NCBI GenBank assembly: GCA_027262695.1
Contig: GCA_027262695.1_4722.1
Reading direction: 5' to 3' (one strand)
Source of the DNA: a phage
Length of the DNA: 64,000 nucleotides
Below are positions 1 to 64,000 of this stretch, one piece after another. The position numbers were made by a program, and so were the translations under genes. The notes below the pieces were generated by a model. It was not told where the DNA came from and did not search any database. It saw only the letters and a program-made list of their open reading frames with translations. Every line of letters starts with the position of its first letter. Position 1 is the first letter of the stretch.

Positions 1-17
1 CCTCCCTCGGTATTCTC

Positions 18-452
18 TTGGACGAAGAAAACCCACAATCGGATATTGTTGCGAACCGTTTGCTGTCCGATAAAGCCTTGAAAGCTTGGGTGACCCATCC
101 ATGCAGCTTTTGGGTTTATATCAAAGCAACCTCGATTCAAGTTACGCAAGAACCGCTACCGCGCAGTGGTGTGCCAGGACAGTATTTCTTAGGCAAGAAA
201 CCGGAAGGATTAATTCGCGCGGATCTTGGAGAACTACCTGCGTACGTACAGACTTACGAGAAACCACTGTGGGTACTTCATTCACGATGGGGACTTCGTA
301 AGAACATGCTGTTTGAAAACACGTTATACAAACACACACGTGTTAAACGCCTCAATGATACACCGTATCTCCATCAGGTATGGTTGGAAACGCATGCGAC
401 GTTACAAACCGTACACAAGCTGGAACTGATCGATTCCAGTCAGAAAAAATAA
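18..452 (+). CDS. hypothetical protein, probably 5'-truncated at the window edge
   Basis: 144 aa ORF; the track start is TTG and the frame stays open back to position 3, so the true start is likely upstream of the window; followed by hairpin 468-499. Confidence 0.45.
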   Translation: MDEENPQSDIVANRLLSDKALKAWVTHPCSFWVYIKATSIQVTQEPLPRSGVPGQYFLGKKPEGLIRADLGELPAYVQTYEKPLWVLHSRWGLRKNMLFENTLYKHTRVKRLNDTPYLHQVWLETHATLQTVHKLELIDSSQKK

Positions 453-467
453 ACACGGCAAACATAA

Positions 468-499
468 CCCTCCTCCAACCCATCAGGGAAGGAGGAGGG
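468..499. terminator. conserved GC-rich hairpin (family copy 1) between convergent genes
   Basis: ccctcctcc-aaccc-atca-ggg-aa-ggaggaggg inverted repeat; lies between the stop of the + gene (452) and the stop of the - gene (509). Confidence 0.6.
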
Positions 500-508
500 C
501 ATATGCCG

Positions 509-1414
509 TCAGGCTACGTATAACGTTAGATAACCTTCAATGAGGGTGTTCATTACACTGAGTTGGAGAACGACAGCTTTACTAACATCCGTACGCACCC
601 CGAACGGTAGCGTTTTGAAGTGCTCTGGATCCGTAATAACTTTCGCGTTTTGTAGGTTAAGCGATCCTGGTATCGCTGACAATACCCAACGATCGTTAAC
701 CGTCAGACCAACGATCTCTTCAGAAAGTCCTAACTTCAGAGTGTTCATTTCTGCAATCAGGGCTTCTGAATGCGCATCGCCCGATGTTAACGTGTAACCA
801 TCGGTTAACGCCGTCAACACCGCATCCGATACGAACCAGTTGTACGATACGATCGCACCTGGTAGCTTATCGCTATCCCGATCGATGATGTAGTTAAGAC
901 CAGCTAACATGTTGTTACGGATGAGGTTGTTCAGGTCGTTATGACCTGATGTCAACTCAACAAGCAGTTGACCGACCCAGACTTGGTTACCGGGTTTCGG
1001 TGTTATTACAACCTGTATCGGCTGTCGGGATTTGTCCAGATCAGCATCAACGATTTCGGTTTTATTCAGCAGGATACCGTACGTTGAGGCTAAGACAGGC
1101 AATACCTCAGAAACCTTGGTCAGTGTATCTAAGGTTTCGATTTCTATCGGCCAACGATGTTGCCCACCAGACCAAATACCGAGTTTGCTAAGATCGATAC
1201 GGTTGTAATAGATGTCGACGGAGTTCACGAGCCCGGAACCCGGTTGTGGGTGCACGGTCAACATACTGTTGCGTTTGTATCCCGTGCTTTCAGAAGCCTC
1301 ACCGATAACCAGCTTATCCAGCGTCACACCCCGAGCATCGAAATCGCTATGTTTTCGAATCAGTCGGAAGAGAATTTCCTTTGATTCTAGCCCCAGGATT
1401 TCACTGTACTCCAT
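509..1414 (-). CDS. hypothetical protein, paralogue family A (possible virion/tail protein)
   Basis: 301 aa ORF; shares YYNRIDL, STYGIL and NDRWVLS motifs with the ORFs at 2331-3182 and 3193-4128. Confidence 0.6.
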   Translation of the reverse strand: MEYSEILGLESKEILFRLIRKHSDFDARGVTLDKLVIGEASESTGYKRNSMLTVHPQPGSGLVNSVDIYYNRIDLSKLGIWSGGQHRWPIEIETLDTLTKVSEVLPVLASTYGILLNKTEIVDADLDKSRQPIQVVITPKPGNQVWVGQLLVELTSGHNDLNNLIRNNMLAGLNYIIDRDSDKLPGAIVSYNWFVSDAVLTALTDGYTLTSGDAHSEALIAEMNTLKLGLSEEIVGLTVNDRWVLSAIPGSLNLQNAKVITDPEHFKTLPFGVRTDVSKAVVLQLSVMNTLIEGYLTLYVA

Positions 1415-1429
1415 TTAACACCCCTTAGG

Positions 1430-2314
1430 TTACGGTAGGATTTCTGCACCGGTTGGACCTGCCTTACGGGCTTCCAACGCACCAAGGTCGTATTTCAACG
1501 TTAACGTATCGTTGGTGGTGTAGAGGTTGTGGTACGTTGAAATCAGGTCGGTAACTTGAGCTCCTACGATTTCGTTCATATCGAAGTTGGAACCTTGACC
1601 GTCATCAGCACGAACGATTTTATCGCCCGCAGAGACTATTCCAATTTCAGAAATAACCGCGTACTCTTCACCACCCTCGGTGAGCTTAGCCACATTGCGG
1701 TATTCGTTAATATCCCACGGTGTCCAAACCAGAGACACCTTGCAGCTGTAATCGTAATACTCACCTGTCGCCACTAAAATTCCGGTGGTCGGAATATCCG
1801 GTCGTGGCGGGTTGAGGTTCACATCGGTGGGATGCCATTCGATGGTCTGAGCAACACCATCAATGTATTTGGTATAACGCATGGAGCGGACAACGTTATC
1901 GAAATCGATGCGGCGACCGTAATAACAGATGTACTTTTTACCGCTTTCCAGCGTCTCGATACGCCGTAACCCAAATTTAGCACGTTCGTCCGTGGTTAAA
2001 TCGTTACCCACTTCACGCATTACAAATGGCTTGATCTTCCACGGTGAAAGATTGCTTGCTTCATGGGCGATCGGCATCGAGGAAGGGATACCGTTCGCAT
2101 TACGGATGAATTCATGACCCAGGTTACCGATACAGAAGTAACGTACGGCAGGATTACCTTCAGGGTAGATCTTCGCTTGGATCTGAAGTTTTTCGTTCAG
2201 GGTGCTATGTTCTTCCCACGCGTGAGGAAGTCCCAACGTCAGGTTGGTTTGTACTTGACCACCGATAATCGTACGAACGATACGATCGGTAGCACGGATT
2301 TGTGTAGAAGCCAT
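1430..2314 (-). CDS. hypothetical protein, distant member of family A
   Basis: 294 aa ORF packed tightly in the same minus-strand operon; contains YYGRRIDFDNV resembling the family A YY(D/N)RI motif. Confidence 0.55.
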   Translation of the reverse strand: MASTQIRATDRIVRTIIGGQVQTNLTLGLPHAWEEHSTLNEKLQIQAKIYPEGNPAVRYFCIGNLGHEFIRNANGIPSSMPIAHEASNLSPWKIKPFVMREVGNDLTTDERAKFGLRRIETLESGKKYICYYGRRIDFDNVVRSMRYTKYIDGVAQTIEWHPTDVNLNPPRPDIPTTGILVATGEYYDYSCKVSLVWTPWDINEYRNVAKLTEGGEEYAVISEIGIVSAGDKIVRADDGQGSNFDMNEIVGAQVTDLISTYHNLYTTNDTLTLKYDLGALEARKAGPTGAEILP

Positions 2315-2330
2315 GTCTTTTCCTATTTAA

Positions 2331-3182
2331 TCAGTTATATTGCATCAACAGGATACCGCCGTAGTTCGTGCAGTAATCTTGACTTAGTGTAACGATAACC
2401 GCATTAGCGAATGCTGGGTTAACCGGATAGCCCTGGGCGATAAGGTCGGTTGTTTTACCTGTTGCGAGCACGGTTGCCCCATACAGGTTGTTTTCGTCCT
2501 CACGACCGTTATAAACCCAAGGGGTTGGTGCAACGTTGTTGAATAAACTCACCAGTGCGCTTAAGTTACTACCAACCTTTAATCCAGCAAGATCGGAACG
2601 GATGGCTGTACAATCAATAGCGTAACTGTAAACCAATGCCTGGATACGATTTGCGGTGTAGTACGGGAAATTGAGGCCGGTCATCACCGTGGTCTTCATC
2701 ATCCCTGCAATATCGCGTGCGCTATCGAGAAGATAAAATTTAACACTCCCTGTCCAGGCTAATCCGGTTGTTTTCAATTCTACGACATGAGGGAACGGAT
2801 ATTCATCACCTCGAACAATCGGAGAATCAACGCAGCTTTCCTGATCGATAACGATTCCGTACGTTGATTGGATCAGCGGGATAAGATCGTGCGTGGTTTT
2901 AACACCGGCATCGATTGCAAGCTTCGGCTCCATTCCCAAGAAGAAATCCTGGATTGGAATACGATCGTACCATACGTAGCTGCTTTCACGGTACTGCGCT
3001 GGTGTTACGGTTGCCGAAGGCGATACTTTAGCGCGGGTATTTCGATTATACGCGTGGTTTCCGTTTTCAGCAACATCCGTGATATCAAGTGCATCGAAGT
3101 TAAAGTCGAAGTCAGGATTGGCTACCTGAATAAGTTCGGCGACCAGTACTTTAGGACTTTTGTTTAACAATTTCTGACTCAT
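2331..3182 (-). CDS. hypothetical protein, paralogue family A
   Basis: 283 aa; WYDRIPIQDF, LIPLIQSTYGIVID and TDRWVLTDNTAPYNLYNAKV align with neighbouring paralogues. Confidence 0.6.
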   Translation of the reverse strand: MSQKLLNKSPKVLVAELIQVANPDFDFNFDALDITDVAENGNHAYNRNTRAKVSPSATVTPAQYRESSYVWYDRIPIQDFFLGMEPKLAIDAGVKTTHDLIPLIQSTYGIVIDQESCVDSPIVRGDEYPFPHVVELKTTGLAWTGSVKFYLLDSARDIAGMMKTTVMTGLNFPYYTANRIQALVYSYAIDCTAIRSDLAGLKVGSNLSALVSLFNNVAPTPWVYNGREDENNLYGATVLATGKTTDLIAQGYPVNPAFANAVIVTLSQDYCTNYGGILLMQYN

Positions 3183-3192
3183 TGTTTATTCC

Positions 3193-4128
3193 TTAGCCTT
3201 GTTCTTTCGGGGAACGGCCCTGAAGGCTTGCGGTATGCCCGTCGACATTATAATAGAAAATCAACGGACCGCCAACAGCAGTACAGTAGTTTTCATCCAG
3301 ACTGATTTCGATGCCGTATTGGTAACCTGCGCGAGCCGGGATACGTTCGCCTAACTCACCGTTGAAATCCACCTTCGCGTTATACAGGTTGTATGGCGCT
3401 GTGTTATCGGTTAATACCCAACGATCGGTGGTCATTTCAGCCAGAAGGTCAGCAACCATCACATCGCTAACAACGGTACCTGTTACCAGCGAAGCCAAAA
3501 GCTCACCGTACTCAGACGTATCGCGACTGTAACTGTAGATTTCACCGCTTGCACGTACACCCTGTCCAAAGAACTTAAGACCGTCCAGCTCTTTGATCGC
3601 GATGATATCATCAAGATTCGGTACACGCGATTTCATCAGGATACGAACGCTCCCCGTCCAAGCCAGGCAACTAGATACGACGCGAAGCAACTGTCCGTTA
3701 ACGGTATCCCAGTTAAGTTCATCGTTGACGATTTCTTCAGCTGTAAGGCCAAGACCGAAACGTTCCTTGATGATAGGCCAGATATCACGCATCTTGGTGG
3801 CGTCTGGCGCATCAATAAGAATAGGCGCTACGTTACGCAGATACGCGCCGATATTAATACGATCGTAATACAGCGTCGTCGAACCTTCATAATCGTCTAA
3901 CTCAGTAAGCTTAGCGGTTGCCGTTGCCGTAATCTGGGTGTCGCGCTCGTAGGCGCTTTGGTTAGTGGTTGGTGTTCCTAAAACCAATAATTCAGGTGTC
4001 AGGACGTGTTCTCCGTTCTGAGGTGGGTTATCGTGGTTGATAAGACCGTACACGAGATCGGATGAAGGTAAAGAGACGTCAACCGGGTAAAGTTCGGTGC
4101 CGTCAGTAGTTGTTACCGTATCACTCAC
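3193..4128 (-). CDS. hypothetical protein, paralogue family A
   Basis: 311 aa; GTG start preceded by gaggagg SD; YYDRINIGAY and TDRWVLTDNTAPYNLYNAKV motifs shared with 2331-3182. Confidence 0.6.
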   Translation of the reverse strand: MSDTVTTTDGTELYPVDVSLPSSDLVYGLINHDNPPQNGEHVLTPELLVLGTPTTNQSAYERDTQITATATAKLTELDDYEGSTTLYYDRINIGAYLRNVAPILIDAPDATKMRDIWPIIKERFGLGLTAEEIVNDELNWDTVNGQLLRVVSSCLAWTGSVRILMKSRVPNLDDIIAIKELDGLKFFGQGVRASGEIYSYSRDTSEYGELLASLVTGTVVSDVMVADLLAEMTTDRWVLTDNTAPYNLYNAKVDFNGELGERIPARAGYQYGIEISLDENYCTAVGGPLIFYYNVDGHTASLQGRSPKEQG

Positions 4129-4187
4129 GGTGGCCTCCTCGCCAGAAATTAGTTAAAAAAGAGTTTGCGATATGCTGCGCTATCACG

Positions 4188-6479
4188 TTAAGCATCCTCG
4201 GTAGGTAATGGTTTCACAATCAAACGATTGAGCGGATTCGATAGGCGCATACTGATAGGCTTATACGCAGCATGATTCGTTTCGCTCAATACAGCGGATC
4301 GGAAGCGACCTTCAACACGTTTATAGATTGGGTTTATCCAAAGACCCTGAAGACCCGGTTGACGGAAACGTTGTTCGATAGGTTTAATCGGTTTCACGGT
4401 CAAACCACGTACCGCTTCTGACGGTATACGTTCGCTGATGTCGCGAGGCGCTCGACCTGGGAATGGAGCCAACCAGAGACCATCCAGCGGGTTCTTACGG
4501 AAACGCAACGAGATAGGATCGCTGATAACCTGCGCCCAGTATTGCGTGCTGAACCGTACCGTCTGGGTATTCTCGTAACCGCTGCAATCGCACCAGGTGG
4601 GTTTCGGCGGGGCTTCTAAGCTCTCAACCGCGGATTCACGCCAGTTCGTCATTGGATTGTTATCATGGACGAATTTGATAACTTCCGTAGCCTGGTTATC
4701 CGTATCGTGAACGTTTGCTTGTGCCCAGTCCTCCCACAGTTCTTCACTGCCGCTTACCAAACTTGAACCGAGTCGAACGGCAATTTTGTTCAGTGGTTTG
4801 ATCGGATCACTGTTGATTGTCTGGATAAAATGGATGGTGTAACTGCTCAGTGTCTTAAGCAGCTGTAGCATCCCGTATTGAATATCCTTAAGACTGGTAA
4901 CGTCTTCCAAGTCTTGACCGGTGGCCTTCGTGAAGATATCGAGAGCCAGAATCCCTGCTTCTTCTTGACTGATTGCGTCAAGTTCCCAATCCATCGCTAA
5001 GAACCATTCCTTGTAAAGCTGTCCAATACCGAAATCAACCCCAACGTCCATGTAGAAGTTTTCAACGATCGCTTCAGCCATACCTCGAGCCTGGTAATGC
5101 TCCTGGAGCTGATACATGAACTGATGACGACGCCAACCCTGGTAAATTTCGGTAACGATGTTAAGAAATTCCTCAGTACTGACGATAGGACGTAATGTCA
5201 CCTGTTTATCTAAACACCACCAGATCAGTTTGTCAGGAATGATAACCGGATCGGTAATGCTACGAAGATGCTCGAATGTCGGTAACGTTAAAACGCGGAC
5301 GTGGTTAGCATGGATCTTAGGCACTTCAATCAGCGTCATACCCATCGAATAGTTCAGCAAATACAAGAATAGCTTGTAGGCATCTTTCATCGACATGGTC
5401 ATGGTATCACCCGTCACCGGGTTGGTGGTGGTTAACCGTGACTGATACATGCCGATGGAACTCAGATGGATCCATTCGTTGAGCAAGAAATCGTATTTCG
5501 GGTATAACTCACTGTCGGTAAGATCTTCCGCTTCACTTTCCAATACCTTGGTTGTTAAGGTATTATTGTCATGCATCGACATCTTCTCTATTGTGCGGTT
5601 AAGCTCGGTATAATACTCCGCTTCGTTATCCCGCGCTAGAGGGAACTGTTGTTGCATTACGGTGGTGACCTTACGACGTACCGTCCCGTTACCAACGATC
5701 TCTTGAAGGTTAAGCGGTTTACGTTCCATGTAAACAGTGGGTTTTAACGTCTGAGGTATTTCGGAAGCGTCTTGTTTGATCGAAAACGCACCGATTGGAA
5801 TGCCACGATCGGTTAATACCTTTTGAATGAGCTTATCGTAGTTTTCCGTTCTACCCATGTTCCTTTCGACGTAAGCGATGTTACGATAGAACCAGAGCAT
5901 TTGGGATTCTGTCATGTATCGCTTGAATCGATCAAGACCTTGATGGCTTGCCAGATAACTCCAGATATGGAAGCTATGGGCATAATGGGTATGACAGTTT
6001 TCCCAACGAATACCTTTTATCATCTCAGGTATTTGTGTGAATAGAATAGCATATAACGCAGGCCAATGAAGCATATCGACGCTTTCATATGCCGGATGTT
6101 CCCAGCGTCTGAAGTAGTCGTCGATTTCTTGCTGTAATCGTGGAATAAGGTTGGCTTCGCGTGATTCAACCTCACGGGTATCGTACCAGAGAATCTCGTG
6201 ATTGCGTGCAGCAATGGCTTTCTCGATATCGATGGGGTTAAGGATACCCAAGATCAACATACGTTGTTCCGGGTACCGTGCAATTAGACGATTGAAATAA
6301 TCTCCGCCGTACGCGTATTCCCTTGCGGTCATGCGGTGCCGTAGCATGTTTTCCTTGGTGAACTCGATCTCTTCGAGCGTATCCAGGGAATTGACGGTCA
6401 TCATTGTCTGACAAGGATGATACTCGCCAGCGAGATTCATGTAGTATAACCACGTGCGTGGGTCGTCCCCGACGGCCAT
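4188..6479 (-). CDS. large hypothetical protein (possible virion protein) with C-terminal short repeats
   Basis: The track ORF 4188-6668 begins with TTG and overlaps the + gene start at 6627; the first ATG at 6479 is the more plausible start; C-terminus carries repeated P-x-x-G-L-W-(L/I)-x-P motifs. Confidence 0.55.
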   Translation of the reverse strand: MAVGDDPRTWLYYMNLAGEYHPCQTMMTVNSLDTLEEIEFTKENMLRHRMTAREYAYGGDYFNRLIARYPEQRMLILGILNPIDIEKAIAARNHEILWYDTREVESREANLIPRLQQEIDDYFRRWEHPAYESVDMLHWPALYAILFTQIPEMIKGIRWENCHTHYAHSFHIWSYLASHQGLDRFKRYMTESQMLWFYRNIAYVERNMGRTENYDKLIQKVLTDRGIPIGAFSIKQDASEIPQTLKPTVYMERKPLNLQEIVGNGTVRRKVTTVMQQQFPLARDNEAEYYTELNRTIEKMSMHDNNTLTTKVLESEAEDLTDSELYPKYDFLLNEWIHLSSIGMYQSRLTTTNPVTGDTMTMSMKDAYKLFLYLLNYSMGMTLIEVPKIHANHVRVLTLPTFEHLRSITDPVIIPDKLIWWCLDKQVTLRPIVSTEEFLNIVTEIYQGWRRHQFMYQLQEHYQARGMAEAIVENFYMDVGVDFGIGQLYKEWFLAMDWELDAISQEEAGILALDIFTKATGQDLEDVTSLKDIQYGMLQLLKTLSSYTIHFIQTINSDPIKPLNKIAVRLGSSLVSGSEELWEDWAQANVHDTDNQATEVIKFVHDNNPMTNWRESAVESLEAPPKPTWCDCSGYENTQTVRFSTQYWAQVISDPISLRFRKNPLDGLWLAPFPGRAPRDISERIPSEAVRGLTVKPIKPIEQRFRQPGLQGLWINPIYKRVEGRFRSAVLSETNHAAYKPISMRLSNPLNRLIVKPLPTEDA

Positions 6480-6626
6480 CTGGTAGACTTCGGAAACCTT
6501 GAGGTTTAACCGTTCTGCCGTGATGTCGCTTTTAATAATCAGGGTGTCCGTTAGACGCTGCACGCTTTCCGAATAAAGCTGATAGTCAGTGTTGGACACG
6601 ATCGGTCCTCCAAGGAGCCAGTGTAA
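6480..6626. promoter_or_regulatory. divergent intergenic region between the 4188-6479(-) and 6627-9545(+) genes
   Basis: 147 bp non-coding gap between divergently oriented genes; aaggag SD 8 nt before the ATG at 6627; no promoter consensus could be assigned. Confidence 0.3.
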
Positions 6627-9545
6627 ATGAACGATATAAATAAAGGGCGCGTCGCCCTCGAACGTCAAATGAGCAATAATGACGTTGCGAAGGCACTCAT
6701 GAACAAATTTGTCGCTCCTGCTCCGCAGTCACGTCTTTATAACACACGTGAAGCGGAAGGAGCGAGCGGTCGTTTCGGGTTAGTTGTTCCCGACCAGATG
6801 ACGATGAACACGGTGACGCGTGCGACCGCAACAAACGTCGAGGATAATAAAAACATCCTCGAGTTGTTCCCTGAACTTAAACGCGTGATGCAGATCTATG
6901 TTGCCGCGTTGACGAACCCTAACGATCTTAAGACGGTCGAGATGTTCATCGACAGCGAAGATTTCCCCGGCAGAGTCGCAGAAATCGTTCAGCCGATGAT
7001 CGATACCATCGACACGCATTTTAAGAATATCTATAAAATAAAGACGCTTATCCCTCGTATCATCGAAGATGTCTTCTTTATCAAGGGCAGCTATAACTTC
7101 GTTGTTCTGCCTGAAAGCACGCTCGATCGTGCTATTAACGGCAACGGCCAACTGAAACTCGAAGAATACGGATTTAAAAACAATCATTTCGCCAGCTGGG
7201 GGCTGCTGGGGAATGACAGCCGTATACGCAGTCAACATCAGTTACCGACAACGGTTTCGATGGAAGATTATTTTTCAGGCGTTAACGAAACCATCCCGTA
7301 CGATCCGGTTGTCCGTATCGATAGCATCAAGTTTACCAACACGATGCTCCGTGATAAAGACGGTAAATTCATTGAAGCGAAGGTCGATATTCCGGATATG
7401 GTTACGGTTGTTGATAACCCAGACATCCTTCGCATGCCGATTTTACACCAACGTCGTGCGTCAACAGCCGTGCAACGTGCATTACGTGCAAACACCTTAG
7501 GCGGTAACGGCCTGGTGACGTTATCAGGCGATCCGACGCAAACCGCGAATCGACGTGAGCTGACACAAGAGCAAGTTAATGAGATCTGGAATAAACTAAA
7601 CATCCAACGTCATACCAAGGTATCGCCTGTGTACGCACTAGCAACCCCGGATACCCTTGACCGTCAAAGTGTCGGTCATCCTGGTGTGATGCACGTACCA
7701 CCTGAGTCATTAGAACCGGTTCATGCGCCTGGCGATCCAGAGAACCATATCGGTTATCTCGTCCAGCTGGATGAATTCGGTTACCCAGTACGTTTGGTTG
7801 AAGATGCTGCGTATTACAAACAGCTGGAAGGTCGACTGTCGAAGATCACGGCGGATATTGCCGGTACATCAAGCAACGGAATGGCGAGTGAGATGATCGG
7901 GGCAGCGAAGAACATGGTTCAAGGTACGTCGTGTAACCAAGTCGATATGTCAGCGTTTGTCTCGTCGTACGAATCACTGATGCAACGTTATATCGTTGAA
8001 CGTATCGTTAACGGTTACCTCGGCAGTGCGGTAGAAATCGGTGCAACGTCGTCGTTCTATCTGTCGATGCTTGCCCGCAGTCTTGCTCACAAGCAAACCC
8101 GTGTTTTGTTTATTCCTCGTGAGATGGTGACATACATCGCCTACGAATACAACAAATACGGGATTGGACGTTCCTTGCTTGAAAGTACGAAGATGATCTC
8201 TTCGCAACGCGCGATGCTCATGGTTCAGGAACTGATGGCGAAAATCAAAAGTTCGTTGAACTATACGACGCTGAGCGTGATGCTCGAAGACACCGATAGA
8301 AACCCGGTTGATACCGTTGAGCAGGCATTGCACAGTTTTGCTCGTGTTTATCAATCTGGTTTCCCGTTGGGTGAAACCAACCCAATGGATATCATCAATG
8401 CATACGAACGAAGCTCGATTCGATTGAAGGTTGAAGGGAACAACCCACGCTTCCCGAAACTGAACACCGACGTTAGCGTTGAACAACGTAACTACCAATC
8501 CCCGGATGATGAGCTGATGGATCGTTACCGTCGTGATCATTTCATGGGTCTGGGTGTTTCTCCAGAGATCGTTGATACGTCCTATCAATCTGAATTCGCG
8601 GCGTCGGTGATTACGGCTAACGCGATGCAAGAGAAACAGTTCACGGTTTGTCGTGAGGTCGTCACGAATGGCTTAACTGATCACATCAAGAAGTATACGG
8701 CTTACAGTCCTGTGCTTCTGACGTCGTTACGCAATACCGTTCGCGCGAATATGTCAAAGCTCTCTCAAGCGCAGCTGCAACAGCTCTTTGGTAGCGACTT
8801 CGAAAACGGTGTTATTCGTAACGTGAACGCGTATCAGGAGATTGATGATCGATCGGTGACAATGGATCTGGATTACACCAAACCGGAAGTCCAGGAAGTG
8901 ATTGCCGACGCTTATGTCTCCATGTTCTTAAACAGCTTGCAGGTACGTTTACCGGATAGCAACGCGCGTCGCCTTGAAGATCAGGTACGTGAATATAATC
9001 AGTACAAGGAAGCGATTACAGCACAACTTGATGATTATTTAACACCGGATTATGTCATGGGTCTGGGTGGGGTCGATGAAACAACCCTGCAGATGATTCG
9101 AGCGTGCATCATTGGTACGGCGATGAGGACATGGGCGAAAGAAAACAACTTCAATCAGGAGCTGGCTGATCTCTTTAGTCTCGACGATAAGAAGAATGCC
9201 GTCCAGGATTGGAAACGTGCATCCATGGAGCATATTGAAATCATGGGTAAATGCATGGGTGATTTCGCACTCTATATCCAAAACCTGACGAAGCAAATCG
9301 AAGAGAAGATGGGCGACCAAGCACAAGACGGTAGCGTTTCATCTGACGGCTCATGGTCATCGGATTCCGGTTCGGATAGCGGTTCTTCCGATGATTTCGG
9401 TGGTGGTGATGACTTTGGTGGCGACGACGATTTCGGAATGGAAGAAACCGAAGAATCCACCGAGGAAACCACTACGGAAGAAACAACCGATGAAACTGGT
9501 GATAATGCCGCATCAGAAGACGATACCGCAGGTGATATTGTCTAA
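6627..9545 (+). CDS. large hypothetical protein with acidic Ser/Asp/Gly-rich disordered C-terminal tail
   Basis: 972 aa ORF with good SD; C-terminus SSDGSWSSDSGSDSGSSDDFGGGDDFGGDDDFG followed by a Glu/Thr-rich tail. Confidence 0.65.
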   Translation: MNDINKGRVALERQMSNNDVAKALMNKFVAPAPQSRLYNTREAEGASGRFGLVVPDQMTMNTVTRATATNVEDNKNILELFPELKRVMQIYVAALTNPNDLKTVEMFIDSEDFPGRVAEIVQPMIDTIDTHFKNIYKIKTLIPRIIEDVFFIKGSYNFVVLPESTLDRAINGNGQLKLEEYGFKNNHFASWGLLGNDSRIRSQHQLPTTVSMEDYFSGVNETIPYDPVVRIDSIKFTNTMLRDKDGKFIEAKVDIPDMVTVVDNPDILRMPILHQRRASTAVQRALRANTLGGNGLVTLSGDPTQTANRRELTQEQVNEIWNKLNIQRHTKVSPVYALATPDTLDRQSVGHPGVMHVPPESLEPVHAPGDPENHIGYLVQLDEFGYPVRLVEDAAYYKQLEGRLSKITADIAGTSSNGMASEMIGAAKNMVQGTSCNQVDMSAFVSSYESLMQRYIVERIVNGYLGSAVEIGATSSFYLSMLARSLAHKQTRVLFIPREMVTYIAYEYNKYGIGRSLLESTKMISSQRAMLMVQELMAKIKSSLNYTTLSVMLEDTDRNPVDTVEQALHSFARVYQSGFPLGETNPMDIINAYERSSIRLKVEGNNPRFPKLNTDVSVEQRNYQSPDDELMDRYRRDHFMGLGVSPEIVDTSYQSEFAASVITANAMQEKQFTVCREVVTNGLTDHIKKYTAYSPVLLTSLRNTVRANMSKLSQAQLQQLFGSDFENGVIRNVNAYQEIDDRSVTMDLDYTKPEVQEVIADAYVSMFLNSLQVRLPDSNARRLEDQVREYNQYKEAITAQLDDYLTPDYVMGLGGVDETTLQMIRACIIGTAMRTWAKENNFNQELADLFSLDDKKNAVQDWKRASMEHIEIMGKCMGDFALYIQNLTKQIEEKMGDQAQDGSVSSDGSWSSDSGSDSGSSDDFGGGDDFGGDDDFGMEETEESTEETTTEETTDETGDNAASEDDTAGDIV

Positions 9546-9578
9546 CCGTTCGTAAAAAAAAAAAATAACACATAGTTA

Positions 9579-9613
9579 ACCTTCTCCCCAACCCGGAAGG
9601 GAAGGGGAGAAGG
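9579..9613. terminator. conserved GC-rich hairpin (family copy 2) with upstream A13 tract
   Basis: ccttctcccc-aaccc-ggaa-ggg-gaa-ggggagaagg; A-run 9552-9565 gives a U-tract after the hairpin on the minus-strand transcript; lies between convergent genes. Confidence 0.65.
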
Positions 9614-9630
9614 GCTATGCGCTATTTAAC

Positions 9631-9906
9631 TTATCTCGAGTTTAACCACGATTCAATTGTGGTGAGGTTGCTTCGCAATACGCGCCAACTAGGGTGTGGT
9701 GGGATCACAGCACCTTTGTCGATTACGGTTAGCTGAGCCTGGTACTTCTGTTTCATACGGGCTACCGTAGCGCTTACCGAAAGGAAAAGCTGGTAACGTT
9801 CGTACACCGTCAGTTCATCTTCCCGTCGAACTGCTCCTGTTGCTAACGTAATTTCGCGTAAGTCCTTTGCGTCCATCGGGACAGTAATGAGTTTATAATG
9901 ACTCAT
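9631..9906 (-). CDS. small hypothetical protein
   Basis: 91 aa ORF with ATG start and aaggaaa SD. Confidence 0.5.
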   Translation of the reverse strand: MSHYKLITVPMDAKDLREITLATGAVRREDELTVYERYQLFLSVSATVARMKQKYQAQLTVIDKGAVIPPHPSWRVLRSNLTTIESWLNSR

Positions 9907-9926
9907 AGGGGTTTCCTTATCAACCA

Positions 9927-9948
9927 GGGTATTGCGTTAACAATACCC
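9927..9948 (-). terminator. hairpin downstream of the 863 aa gene
   Basis: gggtattg-cgttaa-caataccc perfect 8 bp stem, a few nt 3' of the stop at 9957 on the minus strand. Confidence 0.4.
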
Positions 9949-9956
9949 ATCGTCAA

Positions 9957-12548
9957 TTACTGTTCGTCGCGTTCCAACAGGTACTCGGAAGCCGTAACAC
10001 CGTTTACAGTACGGATGGCTTTCAGACGTGTATCATCGTTCAGAATCACGGTAACAGACTGCAGACCTTTTACCTTGGTTTCGAAGGTTTTGAATACCTG
10101 GTCTAACATACGTGCGATGCTTGGGTTGGTGGCAGCTGATGCGTGGGTATACCCACTCTGATTAAGTTTCAGAATCTTCGCGTTGGTTGGTACACGAACG
10201 ATAACATGCGGACGCATAGCGAACACGCTGTGGTTGAACCAGTACGCATCCGGGCTGTCTTCATCGGTCACGAGGTCTGGATGGGTCTGCATATCTTCAG
10301 CTGCAGCATCCGCCAAACGACGTTCGATTTCGTCAGCATCCAGAGAACCATCTTTCTCCAGCTCGGCACGATACTCATCCATGATTGCTGCACGACGCTC
10401 TTGATTTGCGACCATCTTATCATGAGCCGCATTCAGGTAGTCGTTCATGCTGTAAAGCTCTGCCATGGAAAGACGGATGTTCCACTGACCACCACCGTCA
10501 CGATTGCAGTAGAGGCATTTCAACATATTGCCCCAGGTGTGATAGCAACGGGTGAACTCGTCTTCGATGAACTTCTGATCCATTTTAAGTTCGTTGATCA
10601 GCCAGCTATACAGCTCACCGACATCATCTACGAAGCTTGCAATGGTGGTTTCAGAGAAGTTCTTAGGTACAACACGCTTGATCCATTTGTTGATGTCTTT
10701 GGTCATGCTGTCGTTCAGGAAATGCCAGATACGCAGAGGGATAACCTCTCTGTGTTGTTGCATGACCTGACGATAGGCTGACACACCTTCAATATGACCT
10801 TTATCAATAGACAGGGCATCCAGGAATTCCTGGATAGCATCAAGCTGTTTATCGGTGTAGGTTCCCAGGTAGGAATTGACTGTGGTCAGGAACGCCAAAG
10901 CATCGTTCTGGTTGACGTCGGTATTGGTCTGCTGGATGATCGCAACCGTCGCTTTGGTTTCAGCGTCTTCGATGCTGGATGCCGGAACCATGTCAGTGAC
11001 AGTGAACAGTTTCATCTCACGCTGTTCGCCAACAACAATCGGTTCACGTCTAACCGGTTTGTTCAGGCTAACACGCACAACTTCTGCTTGCGCGATACGA
11101 TCCCATTCTGCCATTTCCAGCTCCGCCATACGACGTGCGGTTGGATCTGTTTCAAGTTGAATGTATTCCATTTCTTCCACCGTAAGTGAGGTAATATCAA
11201 CAATGGTTTCATGAAGAATTCCATTTTCGTCGATGCGAGCACGACGAGCGAATTGCCTGAAGTCATACGCGGTTGGCCAACGGCTATCAGGTGCGTAGTC
11301 TTTGGCTTTCAGACGCATTTGCATGAATTCTTCATGGTGAACAACACGACCGTATTGCTTCGCATCTTCGGTCGCATCAAGAGGGTCAACCGTTTTGGTT
11401 ACCGTTGCAGGACGTACGCTACGTACCGGCTCAGGTTTTACCTTCACGGTTTCAGGTTGAGTAGGCGCTTTCTGCTCAGCCTTAACATGCCATTTCGGTT
11501 CTTCGTACTGCTCAGCGAATTGCTCAGCTACCGCAAAGATATCGTTGATACCGCCGATATCTCCATCCGGATGGGTTGAGTAAATACGCGTTTGTGGTGC
11601 TTCCCGACGTGTTGCTGCCGGAGCAGGTTTATCGTCAACTGGGTCATCATCACCAACATCGTACAAACGGTTGAACGCACACTCCTTCGAATCCATATAC
11701 GAAGGTGCTTGCTGCTGAACAACCGTTGGTCGAGGTTGTGTGCCGTATCCTGGCATTGTCGGAGCCATACCACGCATAACCGCTGGATTAGGTTGGTACT
11801 GCGGCTGAGGATAAGCTCCACCGTACGTGTTATACACAGGTTGTTGAGGTTGACCGTATCCGGCGTTGACCATCGCGTTTGCTTGCGGTCCGCGATAGGT
11901 CATTCCCAACTGCGTTACCTGCGCTTTTAACGCACGTGTCTTCTGCGCGATTTGATTCAGAGTCCCACCTTGATTCAGTTGTGTATACTTATTCGCTGCT
12001 TCCGGGTTAATGCGCGTTAATTCCTTTGCACGATAATACTCAGGATATTGATTGGCCTCAAAGAGCCACTGTACAAGATGCATAAGTATCGTTGTACGTA
12101 CCGCGGTGTCGATAATCTGATCGACTGAAGCATTCTGAGGCGCTGGGTTGATGTAAGAGAATACGTTCCAGCAGCAGTCTTCAACAAGTGACTCCATCGC
12201 CTCGTTGTTATTGGCGTAACGTGCCACGAACTGTGTTTGAATATCGTCTTGCTGGGCATGCTCTTTCAGGATAACAAAGATAGCCTGACGGATTTTGACG
12301 ATATTTCCTTCGTTGGTGATGAACTGGTAGTTCTGCTGATATGCTGGATTAGGTTGGTATTGCGGTGGTTGTTGGTAACCGCCCCCGTATTGTGGATAAG
12401 CCGGTTGCTGGGGTTGGTACGGAGGTTGTTGATATTGCGGTTGCTGGTACTGTTGTTGACGCACCTGGTCAGCTGCAAATCGAACCGTGCTTGCGTACGG
12501 GTTCTCGCTATAGCCCATTTGTTGGTAAATGTTGTTACCGTTATACAT
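9957..12548 (-). CDS. hypothetical protein with Gln/Pro/Tyr-rich low-complexity (prion-like) regions
   Basis: 863 aa ORF; N-terminal QQYQQPQYQQPPYQPQQPAYPQYGGGYQQPPQYQPNPAYQQNYQ and internal GYGQPQQPVYNTYGGAYPQPQYQPNPA tracts; the DNA shows matching degenerate repeats near 12340-12480 and 11700-11900. Confidence 0.65.
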   Translation of the reverse strand: MYNGNNIYQQMGYSENPYASTVRFAADQVRQQQYQQPQYQQPPYQPQQPAYPQYGGGYQQPPQYQPNPAYQQNYQFITNEGNIVKIRQAIFVILKEHAQQDDIQTQFVARYANNNEAMESLVEDCCWNVFSYINPAPQNASVDQIIDTAVRTTILMHLVQWLFEANQYPEYYRAKELTRINPEAANKYTQLNQGGTLNQIAQKTRALKAQVTQLGMTYRGPQANAMVNAGYGQPQQPVYNTYGGAYPQPQYQPNPAVMRGMAPTMPGYGTQPRPTVVQQQAPSYMDSKECAFNRLYDVGDDDPVDDKPAPAATRREAPQTRIYSTHPDGDIGGINDIFAVAEQFAEQYEEPKWHVKAEQKAPTQPETVKVKPEPVRSVRPATVTKTVDPLDATEDAKQYGRVVHHEEFMQMRLKAKDYAPDSRWPTAYDFRQFARRARIDENGILHETIVDITSLTVEEMEYIQLETDPTARRMAELEMAEWDRIAQAEVVRVSLNKPVRREPIVVGEQREMKLFTVTDMVPASSIEDAETKATVAIIQQTNTDVNQNDALAFLTTVNSYLGTYTDKQLDAIQEFLDALSIDKGHIEGVSAYRQVMQQHREVIPLRIWHFLNDSMTKDINKWIKRVVPKNFSETTIASFVDDVGELYSWLINELKMDQKFIEDEFTRCYHTWGNMLKCLYCNRDGGGQWNIRLSMAELYSMNDYLNAAHDKMVANQERRAAIMDEYRAELEKDGSLDADEIERRLADAAAEDMQTHPDLVTDEDSPDAYWFNHSVFAMRPHVIVRVPTNAKILKLNQSGYTHASAATNPSIARMLDQVFKTFETKVKGLQSVTVILNDDTRLKAIRTVNGVTASEYLLERDEQ

Positions 12549-12582
12549 CTTCTTACAATCCTTTTATTTATTCGATTAGGTG

Positions 12583-14379
12583 TCAATCGATTATGTCACG
12601 ATCGTTAATTTCTACAATTTCTTCATCGAATCGACCGACGTCTTTCTTCAAGCCTGCGTTTGTTGCTGCAACGTCATTTGCGATTTGTGGGGTAACGATT
12701 AACCGACCACGATCGTCAATCGGTGCGTACATACTGAACTTCTGGCGTCCGGTTGGTTCGGAGTGCGGAAGATTCAGATAGCTCGCGCAGAACGGGATGG
12801 AACCGCTCACCAAACGACTCTCGTCAGCCAATGCGGCACCGCCCGCATTTTGACTCTGGAGAACAACATGTGTACTTACTTTGAACAGCATGCAGTCACC
12901 AGGTGATTGAATCGAGGTTGCCACTTTCTCGCGTTTATCACGATTGCTCTGGATGTTGAGAATCGCTTCTGTTGCAACTTGATTGCGTAACGCTTTTTGT
13001 ACATCGCGATTGGTCATCTCTTTCCGGTTGTTCTGTCGTTTACCACGTTCAGTGGTTTTAAGATGGAACCCCAGTTTAAAGATGCTCTTACGCACATCCT
13101 CCATGACGTATTCCAACACCATCAGTTCCTTACCGAACATCGTCGTGGTGTCGACACGACTCATTTCGATAGTGACGTTATCAATCAAATACGCCATGAA
13201 TTCGTAGAAGTCGTCGCACGGAATATTTTCCTGTTTGAACTTCTTCTGTTGAATTTCGTCAACGTAAAGATCGAGGCTGTCGATGTGGTGGTTTACATCA
13301 CGCAACAAACGCGCATCCGCGTTGTTGTTATTAAAGATAATCAAACCGAGTAGCGTACGCCAGTGGTCTGGCGCATTCGCGAACTCTTCAACCGGATAGT
13401 CTTCTGGAAAACGATCGTAATAACGGTCGATGAGATAGAGGAACGCACCGACAAGACCGAGCACAATACGTTCCGTGCCGCCACGTCTTACCGCGATTTG
13501 AATATCAGGATGTTTATAACGTACCGCGCTAACGCTACGACTCTTACCGCTTTTGCTAATACTAAAGCCTTTAGGAATAACGCCCATGGTGCGATAGATT
13601 ACCCATTGGTCGCGCGGAAAATCACGTTCAGCGAGATTCCGTCCGGTTATTGCTTCGACGCCTGCAAAACGCCGGAAACATTCACCCACGCCATATTTCG
13701 CAAAGAGATAATGGCCCAACGTGGTTACGCTGGTGTGGTTGATGTTGTCCCCGTTCACCTTGCTTTGTTTGGTAAGGTGATAGATTTGCGACCAGGGCAA
13801 TGACAAGTAATGTCGATAATCATTACCGGTTGGTGTATCATTGCTCAGGAACTGATACGGCGTACGCTTAACGGTGATTTTGTCACGCGGAAGCATGATG
13901 AACGCCATGTCTTTCGTGTAACTGATTACCGGGTCAGCAAGCACCGCACTGAGAATGAAGTTCGCACCACGTAGACGCATCTTGCCACCCTGACCTACCG
14001 CAGGCAATAGGAGAGGATGCCGGATGATGCAGTAATCCTTGCCGGGTTCACGACGGTCACCTGCTTCCATCGCGCCATACCAGCGGAATTCCAGCATCAC
14101 CATGAACACATCGGAAGGCGCAAGGTCGAACGTCAGCTTACCGCTATCCTTCCCTTTGGTTTTCTTTCCTCCGCTTAAGTAGTGAAACTGTTCGCGGGCC
14201 ATACAACGACGTAGGCCATGATACACCAGATCCTTAGGTAAACTATCTTTGCTGTTCCGCCAAAGACGATCGACGTAGGACTCAACATCTTGCATCTTAT
14301 CGACAACGATGTTGCGTGCTATCTTCTCGTTCATCTTCGGTGCAAGCTCAGCGACAGCTTTGCAGAATCTAGGATCCAT
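12583..14379 (-). CDS. hypothetical protein
   Basis: about 598 aa; the track start is GTG at 14382 and the adjacent ATG at 14379 is preferred; preceded by tgtaaggag SD-like sequence; no recognisable catalytic motif. Confidence 0.6.
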   Translation of the reverse strand: MDPRFCKAVAELAPKMNEKIARNIVVDKMQDVESYVDRLWRNSKDSLPKDLVYHGLRRCMAREQFHYLSGGKKTKGKDSGKLTFDLAPSDVFMVMLEFRWYGAMEAGDRREPGKDYCIIRHPLLLPAVGQGGKMRLRGANFILSAVLADPVISYTKDMAFIMLPRDKITVKRTPYQFLSNDTPTGNDYRHYLSLPWSQIYHLTKQSKVNGDNINHTSVTTLGHYLFAKYGVGECFRRFAGVEAITGRNLAERDFPRDQWVIYRTMGVIPKGFSISKSGKSRSVSAVRYKHPDIQIAVRRGGTERIVLGLVGAFLYLIDRYYDRFPEDYPVEEFANAPDHWRTLLGLIIFNNNNADARLLRDVNHHIDSLDLYVDEIQQKKFKQENIPCDDFYEFMAYLIDNVTIEMSRVDTTTMFGKELMVLEYVMEDVRKSIFKLGFHLKTTERGKRQNNRKEMTNRDVQKALRNQVATEAILNIQSNRDKREKVATSIQSPGDCMLFKVSTHVVLQSQNAGGAALADESRLVSGSIPFCASYLNLPHSEPTGRQKFSMYAPIDDRGRLIVTPQIANDVAATNAGLKKDVGRFDEEIVEINDRDIID

Positions 14380-14418
14380 CACACACTCCTTACAGAAAGT
14401 TGCTTAAGCAGATTAAAG

Positions 14419-15801
14419 TTATTTCTTCGATGACGCCTTCTCAAGAATCTTGAAAAAGGTCATACCTATACCGACAACGGCTGCGGTGATGCTTGCTGCA
14501 GCTTTCCAGACATCGACGTTACGTTGACGTCGTGCTTCTTCCGCCTCACGTTGTCTTTTTGCCTCTTCATCACGTCGGCGTATTTCAGCAGCGAATTCCT
14601 CATGCTTACGTTTCGCGTCTTCGTCTCGGCGACGCATTTCAGCGATAAGTTCATCGTGCTTACGTTTCGCGTCTTCATCGCGACGTTTGAGTTCAGCCAG
14701 ATGGTCATCTTGCATTTGTCGCCGAAGTTCGTCCTGACGTTTTATTTCGGCTCTATGCTGCTCATCACGCAGTTTTGCTTCAGCGCGATGGGTCTCTTGC
14801 ATCCGTTCGATGACGTCTTTATGTTCATCCGCCATACGTCGCATTTCAGCCATCACCCCTTTAAGGGTTTCTTCTGATGACTTACGTTCGTAGCTACGCT
14901 GGTCGAAATCATTTTTGTAGGCTTCCTTCTGGATGGGATCGCGCCAATGCAATGCCGATTCGCGGGTTGGAAAAACATTGTATTTCCACATTTCTTTTTC
15001 CAAATCTTCTACCGGTACGAAGACGGAATCATTATTCCCGAAGGTAACCAACATCCCTGGAGCACCTGCCCCGTTCGTTGGTTTTATTTCGAACGCTTTC
15101 CCCAAGACGTTAACCCATAAGCTGTACGGATTATGGAAGTCTGGTGGCGTCCAATGGATGGTGAGCTGTGTTCCGAGAATCCGGAACCCCTCTGGTTTTC
15201 CTGTTAAACTTCGCGCACATGTTGCGATATAGGGGTGATCAATCCCTTTCGTAACATGGTCAGCGCTTTTGTATTCTCCTTTAACTTTTACGATTGCCAC
15301 GTTAATTTGCGCGACATACACAGGTTGATTAAAATTTAAGGCTGTTAGGTCTATTCGACATATCTCGTCCAAGGTGTCGTACCAATCTTCCTGGTCGAGC
15401 AACCTGGGTTTTCTCTCGACGCACGTAATGCGTCGGATATGGGGTTTTCTTACCGCATAACCGCTTCGGTTTTTAACGCCCAGTATATCCCGTCGTCTAC
15501 CGTCGTAGACGAAGTTCTTGAACGCGCCATTCGCATTAGATATGTCATGGCTGTCAACTATTACAGGACTACGAAATTTTGAACGTCGTACGATCCTGAA
15601 TGTGTTACCCTCTTCGACCCTACCTGGAATGTATTGGAACATATTGTCGGATGTAATGACCAATACCGTATGCCCAGACTCATTAATACAACCCCACCCT
15701 AACTCTAAGTCATATAACGGTTCCTGGTATCCGTCGATGCTATACGTGCCTGTGCCATCCCACGGCTCAAACGGCGTATCGCAAACCGGCATAGAGGACA
15801 T
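14419..15801 (-). CDS. tail-anchored membrane protein with tandem 18 aa coiled-coil repeats
   Basis: 460 aa; four Arg/Glu/Lys-rich 18-residue repeats (e.g. AELKRRDEDAKRKHDELI) followed by a C-terminal hydrophobic segment AAASITAAVVGIGMTFFKIL; gagggagg SD. Confidence 0.6.
   Translation of the reverse strand: MSSMPVCDTPFEPWDGTGTYSIDGYQEPLYDLELGWGCINESGHTVLVITSDNMFQYIPGRVEEGNTFRIVRRSKFRSPVIVDSHDISNANGAFKNFVYDGRRRDILGVKNRSGYAVRKPHIRRITCVERKPRLLDQEDWYDTLDEICRIDLTALNFNQPVYVAQINVAIVKVKGEYKSADHVTKGIDHPYIATCARSLTGKPEGFRILGTQLTIHWTPPDFHNPYSLWVNVLGKAFEIKPTNGAGAPGMLVTFGNNDSVFVPVEDLEKEMWKYNVFPTRESALHWRDPIQKEAYKNDFDQRSYERKSSEETLKGVMAEMRRMADEHKDVIERMQETHRAEAKLRDEQHRAEIKRQDELRRQMQDDHLAELKRRDEDAKRKHDELIAEMRRRDEDAKRKHEEFAAEIRRRDEEAKRQREAEEARRQRNVDVWKAAASITAAVVGIGMTFFKILEKASSKK
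14550..14760. repeat. in-frame tandem 54 bp repeats inside the CDS
   Basis: catgcttacgtttcgcgtcttcgtctcggcgacgcatttcagc and cgtgcttacgtttcgcgtcttcatcgcgacgtttgagttcagc spaced 54 bp apart, with further degenerate copies flanking. Confidence 0.6.
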
Positions 15802-16013
15802 TGATTATCCTCCCTCAAACAGACAACATACATGCATAATGCACGTCCCTTTTCTTGTTATCATCACAACGACAGTCGACGGTTTCAGCATCATTCTTAG
15901 CGCGAGAACGACCTTACGTGTTGTCTATGCCTTTTTTCATTGAAGGCTTCTGTCACCTAGGTAATGTAAGCGTCAAATTTTTTCTAATCTAACCCAGCAT
16001 AACAGCATAATAA

Positions 16014-16043
16014 CCTCCCTCAGCCCGTAAGGACCGAGGGAGG
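16014..16043. terminator. conserved GC-rich hairpin (family copy 3) downstream of the putative major capsid gene
   Basis: cctccctc-agcccgtaaggacc-gagggagg; located 3' of the stop at 16143 on the minus strand. Confidence 0.5.
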
Positions 16044-16142
16044 TTGACTTATGTATCACGGTGCCGGATGAATGTCCGGTGTAATGAAACCATCCGCAAC
16101 GTTGTTTTCAAGAACTTCATCCAACGAAGCAGCTCCGGTATT

Positions 16143-18365
16143 TCAGTTAGTCTGAACCGGCAGCTTGATGTTTTCAGTGTAGACCTTACGCAGGTTCACA
16201 ACGTTGATCAGACCCAGCAGCGGGCAGTTGTTCACGAAACGGCAGCGCGGCTGAACCATGGTTTCTTTAGAAACCTGACCGTTACGAGTAACCTGAGCAA
16301 CGGATACCAGTTCCGGTACGTACAGGAACATACCGAAGGTCAGCGGATCCGGAGAACCCTGGATACCACGAGACAGGGTCACGAAGATCTTGTCGCGCAA
16401 CATGACGTTCGGGTTGTCTACAACCACGAAGTTGAAGCTTACACCCACGGTGCGGAAGTCACCGTCGGTCTGCAGGAACTGCGGGATGTAGTTGTCGGTT
16501 GCTACTACGCAACGCGGTTTCTCATCAGCGTTGGAAGACAGCAGCTGCAGAGCTGGCTGATAACCAGACTCGGAGTACATGCGGTACGCCATTTCACGAA
16601 TCACGTTCATGATCGCAGCGGATACTTCAGCACGACGTTCTGCAGTGGTGGTACCCTGAACGGATTTCTCCAGGTCCAGATCGATTTCTTCGAACCACGG
16701 ACGAATCAGGTAACGACCGAAACCTTCGATCTGAATGTCACCGAACTGACGGAAGCGAGAAGTTGCAACCGCTTTCAGGGCGTCTTTGTAGCTGAACAGT
16801 TTCTCAACCATCAGGTTGTCGAAACGTGCGTTAGCTGCTTGGATCAGAACATCCAGGTCAGCAGCGTTTTCTTCCCAATCCAGCGGACGAGGAATGGAGA
16901 ACGGAGCCAGCAGGCCGATTGCGTAACGTTCTTGCTTCATGTTGAAGTCAAGATGTTTACCGCGTTCACGACGGTTGCTGTTGTTACGACGGATACGCAG
17001 TTCGTAACCCACCAGTTTGAAGCTCAGGTCTTCAGCCAGATCTTTGAATTCCTGGCTCTTACGCGGTTGTTCGATGTTGTCCTGGTCAACCAGACGATAC
17101 AGTTCAGCGGTAGCGCCATTAACACGCAGACCCGCTTTCTCTACGTTGGAAGAACCGTAAACTTCGATCGCCAGCTGAGCAGCAGATTTCGCATCGATGA
17201 TGTCCTGCAGCGCTTCAGCTTTCGCACCTTTAACGTCAACGGTGTTCTCATCAACGAAGATGGAGTGGGTGTCGAACGCCAGGGTCATTTTGCGGAAGTC
17301 GCCTTCCAGGGATTTCTGGAAACCGTTGGTGATCAGACCGGATACGTCGAACGGAACGTAAGAGGTTTTGCTGTGCTTGGTGGATTTAATTTCCACCAGG
17401 ATTTTGGTCAGCGTGATCTGAGCATCCAGCGCGTCAGTGTTGTCGCTGTAACCGTTAGCCAGAATGCTATCGTCTTCAGCGATACCGATCATGTCGATCA
17501 GTTTATCAACCGCCAGGTAAGACGTTTTGTAAGTAACGCCTTTGATTTCGATGTCGCGCGGAGCAACGATGGTTTTATCAACGAAGTACTGCGCGTTAGC
17601 ATCGTCAGCACGGTAGATCGGATGCAGATCGGTCACGTCGTTGGACAGAACGTCGTTGTACATGAACGCATCCAGCAGCGGACGACGTACCCAATCAGCC
17701 GGAGTACCATCACCGTTACGACGCAGGTGGTTGAACACCAGCGGACGACGGAAGGAAACGTCATAACCGATCTGGTTCGGAGCCAGAACGATGGTGTTGT
17801 ACAGTTCGTTACCCATGCGGCTCAGACGAGACGCCTTCACGTTGAACACAACGGAGTACGGCATCATGTCACGCAGTTCTTTCTGGTCGTAGGACAGCTG
17901 AACCAGTTCTTCAGATTCACAACCGCAGGAATCCGCAGCCATCATGACGAAGTTAGCGCTGTCAACATCACGGCCGGACGGCGAGGTGCTGATGTTCATG
18001 GAACGTGCTTGTTTAGCATATTCCACCGGGTTGCCATGTGCCAGCATGATCAGCGCTGCAGCGCGAGCCTGCTGTGCGTTCATGGTGAACAGCTGTTCTT
18101 CAATACGTTGCTTCTCTTCCGGAGTTGTGGTTTCGAAGCCCAGCATGGACAGAACCGGTTCTTCAGCTTTACGGATGTCGCTGCTGAAGCTCTTAACATC
18201 CATTTCGTTAACCAGTTTGTCCATGGATTTGAAATCAACCTTAGAAGCAGATTCCATAGACAGGAAGGTGTTTTCCAGACCTTTGTCTGCTGGTTTGCTA
18301 CCATTAGCGGTCAGGAACTGGCGAGTGGCCGCGACCTGTTGGCTAAGAAGGGTTTTATCATTCAT
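16143..18365 (-). CDS. putative major capsid protein (highly expressed virion protein)
   Basis: 740 aa, the size class of jumbo-phage major capsid proteins; codon usage strongly biased to CTG/CGT/GGT/AAC/TTC unlike its neighbours; helical N-terminal region resembling a propeptide; the function is inferred, not matched to a database. Confidence 0.45.
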   Translation of the reverse strand: MNDKTLLSQQVAATRQFLTANGSKPADKGLENTFLSMESASKVDFKSMDKLVNEMDVKSFSSDIRKAEEPVLSMLGFETTTPEEKQRIEEQLFTMNAQQARAAALIMLAHGNPVEYAKQARSMNISTSPSGRDVDSANFVMMAADSCGCESEELVQLSYDQKELRDMMPYSVVFNVKASRLSRMGNELYNTIVLAPNQIGYDVSFRRPLVFNHLRRNGDGTPADWVRRPLLDAFMYNDVLSNDVTDLHPIYRADDANAQYFVDKTIVAPRDIEIKGVTYKTSYLAVDKLIDMIGIAEDDSILANGYSDNTDALDAQITLTKILVEIKSTKHSKTSYVPFDVSGLITNGFQKSLEGDFRKMTLAFDTHSIFVDENTVDVKGAKAEALQDIIDAKSAAQLAIEVYGSSNVEKAGLRVNGATAELYRLVDQDNIEQPRKSQEFKDLAEDLSFKLVGYELRIRRNNSNRRERGKHLDFNMKQERYAIGLLAPFSIPRPLDWEENAADLDVLIQAANARFDNLMVEKLFSYKDALKAVATSRFRQFGDIQIEGFGRYLIRPWFEEIDLDLEKSVQGTTTAERRAEVSAAIMNVIREMAYRMYSESGYQPALQLLSSNADEKPRCVVATDNYIPQFLQTDGDFRTVGVSFNFVVVDNPNVMLRDKIFVTLSRGIQGSPDPLTFGMFLYVPELVSVAQVTRNGQVSKETMVQPRCRFVNNCPLLGLINVVNLRKVYTENIKLPVQTN

Positions 18366-18514
18366 TGAAAGTATCCTTTACAGATTTAACTTATATAAGT
18401 CGGTCGATAGACCATAGCGTACACGCGTGCATGCGCCACTATAGTATCAGTAAACACTTACCGTTATTGAGGTTGTGATACAACACTAAAAATGCCGCAT
18501 AACTTTTCCCTACG
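18366..18514 (-). promoter_or_regulatory. upstream region of the putative capsid gene with palindromic sites
   Basis: 149 bp gap; contains the palindrome cacgcgtg (18422-18429), gcatgc, and a tatataag box about 30 nt before the ATG; tgtaaagga SD 8 nt before the ATG. Confidence 0.3.
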
Positions 18515-19135
18515 TCACAAACGACGCAGGCGATAATGGATGGAACGATTGGTGCAATATGAACGGAACAGCGGTAATTGCGCAACTTCCGCAAGACTCA
18601 TATTAATTCGCAGATGTTCGATAACCGCGCTGTAGTTATCGGCGATACGATCGCTCAGTAACTCTTCTGCCAATAAAGGAAGACAATCGACAACGATGGC
18701 GATCACATCCTCATTAACATAACGCACCCGAACATTGAGTGGACGTTTGTCTGGGCCGTAAGTTGGATCCGCCAAACGACGTTCAATATCGCGTGGATAG
18801 CTCGTCAGTAAATGGTAATAACCATTGTCATAACGATTGATGTACTCACACAGCACATCAACATTCTTCTCTGGCGGCAAACCTGTTTCGTCATAGTGAT
18901 ACGCAAACATACCACCAAGCAGGTTGTTAAGATGAACAGCCGCATTCGTTTGTTCGTGTTCTTTCGTAATGAAGAAAGGCACGTTCTGAGCTGCGAAATA
19001 AAAACCTACATCATTGGGCGATAGTATGCCGAAAAGACTTTTAGGATCCAACAGCACCTGTAAGTCATCACGCGCATTTCGCATAATCGCGTGTTCTACC
19101 CAATTCGGAACGACGAGATATCGGAGTTCCTTCAT
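18515..19135 (-). CDS. hypothetical protein
   Basis: 206 aa ORF. Confidence 0.55.
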   Translation of the reverse strand: MKELRYLVVPNWVEHAIMRNARDDLQVLLDPKSLFGILSPNDVGFYFAAQNVPFFITKEHEQTNAAVHLNNLLGGMFAYHYDETGLPPEKNVDVLCEYINRYDNGYYHLLTSYPRDIERRLADPTYGPDKRPLNVRVRYVNEDVIAIVVDCLPLLAEELLSDRIADNYSAVIEHLRINMSLAEVAQLPLFRSYCTNRSIHYRLRRL

Positions 19136-19171
19136 TATGATTACCTCTTTGTAAGTATCGAAAGGATTGAG

Positions 19172-20785
19172 TCGATGGACCCAAAACAGATAGCCATTAA
19201 GATTATTACGTTACTGTTTCGTAATGCACAATTGAACCATCCCGATCCCAGTACGATCGAACATGTTAAATCCGTCTTAGATAAAATCGAACCCCCGAAA
19301 AACCATCTCACCGTTGATGTGGATAGAGAGGTTTTCAACAACCTGATGAACACCATTCATTGGATGTTGGAACAACCGTTATCGGAACCTTTCGATAAAC
19401 AACAGTTGCTACAAAGGATACGTTTAGATTGCCTGGAACAAAGCCACGTTTACGAAATTCTCGCCGACGGATTGTACGATATCGAAGACGATGCTCATAT
19501 CAGTAAGGTCTGTTCGCTTTACTACAATGAATTACGTAATCTGATTACCCGTCGTCGTGTATTTGAAACCTTTAAAAACACGTACATGGATATCAGTAAC
19601 GGCCGCCTTGGGGACAAAGAATTTTTCGACGCGATGGCGAATTTGAAACTATCGCTAGATACCATCGAAATGGATACTGAAAACCCCGAAGAAATGTCCT
19701 GTATGATTGACGGCTTCATCGCTGATAGTGAAGACGATATTGAAAAAGTCGAACGTATGTTCGTTAAGGCGATGGAGCGTAACAGTCCTGAAGGGGGATT
19801 TGTCACCGGCTGGCAGGGGTTTAATAAAATGTTGGGGTCGGTCGGCGTATTACGTCGTGGTACTCTAGGATTGATTGGTGCGATGCAACACCGTAATAAA
19901 TCAGGGGTGTTATTAAAACTTTTCACCCACCTGGCGTTGTACAATAAACCCCATTTCTTTTTTCCGGAGCGCGCAAAGAAAGCCTTATTGATTCATCTCT
20001 CAACAGAGAACGAAGTTGAAGAAAACACGCTTCAAATCTACAAGAACATGCGAGAACAGGAAACAGGTGAATATGTCGATATTCGTAAGATTGACCCACG
20101 TGAAGCTTCACGCTATGTACTGAACGTTTTCAATAATGCGGGGTTCTCTGTCTGCATGCGTCGTGTTGATGGAATGAGCTATAAACAACTTGCTAACCTT
20201 ATCGACCATTTTGAACGTATGGGTTATGAAGTTATGGCTTTGTTCATCGACTATCTAAAAATGTTCTCGTCAGAAGGATTAGATAGGAATGGGCCTACGG
20301 GCGCTTGGCTGCAAGAACTCTTCAACAAAGTACGTAACCTCTGTAGCGTTAAACGTATTTTAGGTATGACCGTACACCAGTTGTCTTCTGATGCGAAGAT
20401 GCGGGCACGTGATGGTAACGATGAAGAATTTGTTGACCAAGTCGCCGGTTTAAGTTACTGGGATGGATGTAAAGGGATTGACCGTGAGATTGACCTTGAG
20501 GTAATTGTTGATATCGTTAAGGAACCTGGCAAACGTCAAAGCTGGCAGGTCTTTGCGCTAGGGAAAGACCGTCAACCGGATAACGGCTCAACAAAACCTG
20601 AAGATAAACATTTTGCGATGCCGTTCCAAACCATCGGGATGCTTCCTGACGATTACGGTAAGAAAGCGGTGTATTGCCGCAAGGTTGGCGGACAACCGGT
20701 CTCTGAAGGAGGCAAAGGTCCGTGGAACAAGTTTGATGAACATGCCGCACCGAGTAATGAACTACAATTTGATTTAGAATTCTAA
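19172..20785 (+). CDS. hypothetical protein
   Basis: The track ORF starts at 19091 but overlaps the minus gene; the ATG at 19172 with aaaggattg SD is the likely start; about 537 aa; followed by hairpin 20813-20843. Confidence 0.6.
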   Translation, partial: SMDPKQIAIKIITLLFRNAQLNHPDPSTIEHVKSVLDKIEPPKNHLTVDVDREVFNNLMNTIHWMLEQPLSEPFDKQQLLQRIRLDCLEQSHVYEILADGLYDIEDDAHISKVCSLYYNELRNLITRRRVFETFKNTYMDISNGRLGDKEFFDAMANLKLSLDTIEMDTENPEEMSCMIDGFIADSEDDIEKVERMFVKAMERNSPEGGFVTGWQGFNKMLGSVGVLRRGTLGLIGAMQHRNKSGVLLKLFTHLALYNKPHFFFPERAKKALLIHLSTENEVEENTLQIYKNMREQETGEYVDIRKIDPREASRYVLNVFNNAGFSVCMRRVDGMSYKQLANLIDHFERMGYEVMALFIDYLKMFSSEGLDRNGPTGAWLQELFNKVRNLCSVKRILGMTVHQLSSDAKMRARDGNDEEFVDQVAGLSYWDGCKGIDREIDLEVIVDIVKEPGKRQSWQVFALGKDRQPDNGSTKPEDKHFAMPFQTIGMLPDDYGKKAVYCRKVGGQPVSEGGKGPWNKFDEHAAPSNELQFDLEF

Positions 20786-20812
20786 AACGCAAAAAAAAAA
20801 ATCGTACGGTTC

Positions 20813-20843
20813 CCTCCTCCAACCCGGAAGGGAAGGAGGAGGG
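20813..20843. terminator. conserved GC-rich hairpin (family copy 4) with upstream A11 tract
   Basis: ccctcctcc-aaccc-ggaa-ggg-aa-ggaggaggg; A-run 20792-20802; between convergent genes. Confidence 0.65.
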
Positions 20844-20860
20844 TTATGACCGTTATGGTG

Positions 20861-21187
20861 TTAACTTATCGTCATGAATTCCGTAGGTGAGAATTTCCAA
20901 CCGTTTTCATTGAGAAGCGTGTTAAGTTTCGCTGCAACGATAAGCCATGCGTGCATGGCTGTCACATCGTATTGGCGATTAACACGGCGTTGGTTTTCGA
21001 TATCGATTTGCTCCCGTTCGGTGATGTTTGGGTAGAGCGCGACGGCGCTGGGCTTCCCTAACGCATCACTCATTACCGCCTGACATTCACTGATGATGTT
21101 ATTGAGATGATAATTGTAAACCGTTCCACGCATAACACGATGACGGCATTCAATAATAGCGTCGTAAATAATTTCTCTTGTTGTCAT
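20861..21187 (-). CDS. small hypothetical protein
   Basis: 108 aa ORF. Confidence 0.5.
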   Translation of the reverse strand: MTTREIIYDAIIECRHRVMRGTVYNYHLNNIISECQAVMSDALGKPSAVALYPNITEREQIDIENQRRVNRQYDVTAMHAWLIVAAKLNTLLNENGWKFSPTEFMTIS

Positions 21188-21193
21188 GATCGA

Positions 21194-21595
21194 TTAAAAC
21201 ACACGTTCGTTTTTAGCACGGGCATCCATAACCAAATCGTAGATACCAGCTGTTCGTAAACATTCTTCGTAATAACGGTGCGTACCTTCCTCCGCCATCC
21301 ACGATAACCCACGACTATCGGCAACAATAACCAGTTTGTTATTGTTGAATGCGCATACCACACGGTAAGTCGCATTGTTGTTTGGATCACGTGTAATCAG
21401 TTCGTAAACACCATTAACCGGTTTACTGAATTCACCGTTCAGCGGAATAAGTTCCGTTGTACCTTCAGCAAACGTTACATTGATTGATGCTGGCTCTTTA
21501 GCAATGACGGTGTATTCCACGTTGTGTTCTTTACTGGTCATGATACCGAAATAAGAACTTACTGGAGAACGTGGTACACTAAGAATATTAAACAT
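21194..21595 (-). CDS. small hypothetical protein
   Basis: 133 aa ORF. Confidence 0.5.
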   Translation of the reverse strand: MFNILSVPRSPVSSYFGIMTSKEHNVEYTVIAKEPASINVTFAEGTTELIPLNGEFSKPVNGVYELITRDPNNNATYRVVCAFNNNKLVIVADSRGLSWMAEEGTHRYYEECLRTAGIYDLVMDARAKNERVF

Positions 21596-21658
21596 GAATG
21601 TTGTCCTCTTAATTGGATATAGATTGTTGGTATGTATTTGAATAAGGTTGGTTTACTT

Positions 21659-22228
21659 TTAGACGATGAGCGTCCAGGTGGTCAGTACACCGCTTGCGAA
21701 TTCAAGCTTAAGACGTTTACCAATAAGCTGTTGTTGGATCATCTTTTCCGTGATCCGACGATCGTGTTGAACGGCTTTATCGAATGCCTCTTTTGCTTCG
21801 GCTTGATAAAAGTTCGTTTCTTCGTTCTCGTCGATATCTTCGAATGCATCATCGTCGATATCAGCAAGTTTTACACGGCCGTTTTCATCGGGTTGTTCGG
21901 CCGGTTCGTTGTCGTAAGGCGTGTCTTTTGTCGGTGCGACACGGTGCTGTAGTTCAACCTGGGTTAGCATCACTTCCATCTCACCGTCGATAGGGATGAT
22001 GTCATCAGCACTACCGTTTTCGGTTAGCTCTCGACTTTCCAGTAACGTCGTAGTAACAGTGAACACCTCCTCGACAGGAACCTCATCATCGTCGATGGTG
22101 TTAACCGTATCGCTGGTCACTTCGGCAACAACCATCAAATCGAATGCGTGAGGGTCGCCGGGCATTTTGATCCCAGGAAGTTTGTTGAGATACCAAGGAT
22201 CAAGAATCATGATTTCGGGATTAAACAT
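21659..22228 (-). CDS. acidic hypothetical protein
   Basis: 189 aa ORF, Asp/Glu-rich (DIDDDAFEDIDENEE). Confidence 0.5.
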   Translation of the reverse strand: MFNPEIMILDPWYLNKLPGIKMPGDPHAFDLMVVAEVTSDTVNTIDDDEVPVEEVFTVTTTLLESRELTENGSADDIIPIDGEMEVMLTQVELQHRVAPTKDTPYDNEPAEQPDENGRVKLADIDDDAFEDIDENEETNFYQAEAKEAFDKAVQHDRRITEKMIQQQLIGKRLKLEFASGVLTTWTLIV

Positions 22229-22303
22229 CGTATTTACCTTTTTATGTTAGGTGGGTTGCGGATAGAAGAATCAATGCATAGTCTGATTTAAGTTTGTTAA
22301 GAC

Positions 22304-23137
22304 TTACTTAGCTTTCGGATTATACGGACTAACATGTTGCTGCATTCGTTGGATTGTTTCGTAGTACGGGTTATAATGAGTGAACATATTGTTGTATGGA
22401 TGGTAGCCGTAAAGCGCATTTTGCCTTGCCGGTGAGAAACCTTTTTGAGAAGGACGATTTGAATTTACTGCGAGCACGTAGTAAACCAAATTTTGATGGT
22501 CGAATGTTCCTTCGTTTTTGAAGGTGTCAGCATAGGCGCTTACCGCAGGAGCAAGTCTATCACCATCGGTTGTAATGATCGTACCATCCGGGTAAACTTC
22601 TCGAACGATACACCATGTTCCGATGAGAACATCTTCGGGTGTCTTATTACTGTATCCGACTGTAACGGTAAGGTAAGTATCGAATCCTCCTGAGCACTGC
22701 GGATGTCGATAAATTGGGCCAGTCGTTTCTGCTTTATCGGTTACGGTTTTTTCGTAAGGACACTTCTTGATTGCTTTGATGTAAATATCGGGAATCTCTA
22801 ATACCGCCTTATCAGGATGAATTCTAAAATGATTCTTGAGTAAGCCCAAAAGGTTGGTTGCTACCACGTCGTGAGGTAGTACCCAATAACTGGTAGGGGA
22901 GTCATCGCCGTCTCTCTTGGAGAAGATGACTGCCTTGTTATCGTCGTCTGGTAGACTGAAGAAAACGATTGACTCAATAGGCATAGCCAGCTCACCACAA
23001 CAGGGGTCAGCGGATAACACCCAATTGTATTTGTTGTCCGTTTCGTATAAATGTTCTGTTCTGTCGATACTACGATCCTTCAATTGGATGTAGCGTTCAC
23101 GTTGTTTCTTGGTTAATTTACGGTAGATAGTGGTCAT
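22304..23137 (-). CDS. hypothetical protein, paralogue family B
   Basis: 277 aa; PIYRHPQCSGGFDTYLTVTVGY and REVYPDGTIITTDG align with PIYVHPECHTTYDRYLTITGG and REIYPDGRITTFCG of the next gene. Confidence 0.6.
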   Translation of the reverse strand: MTTIYRKLTKKQRERYIQLKDRSIDRTEHLYETDNKYNWVLSADPCCGELAMPIESIVFFSLPDDDNKAVIFSKRDGDDSPTSYWVLPHDVVATNLLGLLKNHFRIHPDKAVLEIPDIYIKAIKKCPYEKTVTDKAETTGPIYRHPQCSGGFDTYLTVTVGYSNKTPEDVLIGTWCIVREVYPDGTIITTDGDRLAPAVSAYADTFKNEGTFDHQNLVYYVLAVNSNRPSQKGFSPARQNALYGYHPYNNMFTHYNPYYETIQRMQQHVSPYNPKAK

Positions 23138-23185
23138 GTTAAGCTCCTTGATTACGGTAAGGATGATTTCGGTTTTGTGATGATG

Positions 23186-23213
23186 GTAGGACCACTTTGT
23201 TTAGGATCCTACC
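23186..23213 (-). terminator. hairpin downstream of a family B gene
   Basis: ggtagga...tcctacc inverted repeat immediately 3' of the stop at 23223. Confidence 0.35.
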
Positions 23214-23222
23214 AGTACGGGA

Positions 23223-23996
23223 TTATTCATGATCAGTGTAGAAATGGTGAGGATAGCCGGAGTACGATCCTGCGTTACCGGCTATGGATTCTTTCTGGGA
23301 ATCGACGACGAGCGCGTAGAACTGTCGGGAATTTGTTAACGTTGAGAAATAAGAGGAAAGGACTTTTTCGTTCAACGCATCGCACGGTAGACAGGTACGC
23401 CCACAGAACGTCGTAATACGGCCATCCGGATAGATCTCACGGATCATACGCCATTCACCGATATCAACCGGCGATGGCGCTGCTACACCACCTGTTATCG
23501 TTAAATAACGATCATACGTGGTATGACATTCTGGATGTACGTAAATTGGCTTATTGGCCTCAACTTCTTCAGGAGCATAGCGTCGACCGAGAAGTTCAAT
23601 AACCTCCAGATAGATTGTAGGCAGATCGCAAAGAACCCCTTCCTCTTTACGTTTCTTCGTGATTCGAGGACGAACCTCATTGATAACGTAGGCGAGTTCA
23701 TTCAGCGCTTCTTGCGCTGGTAGCACGAATAAACGGTCCGGTTTGTCGGACAAGTCTTCATTTACGTAAACGTAACAAACATCGTCTTTAGGCGCGTAGA
23801 AGAAGCGAGAGACCTTAAAGGTTTCCGTAGTACGATAACCGAGACGCGTTTGGTCCTGCACCAGAGAAAATATCCAGCGACGTCCTTCGTCCTGTTCAAT
23901 GATATCATTGAACATCTTTGTTTGATCAGGAAGTTGATATTCTTCCTGTAATTTAGCAAGTGCTTCATTATCCAGTTTGGTGTAAACATCAGTCAT
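23223..23996 (-). CDS. hypothetical protein, paralogue family B
   Basis: 257 aa; see 22304-23137; N-terminus MTDVYTKL resembles MTTIYRKL and MTDIYRNT of the flanking genes. Confidence 0.6.
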   Translation of the reverse strand: MTDVYTKLDNEALAKLQEEYQLPDQTKMFNDIIEQDEGRRWIFSLVQDQTRLGYRTTETFKVSRFFYAPKDDVCYVYVNEDLSDKPDRLFVLPAQEALNELAYVINEVRPRITKKRKEEGVLCDLPTIYLEVIELLGRRYAPEEVEANKPIYVHPECHTTYDRYLTITGGVAAPSPVDIGEWRMIREIYPDGRITTFCGRTCLPCDALNEKVLSSYFSTLTNSRQFYALVVDSQKESIAGNAGSYSGYPHHFYTDHE

Positions 23997-24023
23997 GATA
24001 GTATCCTCGATTAGTAAGGTTGG

Positions 24024-24428
24024 CTAGTCTATCTTAAGCCAGATTGATGGTAAATGGAAATAGACACCGTCGTCTATTTGTTTTTGTGTTAACGGGGTTG
24101 GAAGTTTAGTGATGATGTTGTCGATCGATTCCTCAATGTCACTTGTTAGAACGTCGATGTGGTAATAGCGAGCGATGCGTCCGTTACGTTCTAGCCAAAA
24201 CAGACGAACGAAATCACTATTTTTATTAATCGCATTCATAAACACGATTTGATGAAGCAGGATCATTCTTGACGAGGGGTAATCGTCAGGACGCGGAGTC
24301 ATCACCAGTTCCCAACGTTTCCGTCGCACGCCTTTTTTGAATTGACTCGTTACATTTGAACCACTTTTACCTAAGTTTATAACAAATTGCTTTAGACGAT
24401 ACGGTGTATTTCTGTAAATATCGGTCAT
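24024..24428 (-). CDS. hypothetical protein, short family B member (N-terminal domain only)
   Basis: 134 aa; MTDIYRNT start and HLPSIWLKID match the N-terminal halves of the two larger paralogues. Confidence 0.5.
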   Translation of the reverse strand: MTDIYRNTPYRLKQFVINLGKSGSNVTSQFKKGVRRKRWELVMTPRPDDYPSSRMILLHQIVFMNAINKNSDFVRLFWLERNGRIARYYHIDVLTSDIEESIDNIITKLPTPLTQKQIDDGVYFHLPSIWLKID

Positions 24429-24512
24429 TGATTATAGCTCCAGGTTATTATCACTAAGGTAATATAGTCGTGAAATAAACTGGAGTAATAGAAATAATAA
24501 GACGGCATAAGA

Positions 24513-24543
24513 CCCTCTCCCAACCCGTAAGGGAAGGGAGAGG
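24513..24543. terminator. conserved GC-rich hairpin (family copy 5)
   Basis: ccctctccc-aaccc-gtaa-ggg-aa-gggagagg; just 3' of the stop of the 24549-25916 gene. Confidence 0.6.
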
Positions 24544-24548
24544 AAGTA

Positions 24549-25916
24549 TTAAACGGTTGGACGAACGGTGTTGTCTTTTTCCGGTGCAAGCCAGAGTGTG
24601 ACGGTACCGTGGCAGGTCCATTGGGGTTCACGTACAGAAGAACCCGCCATCGTAACAGCGCAATCGGTACGCATAACAACGCCGTAAGCTTCGCAAAGGT
24701 TATTGTCTTGCATCCAAACAACTTTAGCAGGCATGCCAGGATACAGTAAATCCATGTTGGCATGTTCCCATACCAACTGCATCGTTCGACCGCGTAACCC
24801 AGCAGTATTACTTAATTCCCGCCAACGGTTATCCGTTACCCGGCCCATCCCTTTTGCTACCTTCACGTTATCACTACGTTCTTCCGTCACATACTCGCTT
24901 ACGTTCACGGTACGACTGATGATCGTATCACCGCCCTTCGATAACGTCATTCCCTGGCTCATCTGACTCGCTGAAACAAAGCGTCCACCCGCATTACCTA
25001 ACAATGAAGCTGCGTTGCTGATATCGCTGACCGACGCACCTCGTGTACACGCGATCTCCACGTATTTGTCACGATTGATCCAGGTATTTTCCATGCCGGG
25101 AAACATATCGGCCGGATAATTGTAAAAAATCGCCGTACGTCGACCGTCGGAGAAACGGGTTTCGTCATACAGAGGGTAGATATACAAATACGGTGATTGG
25201 TAATAGCAACCAACGTCCGCTGAATAAATACCGACCTGGTTCTGGATCTTATCAACAAGATCCATCGCGTTGGTACCATGAGGAAGAATCAATAACTTGA
25301 ACAAATCATTGTTATTCGGTGCGACAATATCAACACCCTGCATTTTGAAGCCGGTATCCGCTTCAACAGCAGAAAGGATTTTACTGAATTCGAGTCGCAG
25401 TACATCCAGAACTTTCGATCCAGTATAGTTCTCACCGGTTTCTGACTGCATGAAGCTTTCAAGAACAGGATCGAACAACTGGAATTGAAGATCGACCATC
25501 TGCTCGTAATCTTTCTTCGCAGAATCGGTTGCAGTACGTTCATCGGTTGCGGACATACGACTGTCTACGGTGGTTAAACAAACTGCCCGATAGACATAAG
25601 CTTGTGCGGCATCGTCTACGGTTTGGCGTTGTCCACGCATCAGACTGTACGCCTGCACGATGACGCGCATTTTAAGTTGTTGCTGGTACGGTAAAATGTA
25701 TTTTCCGTAACTGCCCGGAGGGAACTTTACAGAGATATAAAGTTCATCTCCTGCGTTACGTTCATAGTCTCGATACGTGTGGACTTGAGTCACTAAAGGA
25801 ACAGACACCGTCATTGACGGCGTGATTAATTCCGCGGTGACTTTATACGCAACAGCAACTGCTTCCTGCGCAAATGTACCGATATACCGTCCTAACGGCG
25901 TCTGTTTGTAATCCAT
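24549..25916 (-). CDS. hypothetical protein (possible virion component)
   Basis: 455 aa ORF. Confidence 0.6.
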   Translation of the reverse strand: MDYKQTPLGRYIGTFAQEAVAVAYKVTAELITPSMTVSVPLVTQVHTYRDYERNAGDELYISVKFPPGSYGKYILPYQQQLKMRVIVQAYSLMRGQRQTVDDAAQAYVYRAVCLTTVDSRMSATDERTATDSAKKDYEQMVDLQFQLFDPVLESFMQSETGENYTGSKVLDVLRLEFSKILSAVEADTGFKMQGVDIVAPNNNDLFKLLILPHGTNAMDLVDKIQNQVGIYSADVGCYYQSPYLYIYPLYDETRFSDGRRTAIFYNYPADMFPGMENTWINRDKYVEIACTRGASVSDISNAASLLGNAGGRFVSASQMSQGMTLSKGGDTIISRTVNVSEYVTEERSDNVKVAKGMGRVTDNRWRELSNTAGLRGRTMQLVWEHANMDLLYPGMPAKVVWMQDNNLCEAYGVVMRTDCAVTMAGSSVREPQWTCHGTVTLWLAPEKDNTVRPTV

Positions 25917-25918
25917 GG

Positions 25919-26524
25919 TTAACGGCCTCGTTGTTGCTGCTGAATGATAAACTCTTCGATTTTAGTTCCTTTGAACTCGCTATGGCGTACGGCTTGCAGC
26001 TGTTCTTCAACCGTCGGACCCGCATTGAGACCGCCGCGACGTGCACGGTGGATACCGATTTTACGTCGCTGACCGATTTCACGTAAACGTGAGGTTAACC
26101 CGCTCATTTCCGTCGGATCTTTAATACGTCCACGTGCAACGTTCCATAGACCACCCATGAACTCTTCGAGGATACGACTTGCTTCAAGCGAAGGCGCACG
26201 CGCGTTAGGATCGTTTTCAAGATTGTACTTTACATACTCCGTGTGCTCCAGAAGAAGCGTGAACATTTTCATCGCGTTGACATCAGGATTAGCGATACGC
26301 ATCGGAACACCACGAGAGTGTTTTTCAGCGGCTTGTGGGATGGTAAGCTGTGCCGGTACCTCTTCGTTCATCGTCATATCGTCGATTTCTGCAACCCCTG
26401 ACGAGTAGACACCACTGACTTCGTTGGTATAGTTATCCACCATGAATTTACGGGGGATCCAGAATTCGAATTTACGTTCGAAAAGACGTTTGGTTGGGGT
26501 ATCTTTAACGTGTTGTAGACTCAT
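25919..26524 (-). CDS. hypothetical protein
   Basis: 201 aa ORF; stop/start overlap with neighbours suggests translational coupling. Confidence 0.55.
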   Translation of the reverse strand: MSLQHVKDTPTKRLFERKFEFWIPRKFMVDNYTNEVSGVYSSGVAEIDDMTMNEEVPAQLTIPQAAEKHSRGVPMRIANPDVNAMKMFTLLLEHTEYVKYNLENDPNARAPSLEASRILEEFMGGLWNVARGRIKDPTEMSGLTSRLREIGQRRKIGIHRARRGGLNAGPTVEEQLQAVRHSEFKGTKIEEFIIQQQQRGR

Positions 26525-27837
26525 GGTTCAATAGCTCCTGCTCGTAACAGCATAATAACGAACGGTGTGAAATAATAACGATCTAACGGAGAAAGCAGTG
26601 GTATAGCGTCAACCATCTGCTTCAGTGCCGGATGACTGATTGCCTTTTCATCAATCATGTCGCGCACCATACTTTCAATAATCGTCATTGGCGCTTGGTT
26701 GCGATAGAACGCCTCGGTGAAAACATAGTACGGATCATCTACTACTGATGGAAACAACGGAACGCCGTCATACTCCATCGATGTAAGGTTGGTCACCAAC
26801 GGATTTGTCGGTGGTGTGCTTTCAGGTACCGCCAACTCTTTACCGACGTCTTCACCGAGCGACGTGGTCACAGGCCACATACAGAACCGCGCACCACTAA
26901 AACGAATCCCGCCTGCAGCCGGGTATTGGTAGAAACGCTTTGTTGACAACAGTGTGAATTTCACCGTCAACCGTGCTTCGTCTTCCCGACGTCCGTCCAT
27001 GACCCATTCAAAGACAGAAATCGCATTCGCTTCCTGGTTATCGTCTACGTTAAGGCGTCCAAAGTTCCATGATGGCTTTCCTTCAAGCGACGACCATAAT
27101 TTCGTAAACGCATTAACACACCAGGGATCGTAGGTTGCCGCATCCTGACCAGGAACAAGTAGTGTGTTTAATTCACGGCTGTAAAATTCGTGGTAATACG
27201 CGTGACAAAGTCCCAGTGCACGACGGAGATAATCGTACTTACGATTGTATTTCTCCGTTGCCATTACGGGATGTTTTCCGTGCTTTAACTGGTCTTGGTC
27301 GTATAGCGTATCCTCAACGATTTTCGCTTCCAGTTCGATAAGCTGTTTTTCGTCAAGAATACGTTGGAAGGAAATGTCGCATTCGTAAGCCGGTGCTAAG
27401 CTGATGTTCTTCGGCGTGATTCGGGTGATTGTGTACACCGCGATACGATGATCGAGACCGGAGATTAACAGCATGTTACCTAAAAGAGGAACCGATACCG
27501 CCGGAAGTATACACGTACCCTCTGATTGAAAACGTGCGGTACCGTTGTCGTACGACGGCGTCAATGACGACATTAACTTGATAGGGTAATGTCTGATGCG
27601 ACGGTACTGCTGTTCAGCGATATCGCGGTTAGCTTGAAAACTGCTTTGTTCATCATCGCGACCGAGAATCTGTTCGTAATAATCACATTCTACGGAATAA
27701 CCGGATGCGTAATTCACTAACCCGATTTGACTATTGTATTGCTCATCCACCACCGCAGAACGATAAACATCGTCGCGAGCCTTCGCGGGTTGTTGGGGGT
27801 TGATGATGGGTTTCGCGGGCTTCTTAGCGAGCGCCAT
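26521..27837 (-). CDS. hypothetical protein
   Basis: 438 aa ORF. Confidence 0.6.
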   Translation of the reverse strand: MALAKKPAKPIINPQQPAKARDDVYRSAVVDEQYNSQIGLVNYASGYSVECDYYEQILGRDDEQSSFQANRDIAEQQYRRIRHYPIKLMSSLTPSYDNGTARFQSEGTCILPAVSVPLLGNMLLISGLDHRIAVYTITRITPKNISLAPAYECDISFQRILDEKQLIELEAKIVEDTLYDQDQLKHGKHPVMATEKYNRKYDYLRRALGLCHAYYHEFYSRELNTLLVPGQDAATYDPWCVNAFTKLWSSLEGKPSWNFGRLNVDDNQEANAISVFEWVMDGRREDEARLTVKFTLLSTKRFYQYPAAGGIRFSGARFCMWPVTTSLGEDVGKELAVPESTPPTNPLVTNLTSMEYDGVPLFPSVVDDPYYVFTEAFYRNQAPMTIIESMVRDMIDEKAISHPALKQMVDAIPLLSPLDRYYFTPFVIMLLRAGAIEP

Positions 27838-29416
27838 AGCGTTTCACTCCTACGATGGTACCGACAAGAATTCTCGGTACGAATAAACTACGATGTTTGA
27901 ACCACGAAGCGGTTGTCGGGATACGTTTGATGGCTTCGATAAGCCCGATTAGCGTATAGCACCCCCGACTGTTCTTCTTAGGCCAGTACTTTTTATCTAG
28001 ACCTAATACTGCAAACAGCTCATCCACCAGATTGGGATAACAACACAATGCTTCAAGTGTTTCAACCTGTAACTGACTTAAATCTAACAGTATCGCCAGA
28101 CGAACGTGGTAATCACTCCGTAGGTCTAATGGATCTTTCGCTTCAAGATCGCCAACGTCGGTTAATGTCCACGCGTCTCTTGCGTAGCGGTATTTGCCCT
28201 TCCAAACTTCAAGGAAAAAAGGAGACTGGTAATGGCATTTTGACCATTCCGGGTACTCACGGAACCACCGAACAAGATCGGGATGGAATTCACCTTCTTC
28301 GGCTAACGAGTCCAACGTCACCAACAGGTTAGGTTGTTCAGGATCGATAGCGAGCAGCGCGGTGAAAAGCGTGCTTGATGGAAGCTCGGTCTCTACGCTC
28401 GATGGAGGCAGCCATTCATCCAAATCGGGATACCGATACGCTTGAATCGACGCACCCTGTTCCGGCAAGAACGAATCACGAAGAATGTCCTGATACTGCA
28501 CCACCATACCACCACGACGCGCACGGGATTTATCACGCACCGAAAGGCTCGGTTTGTAAAGGTACTCTTCGGGGAGTATCTGTTGGTGTACTTGAACAGG
28601 ATACCGCGCTACGATGTGTGTTGGCGTGTCGTATGTGTAACGGTAAGAGAAGGTTGCGTTGTACGAAGAACTGTTCTCATTCTTCTCGGGTTTCGGAGCG
28701 TCGGTGAAATCAAATTGACCAGAGATCTCTTCTTGCATTTCCCTGATAACCAATTTAACGCTCTTACCGTCACCTGCAACCGTCGTCATGGTGGTTGCGC
28801 GGTTGTCGAACCCGTCTCTAAGGTATTCGCTGAACTTATCCCCGTAACCCGCTATTGCTTCCCGGTGTGTATGAATAACTTTTAACAACATGAGAAACTG
28901 TGTTGGGATCGCATAGCTGTATTCGGCGCTAAGGAAGGCAGCGACGTGCTGACTTGTCAGCAAACGTTTCATGTCGTACCACCAACGTTCGGCGGTGACC
29001 TGATCCTCGAACCGTTTGGTGATCTGCATGGTCGCAACCATCGTACTGTAAACAGGTACTAGCGATACGCCAAGGTTACGGTCTTCAAATACGGGAAGAC
29101 TGTTTCGTTTGTAAACGGTATCGTACATAGAGGCCTGTTCTTCAGGGACAATGTTAAGCTCAATTTGGATAAACCCGTCAGCAGGCCCCTTTACATCCTG
29201 ATCAACAACTTGCGGCGGTTGCTCGTTCGCAGCACTCATTTTAGCGTGAAGAGCTTCCCCTCGAAAAAGAATGTTCTCCCGACTATAATCCCACCCGCAA
29301 AGCTCGCTGATCTGCCGTAACACCGCGATTGCAACCGGACGTGTTACCGTCGCGTATACGTCATTGATTTTTCGATCAAGTTTAGGCATCGGTGTCGTCC
29401 TCGCTAATTTCCCCAC
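27824..29416 (-). CDS. hypothetical protein
   Basis: 530 aa ORF; the start may be the internal Met about 27 nt downstream (near 29389) to reduce overlap with the upstream gene. Confidence 0.55.
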   Translation of the reverse strand: MGKLARTTPMPKLDRKINDVYATVTRPVAIAVLRQISELCGWDYSRENILFRGEALHAKMSAANEQPPQVVDQDVKGPADGFIQIELNIVPEEQASMYDTVYKRNSLPVFEDRNLGVSLVPVYSTMVATMQITKRFEDQVTAERWWYDMKRLLTSQHVAAFLSAEYSYAIPTQFLMLLKVIHTHREAIAGYGDKFSEYLRDGFDNRATTMTTVAGDGKSVKLVIREMQEEISGQFDFTDAPKPEKNENSSSYNATFSYRYTYDTPTHIVARYPVQVHQQILPEEYLYKPSLSVRDKSRARRGGMVVQYQDILRDSFLPEQGASIQAYRYPDLDEWLPPSSVETELPSSTLFTALLAIDPEQPNLLVTLDSLAEEGEFHPDLVRWFREYPEWSKCHYQSPFFLEVWKGKYRYARDAWTLTDVGDLEAKDPLDLRSDYHVRLAILLDLSQLQVETLEALCCYPNLVDELFAVLGLDKKYWPKKNSRGCYTLIGLIEAIKRIPTTASWFKHRSLFVPRILVGTIVGVKRYGAR

Positions 29417-29765
29417 CTCCTTGTTGTCGATATCCGGTATAATGAATCAGACTGCTCTGTAGAAGCTCTTTAACGAGCCCTAGACGCGTTTTATCTGTTT
29501 CATTGGACGTTTCCATTAATGTTTCTATTTCATTGTTTAAAACAGCGTATAGCGCTTCTAACGGCAATCCTTGGATGATTGGTTTGATGGTACCTTCCGG
29601 TAGTGCCGCAACAGGAATCTGCACGACGGTTTCGTGTGCGGTATGTGGGTTAATACGGCAAATATACATACCGGGTACTGAATGTCGCGGGCACGCCGCT
29701 ACCAAGCATGTCTGTTGCTGCGCACCGTTAAGTGCGAGTGAAAGAAATTTTGCTTCACGTGTCAT
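29382..29765 (-). CDS. small hypothetical protein
   Basis: 127 aa ORF. Confidence 0.45.
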   Translation of the reverse strand: MTREAKFLSLALNGAQQQTCLVAACPRHSVPGMYICRINPHTAHETVVQIPVAALPEGTIKPIIQGLPLEALYAVLNNEIETLMETSNETDKTRLGLVKELLQSSLIHYTGYRQQGGGEISEDDTDA

Positions 29766-29810
29766 CGCAGATTCCTGTTTGAAAGATAAGATATCACATG
29801 ATGGTCGACA

Positions 29811-29847
29811 GCATAAAGCCCACCCCGAAGGGCGGGCTGTTTATGCG
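29811..29847 (-). terminator. long imperfect hairpin downstream of the 1124 aa gene
   Basis: gcataaagcccaccc-cgaa-gggcgggctgtttatgc, 7 nt 3' of the stop at 29854. Confidence 0.5.
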
Positions 29848-29853
29848 TACGGA

Positions 29854-32800
29854 TTACTTGTAGGCACCGCAATGGGCTTTGATGAGGAAAAGCACCGCTT
29901 GCATCGGTTTATTGAACTGTTGCCATAACGTCAATGCCGGATGGAACAGCCAATCTTCCAGGCCAAGAACAATACCGTAGTTAACGACATTATTAACATC
30001 ATTCTCAACGTTGAGTTCACTGTCCAGGAATTTGTCGATGGAACGCAGGGTCTGCATGGCGTTATCAGCGATAAGCCAAGCTTCATGCGCTTCCCGAGCT
30101 GCACGCAGCAGTGCTTCCAGTTCGCTGGTGCTGGCAACCGGCAACTCTTCGCTGATGAGATCATCGGACACCGTGAAGCTACGGTTGATACCGGTATAGA
30201 TCCACTGCATCAGTTTCGCTGCTTCCTCGTTCGGGTTGTTGCGCGTTGTCGCATAGGTCGCGCTCATCTTCACGATATGCGTTTCACCAAGATACGCTTT
30301 GGACCCAACGCCTTTACGATCGCTGTCTTTCCACGGTTGTACGGCAGCAACCATAAGCTTATCCCATTTCTGAATAGGAATACGCTTCAGACCAACAACC
30401 GATCCGGCGGATGTTTCGGACTGGTTGCTCTTCCGCACGTCGCTGAGTTCACGATCGATAGCAACGATTAATTCACGCGTCATGTTACCAAGCATTTTGA
30501 TTTCACCCAACGCAGCGATGAGCTTCTTCACATCGGTAACAGGTTCACCACCGATGGTAAGATGACGGATGAAACGTTTCAGAATAATCCGTTCTGCTGC
30601 TGGGTTGCCGCGACGCGCTTTAGCCAATGCTTGCTGCGTTTCGGCGAACAGCTTATCCCATGGAGCCGTAGCGGCGGTATAGTAACGGTGGTTGGTTTCA
30701 ATCCAGTTACCGATACGGTTGACCGCGCTCTTAACGGTATCCATGAATCCTTCCATCGCAATTTCGGTAGCTTCGACGTTACCCTGGAAGTTATCAGGAC
30801 CGATCTCACGTGCCGCTACCAGAATACCTTCCACCGCGCTCACCGCATGACGACCGATAGCCAGATTTCGCTGCGCTTCTTCAGCACGCTCAACGAATTC
30901 CACTACCGCAGGATCGTCAACGATTTCCGCCTCAGCAACAACACGAGTACCAGCATCGCCTTCCAGTGTCTCGATGGTGACAACCGGATCGTTTTCACCG
31001 GCAACATCCTGATACTCTTCCTGTTTGAGATCACCGTTATCAGCCGCTGCGACAGCGGTGAGTATACGAACGGTGACATCGCCCAGTTCTTTTGCAGCGA
31101 ATCCGTAAACAGTACATGCGGTCGTTGCAAAGTTCATCAGGGTGCGTGTGCGCTGCGTGGTGTAACGTGCGCCTGATTCGTTTTCCACTTTGTCGAGATC
31201 ACGGAGTAACTGCTCAGCCGTCTCCTGAAGTTGAGTAGCTGCTTTCAGGAGGTCTTCGTCGAACAGTTTTGTTGACGCATCGATCAGCATTTCAACGCTA
31301 ACGTTGGACGGTACAGCATCATCCTGTTGTTTCATGGTGCTAAGTTCGTCACGGAACTCACGAATACCGTTTAACGCATCGTCGATGGAATACCCGAACG
31401 CTTTCACACCCGCCATTCCAAGAGCCGCTTTCATTTCACCCGGATGCTGAACTTGCTCGCCTTCCTTGCTGTTCTTTAACTCATCGAAATATTTCTTCGA
31501 CGCGTCCGCAATACGTTTACTGTCTTTGACCGCGTTTACGATCTTATCGACAGATTTAGCATCGTTTGCGAGCAGAGTATCCAGTTTATTCCACTCAACG
31601 TCAACCTTCTTGGCATCGCTTGGTGGTGGAAGCAGTTTCATCACTGGTGTTGTGCGTTGTTCTTTGGTGAGCTTATCGGCCTTCTCATCGATTTTCTTTT
31701 TACTAACACCGAAGAGTTTTCTTAGGCGTGCCACGATTGCTTTTAAGAACTTCGCGACCGCTTCGTAAACCGATTTCAGAATCTGTTTAAAGCGACCTGG
31801 CTGCTTTTCCCCGTCTTCCAGATTGAGATCGCTATTCAGTGCGACATCAAGCTGTTTGTACGATTCCATGATGTATTCGTCTTTGATTTCAGGACGAATC
31901 TCGAAGCTTTCCATCGGACCTTCAGCCGGACGGAATTCCATTTTCAGTTCGCCTTGCAGAGTAGGGTCGACAATGGCGATCGCTTCACCCTGACCATCAG
32001 CGTTAAAGCGTTCAGCGTAACGAGTACGACGAACAATAACACTCTTATCCCCCTCAAGACGACGGACCACCATGGTGCCAGGAATGTACGGTTGTTCTGT
32101 TTCGATGACGGTTACATCTGCCTCACCTTCGCCGAGAATAACCGATGCACGCTGTTCAACAACAGGAACATCTAATACGCCACGTGCTTCCAGCTCTTGA
32201 TGAATTTCGAACGACTCTTGTTTCAGATCTTCATCTTCTTCGTTTTCGTCTTCATCACCGTCACCTTTGGTGTCTTCATTACCCTCGGTGGTTTTGGTGT
32301 CGGTAGCATCAGCGTCGGCGTCTGTGTTGGTAGGTTCTTCGGACGCGGGTTCGGTGGTGCTATCCTCGGTGGACGTTTCGTCGGCGTTATCGACGTCAAC
32401 ATCACCTTGCAGCTCCGTTTCTTGAGCAACGGCGTCGGCTTTCTGCTCACCAGTATTGCCGTCATTAGCGTCGACAACAGGTTGTTCGTCAGCGACGGTA
32501 TCTTCAACCTTTTCTACTTTCTCCACAACACGTTTAATCACGGTGACTTTGATGGGTTCTTCCGTCGTTTTGGTTTCTGGCGTCGCCTCGGCTACCTCAG
32601 CTGCTGTTTCAGCAACAGGTTCTGCTTTTTCCGGTTCGACGACATTGCCTTTAACACCTTCGGTGGTTTCTGCAGGTTGCGTCGCCTGTTCGATTTGTGC
32701 CGGATTGGTTGGATCGATGGCGTTAGCCGCATCCTGAATCTTGTTCTTCAGGTTGTCACGGTCAGCGTTAACGGTCGGATCATTGGTCACTTTCGGTGCC

Positions 32801-33228
32801 GGTGTTTCGGTCGGTGCGTTTGCTGGATATGGGTTCTTCGGCTCTTCACCAGGTGCGGTCGGTACGGCGATCAGCACGAACGGCTGCACGTCGTTACCGT
32901 CTTCCATGGTAACGCCACCGTTGCTCGGTGTGAAACGAATTCGTAAACTACCATCGATAGGACGGGTCACAATAACAGCACGTACGACATCCTCGCCGTT
33001 CTCATCCGTGCTACGAATTACGCGAACGGCATCATCAACAGTAGCCCCTTCCTCGAGCGTATCTGATTCGATCGTCGCTTCGATGCTGTCTGGCCGTGCC
33101 GCTGTAGGTAATGCGATCACCTGCTCTTCTTTATCAGTAGAAAGCGTTGCTTTGACTTCGATCGGTGTATCGCCGCTTTCCAGGTTAAGATGCGACTTAC
33201 GCATCAGATCAGCTAACGATTTTTTCAT
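29854..33228 (-). CDS. large protein of paralogue family C with acidic low-complexity N-terminal half
   Basis: 1124 aa; Asp/Glu/Thr-rich region (EDENEEDEDLKQE); amphipathic helix ILKSVYEAVAKFLKAIVARLRKLF matches the family C signature. Confidence 0.6.
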   Translation of the reverse strand: MKKSLADLMRKSHLNLESGDTPIEVKATLSTDKEEQVIALPTAARPDSIEATIESDTLEEGATVDDAVRVIRSTDENGEDVVRAVIVTRPIDGSLRIRFTPSNGGVTMEDGNDVQPFVLIAVPTAPGEEPKNPYPANAPTETPAPKVTNDPTVNADRDNLKNKIQDAANAIDPTNPAQIEQATQPAETTEGVKGNVVEPEKAEPVAETAAEVAEATPETKTTEEPIKVTVIKRVVEKVEKVEDTVADEQPVVDANDGNTGEQKADAVAQETELQGDVDVDNADETSTEDSTTEPASEEPTNTDADADATDTKTTEGNEDTKGDGDEDENEEDEDLKQESFEIHQELEARGVLDVPVVEQRASVILGEGEADVTVIETEQPYIPGTMVVRRLEGDKSVIVRRTRYAERFNADGQGEAIAIVDPTLQGELKMEFRPAEGPMESFEIRPEIKDEYIMESYKQLDVALNSDLNLEDGEKQPGRFKQILKSVYEAVAKFLKAIVARLRKLFGVSKKKIDEKADKLTKEQRTTPVMKLLPPPSDAKKVDVEWNKLDTLLANDAKSVDKIVNAVKDSKRIADASKKYFDELKNSKEGEQVQHPGEMKAALGMAGVKAFGYSIDDALNGIREFRDELSTMKQQDDAVPSNVSVEMLIDASTKLFDEDLLKAATQLQETAEQLLRDLDKVENESGARYTTQRTRTLMNFATTACTVYGFAAKELGDVTVRILTAVAAADNGDLKQEEYQDVAGENDPVVTIETLEGDAGTRVVAEAEIVDDPAVVEFVERAEEAQRNLAIGRHAVSAVEGILVAAREIGPDNFQGNVEATEIAMEGFMDTVKSAVNRIGNWIETNHRYYTAATAPWDKLFAETQQALAKARRGNPAAERIILKRFIRHLTIGGEPVTDVKKLIAALGEIKMLGNMTRELIVAIDRELSDVRKSNQSETSAGSVVGLKRIPIQKWDKLMVAAVQPWKDSDRKGVGSKAYLGETHIVKMSATYATTRNNPNEEAAKLMQWIYTGINRSFTVSDDLISEELPVASTSELEALLRAAREAHEAWLIADNAMQTLRSIDKFLDSELNVENDVNNVVNYGIVLGLEDWLFHPALTLWQQFNKPMQAVLFLIKAHCGAYK

Positions 33229-33243
33229 AAAGCGTTATTCCTC

Positions 33244-34413
33244 TTAAAAGTAATATTTCAGCGCCTCGCGAGAGACATCAAGCATAGCCGCTGTTGAATT
33301 CGTAAAGAACTCGGCATAGCCCACAAGCGGCACCTTGATCCACGCGGTATACGCTGTAAGGTATCGAGAAAGGGCTACCATAGCATCATCAGAAGCAGTA
33401 GCAACTGACAACTGACCTTGTTGACGATAAACGTCGTTAAGTTTTGCTTGTAGATTCCCTGCGATTTCGAGTAACTCGTTGGCGTACTTTTTACGATGGT
33501 AACTAACCAGCAAATCAACACCCGTATTTACAGACTCGAGTAGCACACCAACTTGTTCTAATGTTGGCATTGTAACCACCATATCCCGTTCAACTGACGG
33601 TATATCCTGGACTTCAAACCGTGCGGATTGAATGGCGAGGGACTGTTGAATTGAACCGGAACCTGAGGCGGTAACCTGATCGAGTCGCAGCATACGGTTG
33701 CCCAGTAACGTTACGTTGGCGAGTTTCGATTCGTTCAGCGTACTGTAGACTTTATGCAATAACGTATACGCATCACGGTTAATCACATCGATTAATGCGG
33801 TATCCGTCTGTTTTAAGATAATGTCGAGCGCTCTATCTAACGTATTAGCGAACTGCTTGAAATCATCACGGAACGACGAAGACAAGAGATATTCAGCGAT
33901 CGCTAAATTCTGCTTGTATAACGTATTCCCGGTGGTGAAATCGAACCCAAAACTGTTCCCATACCGTAGGTGTGGGGCCAGCGTCGACGAAGCTTCGAAG
34001 CTTTGCGCGATAGGTTTACGACCAACGGCTTTTGTGTAATGGCGGCGGATGTTACTGAGTTCGAGTTGTAGTGCGCGACTACGATCGATAAACCGTGCGA
34101 TAAACGCGGTAATGTTCCGCAACGTTGTCCAGATTGCATCGATGATGGCTTTGATGATTTTCATCGCAAGCTGATTGTACGATTCCATCGTGAGGAGATC
34201 AGCACTTTCTGTGGTATAACTGGTTGCCAGCATCCCGCCCGCTTGCTGATAAATAAGCTGGTGAATTTGTCGTTGCGTTGCTGTCTCTGGTACAGGTAAT
34301 GTCTTTAACAAGCTTAACGCTTGAATCTGTCCGTCATAGGTCTGCAGCATTGCTGGTTTCCTCAAGTTCGAGATGCGCGTCAAGATAATCATTAAGACCA
34401 TCGATGACGTCAC
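33244..34413 (-). CDS. paralogue family C protein
   Basis: up to 389 aa, true start possibly the internal Met near 34350; AIWTTLRNITAFIARFIDR helix motif. Confidence 0.55.
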   Translation of the reverse strand: MTSSMVLMIILTRISNLRKPAMLQTYDGQIQALSLLKTLPVPETATQRQIHQLIYQQAGGMLATSYTTESADLLTMESYNQLAMKIIKAIIDAIWTTLRNITAFIARFIDRSRALQLELSNIRRHYTKAVGRKPIAQSFEASSTLAPHLRYGNSFGFDFTTGNTLYKQNLAIAEYLLSSSFRDDFKQFANTLDRALDIILKQTDTALIDVINRDAYTLLHKVYSTLNESKLANVTLLGNRMLRLDQVTASGSGSIQQSLAIQSARFEVQDIPSVERDMVVTMPTLEQVGVLLESVNTGVDLLVSYHRKKYANELLEIAGNLQAKLNDVYRQQGQLSVATASDDAMVALSRYLTAYTAWIKVPLVGYAEFFTNSTAAMLDVSREALKYYF

Positions 34414-35635
34414 AGACAGTTAACAGGAATCGGGCAAAAGCAACCGCCTGGAAGCCGACGACGTTACGCGCGATACCCACACGTTGAACGATAGCGGATG
34501 CTGCGGTATCGTTGTTGTCCATCTGTTGTAGCAAACGTTCATACGGTTGAATCCATTCGTCCTGGTCGGCAAGGCTTGCTTCAAGACAACGTTTAAATTC
34601 CAACTGTCGTAGCGTAGACCATAACGTACTTAATGCGCTGATGATCGCGTTGGTTCCGTCGATAACATCGTTTAACGGCAAGAAACGGAATCCGTCTTTT
34701 GCTGATTGGAAAGGTACAGCTTCCCATACAACACTGAACTGCGTTCCTGATGCGTCTTCGATGTTGTGTAATTTAAGATAGGAAGCACCAACAGGTACGT
34801 CAACGACCAGATCGTCTGTTCCGGTAGGCGTTAACGGCTTCTCGCATAACGCCTCGTTGATGACCTCGAGAATATTCTCCCAACAGGCCTCGTTTTCCGC
34901 AGCGATACCTTCTTTGTTATCCGCTGATGGTGCTTTTAGTAGCTGCATTAATAACGGATCAAGTTGACGATGCCATGCTGCGAGGATTCCTGTGTTCGTT
35001 ACGATGTTTTCTGCGGTTTGTCGTAAATCAGCAATACTGCTTACCGCACCGCCTTTCGGATGAAGATATCGCCAGTTGTAGGGAAAGTTCTCCCAGAATG
35101 CGTTATCTTCATCGACGTCGTATTCGGAAATATTTTTCAACGCAGCCGCTTTCTTTAATAGCGGCTTCACCTGACGAACGAATCGACGATAACAACGATT
35201 ACAGATATCGATCGCATAGCGATACAATTCGTTCATGTAAAGCCATAACGCCCGGGTTGCTTCTTTCGCGGTTTTGTCAAAACTTTCCATGTTTAGGCTC
35301 ATTCCGTTGGAAGTTTCCTCTTCCATCCCATCGATGATCTGATTGGGATCCATTCCCATCCCAGCCGCTGCGGTTGAAGCGATATGTTTAATCGTGCTGA
35401 TATCACGTTCTTCAACTTCGGTCATGTTAGGGACAATATCTAACCGGAGTTTATTTAATGTTTGAAGGTGCTGTTCACCTTCCTTCATGACGGCGTTCGT
35501 TTCATCGAGTGAGTGAAGCTGATTTTCGATATTACCGACATCGAGAATGTTTCCAGCGATACCGAATGATTCTACAGGTTCATCATCTATCCCTTGAAAC
35601 AACGCGGTCATGGGTTGTTGCAACACGTTTTCCAT
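34334..35635 (-). CDS. paralogue family C protein
   Basis: 433 aa; IKHIASTAAAGMGM and ALWLYMNELYRYAID motifs shared with 35791-37083. Confidence 0.6.
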   Translation of the reverse strand: MENVLQQPMTALFQGIDDEPVESFGIAGNILDVGNIENQLHSLDETNAVMKEGEQHLQTLNKLRLDIVPNMTEVEERDISTIKHIASTAAAGMGMDPNQIIDGMEEETSNGMSLNMESFDKTAKEATRALWLYMNELYRYAIDICNRCYRRFVRQVKPLLKKAAALKNISEYDVDEDNAFWENFPYNWRYLHPKGGAVSSIADLRQTAENIVTNTGILAAWHRQLDPLLMQLLKAPSADNKEGIAAENEACWENILEVINEALCEKPLTPTGTDDLVVDVPVGASYLKLHNIEDASGTQFSVVWEAVPFQSAKDGFRFLPLNDVIDGTNAIISALSTLWSTLRQLEFKRCLEASLADQDEWIQPYERLLQQMDNNDTAASAIVQRVGIARNVVGFQAVAFARFLLTVCDVIDGLNDYLDAHLELEETSNAADL

Positions 35636-35660
35636 TTAGGACTCCTACGTAGGAAAGATC

Positions 35661-35684
35661 ATGGTGGGTGATCATGTCCACCAT
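35661..35684 (-). other. hairpin in the 5' leader of the 34334-35635 gene
   Basis: atggtgg-gtgatcatgt-ccaccat inverted repeat 26-50 nt upstream of the start; a second hairpin (tatgaagc...gcttcata) follows at 35692-35712. Confidence 0.35.
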
Positions 35685-35750
35685 TGTGCGTGGTATGAAG
35701 CGTGGCTTCATACCCAAGTCAAAAGATAACCGGTCATCAACACCATAAAA

Positions 35751-35782
35751 CCCTCCTCCAACCCATTAGGGAAGGAGGAGGG
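35751..35782. terminator. conserved GC-rich hairpin (family copy 6)
   Basis: ccctcctcc-aaccc-atta-ggg-aa-ggaggaggg between the co-directional family C genes. Confidence 0.6.
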
Positions 35783-35790
35783 TGCTTATC

Positions 35791-37083
35791 TTATTTTGCT
35801 TTCTCGGTTACCGCGTCGAAGTATTTTGCGGCAGCGAAGACAGCTTCGGCGTACTGGCGCACCGACAGACGAAGTATTTTCGTGGAGATGGTCATGCCTT
35901 GACGTGCCATTTCTGAAACCGCTGCGATGTACGGACGTATGGTCTCTCGATCCACTTCCGGCATTCTATCGAGTATATCACCCCATTTTGATTTAATTTT
36001 CATGCCAACTAATTTCGCGGTGCGTTCTAGCGTATTTGCCAGCATTTCAACTTCGCTATGATAAGTCGGCGGTACCTTATAAAACACCCCGAGGTATCCT
36101 GTCAAGCCGGTTTCCAGATCCTTCTCATTTTTGAAAATGTTCGGATCGGTAATATCACCTGAACTGACGTCGGCTAGTTCGATAGTAATCTGTTTCACCA
36201 ATTCACAAGCCTTTATTGGGTCGCTTTCTTTTACGACCGCATCAATGCCTTTAACGACGATATGTTTCCCGGCACTTTCAGGCGCATCAAAACGTTTCAG
36301 CGAGACCCTGATGGCTTCGAGGTATTTTACCAGAATAGCATCAAGGGAAGAGATATTTGTCAGTTTTTCCAGTTCACCGTTCAGGATGGCGATATCGCTC
36401 AGGAAATCACTGGAGGAGACCGCCATCTGCGCAAGCTGGCCAATATGCACACCCATGATGTACGCGTTTGCTGATTTCGCGTTCGGGAACATCGTGAGCA
36501 TGTTGTCGGTAGGCTTCTCGATTTGCTTCAGTTTACGTTTGCCGTCCTTCACGTCATCTGCAATATCGTGGATTTTATTGTAAGCATACATCAGATTCTT
36601 GAACAACATCTTGAAGAATTTGAAAAGCGCCTCGGCGATATTAGCGATAATAATCCATACCGCATAGAGCGCTTGCGCCGCACGTTCCTTAAACCCTTCC
36701 AGCACGATGGCTTGCCCTTCGACTAACTTGTCGTTAGCCTGGAACATGTCTTCATCAGACATACCCAGATTAGCTGCCGATGTTGATGCGATTTGGCGGA
36801 TAAGCGCAACGTCGCTGGCGCGGGCTTCTGTGATCGTTGGTGCAATTACATAGGCGGTGTCTTCCAATGTTGCTGCAGTGCGCAAAGCGATTTCAGCCAG
36901 TTCGCTGTTCTCATCGATGCTGTCGTCGGTGTGACGAATCACCAGCTCAACTTCATCTTCCTCAATTTCTGCGTTAGGATCTTGTTGCTCGGGTGAAATC
37001 GATGCAAGAACATCTTCAGCGCTGAGTAAGGCGAGTTCGAAAGCGTTTTTATTGATGTTATCAAAAAGAGAAATCCGGGCCAT
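35791..37083 (-). CDS. paralogue family C protein
   Basis: 430 aa; acidic N-terminus; LIRQIASTSAANLGMSDEDMF and AVWIIIANIAEALFKFF. Confidence 0.6.
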   Translation of the reverse strand: MARISLFDNINKNAFELALLSAEDVLASISPEQQDPNAEIEEDEVELVIRHTDDSIDENSELAEIALRTAATLEDTAYVIAPTITEARASDVALIRQIASTSAANLGMSDEDMFQANDKLVEGQAIVLEGFKERAAQALYAVWIIIANIAEALFKFFKMLFKNLMYAYNKIHDIADDVKDGKRKLKQIEKPTDNMLTMFPNAKSANAYIMGVHIGQLAQMAVSSSDFLSDIAILNGELEKLTNISSLDAILVKYLEAIRVSLKRFDAPESAGKHIVVKGIDAVVKESDPIKACELVKQITIELADVSSGDITDPNIFKNEKDLETGLTGYLGVFYKVPPTYHSEVEMLANTLERTAKLVGMKIKSKWGDILDRMPEVDRETIRPYIAAVSEMARQGMTISTKILRLSVRQYAEAVFAAAKYFDAVTEKAK

Positions 37084-37092
37084 ATGGGTTCC

Positions 37093-38436
37093 TTAACCTT
37101 TAGTGTAGGCTTTAACGAGGGTGTTAATAAAAGAAGTTAGTGCACGAAGGTACTGATAAGCGAATTGGTTTTCAATACGTTGCTCTTTACTGCAAAGCAT
37201 GATCGCCCGTTTCACCAGTTTAGGATATATTTCAACGTACGGTTTATAACTGTCGTCGTATTGCTGCGTATCGAAATTTTTCATGGCTTCATACTGCAGC
37301 TTTTCCATCTGACGAACACGAGCACGATCGAAGATCTTGGAGAACGCACGTCCGCGTTGGGTGATTGCAATCAGATCTTTCGCTAATGAAAGCGGTTTAA
37401 CGCTACGGAAATCATCCGGTGTGGGTAACGTGTAGTTTTCTGGATCGCTATTCCATTCGGTCACCGCATCTTCAACCACAACATCCAATTTCAGATAATT
37501 TTCAATCGCAGCAAGAACGTTGTCTTTTGCTGCATTGAATTCTTTTAAGAACACAGCAGCATTAACATAACGAATACGTTTACCAGAAACCGCCGGTGTA
37601 ACTACGTCACTCCCGTCGACGGAACCTCTGTTCTCCAACGCGGTTTTCAATGTATCCAGAAACGACATGTAGTCCACAGGAAGTTGGTCAACACGATCTA
37701 AACGAAAATCGAATGTCTTCACACCAAGACCGGTGGTAAGGTCGTAACGTGCACCGCCCGCCATGATTCGGTTGTAGTTCTCAAGGTTCTTCTTAATTTC
37801 GTCAACACCACCGACATGATTGCGATTGGAGAAGAGGATACGCCAACCGGCTTTAAACGGCACGGTAACCGTTTCTTCTTTACCTTTCGGAAGGTTTTCT
37901 AGCGCTTTGATCGCATTCTGGAAATTGCGGGTTTCATCATAGATGATCCGTGTTAATCCTTCCAGGACAGCAGCCAGTTGCAGAACAATATCAACAATGA
38001 TATCCCAGATCTTTTTCAACGCTCGAACTACGGTGTCTTTGAACCCTTCAACAACCAACGCTTCGCCAACGGCGATGTTGTCGGTAGGACGAAGCATCGC
38101 ATCGGAAGGTAAACCTAAAGCAATTGAAGCGGATTCTTGAACGTTACGTACCAGTGCAACGTCACTGTAATTAGCCGTCTCAATCGTTGGTGCAACATCA
38201 AAACTGATTTCTCGTAATGCTTCAACAGCGGGGAAAGCACGATCGAGTGCCTCCTCATGTTCATCGATGTTCGCTAAACGGAGTTCAACGCCATCGGCGT
38301 CAATGACTTCGGTGGTAGGTTCTACGGCAAGCGCCTCGGCAACGATGGGATCCTTCTCAAAAGCTTCAAGGCTGATATCACCTTGTGTAGCAAATAGTGG
38401 TATACGTACCATGTGATGTCTCCAGTAATAATTCAA
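37093..38436 (-). CDS. paralogue family C protein
   Basis: 447 aa; LVRNVQESASIALGLPSDAML and EGFKDTVVRALKKIWDIIVDI. Confidence 0.6.
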   Translation of the reverse strand: MNYYWRHHMVRIPLFATQGDISLEAFEKDPIVAEALAVEPTTEVIDADGVELRLANIDEHEEALDRAFPAVEALREISFDVAPTIETANYSDVALVRNVQESASIALGLPSDAMLRPTDNIAVGEALVVEGFKDTVVRALKKIWDIIVDIVLQLAAVLEGLTRIIYDETRNFQNAIKALENLPKGKEETVTVPFKAGWRILFSNRNHVGGVDEIKKNLENYNRIMAGGARYDLTTGLGVKTFDFRLDRVDQLPVDYMSFLDTLKTALENRGSVDGSDVVTPAVSGKRIRYVNAAVFLKEFNAAKDNVLAAIENYLKLDVVVEDAVTEWNSDPENYTLPTPDDFRSVKPLSLAKDLIAITQRGRAFSKIFDRARVRQMEKLQYEAMKNFDTQQYDDSYKPYVEIYPKLVKRAIMLCSKEQRIENQFAYQYLRALTSFINTLVKAYTKG

Positions 38437-38460
38437 AAGATAAATCAGAGCAGCATAGAA

Positions 38461-38494
38461 CCCTCTCCCTTCCCTGACGGGTTGGGAGAGGGAA
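38461..38494. terminator. conserved GC-rich hairpin (family copy 7, inverted orientation)
   Basis: ccctctccc-tt-ccc-tgac-ggg-tt-gggagaggg, the reverse-complement orientation of the other copies. Confidence 0.55.
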
Positions 38495-38514
38495 TATGTC
38501 AGTTTGCTAACTGA

Positions 38515-39846
38515 TTATTTCTGTGCTGCGTCAGCCGGTTTTTCAGCCGCCTGGCCGCCGTACTCTTTCAGCATTTTAGCAACGCCGTCCAGTACTGCGT
38601 TACCCGCCTGAACACCGTACTTCATCAGGCTAACCTGCGGGTTGATGTAGCAAGAACGTGCGTCTTTCAGTGCAGACAGCACAGTTTTAACACGCTGTTT
38701 CTCTTGAGCAGAAACTTCGCCTTTCTTAGCCAGTTCAGCTTCCATATCGTCGCCGAATTTAACAGCGTCTTTGAAGCCCTGGGATTTCTTACCGATGTTA
38801 CCTTTCGCAGCCAGCAGTTTATCGGCCAGCGCTTCAACGCTGTTGATCACCGCAGCCATCTGGTTCGGGGACAGTACATCGGCTTCCTGTTCCATCACGG
38901 TGATTGCGTTATTGCCGCGTTCCCAGGTCACTTTACCGTCGGTGGTTTTGAATCCCCAACCGTTCGGACCTTTCACATCAGCGATCGCAGGCGCGTTCAG
39001 TTTGTCGGTGTACTCAGTATGTGATTTAGACTTAACGAGTTCAACGAATTTATCCGCACGATCGTCAGCCGCCTTCATTGCTTTCTCGAAGGTATCTGCG
39101 ATTTTGCTTGATGCACCAGCGATATCGATATCGCCAATATAACCGGTAACAGTGGTGCCCAGTTTAACTTTCGCGTTCTTCGGAGAGCCTTTACGTTTGG
39201 CGATCATTTCTTTCAGTTTAGCCGCACGTGCTTTCAGCTTGGTTGCACCGTCGAAGATACGATCGATGAACTTCACGAAGTTGTCCCAGGTGGATTTCAG
39301 GAAGTTCTTAATTGCAGTCCACAGTTTCTGCCACCATTTCTGTTCTTCCAGGAAGATCATGTTGGTTGCATCATAACGGGAAGCGGAACCGCCGAAGCTT
39401 TCGAAGGAAGGCATGGTTTCCGGCAGTTTGAAGCCGATAGTACCACACAGACGTTTCAGATTACGCATGTGTTCTTGCGCGGTCTGTGCAGACATACCAC
39501 CGTCTTTCAGATAGCTTTCGGTCGCAACAACGGTTTCCGTCATTTCGTCCATGGCTTCGTCCATGGCTTCAGCGGTTTCGTCGTCTTTTGCGATTTCGAT
39601 AACAACAGCATCAACCTGCTCGATGTCACCACGGACTTCGATAGCCAGTTCGGTTTCAGCAGCGGTGTCTTCAGCGATTTCAGCACGTTCGGTCAGTTCA
39701 GCCACAACGGTTTCATCGCCTGCAGCAGCATCGGCTGCCGGTTCTGCTTCAACGGTTGCCGCAGCTTCCGGATCGATCTCAGCAGCCAGTTGAACCAGCT
39801 GTGCGTTAGATGGATTTGCGACAAGACGATCAAAAATAGAAGGCAT
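38515..39846 (-). CDS. highly expressed paralogue family C protein (abundant virion, scaffold or internal head protein candidate)
   Basis: 443 aa; strongly optimised codon usage like the putative capsid gene; acidic Ala/Glu-rich N-terminus; KLWTAIKNFLKSTWDNFVKFIDRIF family helix; tgtaaagga-N8-ATG initiation region identical in layout to the capsid gene. Confidence 0.5.
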   Translation of the reverse strand: MPSIFDRLVANPSNAQLVQLAAEIDPEAAATVEAEPAADAAAGDETVVAELTERAEIAEDTAAETELAIEVRGDIEQVDAVVIEIAKDDETAEAMDEAMDEMTETVVATESYLKDGGMSAQTAQEHMRNLKRLCGTIGFKLPETMPSFESFGGSASRYDATNMIFLEEQKWWQKLWTAIKNFLKSTWDNFVKFIDRIFDGATKLKARAAKLKEMIAKRKGSPKNAKVKLGTTVTGYIGDIDIAGASSKIADTFEKAMKAADDRADKFVELVKSKSHTEYTDKLNAPAIADVKGPNGWGFKTTDGKVTWERGNNAITVMEQEADVLSPNQMAAVINSVEALADKLLAAKGNIGKKSQGFKDAVKFGDDMEAELAKKGEVSAQEKQRVKTVLSALKDARSCYINPQVSLMKYGVQAGNAVLDGVAKMLKEYGGQAAEKPADAAQK

Positions 39847-39887
39847 AATTTGTTTCCTTTACAATAAATTGCACATTAGCTAATGCG

Positions 39888-39914
39888 GCTTAAGCAAGCT
39901 GTAATCTTGCTTAA
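39888..39914 (-). terminator. hairpin overlapping the stop of the 39911-40441 gene
   Basis: gcttaagcaag-ctgtaat-cttgcttaa inverted repeat. Confidence 0.35.
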
Positions 39915-40441
39915 AAGCCCTTAAAACCCGGTGCCATAGGTTGCCCAAACACCGCATTTAAAGTACATATGATGTCCTGGATGCCATTGTCCCAATGGAG
40001 CCAAGTACGCACCATCTCTTCGTCTGACAACGTGATATAACTCATAAGTTTACCGCTGCTTTCCAGACGTTGGTGTGAACTTAACGACTGACGATCTGAC
40101 CAGTTATCGATCAGCTGTCCGGCAATCTGAACGTTCGTGTCCCGTCGACCCGTGTGAATGAACCGTAATGTATCACGGATAAACTCCAGGCTCGCGAAGT
40201 TCAGGTTGGGGTTATGGCTGTTCATTTCCACCCAATCGGTGATGGGGTACATCAAACGATAAAGGGTAGAAAGTACCTGACGTTCATATTTCCAGTCATC
40301 CAGAGGAGTACCATCGACCAGACGCTGATACAAACTTACCACGTCACGGTCGTAGTTCTCCTGCCGCTTTACACCGTTAACCGGAAATCCGAAGAACCCG
40401 GTACCGTATAACGTTAAAGGGACGTCACGAAGTGCATTCAT
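39911..40441 (-). CDS. hypothetical protein
   Basis: 176 aa ORF; 4 nt overlap with the upstream gene. Confidence 0.55.
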   Translation of the reverse strand: MNALRDVPLTLYGTGFFGFPVNGVKRQENYDRDVVSLYQRLVDGTPLDDWKYERQVLSTLYRLMYPITDWVEMNSHNPNLNFASLEFIRDTLRFIHTGRRDTNVQIAGQLIDNWSDRQSLSSHQRLESSGKLMSYITLSDEEMVRTWLHWDNGIQDIICTLNAVFGQPMAPGFKGF

Positions 40442-41337
40442 ACAGCCGCCTCTTCTTTTCGTTTAATATCGTAACGAAGTTTCTTCAGTCGCTCTTCATG
40501 ATATTCGATCTGTTGTTGGATCTTCGGATCGTTACCCGCGTTCTGCTGCTGTTGCTTCAATGAAAGAATCCAGTATTCCAGCGCTTGCGCTTCTTCTTTA
40601 GCGACCTGTAACGCAGCTTCTTCTTTCTCGCTACGATAGATACGGAAACGATAAATCCATGAGTTGGTCATCTGTGGGTTCCACATCCCCAGACGCATCG
40701 GGTCGGTATTACCTGCGTTGTATAATCCGTTACCCACACCGTCTTCATCAGAAACGATGACGTCAGGGATTTTATCCAGACCGGCAAGGATCTGTTGTTT
40801 CTGCCCACACAACACTTCGGTAGCGATAGCGAAACCGTACATATTTGCTGTCAGGTAAGCGATGTCGTTTTTGGTGAAGAATTCACCAAGGGCCTTATCC
40901 CCACCAGGCATGCTTTCACAGATGATTGTTGCGCGTAGCAGTGTACGAGCATAGCCGACGTAGAAACTCAAAGATTCAACAAGACGTACCAACGCGGCTT
41001 CTTTGAAGCTCAACCCGTCAGCGGCAACATCGATCTCCAGGTTTTTATTCACGCGTTTAACGATTTCTGGAATCAGCTCAACTGCGTTACGTAACGCGAG
41101 ATGAACGTTTTCTACCCAGCTTCCAGAACGCACACGCGTTAAACGTTGGTGGAGGTCTTTATCAGCCAGTTTCCATAAGGCGCTTTCCCCTTTCTGAAGA
41201 AGGGATGCGGATGTTTCGTAGTAAGGGATGGCAGTGTTGCTGATTTCGTCGCGAATCGACTCCAGTGCGTCAGCAACGCCGTTGCGTTTAAAAAGCGGTT
41301 TTAAACCGCGAATGAATTCTTTAAAATCGATCGCCAT
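40438..41337 (-). CDS. hypothetical protein
   Basis: 299 aa ORF. Confidence 0.6.
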   Translation of the reverse strand: MAIDFKEFIRGLKPLFKRNGVADALESIRDEISNTAIPYYETSASLLQKGESALWKLADKDLHQRLTRVRSGSWVENVHLALRNAVELIPEIVKRVNKNLEIDVAADGLSFKEAALVRLVESLSFYVGYARTLLRATIICESMPGGDKALGEFFTKNDIAYLTANMYGFAIATEVLCGQKQQILAGLDKIPDVIVSDEDGVGNGLYNAGNTDPMRLGMWNPQMTNSWIYRFRIYRSEKEEAALQVAKEEAQALEYWILSLKQQQQNAGNDPKIQQQIEYHEERLKKLRYDIKRKEEAAV

Positions 41338-41375
41338 GGATAAGCACCTATGCTATTTCAAAACGGTTTTGTATA

Positions 41376-42482
41376 TCAACGGATCTGTGGGATGTTTCCG
41401 GTGCGTAAAGCCTGAAGAATCGCCAACAAATCGGAACCGGAGGTTGAAGAACTGTTGGCTTTCTCCAGTTGTTTGAAGCTGACGGTGGTTCCCTGATCCA
41501 TGCTGTGGAAATAGAAGGTCGCCATCTCTTCTGCTTCATCGATGATGATCAGCTGCATCGCAAGGGCTTCAGCCATGACTTTCTGACGCACGCTGTAATC
41601 CGATAAACGACGCCCGATCTTACGCTCGATGGCTTCTTGGTTAGCCTTAGAGATGATATAGGTGGAGGCGATGGCTCCAGAAGAAGGGATCTTTGTGCTG
41701 GCTGCGGCTTTTGCTGCGTTGATACGCGCGGCATTAACAGCCTTACGGATACCTTCTTTATCCATACGTGAAATGCGTTTATGTTCACGAACCAGATCGC
41801 TCAACAGAATGATGTCACTCCAGAAGGACAGTTCACCCGCCATCATGCGATGCCAGCGTGCACGCCAGGTGTTCTGTGGACCACCGATCGCGAGAATAGA
41901 AGCGAGCACTTCTGCTGGAGAGCTCGCGATACGCATGCTGATGTTCAACGGCATTTTCATCGTGGCCTGACCGTCGGTCAACGTAACCGTCAGGAACTTC
42001 CCGGTTACTGCGTTCGCATCTTTGTTCAGCATTTCAATGGCGGCATCGCTAGCACCGACAACAATGCTATTTTTCTGTTTTCCTTGTAAGTTAAAGCCTT
42101 TCTCATCAAGGAAGACAAGACTTTTGCTATCCGCGCTTTCGAATGCGATTTTTGCGGCTTTACCGAACAGATCGGCGTTACGATTTGGGTTCACACGACC
42201 CAGAGTTTTATCCACGCTGATGTTACCGACCTGCATGATGGTATTCAACGCCAGCAGATAAAAACCGGTATACATGTTTTCAGCGGTGCGCATGCAGTTG
42301 CCTAACGCACTGCGTGCGTCGCTGTAGTACAATTCACGTTCGAAAATAAGCGGAGCAATGACACGTGACGGTTGCGAGAGTTCAACCAGCGAACCCGGCT
42401 GGATAAGTTTATTGACTTCGTAGACTTTAGCGATACCGGACGCAACAACGTTAACGGCGTCGGCAATTTCTGATGCTACCAT
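41376..42482 (-). CDS. hypothetical protein
   Basis: 368 aa ORF. Confidence 0.6.
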   Translation of the reverse strand: MVASEIADAVNVVASGIAKVYEVNKLIQPGSLVELSQPSRVIAPLIFERELYYSDARSALGNCMRTAENMYTGFYLLALNTIMQVGNISVDKTLGRVNPNRNADLFGKAAKIAFESADSKSLVFLDEKGFNLQGKQKNSIVVGASDAAIEMLNKDANAVTGKFLTVTLTDGQATMKMPLNISMRIASSPAEVLASILAIGGPQNTWRARWHRMMAGELSFWSDIILLSDLVREHKRISRMDKEGIRKAVNAARINAAKAAASTKIPSSGAIASTYIISKANQEAIERKIGRRLSDYSVRQKVMAEALAMQLIIIDEAEEMATFYFHSMDQGTTVSFKQLEKANSSSTSGSDLLAILQALRTGNIPQIR

Positions 42483-42516
42483 ATTGAAATCCTTATTTAC
42501 AAATAAAGGAAAGAAA

Positions 42517-43725
42517 ATGTCTAATTACTACGACCAAGCTATTCAAACCATTCAGGAGAATAATGCGTCGTTAACACCCGAAGCTGTGGAGGCAGCTGGC
42601 AATGCGGTGCTATTCACTGATTCGGATTGGGCAATAGCGCGGAAGAATATTCGTACCAGTGTCGGTCAGGGGACATACGAGGACAGTATCGCCAGACGGT
42701 ATCGAAATGTCTCCCCTATTCCAGGGAACAGCCCGATTCCGATTAACCGCGATCATGCCGGTATTACCTTCTTTACACGACCCAATTTAAATCTTACCGA
42801 CGCGAATTTAAAACGCGATCGTCGCTTATGGTCGTTACGTACGGATAACCCCAACAGTATTCAGGCGGTTGTCCGTGACTATTTAGACCCTGTAGGAGCC
42901 AGAAAGCGTAACCATCGAGGACGCGCCATCGTCGACGAGCGCAATCCATTCATAAGTATACTGACGGATAACCTGACGGATATCAGCGGTTTCAATGACA
43001 TGGAGATGCAGGTTTACCAGGGTAAACCGGGATTACGCCAAGAAACCGTGGTGATGGCTGACGGTTCGGTGGATATGTTCCAACCCTATAACCTGAACGC
43101 GACGTTCAAGAACATCATGGGCAATCCCATCATGTTCCTTCATTATATTTGGCTGATTTACATTGCTGGCGTGCATAATGGTGAATTGTCGCCAAGCCCG
43201 CAGGCCATCATCGATAACGAGATGGATTATTGGACACGGTGCTATCGCATCATTCTCGATCCTACTGGCATGTATGTTCGTTACATCTTTGCACCAACAG
43301 CGATGTTCCCCGTTGGGCTACCGATTGGTAACATGGCCAATTACAGCATTGATAAGCCTTTCACGCAGGATAACGAACGTATCACCATTCCGTATCAAGC
43401 GGTAGGGAACAACGCATTCGATGAAATCCTGAAGGACGAATTCAACCGTTTGGTATTGATGTTCTATTACGGTGAGAATGATACCCGTACGTTCCTTGAA
43501 GACGAAGAGGTCGTCCCGATTTCACCCTACGAACGTCGGATTATGTCTTATCGTGTCGATATGTATCCTTTCATCCATCCATTAACCTCGGAGCTGCTCT
43601 GGTTTGTTCCGGCTGATGACTATAATGAATTCTATCTGGATCTTGAACCATCTGCATTACCGCCGGATACGTTCAGTCGCGATCTTGTCCGTACCACTAT
43701 TCCGCAAAGTTACGAGGGAGAATAA
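42517..43725 (+). CDS. hypothetical protein
   Basis: ATG at 42517 with aaggaaag SD (the track ORF from 42484 is an upstream extension); about 402 aa; only 34 bp separates it from the divergent gene. Confidence 0.6.
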   Translation: MSNYYDQAIQTIQENNASLTPEAVEAAGNAVLFTDSDWAIARKNIRTSVGQGTYEDSIARRYRNVSPIPGNSPIPINRDHAGITFFTRPNLNLTDANLKRDRRLWSLRTDNPNSIQAVVRDYLDPVGARKRNHRGRAIVDERNPFISILTDNLTDISGFNDMEMQVYQGKPGLRQETVVMADGSVDMFQPYNLNATFKNIMGNPIMFLHYIWLIYIAGVHNGELSPSPQAIIDNEMDYWTRCYRIILDPTGMYVRYIFAPTAMFPVGLPIGNMANYSIDKPFTQDNERITIPYQAVGNNAFDEILKDEFNRLVLMFYYGENDTRTFLEDEEVVPISPYERRIMSYRVDMYPFIHPLTSELLWFVPADDYNEFYLDLEPSALPPDTFSRDLVRTTIPQSYEGE

Positions 43726-46719
43726 ATGAGCGTAACCAACAAAGATCTTGCCGAACAGCTCAATCGCTATATGCTCTCACCGATTGAGATGCAAGCTGTT
43801 GCAAGTGATATGATTCGCCTGGCCTCCGACGGAGAATTAACTTTGGTTGACCCAAGCTGTCCGTTTGTGTATCTGTTGGAAGTTGCCACCGCCACAGCCG
43901 CCAACCAGAATGCGCGTGATGAGTCACGGGTACGCGAACTGTATCCGAAGTTAGCAACGACCTGGAGCCAACTCTACCGTTGGATGTACGATGAGTCTTA
44001 CGTGGGTCGGTTCGCAACACCCGGCAAAACCGAAATCATCTATTCATTAGGTTACCAGGAAATCCTTGATCGCGCTGTTGAAATCCCAAGCACCGCCGCA
44101 TCGAACGATTTAAGTCGTTCTTATAGCCGTAAGTTGGTGATTCCACGTACCACGGTGTTTACGGTTGCCGGTATGGATTTTGGAGTACATTACCCGATTG
44201 AGATTCAGGTGCAAGCACACGATCAGATACGTGTTGTATACAACACGGATACCATCAGTCCGTTACAAACTCTGGAAAGCAACCAGGTTGAATACGGTGT
44301 TGTTCGTGTAAAAGCAGGTAAAGTGCTGGTGATGCGTATTCCGTTATACCAGTTTAAGACGTTAACGAAAGATGTGCCGTTTAACAGCGTTCACGGGATG
44401 AACAGCAGTATCACCTTTGAGGATCAATTCTATCATTGTCGTGCGTATATGTCGTCGGACAACGATACATGGACGGAAATCGCAACAACACACAGTCAGC
44501 AGATTTACGATCCGTTAACACCAACCATCGCATTACAGGTTGAAGGCAATACCCTGAACTGGCGTGTACCTGAAATCTACCTTTCTCAAGGGACGATGGA
44601 TAAAAGCACAATACGGCTTGAAGTCCTTACGACGAAAGGTAAGATAAGTGTCGATCCGTCCGATTACGATGTAACGGATTGGAAAGATAACTACATCGAT
44701 CTGTCGCCAAAAGCAGAGCAGAAATACAGTGCGCCGTTAAGCGCATTCAACATTAAGGGTATTTATAGCGAAGGTGCATTGTCGGGCGGACGCTCTGCGC
44801 TGACCTTCGAAGAACAGCGCGAACGCGTTATGGCGGGCGTGAACAAAACCAAGGTACCGATTACAGGAACGCAGGTGGAGCTGGTGCTGCAAGACGCCGG
44901 TTACGGGATGGTCACCACCATCGATAACGTCACGAACCGTTCGTTCCTGGCAACGCGAGATCTTCCGCAGCTGAGCGACAGCGTACCGCAGGCAGGTTCG
45001 TTGATGGGATCTTTCTATACATCGGCTGCTGCGTTGGTGAAAAGTAAATTCGTTGCAGATAATGGCGATCGTATTACGATTAAACCGGATTGCTTGTACC
45101 GGGATAGTAACGGTAACATCACGTTAATGACAGATGACGAGATCGACCGTATTAATGCGGGTAACTCGGACGTCAAACTGAACGCGGTTAATAATGCGAT
45201 GGTCATGTATAGCCCGTTCCATTACGTGTTGGACGCAACAAGTGATTTTGATATCCATGCTTATTACTTGGACGCACCGAAAATTGGTACGCAAGCGTTT
45301 CTTGATGCAAATGAAACCATCCCATTAACGGCGATGGTAACAGGTTATCGCCTTGATCGTAATGCTGAGGGATATCGTTTAAATCTTATCGTTGAAGGTA
45401 ACGATGCATGGAAATCGCTTGATGATAAGAACGTGCATGTGCAGCTTGCGTTCAATCCGCGCGGTGAAGGTGATTATGCAACGATGGTTGCATCGCCAAC
45501 CACGGATGAGCAAGGTCGTCGTTTGTTTACGTTTGATATCACGACGAACTACGACTTCACACGAGTGCTGGCGGATGATTCTACAGCGTACGAGCCGTAT
45601 ATCGCATTGACGTCCTTCTCGATGTATGAATCCACACCACGCGATTACTGGGCGTCATTACAACAGTACCTGGAAATCTTCCATGTGGTGACGGATTACG
45701 CGCCGGAGGACGTTGATGGTATTCTGCATAGTGCTTCCGACAATTACCTGGTTAAGAAACTGACGCTTCAGAATGGTTATTGCTTCTATCGTGAACGCCT
45801 CACCGCAACCTTCGGTTACGATTTGGACGGTCTCTGGATGCGCTCAAGAACGGTGGCTTCGGAAATCACGTATAAGCGTTACACCGAGAACATTCCGTGG
45901 GTATACGAAGAAGATATTCCAGCTACGGATGAAACCGGTTCGGTGATCATCGAACAAGGTGATGGTGGTACGTTGTCAGTGAAATACCTGCACCGTAAAG
46001 GGGATCCGAAATTAAACAGTGATGGTAGCCAAGCGTATCGTTATTTGAAAGGCGACATCATGAGAGATAATTACGGGAATCCTATTCCGGTCGATGAACG
46101 TGAGGTTCTGCGTAATCTGGATATGTTCTTTATTGACGCGTCGTATCTCCTGGCGAACGATACCGACGTTGCAGATTACCGTAACGCGATCCCCGCACAA
46201 CTGATTGAATGGATCCAAAACGATATCAGTACCTTCAGAACGTTCTGTTACGAAGAGACCGAGATCTCACTGTATCCGAAACAATCGTTGGGTTACGTCG
46301 ATGTTATCGTTGAAAACGGGCTGGAAACCACGCTGCCTGCTGCCTTGTCGTTCAACGTGACGTTGTATTTACCGGCGAAGCAATATGCTGACCTGGATTT
46401 ACGTCAGGTACTCCAGTCGATGGTTTCTAAAGTCATCAATGAGTGCTTAACGTCGCGTACGGTAGCAAAAGCAGAGATGATCGCAATGATCCGTGAAGAA
46501 GGTGGGGAAGATATCCTGAACGTTGAAATCGATGATTTCGGTCCAGGTAAGAACCTCAGTGTGTATACGGCGAAGAACGATGGTGTTCGTTGTGCTGTGA
46601 AGAAAGAGCTTTACGTGAAAGCAGATGGTATCTTATCGGTACGTGAAGCGATCGATGTGAGCTTTGTAAAACACGCACAAAGCAACAGTTCTGCATTAGC
46701 ACAGGGTCTTCGTATCTAA
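43726..46719 (+). CDS. large hypothetical protein (possible virion/tail component)
   Basis: 997 aa; ATG immediately after the stop of the upstream gene; followed by hairpin 46740-46771. Confidence 0.6.
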   Translation: MSVTNKDLAEQLNRYMLSPIEMQAVASDMIRLASDGELTLVDPSCPFVYLLEVATATAANQNARDESRVRELYPKLATTWSQLYRWMYDESYVGRFATPGKTEIIYSLGYQEILDRAVEIPSTAASNDLSRSYSRKLVIPRTTVFTVAGMDFGVHYPIEIQVQAHDQIRVVYNTDTISPLQTLESNQVEYGVVRVKAGKVLVMRIPLYQFKTLTKDVPFNSVHGMNSSITFEDQFYHCRAYMSSDNDTWTEIATTHSQQIYDPLTPTIALQVEGNTLNWRVPEIYLSQGTMDKSTIRLEVLTTKGKISVDPSDYDVTDWKDNYIDLSPKAEQKYSAPLSAFNIKGIYSEGALSGGRSALTFEEQRERVMAGVNKTKVPITGTQVELVLQDAGYGMVTTIDNVTNRSFLATRDLPQLSDSVPQAGSLMGSFYTSAAALVKSKFVADNGDRITIKPDCLYRDSNGNITLMTDDEIDRINAGNSDVKLNAVNNAMVMYSPFHYVLDATSDFDIHAYYLDAPKIGTQAFLDANETIPLTAMVTGYRLDRNAEGYRLNLIVEGNDAWKSLDDKNVHVQLAFNPRGEGDYATMVASPTTDEQGRRLFTFDITTNYDFTRVLADDSTAYEPYIALTSFSMYESTPRDYWASLQQYLEIFHVVTDYAPEDVDGILHSASDNYLVKKLTLQNGYCFYRERLTATFGYDLDGLWMRSRTVASEITYKRYTENIPWVYEEDIPATDETGSVIIEQGDGGTLSVKYLHRKGDPKLNSDGSQAYRYLKGDIMRDNYGNPIPVDEREVLRNLDMFFIDASYLLANDTDVADYRNAIPAQLIEWIQNDISTFRTFCYEETEISLYPKQSLGYVDVIVENGLETTLPAALSFNVTLYLPAKQYADLDLRQVLQSMVSKVINECLTSRTVAKAEMIAMIREEGGEDILNVEIDDFGPGKNLSVYTAKNDGVRCAVKKELYVKADGILSVREAIDVSFVKHAQSNSSALAQGLRI

Positions 46720-46739
46720 AACAAATAACGCAAACATAA

Positions 46740-46771
46740 CCCTCCTCCAACCCGTAAGGGAAGGAGGAGGG
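46740..46771. terminator. conserved GC-rich hairpin (family copy 8)
   Basis: ccctcctcc-aaccc-gtaa-ggg-aa-ggaggaggg; flanking aaacataac...aatatg is shared with copy 1; between convergent genes. Confidence 0.65.
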
Positions 46772-46780
46772 AATATGCTG

Positions 46781-49700
46781 TTATCTTACGTTATTGCTAT
46801 TCTGCTGTTCACTGAACCAACCATAGACTTTGAGATCGGTACCGTATCTCAGTGCAAGGTATGCGTTCATCGCAGCACAGAACAACGTCGCGTAGTGCCA
46901 TAAGAGCTCAACATCCATGTCATCGGGAGTCTTGGTAAAACCAGCACCTGGTACAAAGCGTGACGGTTCATGCATGAACGTGCGGTACCAGTCGTGCTGT
47001 TGTTGTTTCGTCGTGAAATCACGGTGTGGTTCTAACGCTTCTCTTGCAAGACGACGATACTCGAGAAGATGATGATTAGCCCGATTATCGCGAGGGTAGC
47101 TTACTTCGTAGTTAGGATCGACAGCTTGGCATAACGCTGTTGAGTCTAATAACTCGATGGCTTTGACTAACTTATCGCTCGCGTTGGTGATGAGCGCCGA
47201 TCTGTAATACTCGATCGAATTAGCAAGTTGCGAATAGAAGTCATCTAAGGCATCTGGATTTGATACCTGCAGATCAAGACCTAATGTCCACGGATAGCTG
47301 CTTTCATCATTGAGTTGCGGTACGACACCCAGGAGATGTTGGCAGATAGCTGCGTGATTATTGAACTGATCGTGGAAAATAGCTCGTGCAACTTCAATCG
47401 CATGATGATAACTCAAACGCCGTTCCTGACGTGTCGTCCTAAATGAGTTAACGGCGAGCAGTCCCGCGGTAGCCGCGCAAACATCAGTGTCGTTGACGTT
47501 GTTAAGCACATAGTTACTAAGCTGGAAAGATTCTTGCTTCAACGTTCCATTGGTCGCCGTTGCTTCGCTATTCGCTTTATCAACGATGGTGCTTAGCGCG
47601 TTAATATAACGTTTAGCGCGAACTTCCAACCACTGTGCGATCCCAAGCACATCCACAGCCGCTTTAGCAAGGTCACGTGCGTTCACGATTTCGTTCTTCA
47701 ATGCACCCAGCCCTTTATTTTCAGGCGAGGAGGCTTGTTGTCGAATCATGCTGTTTAACATCGTAAGCAGGTTATCCAGCTCGTGTCCGCTGACCTTGTT
47801 ACGTGCGTCAGTAATCGGCCCTTGCAGGAATTTACGACAACCGTCATTATACCGAATCAGTTTATCCACATCGATGGATTCGTTCGTGGTTTCCTTGAAC
47901 TGATTCTTTAATTCTTCACGGTAGTCGTGTATCTCGCTTGTAAGATTATCAACGGTGATACCATTGTGACCAAGAAGAACTTTACTGAAGTTGCCCTTCT
48001 CGAACGCCAGTGCGATGCCTTCACGAATCTTAGCCAGTTTATCCTGATCTAATTCACGACCGTTTGACAGTTCTTTCACTTCAGCACTGATTATTGCTGC
48101 AACCGTTCCAAGGTTATCGGTAACCCCTTTGAACGTGCTTGACCAAACACTTCCCGCTTCAGCGTATTTTGCGATGGTCTGGATACCGACGCTATGTAAC
48201 GACGCTAAACGTTTCTTCGTACCTTCGGTAAGCAATGCATCTTTAGCTCGCGTAAGTTGACTGTTATTGGCTTCCGCTTGCTGGATGGCCGCTTTCGCAT
48301 TCCCGTTACGCCAGCTCTTAACCAACCAATCGACCAAACGTTTCAGGATGTTGATGGTATATTCCATCGTACGTCGTAACGTTTCCCATGCGCTTTCAGC
48401 GGTATAGATCCCACCAACAGTGTACCCTTCCATCTTCAGCGCTTTGGTATCGGTTTGACGTGCCAACCATTCTACCGTCGCAGAACAAACGTTTACGAAC
48501 GCCTCCAGGTAGTTGTAATAGACCTCTGTTGCGGAGGTTTCGTTGAGCTTGGAATGCAGATAAAACTGTTCGTATAGCTCGTCGTCATCACCGAAGGCGT
48601 CGTAGTTCCACAGTTCGGTATCGCAGCCGGTACCACAGAAGACATCCGCCGTTGTAAACTCCTTAAGTGCTTTCGTTGCGTCGTTGGTCAGGAATTTACC
48701 TGTCTCAAGTACGTCGTCAACATTAAGTCTCGGGAGTTCGTCAGTAATTGGGTTTTCCAGCATCAACGTATTGAAGAACACGCTGTACTTGTATCCAAGC
48801 CATTTTGGATAACTGTTTTCAGATATCGTAGACGCCGGTTTGATTTTCTTGGCTTCAGCCAACGTGTCTTCTGCAACCTGATATTGGTTTTCCCCAGCTT
48901 TGATACGTCGTAATGCTTTTTCTTCCAACTGTTTGAGTTTGTTGTGCCGTGCTTGAGCTGGAGCCTCAACCAGTTTTTGTACCGACCGCATGGCGGAAAT
49001 CGCTTCTTTCAATGTGGTGATCGGCATACGAACTTTACCGTCATCGAAACTCAGCGCGCGAGCAATACGTCGACTTACAACAGGTTCGGTATGGATGTTT
49101 CTTTCTACCCACGATTTGTTTGCGTAGGTTTGCGTGATTTGCTGCTGGATCTTTTCAAGATAGCCCCAGCTTTTGGATGCTTTGCCGTCCAAAAGCGGAT
49201 TAGGTCCTTTCTTATCAAAAAGCTTTTTGATAGGATCAAAGAAACCTTCTTGCACGAGATCGATACGGGTGTAACCATCAGCTGCTTCGATTTCTTCTTG
49301 GGTTTTATCCCAGAAGTCGTCGCTCTTTGCAGCAACCGCTGTATCTTTAATGTCCAGGATGATCTGACCCACCGTTTGCGCAAACAGCAAGGCCGCACGT
49401 ACCGATTGTGCGAACATCCGCTGATATTTGATTCGAACGCATTGCATCTGGGTTAGCAGATTCAGTTGCGCGATCCCATCCAAGGTGCTATCTTGAGCAA
49501 GTCCTTCAGCCTTAGCGATAACCTGTTTTACACGTTCAGCGACATCAACGTATTGCTGGCATACATCCCGCAGAATACGTGCTGCGAAGACCCCGGTACC
49601 GATATAGTTCAACAGGTCTTTTAATGACCATTCAGACGGACAATCGGCTGGTGCGGTAGGGAGTAAGCAACCATCACCGTCCATGAATCGCTCTAATGCA

Positions 49701-50386
49701 CTAATATCCTGATTTTCTACTCTCATGGGGATATCAGCATCAGCGGCTTGCAGATCCAGCATCTGTTGTAGGATGTTGGTATCGGTTTGCACAAGCGTCG
49801 CAAGCGCTTGGCTGTGTGCGATTATTGGTAACGCTGGTGACCATACTGCAGCAAGCTTGTCGGCGTGACGTTGAATGGCATACCCCATATCCTCGATCAC
49901 GTCAGGATGCTCGATAACCCCCTGAAGCGTTTGATGCAGCTCACCGAGTTGTTGAGACAGATAGACCATCATGGCGTTGAAGGTTTCGCCATCCTCTTTG
50001 TGGTTGTCCAGACGCTCAAGTTCATGTTGAAGCAATGCGACGAGCTGTCCGTTGCCTTCTTGCTTCAGCTTGCTTTCCATTAACGTAATGGCTTTATCGA
50101 CGATCTGACGCGCTTCACGAAAACCGGTTGTGGAAGGAAGCTCTGTCCATAACGCCAGCGGTTTACCGTCAAGGGCTTCCGGCATCGATAACGAAAGCAT
50201 AGTCAGTTGTTGGCGTGATACTTGCTGTTCACGGTGTAATGTTTCTTTTAACGCCAGGAGATCGTCAAGAAACGCGCCGTTAAGGGCGGTCGTACGCGGT
50301 GTTGAATTAATACCGTCAGTTAATGATTCAAGCACCAGGAGACCGTTATCAGCTGAAGAGAGTCCCGCGGCAAGATATTTGTTCAT
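46781..50386 (-). CDS. very large hypothetical protein (possible virion protein)
   Basis: 1201 aa ORF, largely helical by composition; contains ILKRLVDWLVKSW helix reminiscent of family C. Confidence 0.6.
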   Translation of the reverse strand: MNKYLAAGLSSADNGLLVLESLTDGINSTPRTTALNGAFLDDLLALKETLHREQQVSRQQLTMLSLSMPEALDGKPLALWTELPSTTGFREARQIVDKAITLMESKLKQEGNGQLVALLQHELERLDNHKEDGETFNAMMVYLSQQLGELHQTLQGVIEHPDVIEDMGYAIQRHADKLAAVWSPALPIIAHSQALATLVQTDTNILQQMLDLQAADADIPMRVENQDISALERFMDGDGCLLPTAPADCPSEWSLKDLLNYIGTGVFAARILRDVCQQYVDVAERVKQVIAKAEGLAQDSTLDGIAQLNLLTQMQCVRIKYQRMFAQSVRAALLFAQTVGQIILDIKDTAVAAKSDDFWDKTQEEIEAADGYTRIDLVQEGFFDPIKKLFDKKGPNPLLDGKASKSWGYLEKIQQQITQTYANKSWVERNIHTEPVVSRRIARALSFDDGKVRMPITTLKEAISAMRSVQKLVEAPAQARHNKLKQLEEKALRRIKAGENQYQVAEDTLAEAKKIKPASTISENSYPKWLGYKYSVFFNTLMLENPITDELPRLNVDDVLETGKFLTNDATKALKEFTTADVFCGTGCDTELWNYDAFGDDDELYEQFYLHSKLNETSATEVYYNYLEAFVNVCSATVEWLARQTDTKALKMEGYTVGGIYTAESAWETLRRTMEYTINILKRLVDWLVKSWRNGNAKAAIQQAEANNSQLTRAKDALLTEGTKKRLASLHSVGIQTIAKYAEAGSVWSSTFKGVTDNLGTVAAIISAEVKELSNGRELDQDKLAKIREGIALAFEKGNFSKVLLGHNGITVDNLTSEIHDYREELKNQFKETTNESIDVDKLIRYNDGCRKFLQGPITDARNKVSGHELDNLLTMLNSMIRQQASSPENKGLGALKNEIVNARDLAKAAVDVLGIAQWLEVRAKRYINALSTIVDKANSEATATNGTLKQESFQLSNYVLNNVNDTDVCAATAGLLAVNSFRTTRQERRLSYHHAIEVARAIFHDQFNNHAAICQHLLGVVPQLNDESSYPWTLGLDLQVSNPDALDDFYSQLANSIEYYRSALITNASDKLVKAIELLDSTALCQAVDPNYEVSYPRDNRANHHLLEYRRLAREALEPHRDFTTKQQQHDWYRTFMHEPSRFVPGAGFTKTPDDMDVELLWHYATLFCAAMNAYLALRYGTDLKVYGWFSEQQNSNNVR

Positions 50387-50401
50387 AAAACACTCCGTTG
50401 G

Positions 50402-50432
50402 CCTAGGGGAAGGTTTTCAGCCTTCCCCTAGG
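50402..50432. terminator. GC-rich hairpin (family-related copy 9)
   Basis: cctaggggaagg-ttttcag-ccttcccctagg between co-directional large genes. Confidence 0.55.
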
Positions 50433-50445
50433 GTTATAAACACAA

Positions 50446-53247
50446 TTAAGCTAATTTACCGAAACCGGCTTTTTGCAGTTTCTCGTTGATGATTTTCGCT
50501 TCAGCGAAGACGTAATCGCGGTAGGCGGTCACTAACGCATCCACACGTGAACGCAAGGCTTCTTCGAAGCTATACCATGCGGCGATTTCACGAATCTGTA
50601 CGCTGATATAATCAACGGTTGTGCGAAGCTCGGTTGCGTTTTCTTGCGGGATGGCTTTCACTTGGCGAGCAACATCGCTTAAACGGCGGAACTGTGTTTC
50701 GATTTCTTTAAACTTACTGTCGGCAAGTTTGCTGAACTCATCGCCGGAACGCGTGAACAACAGATAGCTATTACCATCGAGTGCGTTAGCTAACTGCTGG
50801 AGTACATTGGTGTCCGGATACACAGGCGAACCGCTTTGCAATACTTTCTCAGCGAATTCTGCAAAGTCCTTCGGCGGTAAATGCGCAGACGTTGTCCATT
50901 CGTTGTAGCGGAAAGCCAGGGAATTATCATACAGCATCCGGTATGCTTCCATGCCCTGTTTCATGGTACCCGCTAAGTTGGCAAGACGCGGCGCAAGTTC
51001 ACCTTCTTTAGCACGTTTCTGGTCTTCTAACGCCCCTTCCAGTTCTTTGCATTGATCATTCAGATACACGATACGGTCTGGACGGAGACGACGCATTTCA
51101 CGAAGGATGGTATCCAGCTTACCTTCCTGGAAATAACCTAGCGTTAAAGACGTACACGCTTGCTGGAGGCGATCGAATACCGGTAAGGTCACCATCTCTT
51201 TACGGATACCATCAACGATCGCAGAAACAGCCGAAAGTTTCTGCTCTGTGGTTAATGGAACGTCAGAGATCGACTTGCTAGGCGCACCAACAACGCTACG
51301 CATCGCGTCGGTATCCTCGGTTTTATCAACCTCTTTACGAACGCTCTCATTCGGAACATAAACGTTTGCATTACGTTTTGCTTGCTTGATCGCATCGCTG
51401 GCCGCTTTTTCGGTGGCTGCTACGCTATCAGCACGTTTCTTCAAGAGTTCAATAATCCAGAGCAACAGACGACGAATCGCGGTATAGGCCGTTGTGATGA
51501 TAACACCGATAACAGCCATTTTCATGATACCGAACGATTCCATGGTCGGCTCTAACGCCTGGTCTGGCATATACCGTTCACGCAATTCCAGATAGATCTG
51601 TTCGTCCGGTTTACTGACCTCACCGCGATGTGAAGTACGATAAATCGCTTCATCGATCTCAACAAGATCCTTGCGGGCTTGCTGGTCTGTTTTGGACAGA
51701 TAAGCGCAGCCAGATACATCGTCTTCAAAGCTTTCGAACTTAAAGAAATCGACAACCATCTTGGCAAGCGTTTCTTTCTTCGCAGGATCGAGTGTCTTCG
51801 CATCTTCTAATTGCTTATCCGCTTTTTCCTTGAATTTCTCTTTATAGTCATTCAAGGGTTTTACCGCTCTTGCCTTCAACGCGTTATAGATAGCTTTCCA
51901 ATCATCGTCGCGTTCGAGGACAATGAAATGGTTCTTGAGTTCGAAAGCACGGTAACGGGCAACAAGCTGTTCTACCTGAACATGAGCAAGCTGTACATCC
52001 ATCAACCAACGCGACATCGCTGAAATCAAACGACTAAAAGCAAATAGCGTCTGATAAGCGAGTTTCATGTGCTTCTCGTACAGCTCTATATCACCGCTCT
52101 GGATATCGGCTGTTGGATTCATTTCTTTCGTTGCTTTGAAGACCTGCTCTGCTTCTTTCAGCGTCTTTTCGAACTTAATGTCATTAAAAGCCATGAACGG
52201 CTCAGCGAGCTCATGAATTTTATCATGAAGTTCACGAACCCAAGCTTCCTTGTTGTTGCGGATGACGCTTTCATCGCGAAGTTCGGTTTGGTGTTTCTGT
52301 ACCCATTCTTCGACGATATCAGCTGCGGCGACAACACCGATGTTTTTACCAACGAGAGGAACGATGGATTCAAGTGTGCCGCGTCGGATGCCCCATAACC
52401 GATTTACCGAGTCGTGGAACTCTCTGATTTCGGCGACATGTGGAACAATGTCTAAGAAGGTGTTCCCGTTATGGCTCATCGATGAAACCATTTCCGAGAA
52501 TTTCTGGAACTTAATGACGACCTCAGGGATCGTGTACATCAGCCATTCTGCAGTATACTTCGCTTTCTCTTTCAGATTTTTGTCAGCGATTTCCTTAAGG
52601 TTGATCGCACCACCGTATCCCGCAAGTTCGTTGTAAACGTCGTTAAGCGTCATCTGCTTATCCAGCATTTCTTTGAAACGCGGATAATCTGCACCTAACG
52701 CGTCGACGATTTCTTGGATAACGTCGTCTGTGGTAGCAATGAACTTATTTGTGCCGCCGTAATGTTTCCAGATTTTCTGTAACATCTTTTTAAAGAAGTC
52801 AAAGACGAATGTCCAGATACGCTTGATGAGTTCCCAGACTTTCTTCGCGCCATCAACAAAGAGTTTAGACACTTTGGCAACGAAGCCTTCTTGCACTAAT
52901 TCAACGCCGTTACGCGATGGAATTTCCGTGAAGAAAGCATCAGGTAATTGTTTCGGGAACGCATCACCGAGACGCATACGCAGTTCTGGAACGTCGGCAC
53001 GAGAAATCCCGCGGGTTGTTAACTGTTCGTGAAGACGAACGTTTTCTTCACCGGAAGCCACGAATTCATTAACATCGAAGGAAACCATCGCTTCCTGATC
53101 TTCGGTGGTAACGACATTGGAACCATCGCTGGTTTGGATATCTTCGTCAGGGAACGCCATGAGCATACCGTGACGCATTTCAACCACTCCGTAATCGGTG
53201 GCTAAACCGAATTCGTTGTGGTCAGGGGTAATAACTGGGATACTCAT
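50446..53247 (-). CDS. large protein related to paralogue family C
   Basis: 933 aa; LVQEGFVAKVSKLFVDGAKKVWELIKRIWTFVFDFF aligns with EGFKDTVVRALKKIWDIIVDI of 37093-38436. Confidence 0.55.
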   Translation of the reverse strand: MSIPVITPDHNEFGLATDYGVVEMRHGMLMAFPDEDIQTSDGSNVVTTEDQEAMVSFDVNEFVASGEENVRLHEQLTTRGISRADVPELRMRLGDAFPKQLPDAFFTEIPSRNGVELVQEGFVAKVSKLFVDGAKKVWELIKRIWTFVFDFFKKMLQKIWKHYGGTNKFIATTDDVIQEIVDALGADYPRFKEMLDKQMTLNDVYNELAGYGGAINLKEIADKNLKEKAKYTAEWLMYTIPEVVIKFQKFSEMVSSMSHNGNTFLDIVPHVAEIREFHDSVNRLWGIRRGTLESIVPLVGKNIGVVAAADIVEEWVQKHQTELRDESVIRNNKEAWVRELHDKIHELAEPFMAFNDIKFEKTLKEAEQVFKATKEMNPTADIQSGDIELYEKHMKLAYQTLFAFSRLISAMSRWLMDVQLAHVQVEQLVARYRAFELKNHFIVLERDDDWKAIYNALKARAVKPLNDYKEKFKEKADKQLEDAKTLDPAKKETLAKMVVDFFKFESFEDDVSGCAYLSKTDQQARKDLVEIDEAIYRTSHRGEVSKPDEQIYLELRERYMPDQALEPTMESFGIMKMAVIGVIITTAYTAIRRLLLWIIELLKKRADSVAATEKAASDAIKQAKRNANVYVPNESVRKEVDKTEDTDAMRSVVGAPSKSISDVPLTTEQKLSAVSAIVDGIRKEMVTLPVFDRLQQACTSLTLGYFQEGKLDTILREMRRLRPDRIVYLNDQCKELEGALEDQKRAKEGELAPRLANLAGTMKQGMEAYRMLYDNSLAFRYNEWTTSAHLPPKDFAEFAEKVLQSGSPVYPDTNVLQQLANALDGNSYLLFTRSGDEFSKLADSKFKEIETQFRRLSDVARQVKAIPQENATELRTTVDYISVQIREIAAWYSFEEALRSRVDALVTAYRDYVFAEAKIINEKLQKAGFGKLA

Positions 53248-53684
53248 GCATCTTCTCCTTGCAGCGCGTTAGCGAAAGCCGTTGCGAGCTGCGCAACCAG
53301 TTTCGGATCAACGCCTTCTATAACGTCAGGCAGCCCTGCGGTTTCTTGGTCACGAACAGCGGAAGCTAATAACAGCATGGTTTCAGGTGCTGTCGGCTCG
53401 TGTACCATGCGGTAACGCAAGCACCAGAAGTAGCGAGCGACGTCTAACGCATCAGCCAGTCCAATAACCAGCACCTTGTTCAGTTTGTCCAACCCTTCAC
53501 GGATTTTAGGAAGGTGTTCACGCACGAAGATGCTGTCCGCAGTCAGATCTTCCTTTTCAGCGAATACCGGCATGCTGTAACCAGCGACGTATCCAGCAGC
53601 AATACTTAACGCACGGGTTTGTTGTTCAGCTGGGAAATCACGTACCAGGTCTTTCAGTTGAACAGCGAAATCAGAAATATTCAT
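53244..53684 (-). CDS. hypothetical protein
   Basis: 146 aa ORF; ATGA overlap with the downstream gene. Confidence 0.55.
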   Translation of the reverse strand: MNISDFAVQLKDLVRDFPAEQQTRALSIAAGYVAGYSMPVFAEKEDLTADSIFVREHLPKIREGLDKLNKVLVIGLADALDVARYFWCLRYRMVHEPTAPETMLLLASAVRDQETAGLPDVIEGVDPKLVAQLATAFANALQGEDA

Positions 53685-53717
53685 GTTAAATTCCTTTATA
53701 GTAGAAGGTGAATTAGG

Positions 53718-55028
53718 TTACGCGATGATGGAGTCGAGTTTCGCTGACGCTTTGAACAGATCGTTGTTCATTGTTGAAGAAAGGACTTGCTGAATCTCTT
53801 CCTGTTTAACGGCTTTACGAACCCCAGGACGAAGGATAAGCGTAACCATCTGCGAGAAGGTACGATTATTGTTCATCACACTCAGTGTTTCATCGATTGT
53901 TTTGATGGTATCCAACGTCATGGAACGAACATCGCTTGGGATATCACGATCTTTCAGGCGTATGATTAAATCTTGTTTGATTTTACGGAATCGTTCCATG
54001 TCGTTATCGTAAATGTTGTATGTTGGATCTAACCAAACCGAAAGCGCGGTTACCGCTACAACAACTAACACGCCGATAGCACCAACAGAAGCTAAACCTA
54101 TCGCCATCATGGAGACGATAGTAGCATCCATGATGAAGGAGAGCCAGAACATCGTTTTGGACTTCATGGAGTTGGTACCATAAAGTCGAAACATTTTAGC
54201 AAGCCCGCTAACGAGATACTCCCCACCACCATGACGCGTAGCGAACTGATCAGCCATGAATTCGGAAGCAACGTCGGTATAGCGTCCAGCGTTGTTGACA
54301 TTTCTTAACTGCATCGCTTTGTTAGAAACATAAACCGTGTACCAGACATTACCATCGTCTGAATCGCTGATTTTGTTTACGTCGACGTTAGTATCCAGCG
54401 TTTTGTTTAACGCCTTAGCCAGTTCAATACGTTTTACCTTATCGGTTGTCCCTAGCAGTTCACGCTGTACAGTCATGATTGAGGCTTCAACACGAACCGT
54501 TTCCGATAATGTTTCAAGGAAAGTAAATGCGTGCCCGATTTCATGCAGCATTATGGCCGCTTTTTCTTCCGGAATAAATGGTTCTGTCGCTGTTAGCAAT
54601 TCATACGTGATGGCGGAACGAATCTTCAATTCCTCAAAGATACCGTAAACACGACCTTTTTCTAAATCGACATAACCGACAGGCGTATCTTTAATCTTCT
54701 TAAGGAGTGTGACACCATCGGCACCGCGCATCCATAATCGATGATAGTCTGCCATGATCGTGTTGTTTGTCGAAATATCCGGCGGGTACACGTAGGCGTT
54801 CATCTGGCCCATTTTCACATCAACCGAAAATTCGATGTTCAACCCTGTATAGCGTTTAACCATCTCGGTTAAATGACCGTCCTTGAAAACGTTTAAAACC
54901 TCTTTTTTATCCAGTCCTTGTTTGCTTCTGAAGAACTCGGTCATTTCCTTGAACAAAGAACCATCCTGGAATTTGATGGCCTCCATCGTTAACTCGTCAT
55001 GACCATACACACGTTGTAGTAATGACAT
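53718..55028 (-). CDS. membrane-anchored zinc metallopeptidase (HExxH, M48/HtpX-like architecture)
   Basis: 436 aa; HEIGH zinc-binding motif in MLHEIGHAF; hydrophobic transmembrane block WLSFIMDATIVSMMAIGLASVGAIGVLVVVAVTALSVWL. Confidence 0.5.
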   Translation of the reverse strand: MSLLQRVYGHDELTMEAIKFQDGSLFKEMTEFFRSKQGLDKKEVLNVFKDGHLTEMVKRYTGLNIEFSVDVKMGQMNAYVYPPDISTNNTIMADYHRLWMRGADGVTLLKKIKDTPVGYVDLEKGRVYGIFEELKIRSAITYELLTATEPFIPEEKAAIMLHEIGHAFTFLETLSETVRVEASIMTVQRELLGTTDKVKRIELAKALNKTLDTNVDVNKISDSDDGNVWYTVYVSNKAMQLRNVNNAGRYTDVASEFMADQFATRHGGGEYLVSGLAKMFRLYGTNSMKSKTMFWLSFIMDATIVSMMAIGLASVGAIGVLVVVAVTALSVWLDPTYNIYDNDMERFRKIKQDLIIRLKDRDIPSDVRSMTLDTIKTIDETLSVMNNNRTFSQMVTLILRPGVRKAVKQEEIQQVLSSTMNNDLFKASAKLDSIIA

Positions 55029-55210
55029 TTTACACTCTCTAAATTTACGTAAATTTAAGGGTTGGTTAAAAGCAGGTTGGCTGGCCTCGCCAATCTGTCA
55101 CAGCCGTTGTGCTGCAACGGCATTCATAGAAATACCTTCGGTTAAAAACAACAGAACGTGAGGATGATATAGAAATTCACCTTCTAACCTTTATTAGAGT
55201 CTATCACGTT
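55029..55210. promoter_or_regulatory. divergent intergenic region containing a hairpin
   Basis: 182 bp between divergent genes; inverted repeat gccgttg-tgctg-caacggc near 55102-55120; no promoter consensus assigned. Confidence 0.3.
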
Positions 55211-56710
55211 ATGAGCGAACAAGAACAAAAACTCAAGAAGAAACTGCTCGGTATTCAATGTCGACACATCAGTTATAACGAAGCCAACGACGGCAGTAAG
55301 AACGATCTCATGATTGCAAAAGAGATCATGTTCTTCGATGACAACACACAAGCCACCAACCTGCGGTTCTTTGAAAACCACAAACGTCCGTTTTGGGTTA
55401 CAGTTGAAAGCAAACGTAAGAACAAATATAAAAAGGAAAGCGAGAAGCTCTCAAACGTACGTCGTTATGAGGTACGCCAAAGCGAACTGGTTGAGAAAAT
55501 CAGTTCGGTGCTTTATAAACGACGTGCTGACGATAACACCCGTTTACAACAGCTTGCGCGGAGTCCTTACCTCTATGGAACGGACGTTAGCGCCAGCTGC
55601 TATTTAAAAACCCAGTACAATACAAAATGGCCGGAATACGTTGATAAACTGCCTGCTTCTATCGCATGTTTCGATATCGAAACCGACGTTGTCCACGGGC
55701 ACGGTAAGATCGTTTGTATGTCTATTACAATGGGCTACAACGCGATTCTTTGTTACACCCAGGACTTCGTTGGTCATATTCCGAATGCGATTGAGAAAAC
55801 CCGTGAGAAGATTCGTTATTACCTGGCCGACCGTTTAAACACCAAAGAGGATCCTCACGCCTTTGAAAAATACCATTACGATATTCGCATTGTAGAAAGC
55901 CCTGCGCAAGCGGTGATTCAATGCATGCAGAAGGTGCACGAATGGCAGCCGGATTATCTCCTTGGCTGGAACATCGCGTTCGATATTCCGCGTATGCTCC
56001 AGGCATTGCAGGACGAAGGTTATCGTCCCGAGGATGTTTTCTCCGATCCTCGCGTACCACCGAAATACCGTTTAGCACGTTGGGTACCCCCGAAAACCGA
56101 CAAGGTATCGGCGTCAGGTCGTAAAACCAACCTGACGCTTGAACAGACCTGGCCGATGTTTTATACGATGGCCACCTATCAAGTCATGGATGCCATGTGT
56201 GGTTATAAGTTCGTTCGTTTAGGAAGACCGGATGAAGGACGCTACTCACTCGATGCGGTGTTAGAGCGTAATAAATGCCATACGAAATTAAAAGCAATTC
56301 CTGGTACAGAAGGGTTCACAGAGCTCGCCTGGCACGAAGAGATGCAAACGAACCATCAAATCGACTACGGCGTATATAACCTTTGGGATAACCAAGGTAT
56401 TGAGGCGTTGGACCAGAAAACAAAAGACTATTCGATGACCATCCCGATTCGTTTAGCGGCGTCGGATTTGAAAGATTTCAGTTCCAACCCTAAACGTATC
56501 TGCGATAAACTTTTCTTCGTTTATCTTAACCGTGGGGAAGTCATGGGATGCACCGCCGACGACATGACCCAGGAAGAAGATAAATGGGTTATCTCACGAG
56601 CAGGACATATCGTCACATTACCGTGCGATCTCATGGCGGACAACGGCATTCATCTCTTCTGGGATATGCCGAATCTAAGAAGCTATATTCGATTATTTGT
56701 TGCGGATTGA
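55211..56710 (+). CDS. family-B-DNA-polymerase-type 3'-5' exonuclease domain protein (exon 1, split polymerase candidate)
   Basis: 499 aa; Exo I CFDIETD, Exo II LLGWNIAFDIPRM, Exo III YGVYNLWD; no polymerase motifs A/B/C present; the 3' end may include intron-derived sequence. Confidence 0.6.
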   Translation: MSEQEQKLKKKLLGIQCRHISYNEANDGSKNDLMIAKEIMFFDDNTQATNLRFFENHKRPFWVTVESKRKNKYKKESEKLSNVRRYEVRQSELVEKISSVLYKRRADDNTRLQQLARSPYLYGTDVSASCYLKTQYNTKWPEYVDKLPASIACFDIETDVVHGHGKIVCMSITMGYNAILCYTQDFVGHIPNAIEKTREKIRYYLADRLNTKEDPHAFEKYHYDIRIVESPAQAVIQCMQKVHEWQPDYLLGWNIAFDIPRMLQALQDEGYRPEDVFSDPRVPPKYRLARWVPPKTDKVSASGRKTNLTLEQTWPMFYTMATYQVMDAMCGYKFVRLGRPDEGRYSLDAVLERNKCHTKLKAIPGTEGFTELAWHEEMQTNHQIDYGVYNLWDNQGIEALDQKTKDYSMTIPIRLAASDLKDFSSNPKRICDKLFFVYLNRGEVMGCTADDMTQEEDKWVISRAGHIVTLPCDLMADNGIHLFWDMPNLRSYIRLFVAD

Positions 56711-56777
56711 GAAAGAAGTCGGTTAAGTTTTACTTCCTTATTCGATATGTATGATACTAAACGAGTAAGGAGTTGAT

Positions 56778-57884
56778 ATGTCTAGTAGTTACGAGTATCC
56801 AAATATTACTGAATGTGTAATTTCTGAAGAAGGTATCTTCGACCTTGATATGAAACCGTTACCGCTTATCGTGGAAGACGGGATTTCATACGTCAAGCTT
56901 GACTGGTATCGCGGTCCTGGATTGTACGATGCGGGTCTTGTTGTAATGCGTAAGTTACACGCTATCAACATATACGAAGACCTGTTAGATGAAGCACATT
57001 CGCTGTATATCGATGGAAACCCGGAAAACATCAAACGTGATAACCTGCTTTATCGTTTTAAGAACGGTAAGTTGGAACATAAGGGTTACCCAGGCTATTA
57101 CTACGTCCCGTTCTTTACACATTACGTGATAAATGAACAAGGCGAAGTGATCAGTCTATTAACGGGTCAGAAGAAATCGTGGACACGATCAAAAGGAGAT
57201 CCAAAGCGAAACAAACGCGCAGGGTATCTCTATCAACGTGTCGTTAACGACAACGGCTTCACAGCCCAGATGTTTCAACACCGTGCGATGGGTTACGTGT
57301 TCTTGGAATACGGTGCCGATGTGATGACTAAGATCATCAATCACAAGAACGGCATCAAATGGGATAACCGTCCCGGCAACATTGAATGGACAACCTATTC
57401 CGAGAACAACAAGCATGCGGTTGATAGCGGTCTTCGTACCGAAGGCTTGCATCCCGTTAAGGTTAAGGATTACAACACCGGTGAAATCAGGGTATTCCCA
57501 ACGATCGCTGCGTGCTGTGCTGCTTACCCTTGCTTGGAACGTAAACGTGTTTGGTATTGGATGACGCGTAAAACGAAATTCATGCCAGCCTGCAATCTGT
57601 ATTTCAAAGAAGTCGATGATGATACACCATGGCCAGAATGGCAGATTGGACAGCACCGCCGTCTTCAGGAATACGATATGGGCCAGCCTATCGCTGCTAT
57701 CGATAAACAAACCGGTAAACGTTATGTGTTCGCATCAGTCGCTCATGCACAACGAGAGACAGGTGTTTCTAACGTGACTATCACGAAGTACTGTCGTAAC
57801 AGACTCACAGAAGGTCGTTCCCCATTCATCTTCCGTTATTTCGAAGATGTCGGCTCGATGCCTGTAGGTCTTAACGACGCTTAA
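56778..57884 (+). CDS. HNH homing endonuclease (HNH_3 type), intron-encoded
   Basis: 368 aa; strong taaggag SD; catalytic motif INHKNGIKWDNRPGNIEWTTYSENNKH; located 5' of the group I ribozyme core. Confidence 0.75.
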   Translation: MSSSYEYPNITECVISEEGIFDLDMKPLPLIVEDGISYVKLDWYRGPGLYDAGLVVMRKLHAINIYEDLLDEAHSLYIDGNPENIKRDNLLYRFKNGKLEHKGYPGYYYVPFFTHYVINEQGEVISLLTGQKKSWTRSKGDPKRNKRAGYLYQRVVNDNGFTAQMFQHRAMGYVFLEYGADVMTKIINHKNGIKWDNRPGNIEWTTYSENNKHAVDSGLRTEGLHPVKVKDYNTGEIRVFPTIAACCAAYPCLERKRVWYWMTRKTKFMPACNLYFKEVDDDTPWPEWQIGQHRRLQEYDMGQPIAAIDKQTGKRYVFASVAHAQRETGVSNVTITKYCRNRLTEGRSPFIFRYFEDVGSMPVGLNDA

Positions 57885-57889
57885 CCGAT

Positions 57890-58240
57890 TTTAGGTCCCG
57901 GTGGGGATAACGCCCCCACCGGTTTCCCGTTAATTGCTGGAACCCCCTAAAGCCTTTCGACCACAGCGGATTCTGAAAAGAAAGACGTTACGGTTAGAAA
58001 ACAGAAAGGATGTTCGTAAGGAAACGATAAATGGGCAATCAGCAGCGAAGCTTCTAAGGGCATGCATAAGCAATAAGACCTAAGAAGAACGTTCAACGAC
58101 TATCCGGTCGCGCGGAGTAAGGGACAAGCGTCCTCAAACACGGGAGGGGTGCGAAAGCATTCCATGATATAGTCTGCTCCTAAGTGAAAGCTTAGGCGGG
58201 TGGAACACACCGGCATAAGAGTTGCGTCTTATGTGGACAA
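57890..58240 (+). ncRNA. group I intron catalytic core (IA-like)
   Basis: P2-like hairpin ccggtgggg-ataacg-ccccaccgg (57898-57921); P aattgctggaa (57932-57942); Q aatcagcagc (58037-58046); R gttcaacgacta (58091-58102); S gatatagtc (58166-58174); P9-like hairpin cctaag-tgaaag-cttagg. Confidence 0.65.
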
Positions 58241-58282
58241 TGGCTTGACATCTCATCATCCTACCCTAACGGGCAGATCCTT

Positions 58283-58498
58283 TTGAATCTATCCAGAGCG
58301 TGCGTATTTCGTGAGCTTTCACGGATTGAGGGCGTCTCTGATTATCAATTCAGGAAGCTGGGTATTAACTTCATCACGGGCGGTAAAACGAATGCGGTTG
58401 ACTTCTGCCGAATCGTTCACAAAGCCCCGTCGATGTTCGAACTGTTAGCGCATTTTGACGCAACACGTCCGAAGGAAGCGCCAAAGACCCTTGATTGA
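58283..58498 (+). CDS. candidate 3' exon of the intron-interrupted exonuclease gene
   Basis: The frame is open from 58196 (TAG at 58193-58195 lies inside the intron P9 stem) to the stop at 58498; the track start is TTG; same frame as exon 1 given an intron length divisible by 3; about 75-100 codons. Confidence 0.35.
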   Translation: MNLSRACVFRELSRIEGVSDYQFRKLGINFITGGKTNAVDFCRIVHKAPSMFELLAHFDATRPKEAPKTLD

Positions 58499-58536
58499 AT
58501 TGAAACATTCAAAAAAAAAAAGAAACGCATGCGAAG

Positions 58537-58568
58537 CCCCTCCCCTGGCGGAAGCCGGAGGGAGGGGT
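58537..58568. terminator. conserved GC-rich hairpin (family copy 10) flanked by an A-tract and T-runs
   Basis: cccctccc-ctggcggaagccgga-gggagggg; A11 at 58511-58521 and gttttatgcgttttatgc downstream; between convergent genes. Confidence 0.65.
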
Positions 58569-58584
58569 GGAGGTTTTATGCGTT

Positions 58585-59070
58585 TTATGCGCGTTCGCTG
58601 CTAACCATGACTTTATAATCAGCGTCGGTTAAGAAGATAGACAGGAATCCATGTTCTTTGCAAAGCTCACTAAGGACCTCGGTAATGATTTCATTGATCA
58701 ATGGTTTATTTGCGAGAGCGTAGATATACCCATCAGTAAAAGAAAGGGCATGTTTAATCATCGGCTCATGAGACACCAGGACAAGGATCACATGGTGTTG
58801 ACCATCATCGGTAACGACCGCTTGCGTCGACACAAAGAAACCAGTGAAGCCGCATTGGTAACTGGCTTTAGGGATATATAAATCACCTAAAGCTTCGTCA
58901 CGCGCTTTCATGTGGGTTTCAGGCGTGATGCTACTAAGCTGATCTTCGGCGATATCCAGAGTCTCTTCAACGGTTTTCAGAATGGCTTCTTTGAAATCCT
59001 TGCGGTAGACCTGGATAATTTCACGGTCGTTGATGTAATCGCCGGATTCGATGGTAAAGTTCAAGTTCAT
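58585..59070 (-). CDS. small protein, tandem paralogue family D
   Basis: 161 aa; N-terminus MNLNFTIES... resembles the family D N-termini. Confidence 0.5.
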   Translation of the reverse strand: MNLNFTIESGDYINDREIIQVYRKDFKEAILKTVEETLDIAEDQLSSITPETHMKARDEALGDLYIPKASYQCGFTGFFVSTQAVVTDDGQHHVILVLVSHEPMIKHALSFTDGYIYALANKPLINEIITEVLSELCKEHGFLSIFLTDADYKVMVSSERA

Positions 59071-59122
59071 TTTTAAAACTCCTGATTTATGTGTCGATTG
59101 ATTGACGTATTGATTTATGTTT

Positions 59123-59141
59123 GAAGGTGTTGTTCACCTTC
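59123..59141 (-). terminator. hairpin 2 nt downstream of the stop of the 59143-59601 gene
   Basis: gaaggtg-ttgtt-caccttc. Confidence 0.35.
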
Positions 59142-59142
59142 G

Positions 59143-59601
59143 TTAGATATCATCCGGTGTATATTCGATGTTGTAAACGACGTAACGGTCTGACGCATGA
59201 ACGACGAGCTCGACGGGGAAATCATAATGCTTGGTTTTGTCTCGAACATGCTGGGTAAAGAGATCCGTATAACGGATTAAGTCTTCCACGGTATACTCAG
59301 AAGGGAAGAAGACATCGATGGTTATTGACTTTTCATAGAGGCGTATGACCAGCTTATCCAGAAGGTTGGCATATTGGTTACACGGGGCGACGTCCAGAAG
59401 ACAGAAATCACCGTCTTCTGCGTCTCGTGGTATCCACATCGTGGTATCTTGTAACGACGTTTCAAGGATCTCGAAAATGCAGTCTGCTGTAAGTCTTAGT
59501 TTATCTGTTATTTCACGGTTAGGTGAATAATGGTCACGAATGCTTTTCACTGCGTCTTTGATGGAGAAAGTCATCGTTGATGTTCCTTTAAAAGATATCA
59601 A
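59143..59601 (-). CDS. small protein, tandem paralogue family D
   Basis: 152 aa; MTFSIKDAVKSI...FEILETSLQD aligns with SVKSIAEAA...FDYLESSLQD of the next gene. Confidence 0.55.
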   Translation of the reverse strand: MISFKGTSTMTFSIKDAVKSIRDHYSPNREITDKLRLTADCIFEILETSLQDTTMWIPRDAEDGDFCLLDVAPCNQYANLLDKLVIRLYEKSITIDVFFPSEYTVEDLIRYTDLFTQHVRDKTKHYDFPVELVVHASDRYVVYNIEYTPDDI

Positions 59602-60124
59602 GCCATGAGGATGGGGAAACCAGTTCGCTTGTAAAACATTGCGTACCGTCGGTATTTACCGCATGGGTAAGTTTATAAGCCTTAACGGCCGGTTTACTGC
59701 CGATGGTGAGGACGGTTGTCATGTCGAGCCATTCGGCACGATGGAGAAATGCCATATCAGCCACCTTCTGTAGACCATTTGCTTCAAAATCGATACGGTC
59801 GTTAAGCGGCATCAATCGGATTTCAATACGTTCTTTGAAGAGTTGAAACGTTACTGAAAACTCATGCGGTTTGGCATTAAGACATAAAGGCCCTTGATGG
59901 AAGTGTTGGTATGCTTCATTCTTGTTATGCTCGAAAACCCAGCAGTTGTGGACAAGAGAAGCGTCTTGTAACGAGGATTCCAGGTAGTCAAATACCTTGT
60001 TTATTGTTTGCTCGAGCAGAGACGCTAATGAATCTGGATATCCAGCAAATGCTGCTTCGGCGATCGATTTTACTGAAATGGTATTGTTCTGGTTCATCTC
60101 TTTATTCCTTGTCGGATTCGTCAA
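59588..60124 (-). CDS. small protein, tandem paralogue family D
   Basis: 178 aa; shares the SLQD-containing N-terminal helix. Confidence 0.55.
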   Translation of the reverse strand: MTNPTRNKEMNQNNTISVKSIAEAAFAGYPDSLASLLEQTINKVFDYLESSLQDASLVHNCWVFEHNKNEAYQHFHQGPLCLNAKPHEFSVTFQLFKERIEIRLMPLNDRIDFEANGLQKVADMAFLHRAEWLDMTTVLTIGSKPAVKAYKLTHAVNTDGTQCFTSELVSPSSWLDIF

Positions 60125-60554
60125 TGTATTTGGTGTCGTAAGACATATGCTGGATTAATTTTCTAGGCTCGATGAAAATACGACACGAGATAAATACATC
60201 GGGATCATACTGCTCTACACAACGCCCGAAAACCAGCTTTGCAGTCTGGCGCATCAAGGCTATTTCCCGATCATTCATCTCATTATCGAATTCGATGTTT
60301 ATCGTGATTTTATCAGGAAATAAATAGATAGAGTAATTGCCACTAATACCACCATCATCAAAACGATAATCGTTGTGGTAATGGTGAAGCTTACCGTCGT
60401 GTGTCGTCTGGTACCATCCGATGATACTATCAAGTCCCACACCCAAGCGGCGTTCGAATGCCCAATTAATAACATCCTCGACAACGGATGCGGGCGTGGG
60501 ACCATTGAATAATCTATCCAGACGCTTTTTCATCGATTTGGTTTTCACGTTCAT
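60102..60554 (-). CDS. small protein, probable family D member
   Basis: 150 aa ORF within the array. Confidence 0.5.
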   Translation of the reverse strand: MNVKTKSMKKRLDRLFNGPTPASVVEDVINWAFERRLGVGLDSIIGWYQTTHDGKLHHYHNDYRFDDGGISGNYSIYLFPDKITINIEFDNEMNDREIALMRQTAKLVFGRCVEQYDPDVFISCRIFIEPRKLIQHMSYDTKYIDESDKE

Positions 60555-60584
60555 TGTTTCTTTTCCTGTTATAGTCGGTATACA

Positions 60585-60618
60585 GCCCTTCCCCGGCCTT
60601 GATGGCTAGGGAAGGGGC
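60585..60618. terminator. GC-rich hairpin (family-related copy 11)
   Basis: gcccttcccc-ggccttgatggcta-gggaaggggc followed by ctatg. Confidence 0.5.
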
Positions 60619-60630
60619 TATGTTACGTTG

Positions 60631-61032
60631 TTACGCTTCGCAATCAGCTGAAGATGTTGCACGCTTCTTGCCATCAAAATGCCAAAGTAGACACGCTGGG
60701 AAGAGGCAAACATCTAGAGTGCAAGGGATGTCGTATTTTTCTTCCAGTTCGTAAAGACAATCCGCGAGCTGCTTTCGTGCATTCTCATCGTGTCGTAATG
60801 CGATATGACCTAATCGTTGTTGGTCGTTCTTTACATATACCTCGAAAAGTATGTGTTGTTGAAAAGCATTGATTCGTACCCCTTCAAGTATATCGGTGTC
60901 GAGCATGCGAGTAAAACTCATTGCTGTCGACGATGTCGAGGTTTCTTGTTTAACCAGATCGATCATGGTGGGAATATACGAATGGTCGATGTTATCGACG
61001 ACCGCTTTAGCGACGGAATCTGCAATGTTCAT
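60631..61032 (-). CDS. small protein, probable family D member
   Basis: 133 aa ORF; N-terminus MNIADSVAKAVVDNI. Confidence 0.5.
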   Translation of the reverse strand: MNIADSVAKAVVDNIDHSYIPTMIDLVKQETSTSSTAMSFTRMLDTDILEGVRINAFQQHILFEVYVKNDQQRLGHIALRHDENARKQLADCLYELEEKYDIPCTLDVCLFPACLLWHFDGKKRATSSADCEA

Positions 61033-61062
61033 CTTTAATCCTTAATGTTATCGTTACCGTAT

Positions 61063-61482
61063 TTAGGTGGTTTTCGGGTTATGTTCGTATTTGACGATCG
61101 TTACTGGAATATTACAATGGTCGAAACAGTTGAATGAAATTGTTGTTGGGATTTCGAACGCCATGACTTTGGCTTTAATATACCCGATTAAGTCGTCTTC
61201 GATAAATAAAACCTCAGGCTTATCGTTAGCATCGACCCAAACATCAACACAGAGCTTGTCGTTATTGGTCAGTACGTTGATAGTGTACGTACTGCCGTCC
61301 ATGTGAATATGCGATCTTCTACAAGAATTGAGTAGAGCAGTCGGACTATTCACAGTCGCCCGCAACTGGTTGCTGGTCTGGATCGTGTTCAGGACATCAC
61401 GTATGATGTTATCTACCAACGTAAATAGTTTCTTAGTAACGTTCTCTTTTAGAAGCTGTATCAAAGAAACAGTTGCGGTCAT
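61063..61482 (-). CDS. small protein, probable family D member
   Basis: 139 aa ORF; N-terminus MTATVSLIQLLKENV. Confidence 0.5.
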   Translation of the reverse strand: MTATVSLIQLLKENVTKKLFTLVDNIIRDVLNTIQTSNQLRATVNSPTALLNSCRRSHIHMDGSTYTINVLTNNDKLCVDVWVDANDKPEVLFIEDDLIGYIKAKVMAFEIPTTISFNCFDHCNIPVTIVKYEHNPKTT

Positions 61483-62243
61483 TTACGATCCTCTTTAACA
61501 ACAGATGTTACCCACGACGTGATGGCTGGATGAAAACAGAGGGTGAAGGTGACGGATGTTTTATATCTCGATGCGCAGTTTCGCAGTCGTGTTTCGAAGA
61601 TCCTTTTCGATTCAAGATCGTTGTTGTCGATAACAGACAAACCGCTTACTATCCCAATAACGTTGATGCCTTTGTCTGTCTGAGTTGTGACGATGCGCCG
61701 TAACGGTTCATACTCGTAGCTGTACACGCACCCATTCTTAGGACCGGGTGTCGAACTGGCTGCACGGGCGACAGCAACTAACATATCGACAATACGATCG
61801 ATTCGAGTCCTTGCGTTGTCACTGCCGGTCTCGGTTGAGATTTCTTTCGTATCGAATATTATTACTCCGCTATCGTTAGATCCCGTGGGGAAACACATAG
61901 CTAAACGAATAGGATATTCGTACATTGAGGTTCTTTTTTGGAAAATTTCAGATAGATGTTGTTCATACGTCAACACATCAACATCATCTAGAGATGGGGG
62001 TAATACAGCCTGAATAATAACGCCGTCATCGGTTAAACCGATTCCCAGGAGACGTAGTTTATTGTCGCTTGGTACTGTTTTCTGGAGATATGCTTTACCG
62101 TTAACGATATCGGTATCCCACGTATCTTCACATAACAAATTTTCAAACCGATCGAAAATATGGTCTACGGTATCGATGAGTTCTGTGACACGTCGTTGTT
62201 GGTTGGTTTCAATCAATTGTTGGATTCTTTCTTTGATAGACAT
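61479..62243 (-). CDS. protein of family D (longer member)
   Basis: 254 aa; ATGA overlap with the downstream gene. Confidence 0.5.
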   Translation of the reverse strand: MSIKERIQQLIETNQQRRVTELIDTVDHIFDRFENLLCEDTWDTDIVNGKAYLQKTVPSDNKLRLLGIGLTDDGVIIQAVLPPSLDDVDVLTYEQHLSEIFQKRTSMYEYPIRLAMCFPTGSNDSGVIIFDTKEISTETGSDNARTRIDRIVDMLVAVARAASSTPGPKNGCVYSYEYEPLRRIVTTQTDKGINVIGIVSGLSVIDNNDLESKRIFETRLRNCASRYKTSVTFTLCFHPAITSWVTSVVKEDRK

Positions 62244-62245
62244 GA

Positions 62246-62698
62246 TTACTCCTTAGTTCCTTCTTTGTCGGCTTTATACTCCACACAGTGGAATTCACAT
62301 TCATCGATAAACCTGAGTGTTACTGTAATAGGGAAATCACGCGGCGAAGCGGATTTCTTAAATGCGCTATCAGCAACATCGGATAATCGACGTATGGTAT
62401 TCACTCCTTTCGCCACGAACGGGAATTTAATGTTAATAAGGATACGGTGTTTGTAAATAGTAAAGACGACGGTGCTGTCGAAATGCACACCAGTTAAAGT
62501 CATTGTTGGGATGCGTTTTACGACAGAGAAATATGTCCCGTCAATATCGCTACTTCCCACTGACCATTCATCGGAATTGCGCAGACTTCCCTTGAGGAGT
62601 TCAACGCTTTGCGTGACCACCTCAGCAACCTGTGCGACGTAGGTGTCTTTGTGCGTATCGAACAGTTCATTTACGCTGGATTTGAATGAAAAAGCCAT
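62246..62698 (-). CDS. small protein, tandem paralogue family D
   Basis: 150 aa; MAFSFKSSVNEL closely matches MTFSIKDAVKSI of 59143-59601. Confidence 0.55.
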   Translation of the reverse strand: MAFSFKSSVNELFDTHKDTYVAQVAEVVTQSVELLKGSLRNSDEWSVGSSDIDGTYFSVVKRIPTMTLTGVHFDSTVVFTIYKHRILINIKFPFVAKGVNTIRRLSDVADSAFKKSASPRDFPITVTLRFIDECEFHCVEYKADKEGTKE

Positions 62699-62742
62699 TG
62701 CCGTGATCCTACCTTTTCTTTATCTGTGATAAAATTGTTTAT

Positions 62743-62764
62743 GTGTTCCCTCTTACGGGAACAC
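62743..62764 (-). terminator. hairpin downstream of the 62772-63287 gene
   Basis: gtgttccc-tcttac-gggaacac perfect 8 bp stem. Confidence 0.4.
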
Positions 62765-62771
62765 GTCATTA

Positions 62772-63287
62772 TTAACTATCGGCTTTGCTGTCCTCTGGAT
62801 CGTAGCGGAATTCGAATAGTTCCGATCCGTCGTGCCCTGCTATTGTCAACATAATCGGCATGTCGAATCCTCGAGCGCGCGAATGGAAACATTGCGCTAA
62901 TTTTATTTTCGCATACGCCGCTACTTCGTTGGTCGCTATACGAGACTCGCCTGAGATGCTGAGTATGATATCAATACTAACAAGGTCGTCGTGTAGCGCA
63001 AAACGCCAGCGATCGATACGGGGATTATCGGCAGCAAGCGATTCGTTTACAAGATAGACTTTTTCATCGAACGACACGGCAGGACTCCAGCATTGTTCGT
63101 TCAACAGACATGTCTGAAGTCTTGAAATCGTCAGATCGATGATGTCCCAGCACGCAACCAGCGTCATATCGGATACGAGATTGAGAAGTTCGTGTACGCG
63201 ATCTTTTATTTTTAATGCCTCTCCTTGCGGACGTCCGCAAATACCGTGTGCGTCCACTTTCTTATTAACTTCGTTACTCATAATCAC
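62772..63287 (-). CDS. small protein, probable family D member
   Basis: 171 aa ORF. Confidence 0.5.
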   Translation of the reverse strand: MIMSNEVNKKVDAHGICGRPQGEALKIKDRVHELLNLVSDMTLVACWDIIDLTISRLQTCLLNEQCWSPAVSFDEKVYLVNESLAADNPRIDRWRFALHDDLVSIDIILSISGESRIATNEVAAYAKIKLAQCFHSRARGFDMPIMLTIAGHDGSELFEFRYDPEDSKADS

Positions 63288-63347
63288 CTCTTTTTTAATC
63301 TAAATGTTCGTTGGGATTGTTTACCATTTGGCGTCAGCTTAAAACGA

Positions 63348-63953
63348 TCACATGCTTCCCAGCACGTTCATAAGCATAGAACCCATACGGGAGCTCAAAT
63401 TCGACGCGCCGGTGTATTCAGCCAGTTGGCGATAGACCTCTTCTGGGCTGTCTTCTTCGCCGTCAGCGTTGATATAGACCGAAAAAGAGAGCAGGTCAGT
63501 ATCCACGTTGACCAACAAACGTCGTTCATTACGATCCTTCAGGTTTTCGGTAATCGCAGCTTTCAACAGATCCAATGCGTTAATTGCGCGCAGGATATCT
63601 GTATCCGGGCTCTCTAGGGTGATTTTACCTTTCAGATCGATGTTGACTTTGGTGACTACCGGACTGAGATCGACTTTAACGTGTTTGTCGGGATTCATGC
63701 GAATAACCGCGCGGTCGATATCCGAACCGAAGAACGCGATGGTTGGGTCCAACGCTTCGTTGTTCGGATCCATGTTCTCATCCATACCTGCCTGCAAGAA
63801 ACGTTCTACGTTATCCAATTCACGATAAACCGACTCTTCGATTTCCTTCAGGTAGTTTGCTGCGGTCTCATGCTCTTTACGCAGCTCGTCTTTAAGGAGC
63901 TGTACGGTGGCTTCACTGGAACGAATGCTGTTAACGAATTGGGTGATAGACAT
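63348..63953 (-). CDS. small protein, tandem paralogue family D
   Basis: 201 aa; MSITQFVNSIRSSEA resembles the family D N-termini; the array probably continues beyond the window. Confidence 0.5.
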   Translation of the reverse strand: MSITQFVNSIRSSEATVQLLKDELRKEHETAANYLKEIEESVYRELDNVERFLQAGMDENMDPNNEALDPTIAFFGSDIDRAVIRMNPDKHVKVDLSPVVTKVNIDLKGKITLESPDTDILRAINALDLLKAAITENLKDRNERRLLVNVDTDLLSFSVYINADGEEDSPEEVYRQLAEYTGASNLSSRMGSMLMNVLGSM

Positions 63954-64000
63954 CTCGAATTCCTTAAATTTCTTAGATTCAATTAATACTGGAAAGCGGT

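Follow-up and report, generated by a model that had tools for sequence, protein, structure and literature searches.

We propose, with a probability of about 0.88, that the locus at positions 55211-58498 of the window (the whole stretch of 64,000 nucleotides of phage DNA analysed here) is the DNAP-N gene of a chimallivirus family B replicative polymerase composed of two polypeptides, and that a mobile group I intron has inserted into this gene. The split polymerase itself has been described before, in nucleus-forming jumbo phages. New here are the intron and exon 2, both unannotated in Escherichia phage Goslar, a nucleus-forming jumbo phage related to that of the window (~89% nucleotide identity over the DNAP-N gene), and the fact that the codon at which the intron sits is a recurrent intron site. 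The genome context is that of a PhiKZ-like phage (chimallivirus): the window encodes a homologue of the non-virion RNA polymerase protein gp123 of PhiKZ (7OGP_E, E 6e-41) and a divergent DnaB (PF20307, E 1.6e-120), and Goslar encodes a nuclear shell protein and PhuZ.

Two exons of one DNAP-N gene

The 499-aa open reading frame at 55211-56710 on the plus strand, taken from the ORF list, is exon 1 of an interrupted gene. Exon 1 itself (55211-56707, plus strand, residues 1-499) is delimited by that list, by the phrog_3011 profile and by P0001, an intronless homologue encoded by L006. It encodes the N-terminal domain of a family B polymerase together with the 3'-5' exonuclease domain and the strand that runs up to motif A, and its last codon, GAU for D499 (56705-56707), contributes U56707 as the final base. 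Exon 2 (58244-58498, plus strand, residues 500-583 and the stop) is placed by phrog_3011 positions 495-571 and by the Goslar and L006 proteins, in which it is identical or near-identical. It carries the remainder of motif A, an NLSR(A) segment that aligns with NISPET of RB69, and a C-terminal helical tail. The first-pass annotation had suggested a second exon of roughly 80 codons and thereby an intron; exon 2 indeed has 84 codons and ends at 58498, the group I intron is real, and the spliced product has 583 aa.

The profile search of exon 1 plus exon 2 that had been recommended at the same time gives a continuous result. In the 'DNA polymerase' profile phrog_3011 (576 positions), exon 1 covers positions 4-494 (E 2.5e-149), and exon 2 continues over 495-571 (E 2.9e-18), a full-length match that places the product among the DNAP-N proteins. 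P0001, also 583 aa long and 96% identical, reads RLFVADLDISSSYPN across the junction, and the L006 DNA is collinear with the ligated exons free of gaps, its intronless allele having GCAGAC|CTTGAC where the predicted ligated junction is GCGGAU|CUUGAC. Because of this intronless homologue and the profile continuity at 494|495, the junction is fixed at U56707|58244, and excision restores the reading frame. The peptide LFVADLDISSSYPNGQILLNLSR is expected from the spliced product and would distinguish the 583-aa from the 499-aa form.

Exonuclease motifs, motif A and the partner encoded separately in Goslar

DNAP-N has all three exonuclease motifs of the family B type, each invariant in 66 homologues and on the plus strand: Exo I is D155-I-E157 (FDIETD, 55673-55681), Exo II is N254-x3-D258 (WNIAFD, 55970-55984), aligned to the Exo II region of RB69 gp43, and Exo III is Y389-x3-D393 (YNLWD, 56375-56389), aligned to RB69 gp43 residues 270-380. 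The only Pfam match of the product, DNA_pol_B_exo1, is weak (E 0.023) and below the cut-off. For the profile built from the 66 homologues, the best match in the PDB is RB69 gp43 (E 1.6e-5), with Exo II, Exo III and motif A collinear. An AlphaFold model of the isolated chain has a pLDDT of 86.6, and its top Foldseek matches are all family B polymerases, namely RB69/T4 gp43, Pol epsilon and Pol II (E 6e-13). Together with the phrog_3011 match of exon 1, these results bear out the first-pass annotation in its assignment of an N-terminal and a 3'-5' exonuclease domain to the 499-aa frame. A DnaQ-like stand-alone DEDD exonuclease was considered and rejected, given that the significant PDB profile matches, like the top fold matches listed, are to family B polymerases and that motif A is present.

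Motif A is also where we depart from that annotation, which saw none of the polymerase motifs A, B and C in either exon and took the product to be an exonuclease-only protein. Motifs B and C were indeed not found by regular expression, either in the spliced product or in the 64-kb window. Motif A, however, is present across the splice junction (FVAD|LDISSSYPN, with LDISSSYPN at 58244-58270), so that the exonuclease-only claim falls by the very finding that it had named as its refutation. The core of the motif, D501-I-S-S-S-Y506-P507-N, lies at 58247-58270 on the plus strand in the C-terminal part of DNAP-N and has the form DxxSxYP; D499, D501, Y506 and P507 are invariant in the 66 homologues. 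In the homologue profile the motif aligns to RB69 gp43 404-430, YKYVMSFDLTSLYPSIIRQVNISPET, where RB69 has D411-LTSLYPS. Taken alone, the motif A segment is weak against RB69 (i-Evalue 3e2), and it is credible only because it is collinear with the other motifs and its residues are invariant. Across all six frames of the window the pattern D..S[LMIS]YP has one match, exactly at this site. Residues 467-514, the motif A region, have a pLDDT below 50 in the isolated-chain model, and the placement of the motif in the active site therefore rests on the RB69 sequence alignment.

With motif A in the spliced product, the split falls within the palm, between motif A and the pre-finger hairpin, rather than separating an exonuclease domain from a polymerase domain; the active site of the polymerase is thus probably built from both chains. 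RB69/T4 gp43 is the best match in profile and fold alike, with D411-LTSLYPS...NISPET corresponding to DLDISSSYPN...NLSRA, at a pairwise identity of 14-16%. However, RB69 gp43 is a single chain of 903 aa, whereas the DNAP-N chain stops shortly after motif A. Split family B polymerases with a break in the polymerase half also occur in unrelated lineages, as gp43A/gp43B of Aeromonas phage Aeh1 and PolB1/PolB2 of Methanothermobacter.

The suggestion that the remainder of the polymerase is encoded elsewhere holds in Goslar, the relative closest to this phage among those sequenced, where gp244, a protein of 717 aa matching Pfam PF20286 (divDNApol) with E 2.4e-204, is encoded ~93 kb from the DNAP-N gene. 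This DNAP-C carries motif B as KLDNNSLSG (K152), motif C as SDTDS (D405/D407) and the KxY motif (K484), and the profile of its family can be aligned to RB69 from residue ~438 on, as well as to Pol delta. Upstream of motif B, no acidic residue is invariant in the DNAP-C family, which has no motif A aspartate of its own. A tblastn search with gp244 found no DNAP-C gene in the 64-kb window (best E 0.5), and by analogy with Goslar this phage's own copy would lie outside it. Among the 120 listed DNAP-N matches (of 176) and the 112 DNAP-C matches, none is long enough to be a fused form. PhiKZ likewise has two separately encoded subunits that make one family B polymerase, DNAP-N and DNAP-C forming a stable 1:1 core according to Basu et al. 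(bioRxiv 2026, PMC13648687). The likeness is drawn through the phrog_3011 family, to which the window's protein belongs, the partner in Goslar being a full-length divDNApol protein, and a DNAP-N/DNAP-C complex would by analogy with PhiKZ be expected in the phage studied here. The window's gene differs from the PhiKZ system in that an endonuclease-bearing group I intron interrupts it.

The first-pass annotation had offered a stand-alone proofreading exonuclease as its other reading: the unspliced 499-aa protein would act in trans on a separately encoded polymerase, and exon 2 would be irrelevant. Unspliced mRNA would give exactly this protein, its stop being the first triplet of the intron; RefSeq records the Goslar locus as gp068, a 'DNA polymerase' of 499 aa, and gp069, a NUMOD1 protein; and Iyer et al. 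(PMC7824862) describe group 1 jumbo phages as having a divergent family B polymerase with a separately encoded exonuclease. We nevertheless regard this reading as very improbable. Exon 2 is conserved as a protein, being 100% identical between Goslar and L006 and matching its profile at the significance given above, and most of the 120 listed DNAP-N homologues (of 176) are uninterrupted proteins of 555-640 aa that include the exon 2 segment. The motif A residues are invariant, the ribozyme core is intact, DNAP-C is without a motif A aspartate of its own, and the matches in profile and fold are to family B polymerases and not to DnaQ-type enzymes.

The group I intron, its endonuclease and the downstream hairpin

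The intron of the interrupted polymerase gene spans 56708-58243 on the plus strand (1,536 nt), as delimited by the ungapped comparison with L006, by Goslar and by the PHROG continuity, and its insertion point precedes the catalytic motif A aspartate by two codons. It opens with an in-frame UGA stop at 56708. The ends are those of a group I intron, with U56707 closing the 5' exon, G58243 closing the intron and the frame restored. The catalytic core of the ribozyme (57871-58196, plus strand) matches Rfam RF00028 over the full length of the model (positions 1-253) with 69.9 bits and E 1e-16, above the gathering score of 50 bits. Two short candidate pairings were drawn by eye, a P1 of 3-4 bp between GAU|U and AGUC at 56717-56720 and a P10 of ~3 bp between CUU and AAG at 56713-56715, and we assign these guide-sequence pairings tentatively.

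Wholly inside the intron, at 56778-57884 on the plus strand, lies an open reading frame for a homing endonuclease of 368 aa, with a Shine-Dalgarno sequence, AAGGAG, 7 nt upstream. Its Pfam domains are HNH_3 (34.4 bits, cut-off 24.8) and NUMOD1 (25.4 bits, cut-off 22.8), it falls into PHROG families of HNH endonucleases, and there is a weak I-HmuI_NUMOD-like match in Pfam; a comparison with solved endonucleases gave no significant sequence match. Its closest relatives are endonucleases at the same site, in Goslar (42% amino-acid identity) and L007 (38%). Introns of SPO1/SP82 (I-HmuI), Bastille (I-BasI) and Pf-WMP3 (I-PfoP3I) likewise carry an HNH/NUMOD-type endonuclease at a conserved site of a replicative polymerase gene, those of the SPO1 group having family A polymerases as their host genes.

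An insertion of 1.5 kb that carries its own open reading frame and breaks the frame of its host might also have killed the gene, with no productive splicing and with another polymerase serving the phage. We consider this slightly less probable still than a stand-alone exonuclease. Taken over the full Rfam model, the intron's score clearly exceeds the gathering threshold, and both exons show only the kind of change left by purifying selection, with 96.6% amino-acid against ~89% nucleotide identity to Goslar, a viable and experimentally studied phage that has an intron at the same site. DNA polymerase genes are in the list of conserved chimallivirus core genes (review PMC12908238), and no other DNA polymerase gene was identified in the window: its 'polymerase' frame is an RNA polymerase subunit, and the search with gp244 came back empty.

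A split at the protein level, through an intein or trans-splicing, has been proposed for Pseudomonas phage MIJ3, in which an HNH gene between two polymerase frames was read as a split intein (PMC6892783), and our first PDB search returned a spurious, weak intein match (E 0.45). Here, however, the sequence between the exons contains a canonical group I ribozyme, the endonuclease has a reading frame to itself, with its own ribosome-binding site and out of frame with the exons, and comparison with intronless homologues shows the exon ends meeting exactly, leaving no intein blocks. An intein-split polymerase is thus effectively refuted, and of the alternatives weighed it is the one to which we give least credence.

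With an RNA intron, expression of the gene may be pictured as follows. Transcription would produce a precursor RNA spanning both exons and the intron, from which the ribozyme would excise 56708-58243, with the 5' splice site after U56707 and the 3' splice site after G58243. GCG GAU would thereby be joined to CUU GAC and the in-frame UGA removed. The resulting 583-aa product would have the N-terminal domain, a DEDD-type proofreading exonuclease that is intact and, from the palm, its first strand with ADLDISSSYPN. DNAP-C, the divDNApol protein of a distant gene, would supply the fingers with motif B, the remaining palm with motif C (DTDS) and KxY, and the thumb. The active site would presumably be composite, DNAP-N contributing the aspartate of motif A and DNAP-C those of motif C.

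The conserved hairpin that had been noticed directly after the gene is confirmed. It is GC-rich and lies between convergent genes at 58522-58586, with an inner stem at 58537-58567 and an outer, A/T-flanked stem. Its folding energy, with the outer stem included, is -41.6 kcal/mol (z = -5.6). The inner hairpin is identical in the two relatives Goslar and L006 while the flanks diverge, and the window has a single copy of it. On both strands it is followed by U-runs, and a minus-strand frame ends at 58585. Most likely, the hairpin is a bidirectional intrinsic terminator.

Proposed intron mobility and what the split means

Goslar shares with the window the orthologous locus, an intron at the identical insertion site and the terminator hairpin. 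The introns themselves differ, that of Goslar being 1,762 nt long against 1,536 nt here and alignable only in short conserved segments of ~30-80 nt. The Goslar intron scores 44.7 bits in Rfam, under the gathering score, compared with 69.9 bits for that of the window; the Goslar record annotates neither the DNAP-N intron nor exon 2, yet it annotates two other group I introns. Along the gene, Goslar and L006 are 97-100% identical except for 120 nt spanning the insertion site, in which Goslar has 72-82% identity to the intronless L006 and all changes are synonymous, the exon 2 protein being fully identical despite this clustering of synonymous change. The HNH/NUMOD1 endonuclease would presumably nick or cut intronless alleles at the highly conserved codon, leading to homing and to co-conversion of the flanking exons. 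Such cleavage gains indirect support from the synonymous patch and from the kinship of the endonucleases at the site, which are nearest to one another.

A wider scenario, which we think rather unlikely as a whole, is that the AD|LD codon is a long-standing homing hot spot with its own HNH lineage across very distant chimalliviruses, and that the Goslar-like intron is currently mobile and possibly a weapon like gp210 of PhiPA3. The PhiPA3 protein is the endonuclease of an intron within the virion RNA polymerase gene (Birkholz et al., Science 2024, PMC11620839). As in our case, a chimallivirus group I intron with an HNH endonuclease sits in an essential polymerase gene, and an intron-minus relative is a possible target. 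The host gene there encodes an RNA polymerase and here a DNA polymerase. By analogy with gp210, a Goslar-like endonuclease might cut the DNA polymerase gene of co-infecting intron-minus relatives. More speculatively, because the intron opens with an in-frame stop, splicing efficiency could set the ratio of a 499-aa exonuclease-only form, which has no catalytic aspartate, to the polymerase-competent 583-aa form.

The known picture of chimallivirus replication is unchanged by these findings. They correct an annotation error that propagates from the Goslar record, in which the N subunit stops short at 499 aa and neither the intron nor exon 2 appears. Since in this phage family the cut goes through the palm, the so-called exonuclease subunit supplies the motif A aspartate, which is relevant to mutagenesis, to the targeting of Goslar-type phages by inhibitors or CRISPRi, and to the interpretation of the PhiKZ structure. 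Recurrent independent introns at one codon, together with the co-conversion-like patch, make this locus a natural system for intron homing and, possibly, for intron-mediated competition in the phage nucleus.

The predicted spliced gene, its intron and its surroundings

The 499-aa ORF at 55211-56710, which the first-pass annotation had taken for an exonuclease-only fragment of a family B polymerase, is predicted here to be the first exon of a 583-aa protein, DNAP-N, the N-terminal subunit of the split family B DNA polymerase of chimalliviruses. The suspicion of an intron that accompanied that reading appears well founded, since a group I core lies at 57871-58196 (+; full-length Rfam model, 69.9 bits against a gathering score of 50, E 1e-16; the only Rfam match in the window) and a homologue without the intron exists. 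Upstream of the ribozyme core, an ORF with a good Shine-Dalgarno sequence encodes an HNH_3 + NUMOD1 endonuclease (56778-57884, +), for which no sequence relative was detected among solved structures.

The intronless homologue, P0001, is an uninterrupted protein of 583 aa, 96% identical to the spliced product, and reads ...SYIRLFVADLDISSSYPNGQ... across the junction. Its DNA, on a 237-kb metagenomic contig (locus L006), is collinear with the window, free of gaps, once 56708-58243 is removed: L006 has GCAGAC|CTTGAC where the window has GCGGAT|[intron]|CTTGAC, and the intronless site of the L006 type is GTTGCAGACCTTGACATTAGCAGTTCATAC. This collinearity places exon 1 at 55211-56707 (+, ending in U), the intron at 56708-58243 (+, 1,536 nt, starting with an in-frame UGA and ending in G) and exon 2 at 58244-58498 (+, 84 aa). 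Independently of L006, the two exons join seamlessly on the phrog_3011 profile, exon 1 occupying positions 4-494 and exon 2 positions 495-571 (E 2.9e-18). Another junction, RLFV|LDISS, with exon 1 ending at 56701, was rejected, as it falls two codons short of the P0001 junction. The candidate P1/P10 pairings are short as drawn and their assignment is tentative; the tryptic peptide over the predicted exon junction is LFVADLDISSSYPNGQILLNLSR.

Escherichia phage vB_EcoM_Goslar, a nucleus-forming jumbo phage (chimallivirus), is the sole match to this region in the phage collection, with 88.7% identity over the aligned 56% of 55000-58700. Its record lists the orthologous ORF as gp068 'DNA polymerase' (499 aa), followed by gp069 'NUMOD1 domain protein'. 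The presence in the window of both a homologue of the PhiKZ non-virion RNA polymerase subunit gp123 and a divergent DnaB-like replicative helicase is compatible with a PhiKZ-like genome. The helicase (19091-20785, +; Pfam PF20307 divDNAB, E 1.6e-120) is of the partner type to the divergent polymerase of family B that jumbo phages of group 1 have. The RNA polymerase ORF (12583-14382, -, 599 aa) is the orthologue of Goslar gp039 'polymerase' (phrog_2943) and matches PDB 7OGP chain E (E 6e-41). Its candidacy for the missing half of the polymerase was dismissed on that identity, and it is devoid of family B motifs. Two long ORFs, at 16044-18368 (+, 774 aa) and 16143-18365 (-, 740 aa), lie in near-complete overlap on opposite strands where the window is richest in GC (52%). 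From the position, which is that of Goslar gp041, one would expect the minus-strand ORF to encode the major head protein and the other to be a shadow ORF.

The conserved hairpin that had been noted just downstream of the gene is upheld. It spans 58537-58567, with a GC-rich stem of 13-14 bp and an outer A/U-flanked stem, and folds at -41.6 kcal/mol with the outer stem included (z = -5.6); it occurs once in the window and is identical in Goslar and L006, where the flanks have diverged. A terminator scanner missed it owing to its loop and tail rules. Given its place between the exon 2 stop (58498) and the stop of a convergent minus-strand ORF (58585), with U-runs following on both strands, the ordinary reading would be a bidirectional intrinsic terminator, and nothing links it to the intron. 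Beyond it runs a series of ten small minus-strand genes (58585-63953, 133-254 aa each), in rough correspondence with the run of hypothetical genes downstream of Goslar gp069 (gp070 onward). Their pairwise similarity is faint (E ~3e-4, for 59143-59601 against 62246-62698 and 62772-63287), and they may represent a very diverged paralogue array.

Motif A and the exonuclease domain

Joining the predicted exons yields ADLDISSSYPN, in which D499, D501, Y506 and P507 are invariant among 66 homologues. When the profile of these homologues is aligned to residues 404-430 of RB69 gp43 (YKYVMSFDLTSLYPSIIRQVNISPET versus rahvaDLDvsstYPnaevilNiskett), D501 stands opposite the catalytic D411. Across all six reading frames of the window, the pattern D..S[LMIS]YP has a single occurrence, at this site. 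Thus the earlier view that motif A is absent does not hold, and the spliced product would be more than an exonuclease. The motif was missed because the splice site cuts through it: exon 1 ends with the D499 codon, and the remainder occupies the first nine codons of exon 2, upstream of the first start-like codon (58283), at which an ORF reading would begin.

The N-terminal and 3'-5' exonuclease domains, as first assigned, are confirmed. Pfam alone gives little, with DNA_pol_B_exo1 as the only match to exon 1 (E 0.023, below threshold) and none to exon 2. In a single-sequence phmmer search against the PDB, the sole result was a spurious intein match (E 0.45), which was rejected; profiles were needed. 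The phrog_3011 'DNA polymerase' profile matches exon 1 with E 2.5e-149, and the best PDB match of the 66-homologue profile is RB69 gp43 (E 1.6e-5), with the Exo II, Exo III and motif A segments collinear. Exo I D155/E157, Exo II N254/D258 and Exo III Y389/D393 are invariant across the homologue alignment. An AlphaFold model of P0001, standing in for the spliced window product, has a mean pLDDT of 86.6 and is confident over residues 1-460, and every top match listed by Foldseek is a family B polymerase (RB69/T4 gp43, Pol epsilon, E. coli Pol II). With both profile and fold pointing to this family, a stand-alone DnaQ-type exonuclease, the other option raised at first, is not the better match.

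The partner subunit and the place of the split

Motifs B and C, by contrast with motif A, were rightly reported as not visible: regular-expression searches and tblastn with Goslar gp244 found neither in the spliced product nor in the 64-kb window. In Goslar they are carried by a separate protein, gp244 (174314-176467 of that genome, 717 aa), a full-length match to Pfam PF20286 'Divergent Family B DNA polymerase' (E 2.4e-204) with motif B at K152-LDNNSLSG, motif C at S404-DTDS and KxY at K484-NY. Its gene adjoins that of the nuclear shell protein and is separated from gp068 by about 93 kb. A split polymerase, as initially suspected, is thus the reading that these sequences favor, with gp244 exemplifying the second subunit, DNAP-C.

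The alignment of DNAP-N to RB69 stops near residue 430, and a profile of gp244 (52 homologues) aligns from residue 438 on, indicating a natural break inside the palm. The same profile aligns to Pol delta from about 30 residues past its motif A, and lacks an invariant acidic residue on the N-terminal side of motif B. The break is therefore placed by alignment after the motif A strand/helix and before the pre-finger hairpin. The active site would then be composite, with DNAP-N supplying the motif A aspartate and DNAP-C the motif C aspartates; the pLDDT below 50 of residues 467-514 when DNAP-N is modelled alone is compatible with this. No protein of fused length appears among the 120 DNAP-N matches listed (of 176 found) or the 112 DNAP-C matches, and the split therefore seems to be shared by the entire clade.

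The split itself has already been described. In jumbo phages of group 1, Iyer et al. (2021) defined a divergent family B polymerase and observed that the exonuclease has its gene elsewhere (PMC7824862). A 2026 preprint (PMC13648687) reports that the PhiKZ subunits DNAP-N and DNAP-C associate stably, 1:1, into a family B core, and describes a structure at 2.1 Å as well as an accessory subunit of RNase H/clamp-like type. The Goslar counterpart of that accessory subunit, Rhc, may be gp190 (47088-48614 of locus L005, -), a 508-aa 'ribonuclease' with an RNase HI domain and a long C-terminal part; tblastn found no homologue of gp190 in the window.

Introns recurring at the motif A codons

Goslar carries a different intron inserted at precisely this position (GCGGAT|TAA...AAGAG|CTCGAT; 1,762 nt, 44.7 Rfam bits), at 4748-6509 of its DNAP-N locus (L001), followed by exon 2 at 6510-6764 (about 81187-82948 and 82949-83203 of NC_048170). 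Its record annotates two other group I introns (Intron_gpI) and lacks both this one and the 84-codon exon 2, leaving gp068 truncated at 499 aa. While the exons of the two phages are 96.6% identical in protein, the endonucleases are only 42% identical and the intron DNA is unalignable except for short conserved segments of about 30-80 nt. The window endonuclease is most closely related to the same-site enzymes of Goslar and of a distant metagenomic phage (L007, 38%), and less closely to the other intron endonucleases of Goslar. Compared with the intron-minus L006, Goslar is 97-100% identical along the gene and 72-82% in the 120 nt around the insertion site (CDS 1441-1560; about 4691-4747 and 6510-6572 of L001 versus 4441-4560 of L006), all changes being synonymous. 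This patch looks like what homing with co-conversion would be expected to leave, or alternatively target-site escape.

Among the 120 homologue clusters listed, about 29 end at VAD, VADLD, VADLDxxxG or DWI, and the three such clusters checked in DNA all contain group I introns, with one of their four matches reaching the Rfam gathering score of 50. That one is in L009 (65.9 bits), whose two ORF-less introns (5381-6310; second match 47.1 bits) follow DDWI| and HVAD|. In L007 an intron after VAD| (5465-7900, 29.3 bits) contains an HNH ORF and an extra 215-aa ORF, and in L008 an ORF-less intron (5477-5910, 27.0 bits) follows VADLD|, two codons downstream of VAD|LD. On this comparative evidence, introns have repeatedly targeted the codons around motif A in the DNAP-N gene family. 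DWI|VTLP is a second hot spot in the distant metagenomic genes.

Group I introns with HNH endonucleases are known from a chimallivirus RNA polymerase gene (PhiPA3 gp210; PMC11620839) and, according to references cited on the subject, from DNA polymerase genes of other phages. No mention of this intron in the DNAP-N gene was found in the literature searched, and the word 'intron' is absent from the Goslar genome paper. The window gene is a new, intron-bearing addition to a known system, and its new value is modest: a gene model corrected for Goslar too, the location of the split with respect to motif A, and an intron hot spot.

Follow-up and report, generated by a model that had tools for sequence, protein, structure and literature searches.

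The window analysed here, a 64,000-nt stretch of DNA, comes from a Goslar-like nucleus-forming jumbo phage (chimallivirus). In this window, a group I intron that carries an HNH endonuclease gene interrupts a gene for a predicted DNA polymerase subunit. The locus contains the following features:

55211-56707 (+): exon 1, codons 1-499; N-terminal domain, 3'-5' exonuclease with Exo I, II and III, and the start of the palm; ends ...FVAD (GCG GAU for the last two residues)
56708-58243 (+): group I intron, 1536 nt; begins with UGA and ends with G58243
56766-56771 (+): Shine-Dalgarno-like AAGGAG, 6 nt 5' of the endonuclease start; kept in the related allele L010
56778-57884 (+): homing endonuclease gene, 368 aa, with HNH_3 and NUMOD1
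57330-57410 (+): HNH_3, residues 185-211 (Pfam), with predicted catalytic His189
57711-57791 (+): NUMOD1, residues 312-338 (Pfam)
57898-58243 (+): ribozyme core and peripheral helices, from the covariance model, helix checks and folding
58244-58498 (+): exon 2, codons 500-583 plus stop; begins LDISSSYPN, motif A

The ends of the intron were fixed by the alignment of homologues, the breakpoints relative to Goslar, the intron-less allele L011 and an end-to-end PHROG match. The last codon of exon 1 is GAU (to 56707) and the first codon of exon 2 is CUU (from 58244), and in the protein alignment intron-less homologues read ...AD-LD[IV]xSxYP through this junction. Against Goslar, blastn similarity is lost at 56708 and regained at 58243, and the DNA similarity of exon 1 to L011 ends at 56706. 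L011, an allele from a 237-kb contig, reads GCAGAC/CTTGAC at the site, and the L011-type intron-less target sequence is TTCGTTGCAGAC/CTTGACATTAGCAGTTCATACCC (slashes mark the insertion site). L011 encodes a 583-aa protein (P0001) that shares 96% identity with the predicted product of splicing. This predicted product, likewise 583 aa long, matches phrog_3011 ("DNA polymerase") in a single stretch, where its residues 7-576 align with profile positions 4-570 of 576 (E 1.7e-176). Removal of an intron ending at G58243 restores the host frame exactly, and the TGA stop codon of the upstream ORF (55211-56710) is the first three bases of the intron.

The original prediction had set the intron limits at 56711-58195; the 5' end lies 3 nt further upstream and the 3' end 48 nt further downstream. 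The TAG at 58193-58195, after which the upstream frame was said to reopen and run to 58498, does sit in a P9 stem, in the 3' strand CTTAGG (58191-58196). The frame beyond it is open as described, but 58196-58243 is intronic and holds P9.1, P9.2 and the terminal G. An exon 2 start at 58196 was rejected, because the homologues, Goslar and the intron-less allele resume matching only at 58244. Instead of ending at a native stop where the upstream ORF ends, the intron-less homologues continue into the sequence encoded at 58244-58498, which leaves the reading of an interrupted gene standing.

The motifs FDIET, NIAFD and YNLWD, read earlier as family B exonuclease motifs in ORF 55211-56710, are present, and their D155/E157, N254/D258 and Y389/D393 are invariant in a family alignment of 51 sequences. 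D501, Y506 and P507, as well as D499 at the junction, are also invariant. The interruption of a PolB-type gene is borne out by the profile and Foldseek matches to RB69 gp43 and by contiguous intron-less orthologues. The gene does contain the exonuclease motifs that led to its description as an exonuclease gene, but the intron lies in polymerase motif A rather than in the exonuclease part. It is inserted between the codons of D499 and L500, one codon 5' of that of the motif A catalytic aspartate D501. In the family profile, motif A aligns with SFDLTSLYPS of RB69, and D501 corresponds to RB69 D411. Single-sequence Pfam searches with exon 1 and with exon 2 and a PDB phmmer search with the spliced protein gave nothing useful; recognition as a polymerase needed the family profile and a structure model, for which the intron-less orthologue P0001 was modelled in place of the spliced sequence. 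The AlphaFold model had a pLDDT of 85.4, and its Foldseek matches in the PDB were RB69 gp43 (E 3.6e-12, probability 1.0) and, further, T4 polymerase, Pol epsilon and E. coli Pol II. The profile and the model identify the gene product as the predicted N-terminal subunit of a divergent phiKZ-type split family B DNA polymerase. Motif A is followed by 77 residues up to the end of the protein, and the phiKZ polymerase has been termed a split-subunit enzyme (PMC5105663). An ORF on the minus strand (12583-14382) was considered as the missing C-terminal polymerase subunit and rejected, since its product is homologous to the non-virion RNA polymerase subunit gp123 of phiKZ.

The insert matches the Rfam group I intron model RF00028 at 57871-58196 (+) with 69.9 bits (gathering score 50; E 1.1e-15), covering model positions 1-253 in full length. 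No second RF00028 match was found in the 64-kb window, permissive threshold included, and of the Rfam families only the group I model matched the insert. The original prediction's group I intron is thus backed by the covariance model, by compensatory changes and by the conservation of its core. The P, Q, R and S elements occur in the order claimed and coincide with the corresponding RF00028 positions. The core elements and helices are as follows:

57931-57941: P element, aattgctggaa, at RF00028 P4
58037-58046: Q element, aatcagcagc, at RF00028 P4'/P6
58091-58102: R element, gttcaacgacta, at RF00028 P7
58166-58174: S element, gatatagtc, at RF00028 P7'
57898-57906/57914-57922 (+): P2
57924-57928/58142-58146 (+): P3
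57935-57940/58039-58044 (+): P4
P5 extension of ~75 nt (+)
58051-58054/58084-58087 (+): P6
58098-58102/58170-58174 (+): P7
58103-58116 (+): P7.1, UCCG-GUCGCG-CGGA
58121-58133 (+): P7.2, GGGAC-AAGC-GUCC (helix listed as 58121-58135)
58147-58152/58157-58162 (+): P8
58179-58184/58191-58196 (+): P9
about 58198-58213 (+): P9.1
58214-58233 (+): P9.2

P2, P3, P4, P6, P7, P8 and P9 are fully paired in the window, including the R/S pairing (GACUA/UAGUC) that had been proposed for P7. Across the five intron lineages compared, compensatory changes were found in P2, P3, P6 and P7; in Goslar, for example, P7 is GACCA/UGGUC. Covariation was scored by script, lineage by lineage, because a MAFFT alignment of seven cores misaligned the P8/P7' region of Goslar; the script placed a few strand positions at the wrong occurrence, with the pairing counts unaffected. 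Selection on the ribozyme is also evident from the comparison with L010, in which 5 of the 359 nt of the core differ (98.6% identity), against 80-90% identity for its surroundings (endonuclease gene 89.6%, intron leader 87%, exon 2 80%). The folding energy of the core was better than that of shuffled controls (z -2.8). P7.1 and P7.2 fill a 34-nt insertion between R and P3' in the RF00028 alignment, and P7.1 is kept in Goslar, whose own intron scores 44.7 bits, under the Rfam gathering threshold. These two hairpins, assigned by inspection rather than with a subgroup-specific model, point to the phage IA2-like subgroup. The element is a selfish group I intron of a familiar kind and holds no conceptual surprise.

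The 5' splice site and the endonuclease gene can be connected to this core through two helices, P1 and P1a, whose strands are:

56704-56708 (+): P1 5' strand, GGAU/U, read from the sequence
57894-57898 (+): internal guide and P1 3' strand, GGUCC, from its conservation before P2
56715-56728 (+): P1a 5' strand, closing the loop that holds the endonuclease gene
57879-57892 (+): P1a 3' strand, containing the endonuclease stop UAA (57882-57884)

In the predicted P1 of 4-5 bp, U56707 would stand opposite G57895 as a U.G wobble at the splice site. The guide, (A)G(G)UCC, lies directly 5' of P2 and is invariant in the window, L010, Goslar, L009, HPP-Temi and L015. Positions -4 and -1 of the exon are G and U, which pair with GUCC, in all four intron-bearing alleles, as opposed to A and C in the intron-less allele. 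P1 was absent from the minimum-energy fold, in which the 5' exon (56696-56709) pairs with Q/P4' (58036-58049) instead; this pairing is probably an artefact of folding, or else no more than an alternative conformer. A convincing P10 was not found, with no more than 2 bp conserved.

P1a was recovered in the minimum-energy fold of a mini-intron, and the G56718A change in L010 keeps its pair (G.U to A-U). Helices that are equivalent but differ in sequence are present in Goslar, HPP-Temi and L015, which lacks the ORF and has the same hairpin with a 9-nt loop. The observed energy of the duplex between leader and pre-guide segment was reached by 4 of 500 shuffles for the window, 7 of 500 for L010 and 2 of 500 for HPP-Temi. 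The Goslar-type P1a duplex was no stronger than its shuffled controls (121 of 500). GUCGGU (intron nt 11-16) was considered as a different guide, with the ORF then falling between P1 and P2, and rejected because in L010 the G meant to pair with the splice-site U is an A; this segment appears better explained as the 5' strand of P1a. The endonuclease gene would thus lie inside an extended P1 loop closed by P1a, an architecture that we include in the overall probability given below. A position 5' of P2 had been called uncommon, which holds for group I introns generally; among the introns known in this phage family, however, it is the standard one.

The 368-aa ORF in the intron is an HNH homing endonuclease gene, as first proposed, with Pfam matches to HNH_3 (34.4 bits, cut-off 24.8) and NUMOD1 (25.4 bits, cut-off 22.8) and a match to the HNH endonuclease family phrog_59 (E 1e-21). 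Its HNH core is 34% identical to that of PhiPA3 gp210, His82 of which aligns with His189. A phmmer search of the PDB with the endonuclease yielded no sequence-detectable match to a solved structure. Compared with L010, the gene has 99 synonymous and 11 non-synonymous codon differences and is under strong purifying selection with an intact HNH motif. Its nucleotide divergence from L010 (10.4%) is similar to that of exon 1 (8.5%), which may fit long vertical co-inheritance as well as recent homing. A scan of 54900-58700 for promoters and terminators gave sites no more numerous than in shuffled sequence.

The group I core was found in every interrupted homologue tested (L010, L007, L009, L013, L015 and L020-L023) and was absent from the intron-less alleles L011 and L012. 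Intron-bearing and intron-less alleles coexist among phages that are ~90% identical in DNA. The identical site is held by two intron lineages, the window type and the Goslar type, the latter also called type b, with endonucleases 42% identical to each other, and the intron type tracks the phage lineage. Versions with and without the ORF exist in the same intron family. In other lineages the insertion is shifted downstream, by 6 nt or by about 9 nt, and there is one more site ~35 codons upstream; the 6-nt-shifted site and the window site both follow G-GAU. About 25 of the best 120 homologue clusters have an interruption at one of the four sites, and all of the interrupted clusters examined have a group I core. 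Synonymous divergence shows a hotspot confined to ~30 nt on each side of the site, where the protein sequence is invariant. Such flanking-exon differences look typical of co-conversion, and the hotspot is the only sign, an indirect one, that points to homing at this site.

We consider, with a probability of about 0.88, that the polymerase gene of this Goslar-like phage is split by a group I intron that is active and mobile and carries an HNH endonuclease. In the pre-mRNA, the exon end GGAU/U would pair with the guide GGUCC (57894-57898) to form P1, and the 14-bp P1a (56715-56728/57879-57892) would join the P1 strands across the 1.15-kb endonuclease loop. Guanosine-started transesterification at U56707 and subsequent attack at G58243 would then link GAU to CUU and restore the 583-aa polymerase subunit; translation of unspliced RNA would end at the UGA at the start of the intron. 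The loop would supply an HNH/NUMOD1 endonuclease of the I-HmuI or PhiPA3 gp210 type. By analogy, this enzyme may nick intron-less alleles near the insertion site during co-infection, and recombinational repair would copy the intron and short tracts of flanking exon into the cut genome.

It is improbable in our view that the intron splices while its endonuclease no longer drives homing and persists as a vertical passenger that serves some other function, such as helping splicing in the manner of a maturase or acting solely as a weapon against competitors. The similar divergence of the endonuclease gene and exon 1 between the window and L010, together with the tracking of phage lineage by intron type, suggests long residence, and PhiPA3 gp210 shows that such enzymes can serve competition rather than simple homing. 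However, the purifying selection on the endonuclease with its intact HNH motif, the presence or absence of the intron in close relatives, the coexistence of versions with and without the ORF in one intron family, and the localised, co-conversion-like exon differences argue for homing, and a maturase-type domain was not found.

Far less credible is a gene that is truly split without RNA splicing, expressed as a 499-aa protein and a small C-terminal peptide beside a free-standing endonuclease and a decayed ribozyme, even though the phiKZ-like polymerase is already a split-subunit enzyme (PMC5105663) and GenBank and RefSeq give Goslar gp068 as a 499-aa protein. The ribozyme core, with its compensatory changes, is the most conserved part of the locus (98.6%) rather than a relic, the orthologues are contiguous, and the invariant D499, D501, Y506 and P507 straddle the junction. 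In addition, independent translation of motif A (58244-58270) would be impossible, as TTG at 58283 is the first in-frame start. We discount entirely that the insert is an intein, a group II intron or an artefact of assembly; all that favours these readings is the place of the interruption, in an essential gene and at an active-site motif, where inteins also occur. An intein is excluded, since the insert opens with a stop codon and does not share the frame of the exons. The group I model is the only Rfam family that the insert matches, and the same arrangement is present in the independent assemblies of the window, L010, Goslar and L009.

Within the preferred reading of an active mobile intron, we tentatively suggest, as a possibility drawn from analogy that we hold to be rather unlikely, that the motif A codons of chimallivirus polymerases are a contested homing site and that the endonuclease is a weapon against intron-less or recoded competitors. 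The enzyme could be imported into a shared or hybrid phage nucleus and nick the essential polymerase gene of rivals there, and the 6-nt shift of site could have arisen by ectopic reverse splicing with the same GUCC guide. If so, the intron would act as a determinant of fitness and a factor in speciation rather than as a neutral parasite.

Judged from these comparisons, the polymerase intron appears to be common in this phage group, yet unannotated. Goslar, the model nucleus-forming phage of E. coli, and its relatives carry a "DNA polymerase" annotation that is cut short at 499 aa, and exon 2 is unannotated, whereas the real product would have 583 aa and include the motif A aspartate. The corrected gene model affects knock-down, CRISPR, antisense and proteomic work on this essential gene. 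Given the share of interrupted homologue clusters, the divergent chimallivirus family B polymerase is a major, so far undescribed intron target. Intron-endonuclease competition between nucleus-forming phages has so far been shown only for PhiPA3 against phiKZ (PMC11620839). The intron-less, type-a and type-b alleles in ~90%-identical Goslar-like phages provide a tractable E. coli system for such interference competition.

PhiPA3 gp210 is an HNH nicking endonuclease encoded in a group I intron of gp211/209, the gene for the beta subunit of the virion RNA polymerase (Birkholz et al. 2024, PMC11620839). It nicks the intron-less target and has a role in phage competition, and both nicking and homing were shown experimentally (PMC11620839), whereas we infer these activities for the window endonuclease. 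Like the window, gp210 and phiKZ gp179 come from nucleus-forming chimalliviruses, and they share its linear order, in which exon 1 is followed by the endonuclease gene, the core immediately behind that ORF, and exon 2. The covariance-model scores are 59.9 bits for the PhiPA3 intron and 92.2 bits for the phiKZ intron; both have short, highly conserved core segments in common with the window intron. Both endonucleases are homologous to that of the window, to which gp179 is 28.5% identical. The gp210 intron is likewise inserted after the codon of a conserved catalytic-site aspartate. However, the host gene in PhiPA3 encodes an RNA polymerase subunit, as opposed to DNA polymerase motif A in the window, gp210 lacks the extra N-terminal region (~110 aa) of the window endonuclease, and the window phage infects E. 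coli, a different bacterial host from that of PhiPA3.

I-HmuI-type introns are self-splicing introns of group I and, as here, carry an HNH/NUMOD-type endonuclease at a conserved motif of a replicative polymerase gene. Related phages carry similar I-HmuI-type introns with highly divergent ORFs at the same site, a pattern that the pair of window-type and Goslar-type introns resembles. The polymerases hosting them belong to family A, whereas that of the window belongs to a divergent split family B, and to our knowledge their endonuclease ORFs are not in the P1 loop. Such HNH nicking endonucleases in introns of phage polymerase genes include I-HmuI and I-HmuII (Bacillus phages SPO1/SP82), I-BasI (Bastille) and I-PfoP3I (Pf-WMP3) (PMC11620839, PMC12908238). 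The IA2 introns of T4 (td, nrdB and sunY) and Twort also resemble the window intron, with P7.1/P7.2 between P7 and P3' and P9.1/P9.2 before the terminal G. Furthermore, they have an in-frame stop soon past the 5' splice site and interrupt genes of nucleotide metabolism or replication. In the T4 introns, the ORFs are located in the P6a or P9.1 loops and their products belong to GIY-YIG or other endonuclease families, whereas the window ORF encodes an HNH enzyme and is predicted to lie in an extended P1 loop.

The Rfam group I intron model RF00028 matched 57871-58196 (+) over its full length (69.9 bits, E 1.1e-15; gathering score 50), and the observation behind the original prediction of such an intron is real and far beyond chance. 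No other RNA family matched in the 64-kb window, even at a permissive threshold. The P, Q, R and S strings were found at 57931-57941, 58037-58046, 58091-58102 and 58166-58174, corresponding to P4, P4'/P6, P7 and P7' of the model, respectively. About 280-300 jumbo-phage records contain homologues of the upstream and the downstream reading frame, and phiKZ-like, Ralstonia, Erwinia and Vibrio phages have one contiguous gene of 554-638 codons. In the protein alignment, the homologues were continuous over the junction (...H[VI]AD-LD[IV]xSxYP...), the window's exon 1 closing with ...FVAD and the match being taken up again at LDISSSYPN in the downstream frame; thus, exon 1 ends with GAU (56707) and exon 2 starts with CUU (58244). 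The continuation into the downstream frame was borne out in this way, as contiguous intron-less genes read across the junction into exon 2 sequence. The predicted elements are as follows:

56708-58243, plus strand: group I intron, 1536 nt, preceded by U and with G as its last base
56778-57884, plus strand: homing endonuclease ORF, 368 aa, with HNH_3 and NUMOD1 above Pfam cut-offs
Within this ORF, plus strand: Pfam endonuclease motifs HNH_3 (residues 185-211) and NUMOD1 (residues 312-338)

Group I introns follow U and end with G. Both boundaries proposed originally needed correction: the intron opens with the TGA that closes the 499-aa ORF and thus begins at 56708 rather than 56711, and placing the exon 2 start at 58196 is premature by 48 nt, which form the P9.1 and P9.2 hairpins and the intron 3' tail. 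Three independent results agree with the predicted interval 56708-58243. The DNA similarity to Escherichia phage vB_EcoM_Goslar breaks at 56708 and returns at 58243, with only two short core segments matching in between. In L011, a metagenomic Goslar-like contig of 237 kb, the gene is uninterrupted, reading GTTGCAGAC directly followed by CTTGACATT at the junction, and it encodes a 583-aa protein (P0001) that shares 96% identity with the spliced product predicted for the window. This predicted product in turn gave one unbroken match to the PHROG "DNA polymerase" family, spanning profile positions 4-570 of 576 (E 1.7e-176). The intron-less alleles L011 and L012 showed no group I match.

The window region is ~88% identical in DNA to Goslar, a nucleus-forming jumbo phage (chimallivirus). 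The following window ORFs are consistent with a Goslar-like chimallivirus assignment:

12583-14382, minus strand: homologue of the phiKZ gp123 non-virion RNA polymerase subunit (PDB 7OGP, E 6e-41)
16143-18365, minus strand: phiKZ-type major head protein (ORF match)
19091-20785, plus strand: divergent DnaB-like helicase (ORF match)

At the same locus, the Goslar annotation lists a 499-aa "DNA polymerase" (gp068), a "NUMOD1 domain protein" (gp069) and then ~800 nt of unannotated sequence. In GenBank and RefSeq, gp068 is entered as a complete 499-aa protein without motif A, and Goslar exon 2 (6510-6764 of L001, the Goslar locus; NC_048170.1 ~82949-83203) is unannotated. Downstream of the window gene, a long G+C-rich hairpin, CCCCTCCC...GGGAGGGG, at 58537-58567 (within 58511-58578) separates the convergent polymerase gene and a 161-aa minus-strand ORF. 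With an A-run before and a T-run after it, this hairpin looks like a bidirectional terminator; a simple terminator scan gave no flag there.

Single-sequence searches did not recognise the interrupted protein. With a profile built from 51 family sequences, RB69/T4-type family B polymerases were matched (E 1e-4) over three segments in collinear order; in the final one, "aDLDvsstYPn" aligned to RB69 motif A "SFDLTSLYPS". For the intron-less orthologue, AlphaFold gave a model with pLDDT 85.4, confident for residues 1-460 and weak beyond, and Foldseek searches with this model found RB69 gp43 (E 3.6e-12), as well as T4 polymerase, Pol epsilon and E. coli Pol II. The upstream ORF has the FDIET, NIAFD and YNLWD motifs; residues of Exo I, II and III, together with D499, D501, Y506 and P507, were invariant in the family. 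The phiKZ-type phage polymerase is a divergent family B enzyme (PMC7824862) with split subunits (PMC5105663). Accordingly, the gene encodes the N-terminal subunit of a split polymerase, comprising the N-terminal domain, the proofreading exonuclease and motif A. A C-terminal partner subunit was not found among the ten largest window ORFs tested. A PolB-type gene is indeed interrupted, as originally proposed, but not in its exonuclease part: the intron lies one codon upstream of the catalytic motif A aspartate D501 (RB69 D411).

Comparison with related introns points to a functional ribozyme. L010, a metagenomic contig of 183 kb, has the window's intron type. The ribozyme cores (57885-58243) are 98.6% identical, with 5 differences in 359 nt, compared to 89.6% for the endonuclease gene, 87% for the intron leader and 80% for exon 2, and the catalytic RNA is therefore the most constrained sequence of the locus. 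A different, strongly diverged intron occupies the identical insertion site in Goslar (L001 4748-6509) and contig L009, with large extra insertions in P5 and P6. Its Rfam score (44.7-47 bits, E about 1e-9) is significant though below the gathering score, its endonuclease is 42% identical to that of the window, and the two cores could be aligned only in conserved segments. Across five intron lineages of the polymerase gene, P2, P3, P6 and P7 showed full pairing and compensatory changes, such as P7 GACUA/UAGUC to GACCA/UGGUC in Goslar and P6 CUUC/GAAG to ACCC/GGGU. Shuffled sequences folded less well than the core (z -2.8). Between P7 and P3', 34 inserted nt make up the hairpins P7.1 and P7.2, and another pair, P9.1 and P9.2, stands ahead of the terminal G. 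Such P7.1/P7.2 and P9.1/P9.2 hairpins are features of IA2-like introns, typical of phages, and by inspection we assign the window intron to this subgroup. In the minimum free energy (MFE) fold, the 5' exon and splice site (56696-56709) paired with the Q/P4' segment (58036-58049) over 13 bp. Similarity of the exon to the P element makes an artefact the probable explanation of this pairing, although it could represent an alternative inactive conformer.

The position of the endonuclease ORF can be explained by an extended P1. Directly before P2, the guide (A)G(G)UCC was invariant in the window, L010, Goslar, L009, Pseudomonas phage HPP-Temi and L015 despite differing flanks. The guide can pair with GGAU at the exon end and the U that follows, and this pairing includes the U.G wobble required at the splice site. 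Where the four intron-bearing alleles all read GCG GAU, the intron-less one reads GCA GAC; the two differences are synonymous, and in the intron-bearing alleles each creates a pair with GUCC. Just upstream of the guide, 56715-56728 pairs with 57879-57892 (P1a, 14 bp), closing a 1.15-kb loop that holds the endonuclease gene. The P1a energy was reached by only 4 (window), 7 (L010) and 2 (HPP-Temi) of 500 shuffles, the MFE fold of the mini-intron reproduced the helix, and its sole substitution in L010 preserves the pair (G.U to A-U). Goslar has a helix of different sequence at the equivalent position, which is statistically unexceptional (121/500 shuffles). The related ORF-less intron of L015 has the same P1/P1a hairpin with a 9-nt loop replacing the ORF. 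From the guide, the P1a helix and the L015 hairpin, we infer that the ORF lies in an extended P1 loop. The window P1 is short and P10 is negligible.

The HNH endonuclease ORF, which also matched PHROG HNH-endonuclease families as expected from the original prediction, is preceded by an AAGGAG ribosome-binding site 6 nt 5' of its start codon. Compared to L010, it has 99 synonymous and 11 non-synonymous codon differences; therefore, the protein is under purifying selection. It is 34% identical to PhiPA3 gp210 over the HNH core (E 2e-25), and its His189 corresponds to gp210 His82, whose mutation (H82R) abolished nicking (PMC11620839). Judged by its analogy to gp210 and to I-HmuI-type enzymes, it is most likely a site-specific nickase of intron-less alleles.

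Two observations hint at mobility. Goslar-like phages ~90% identical in DNA carry intron-less (L011), type-a (window, L010) or type-b (Goslar, L009) alleles. In all five, the 20 residues flanking the site on either side (40 in total) were identical, whereas comparison in 30-nt bins revealed a purely synonymous divergence hotspot limited to ~30 nt on each side. In the upstream bin (56678-56707), intron-bearing alleles agreed at 28-30 positions, compared to only 23-24 with L011 (6-7 differences). In the first downstream bin (58244-58273), the identity between allele classes was 15-25/30, against 24-30/30 in later bins, and Ser codons alternated between TCN and AGY. Recoding localised in this way is the expected outcome of co-conversion tracts, of target-site immunity or of the two combined. 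HPP-Temi (L007 3335-5056) and L015 (5477-5897) have a related intron 6 nt downstream, between ADLD and IV, with an ORF in the former and without one in the latter. Both sites follow G-GAU and share the GUCC guide, which would allow a shift between them by reverse splicing.

We sorted the truncated members of the top 120 homologue clusters in a database of 5.8 billion proteins by C-terminus. About 12 of the 120 end exactly at the window's site (...AD), 4-5 end with ...ADLD like HPP-Temi and L015, and 3 end shortly past ...ADLDV; in about 6 the break lies between DWI and VTLP, in another conserved motif. A group I core was found in every interrupted locus examined (L007, L013, L015, L020, L021, L022 and L023). 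The HNH ORF of L020 and L021 is positioned as in the window, and the introns of L015 and L023 have no ORF. In L013, the core (5471-5824) directly follows exon 1, which apparently runs a few codons beyond ADLD (splice sites approximate); P1 has no ORF, and an HNH_3 ORF (6081-7043) lies downstream of the intron on the opposite strand. L022, a distant chimallivirus contig, has two tandem cores (4893-5255 and 5372-5735), the first after the DWI-VTLP break. The window-site intron of L021 has an extra 215-aa ORF (6429-7076) between the endonuclease ORF and the core.

[quoted passage not shown] A full-text literature search did not turn up any account of an intron interrupting the gene for DNA polymerase in Goslar or in chimalliviruses. 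In practical terms, the annotation of an essential gene in a model phage is corrected, the intron-less, type-a and type-b alleles offer a natural system in E. coli, and motif A of the family B polymerase emerges as a recurrent target for introns. A tentative and rather doubtful idea is that the endonucleases drive competition by interference, with an arms race over the polymerase active-site codons. An ORF in the P1 loop is uncommon among group I introns generally, and the original prediction was right to call a location 5' of P2 unusual in this broad sense, but not within this phage family. The chimallivirus example studied in depth is PhiPA3 gp210, in an RNA polymerase gene (PMC11620839); the gp210 and phiKZ gp179 elements have the same order, with the core immediately after the ORF, and the position in the window is therefore the family norm.
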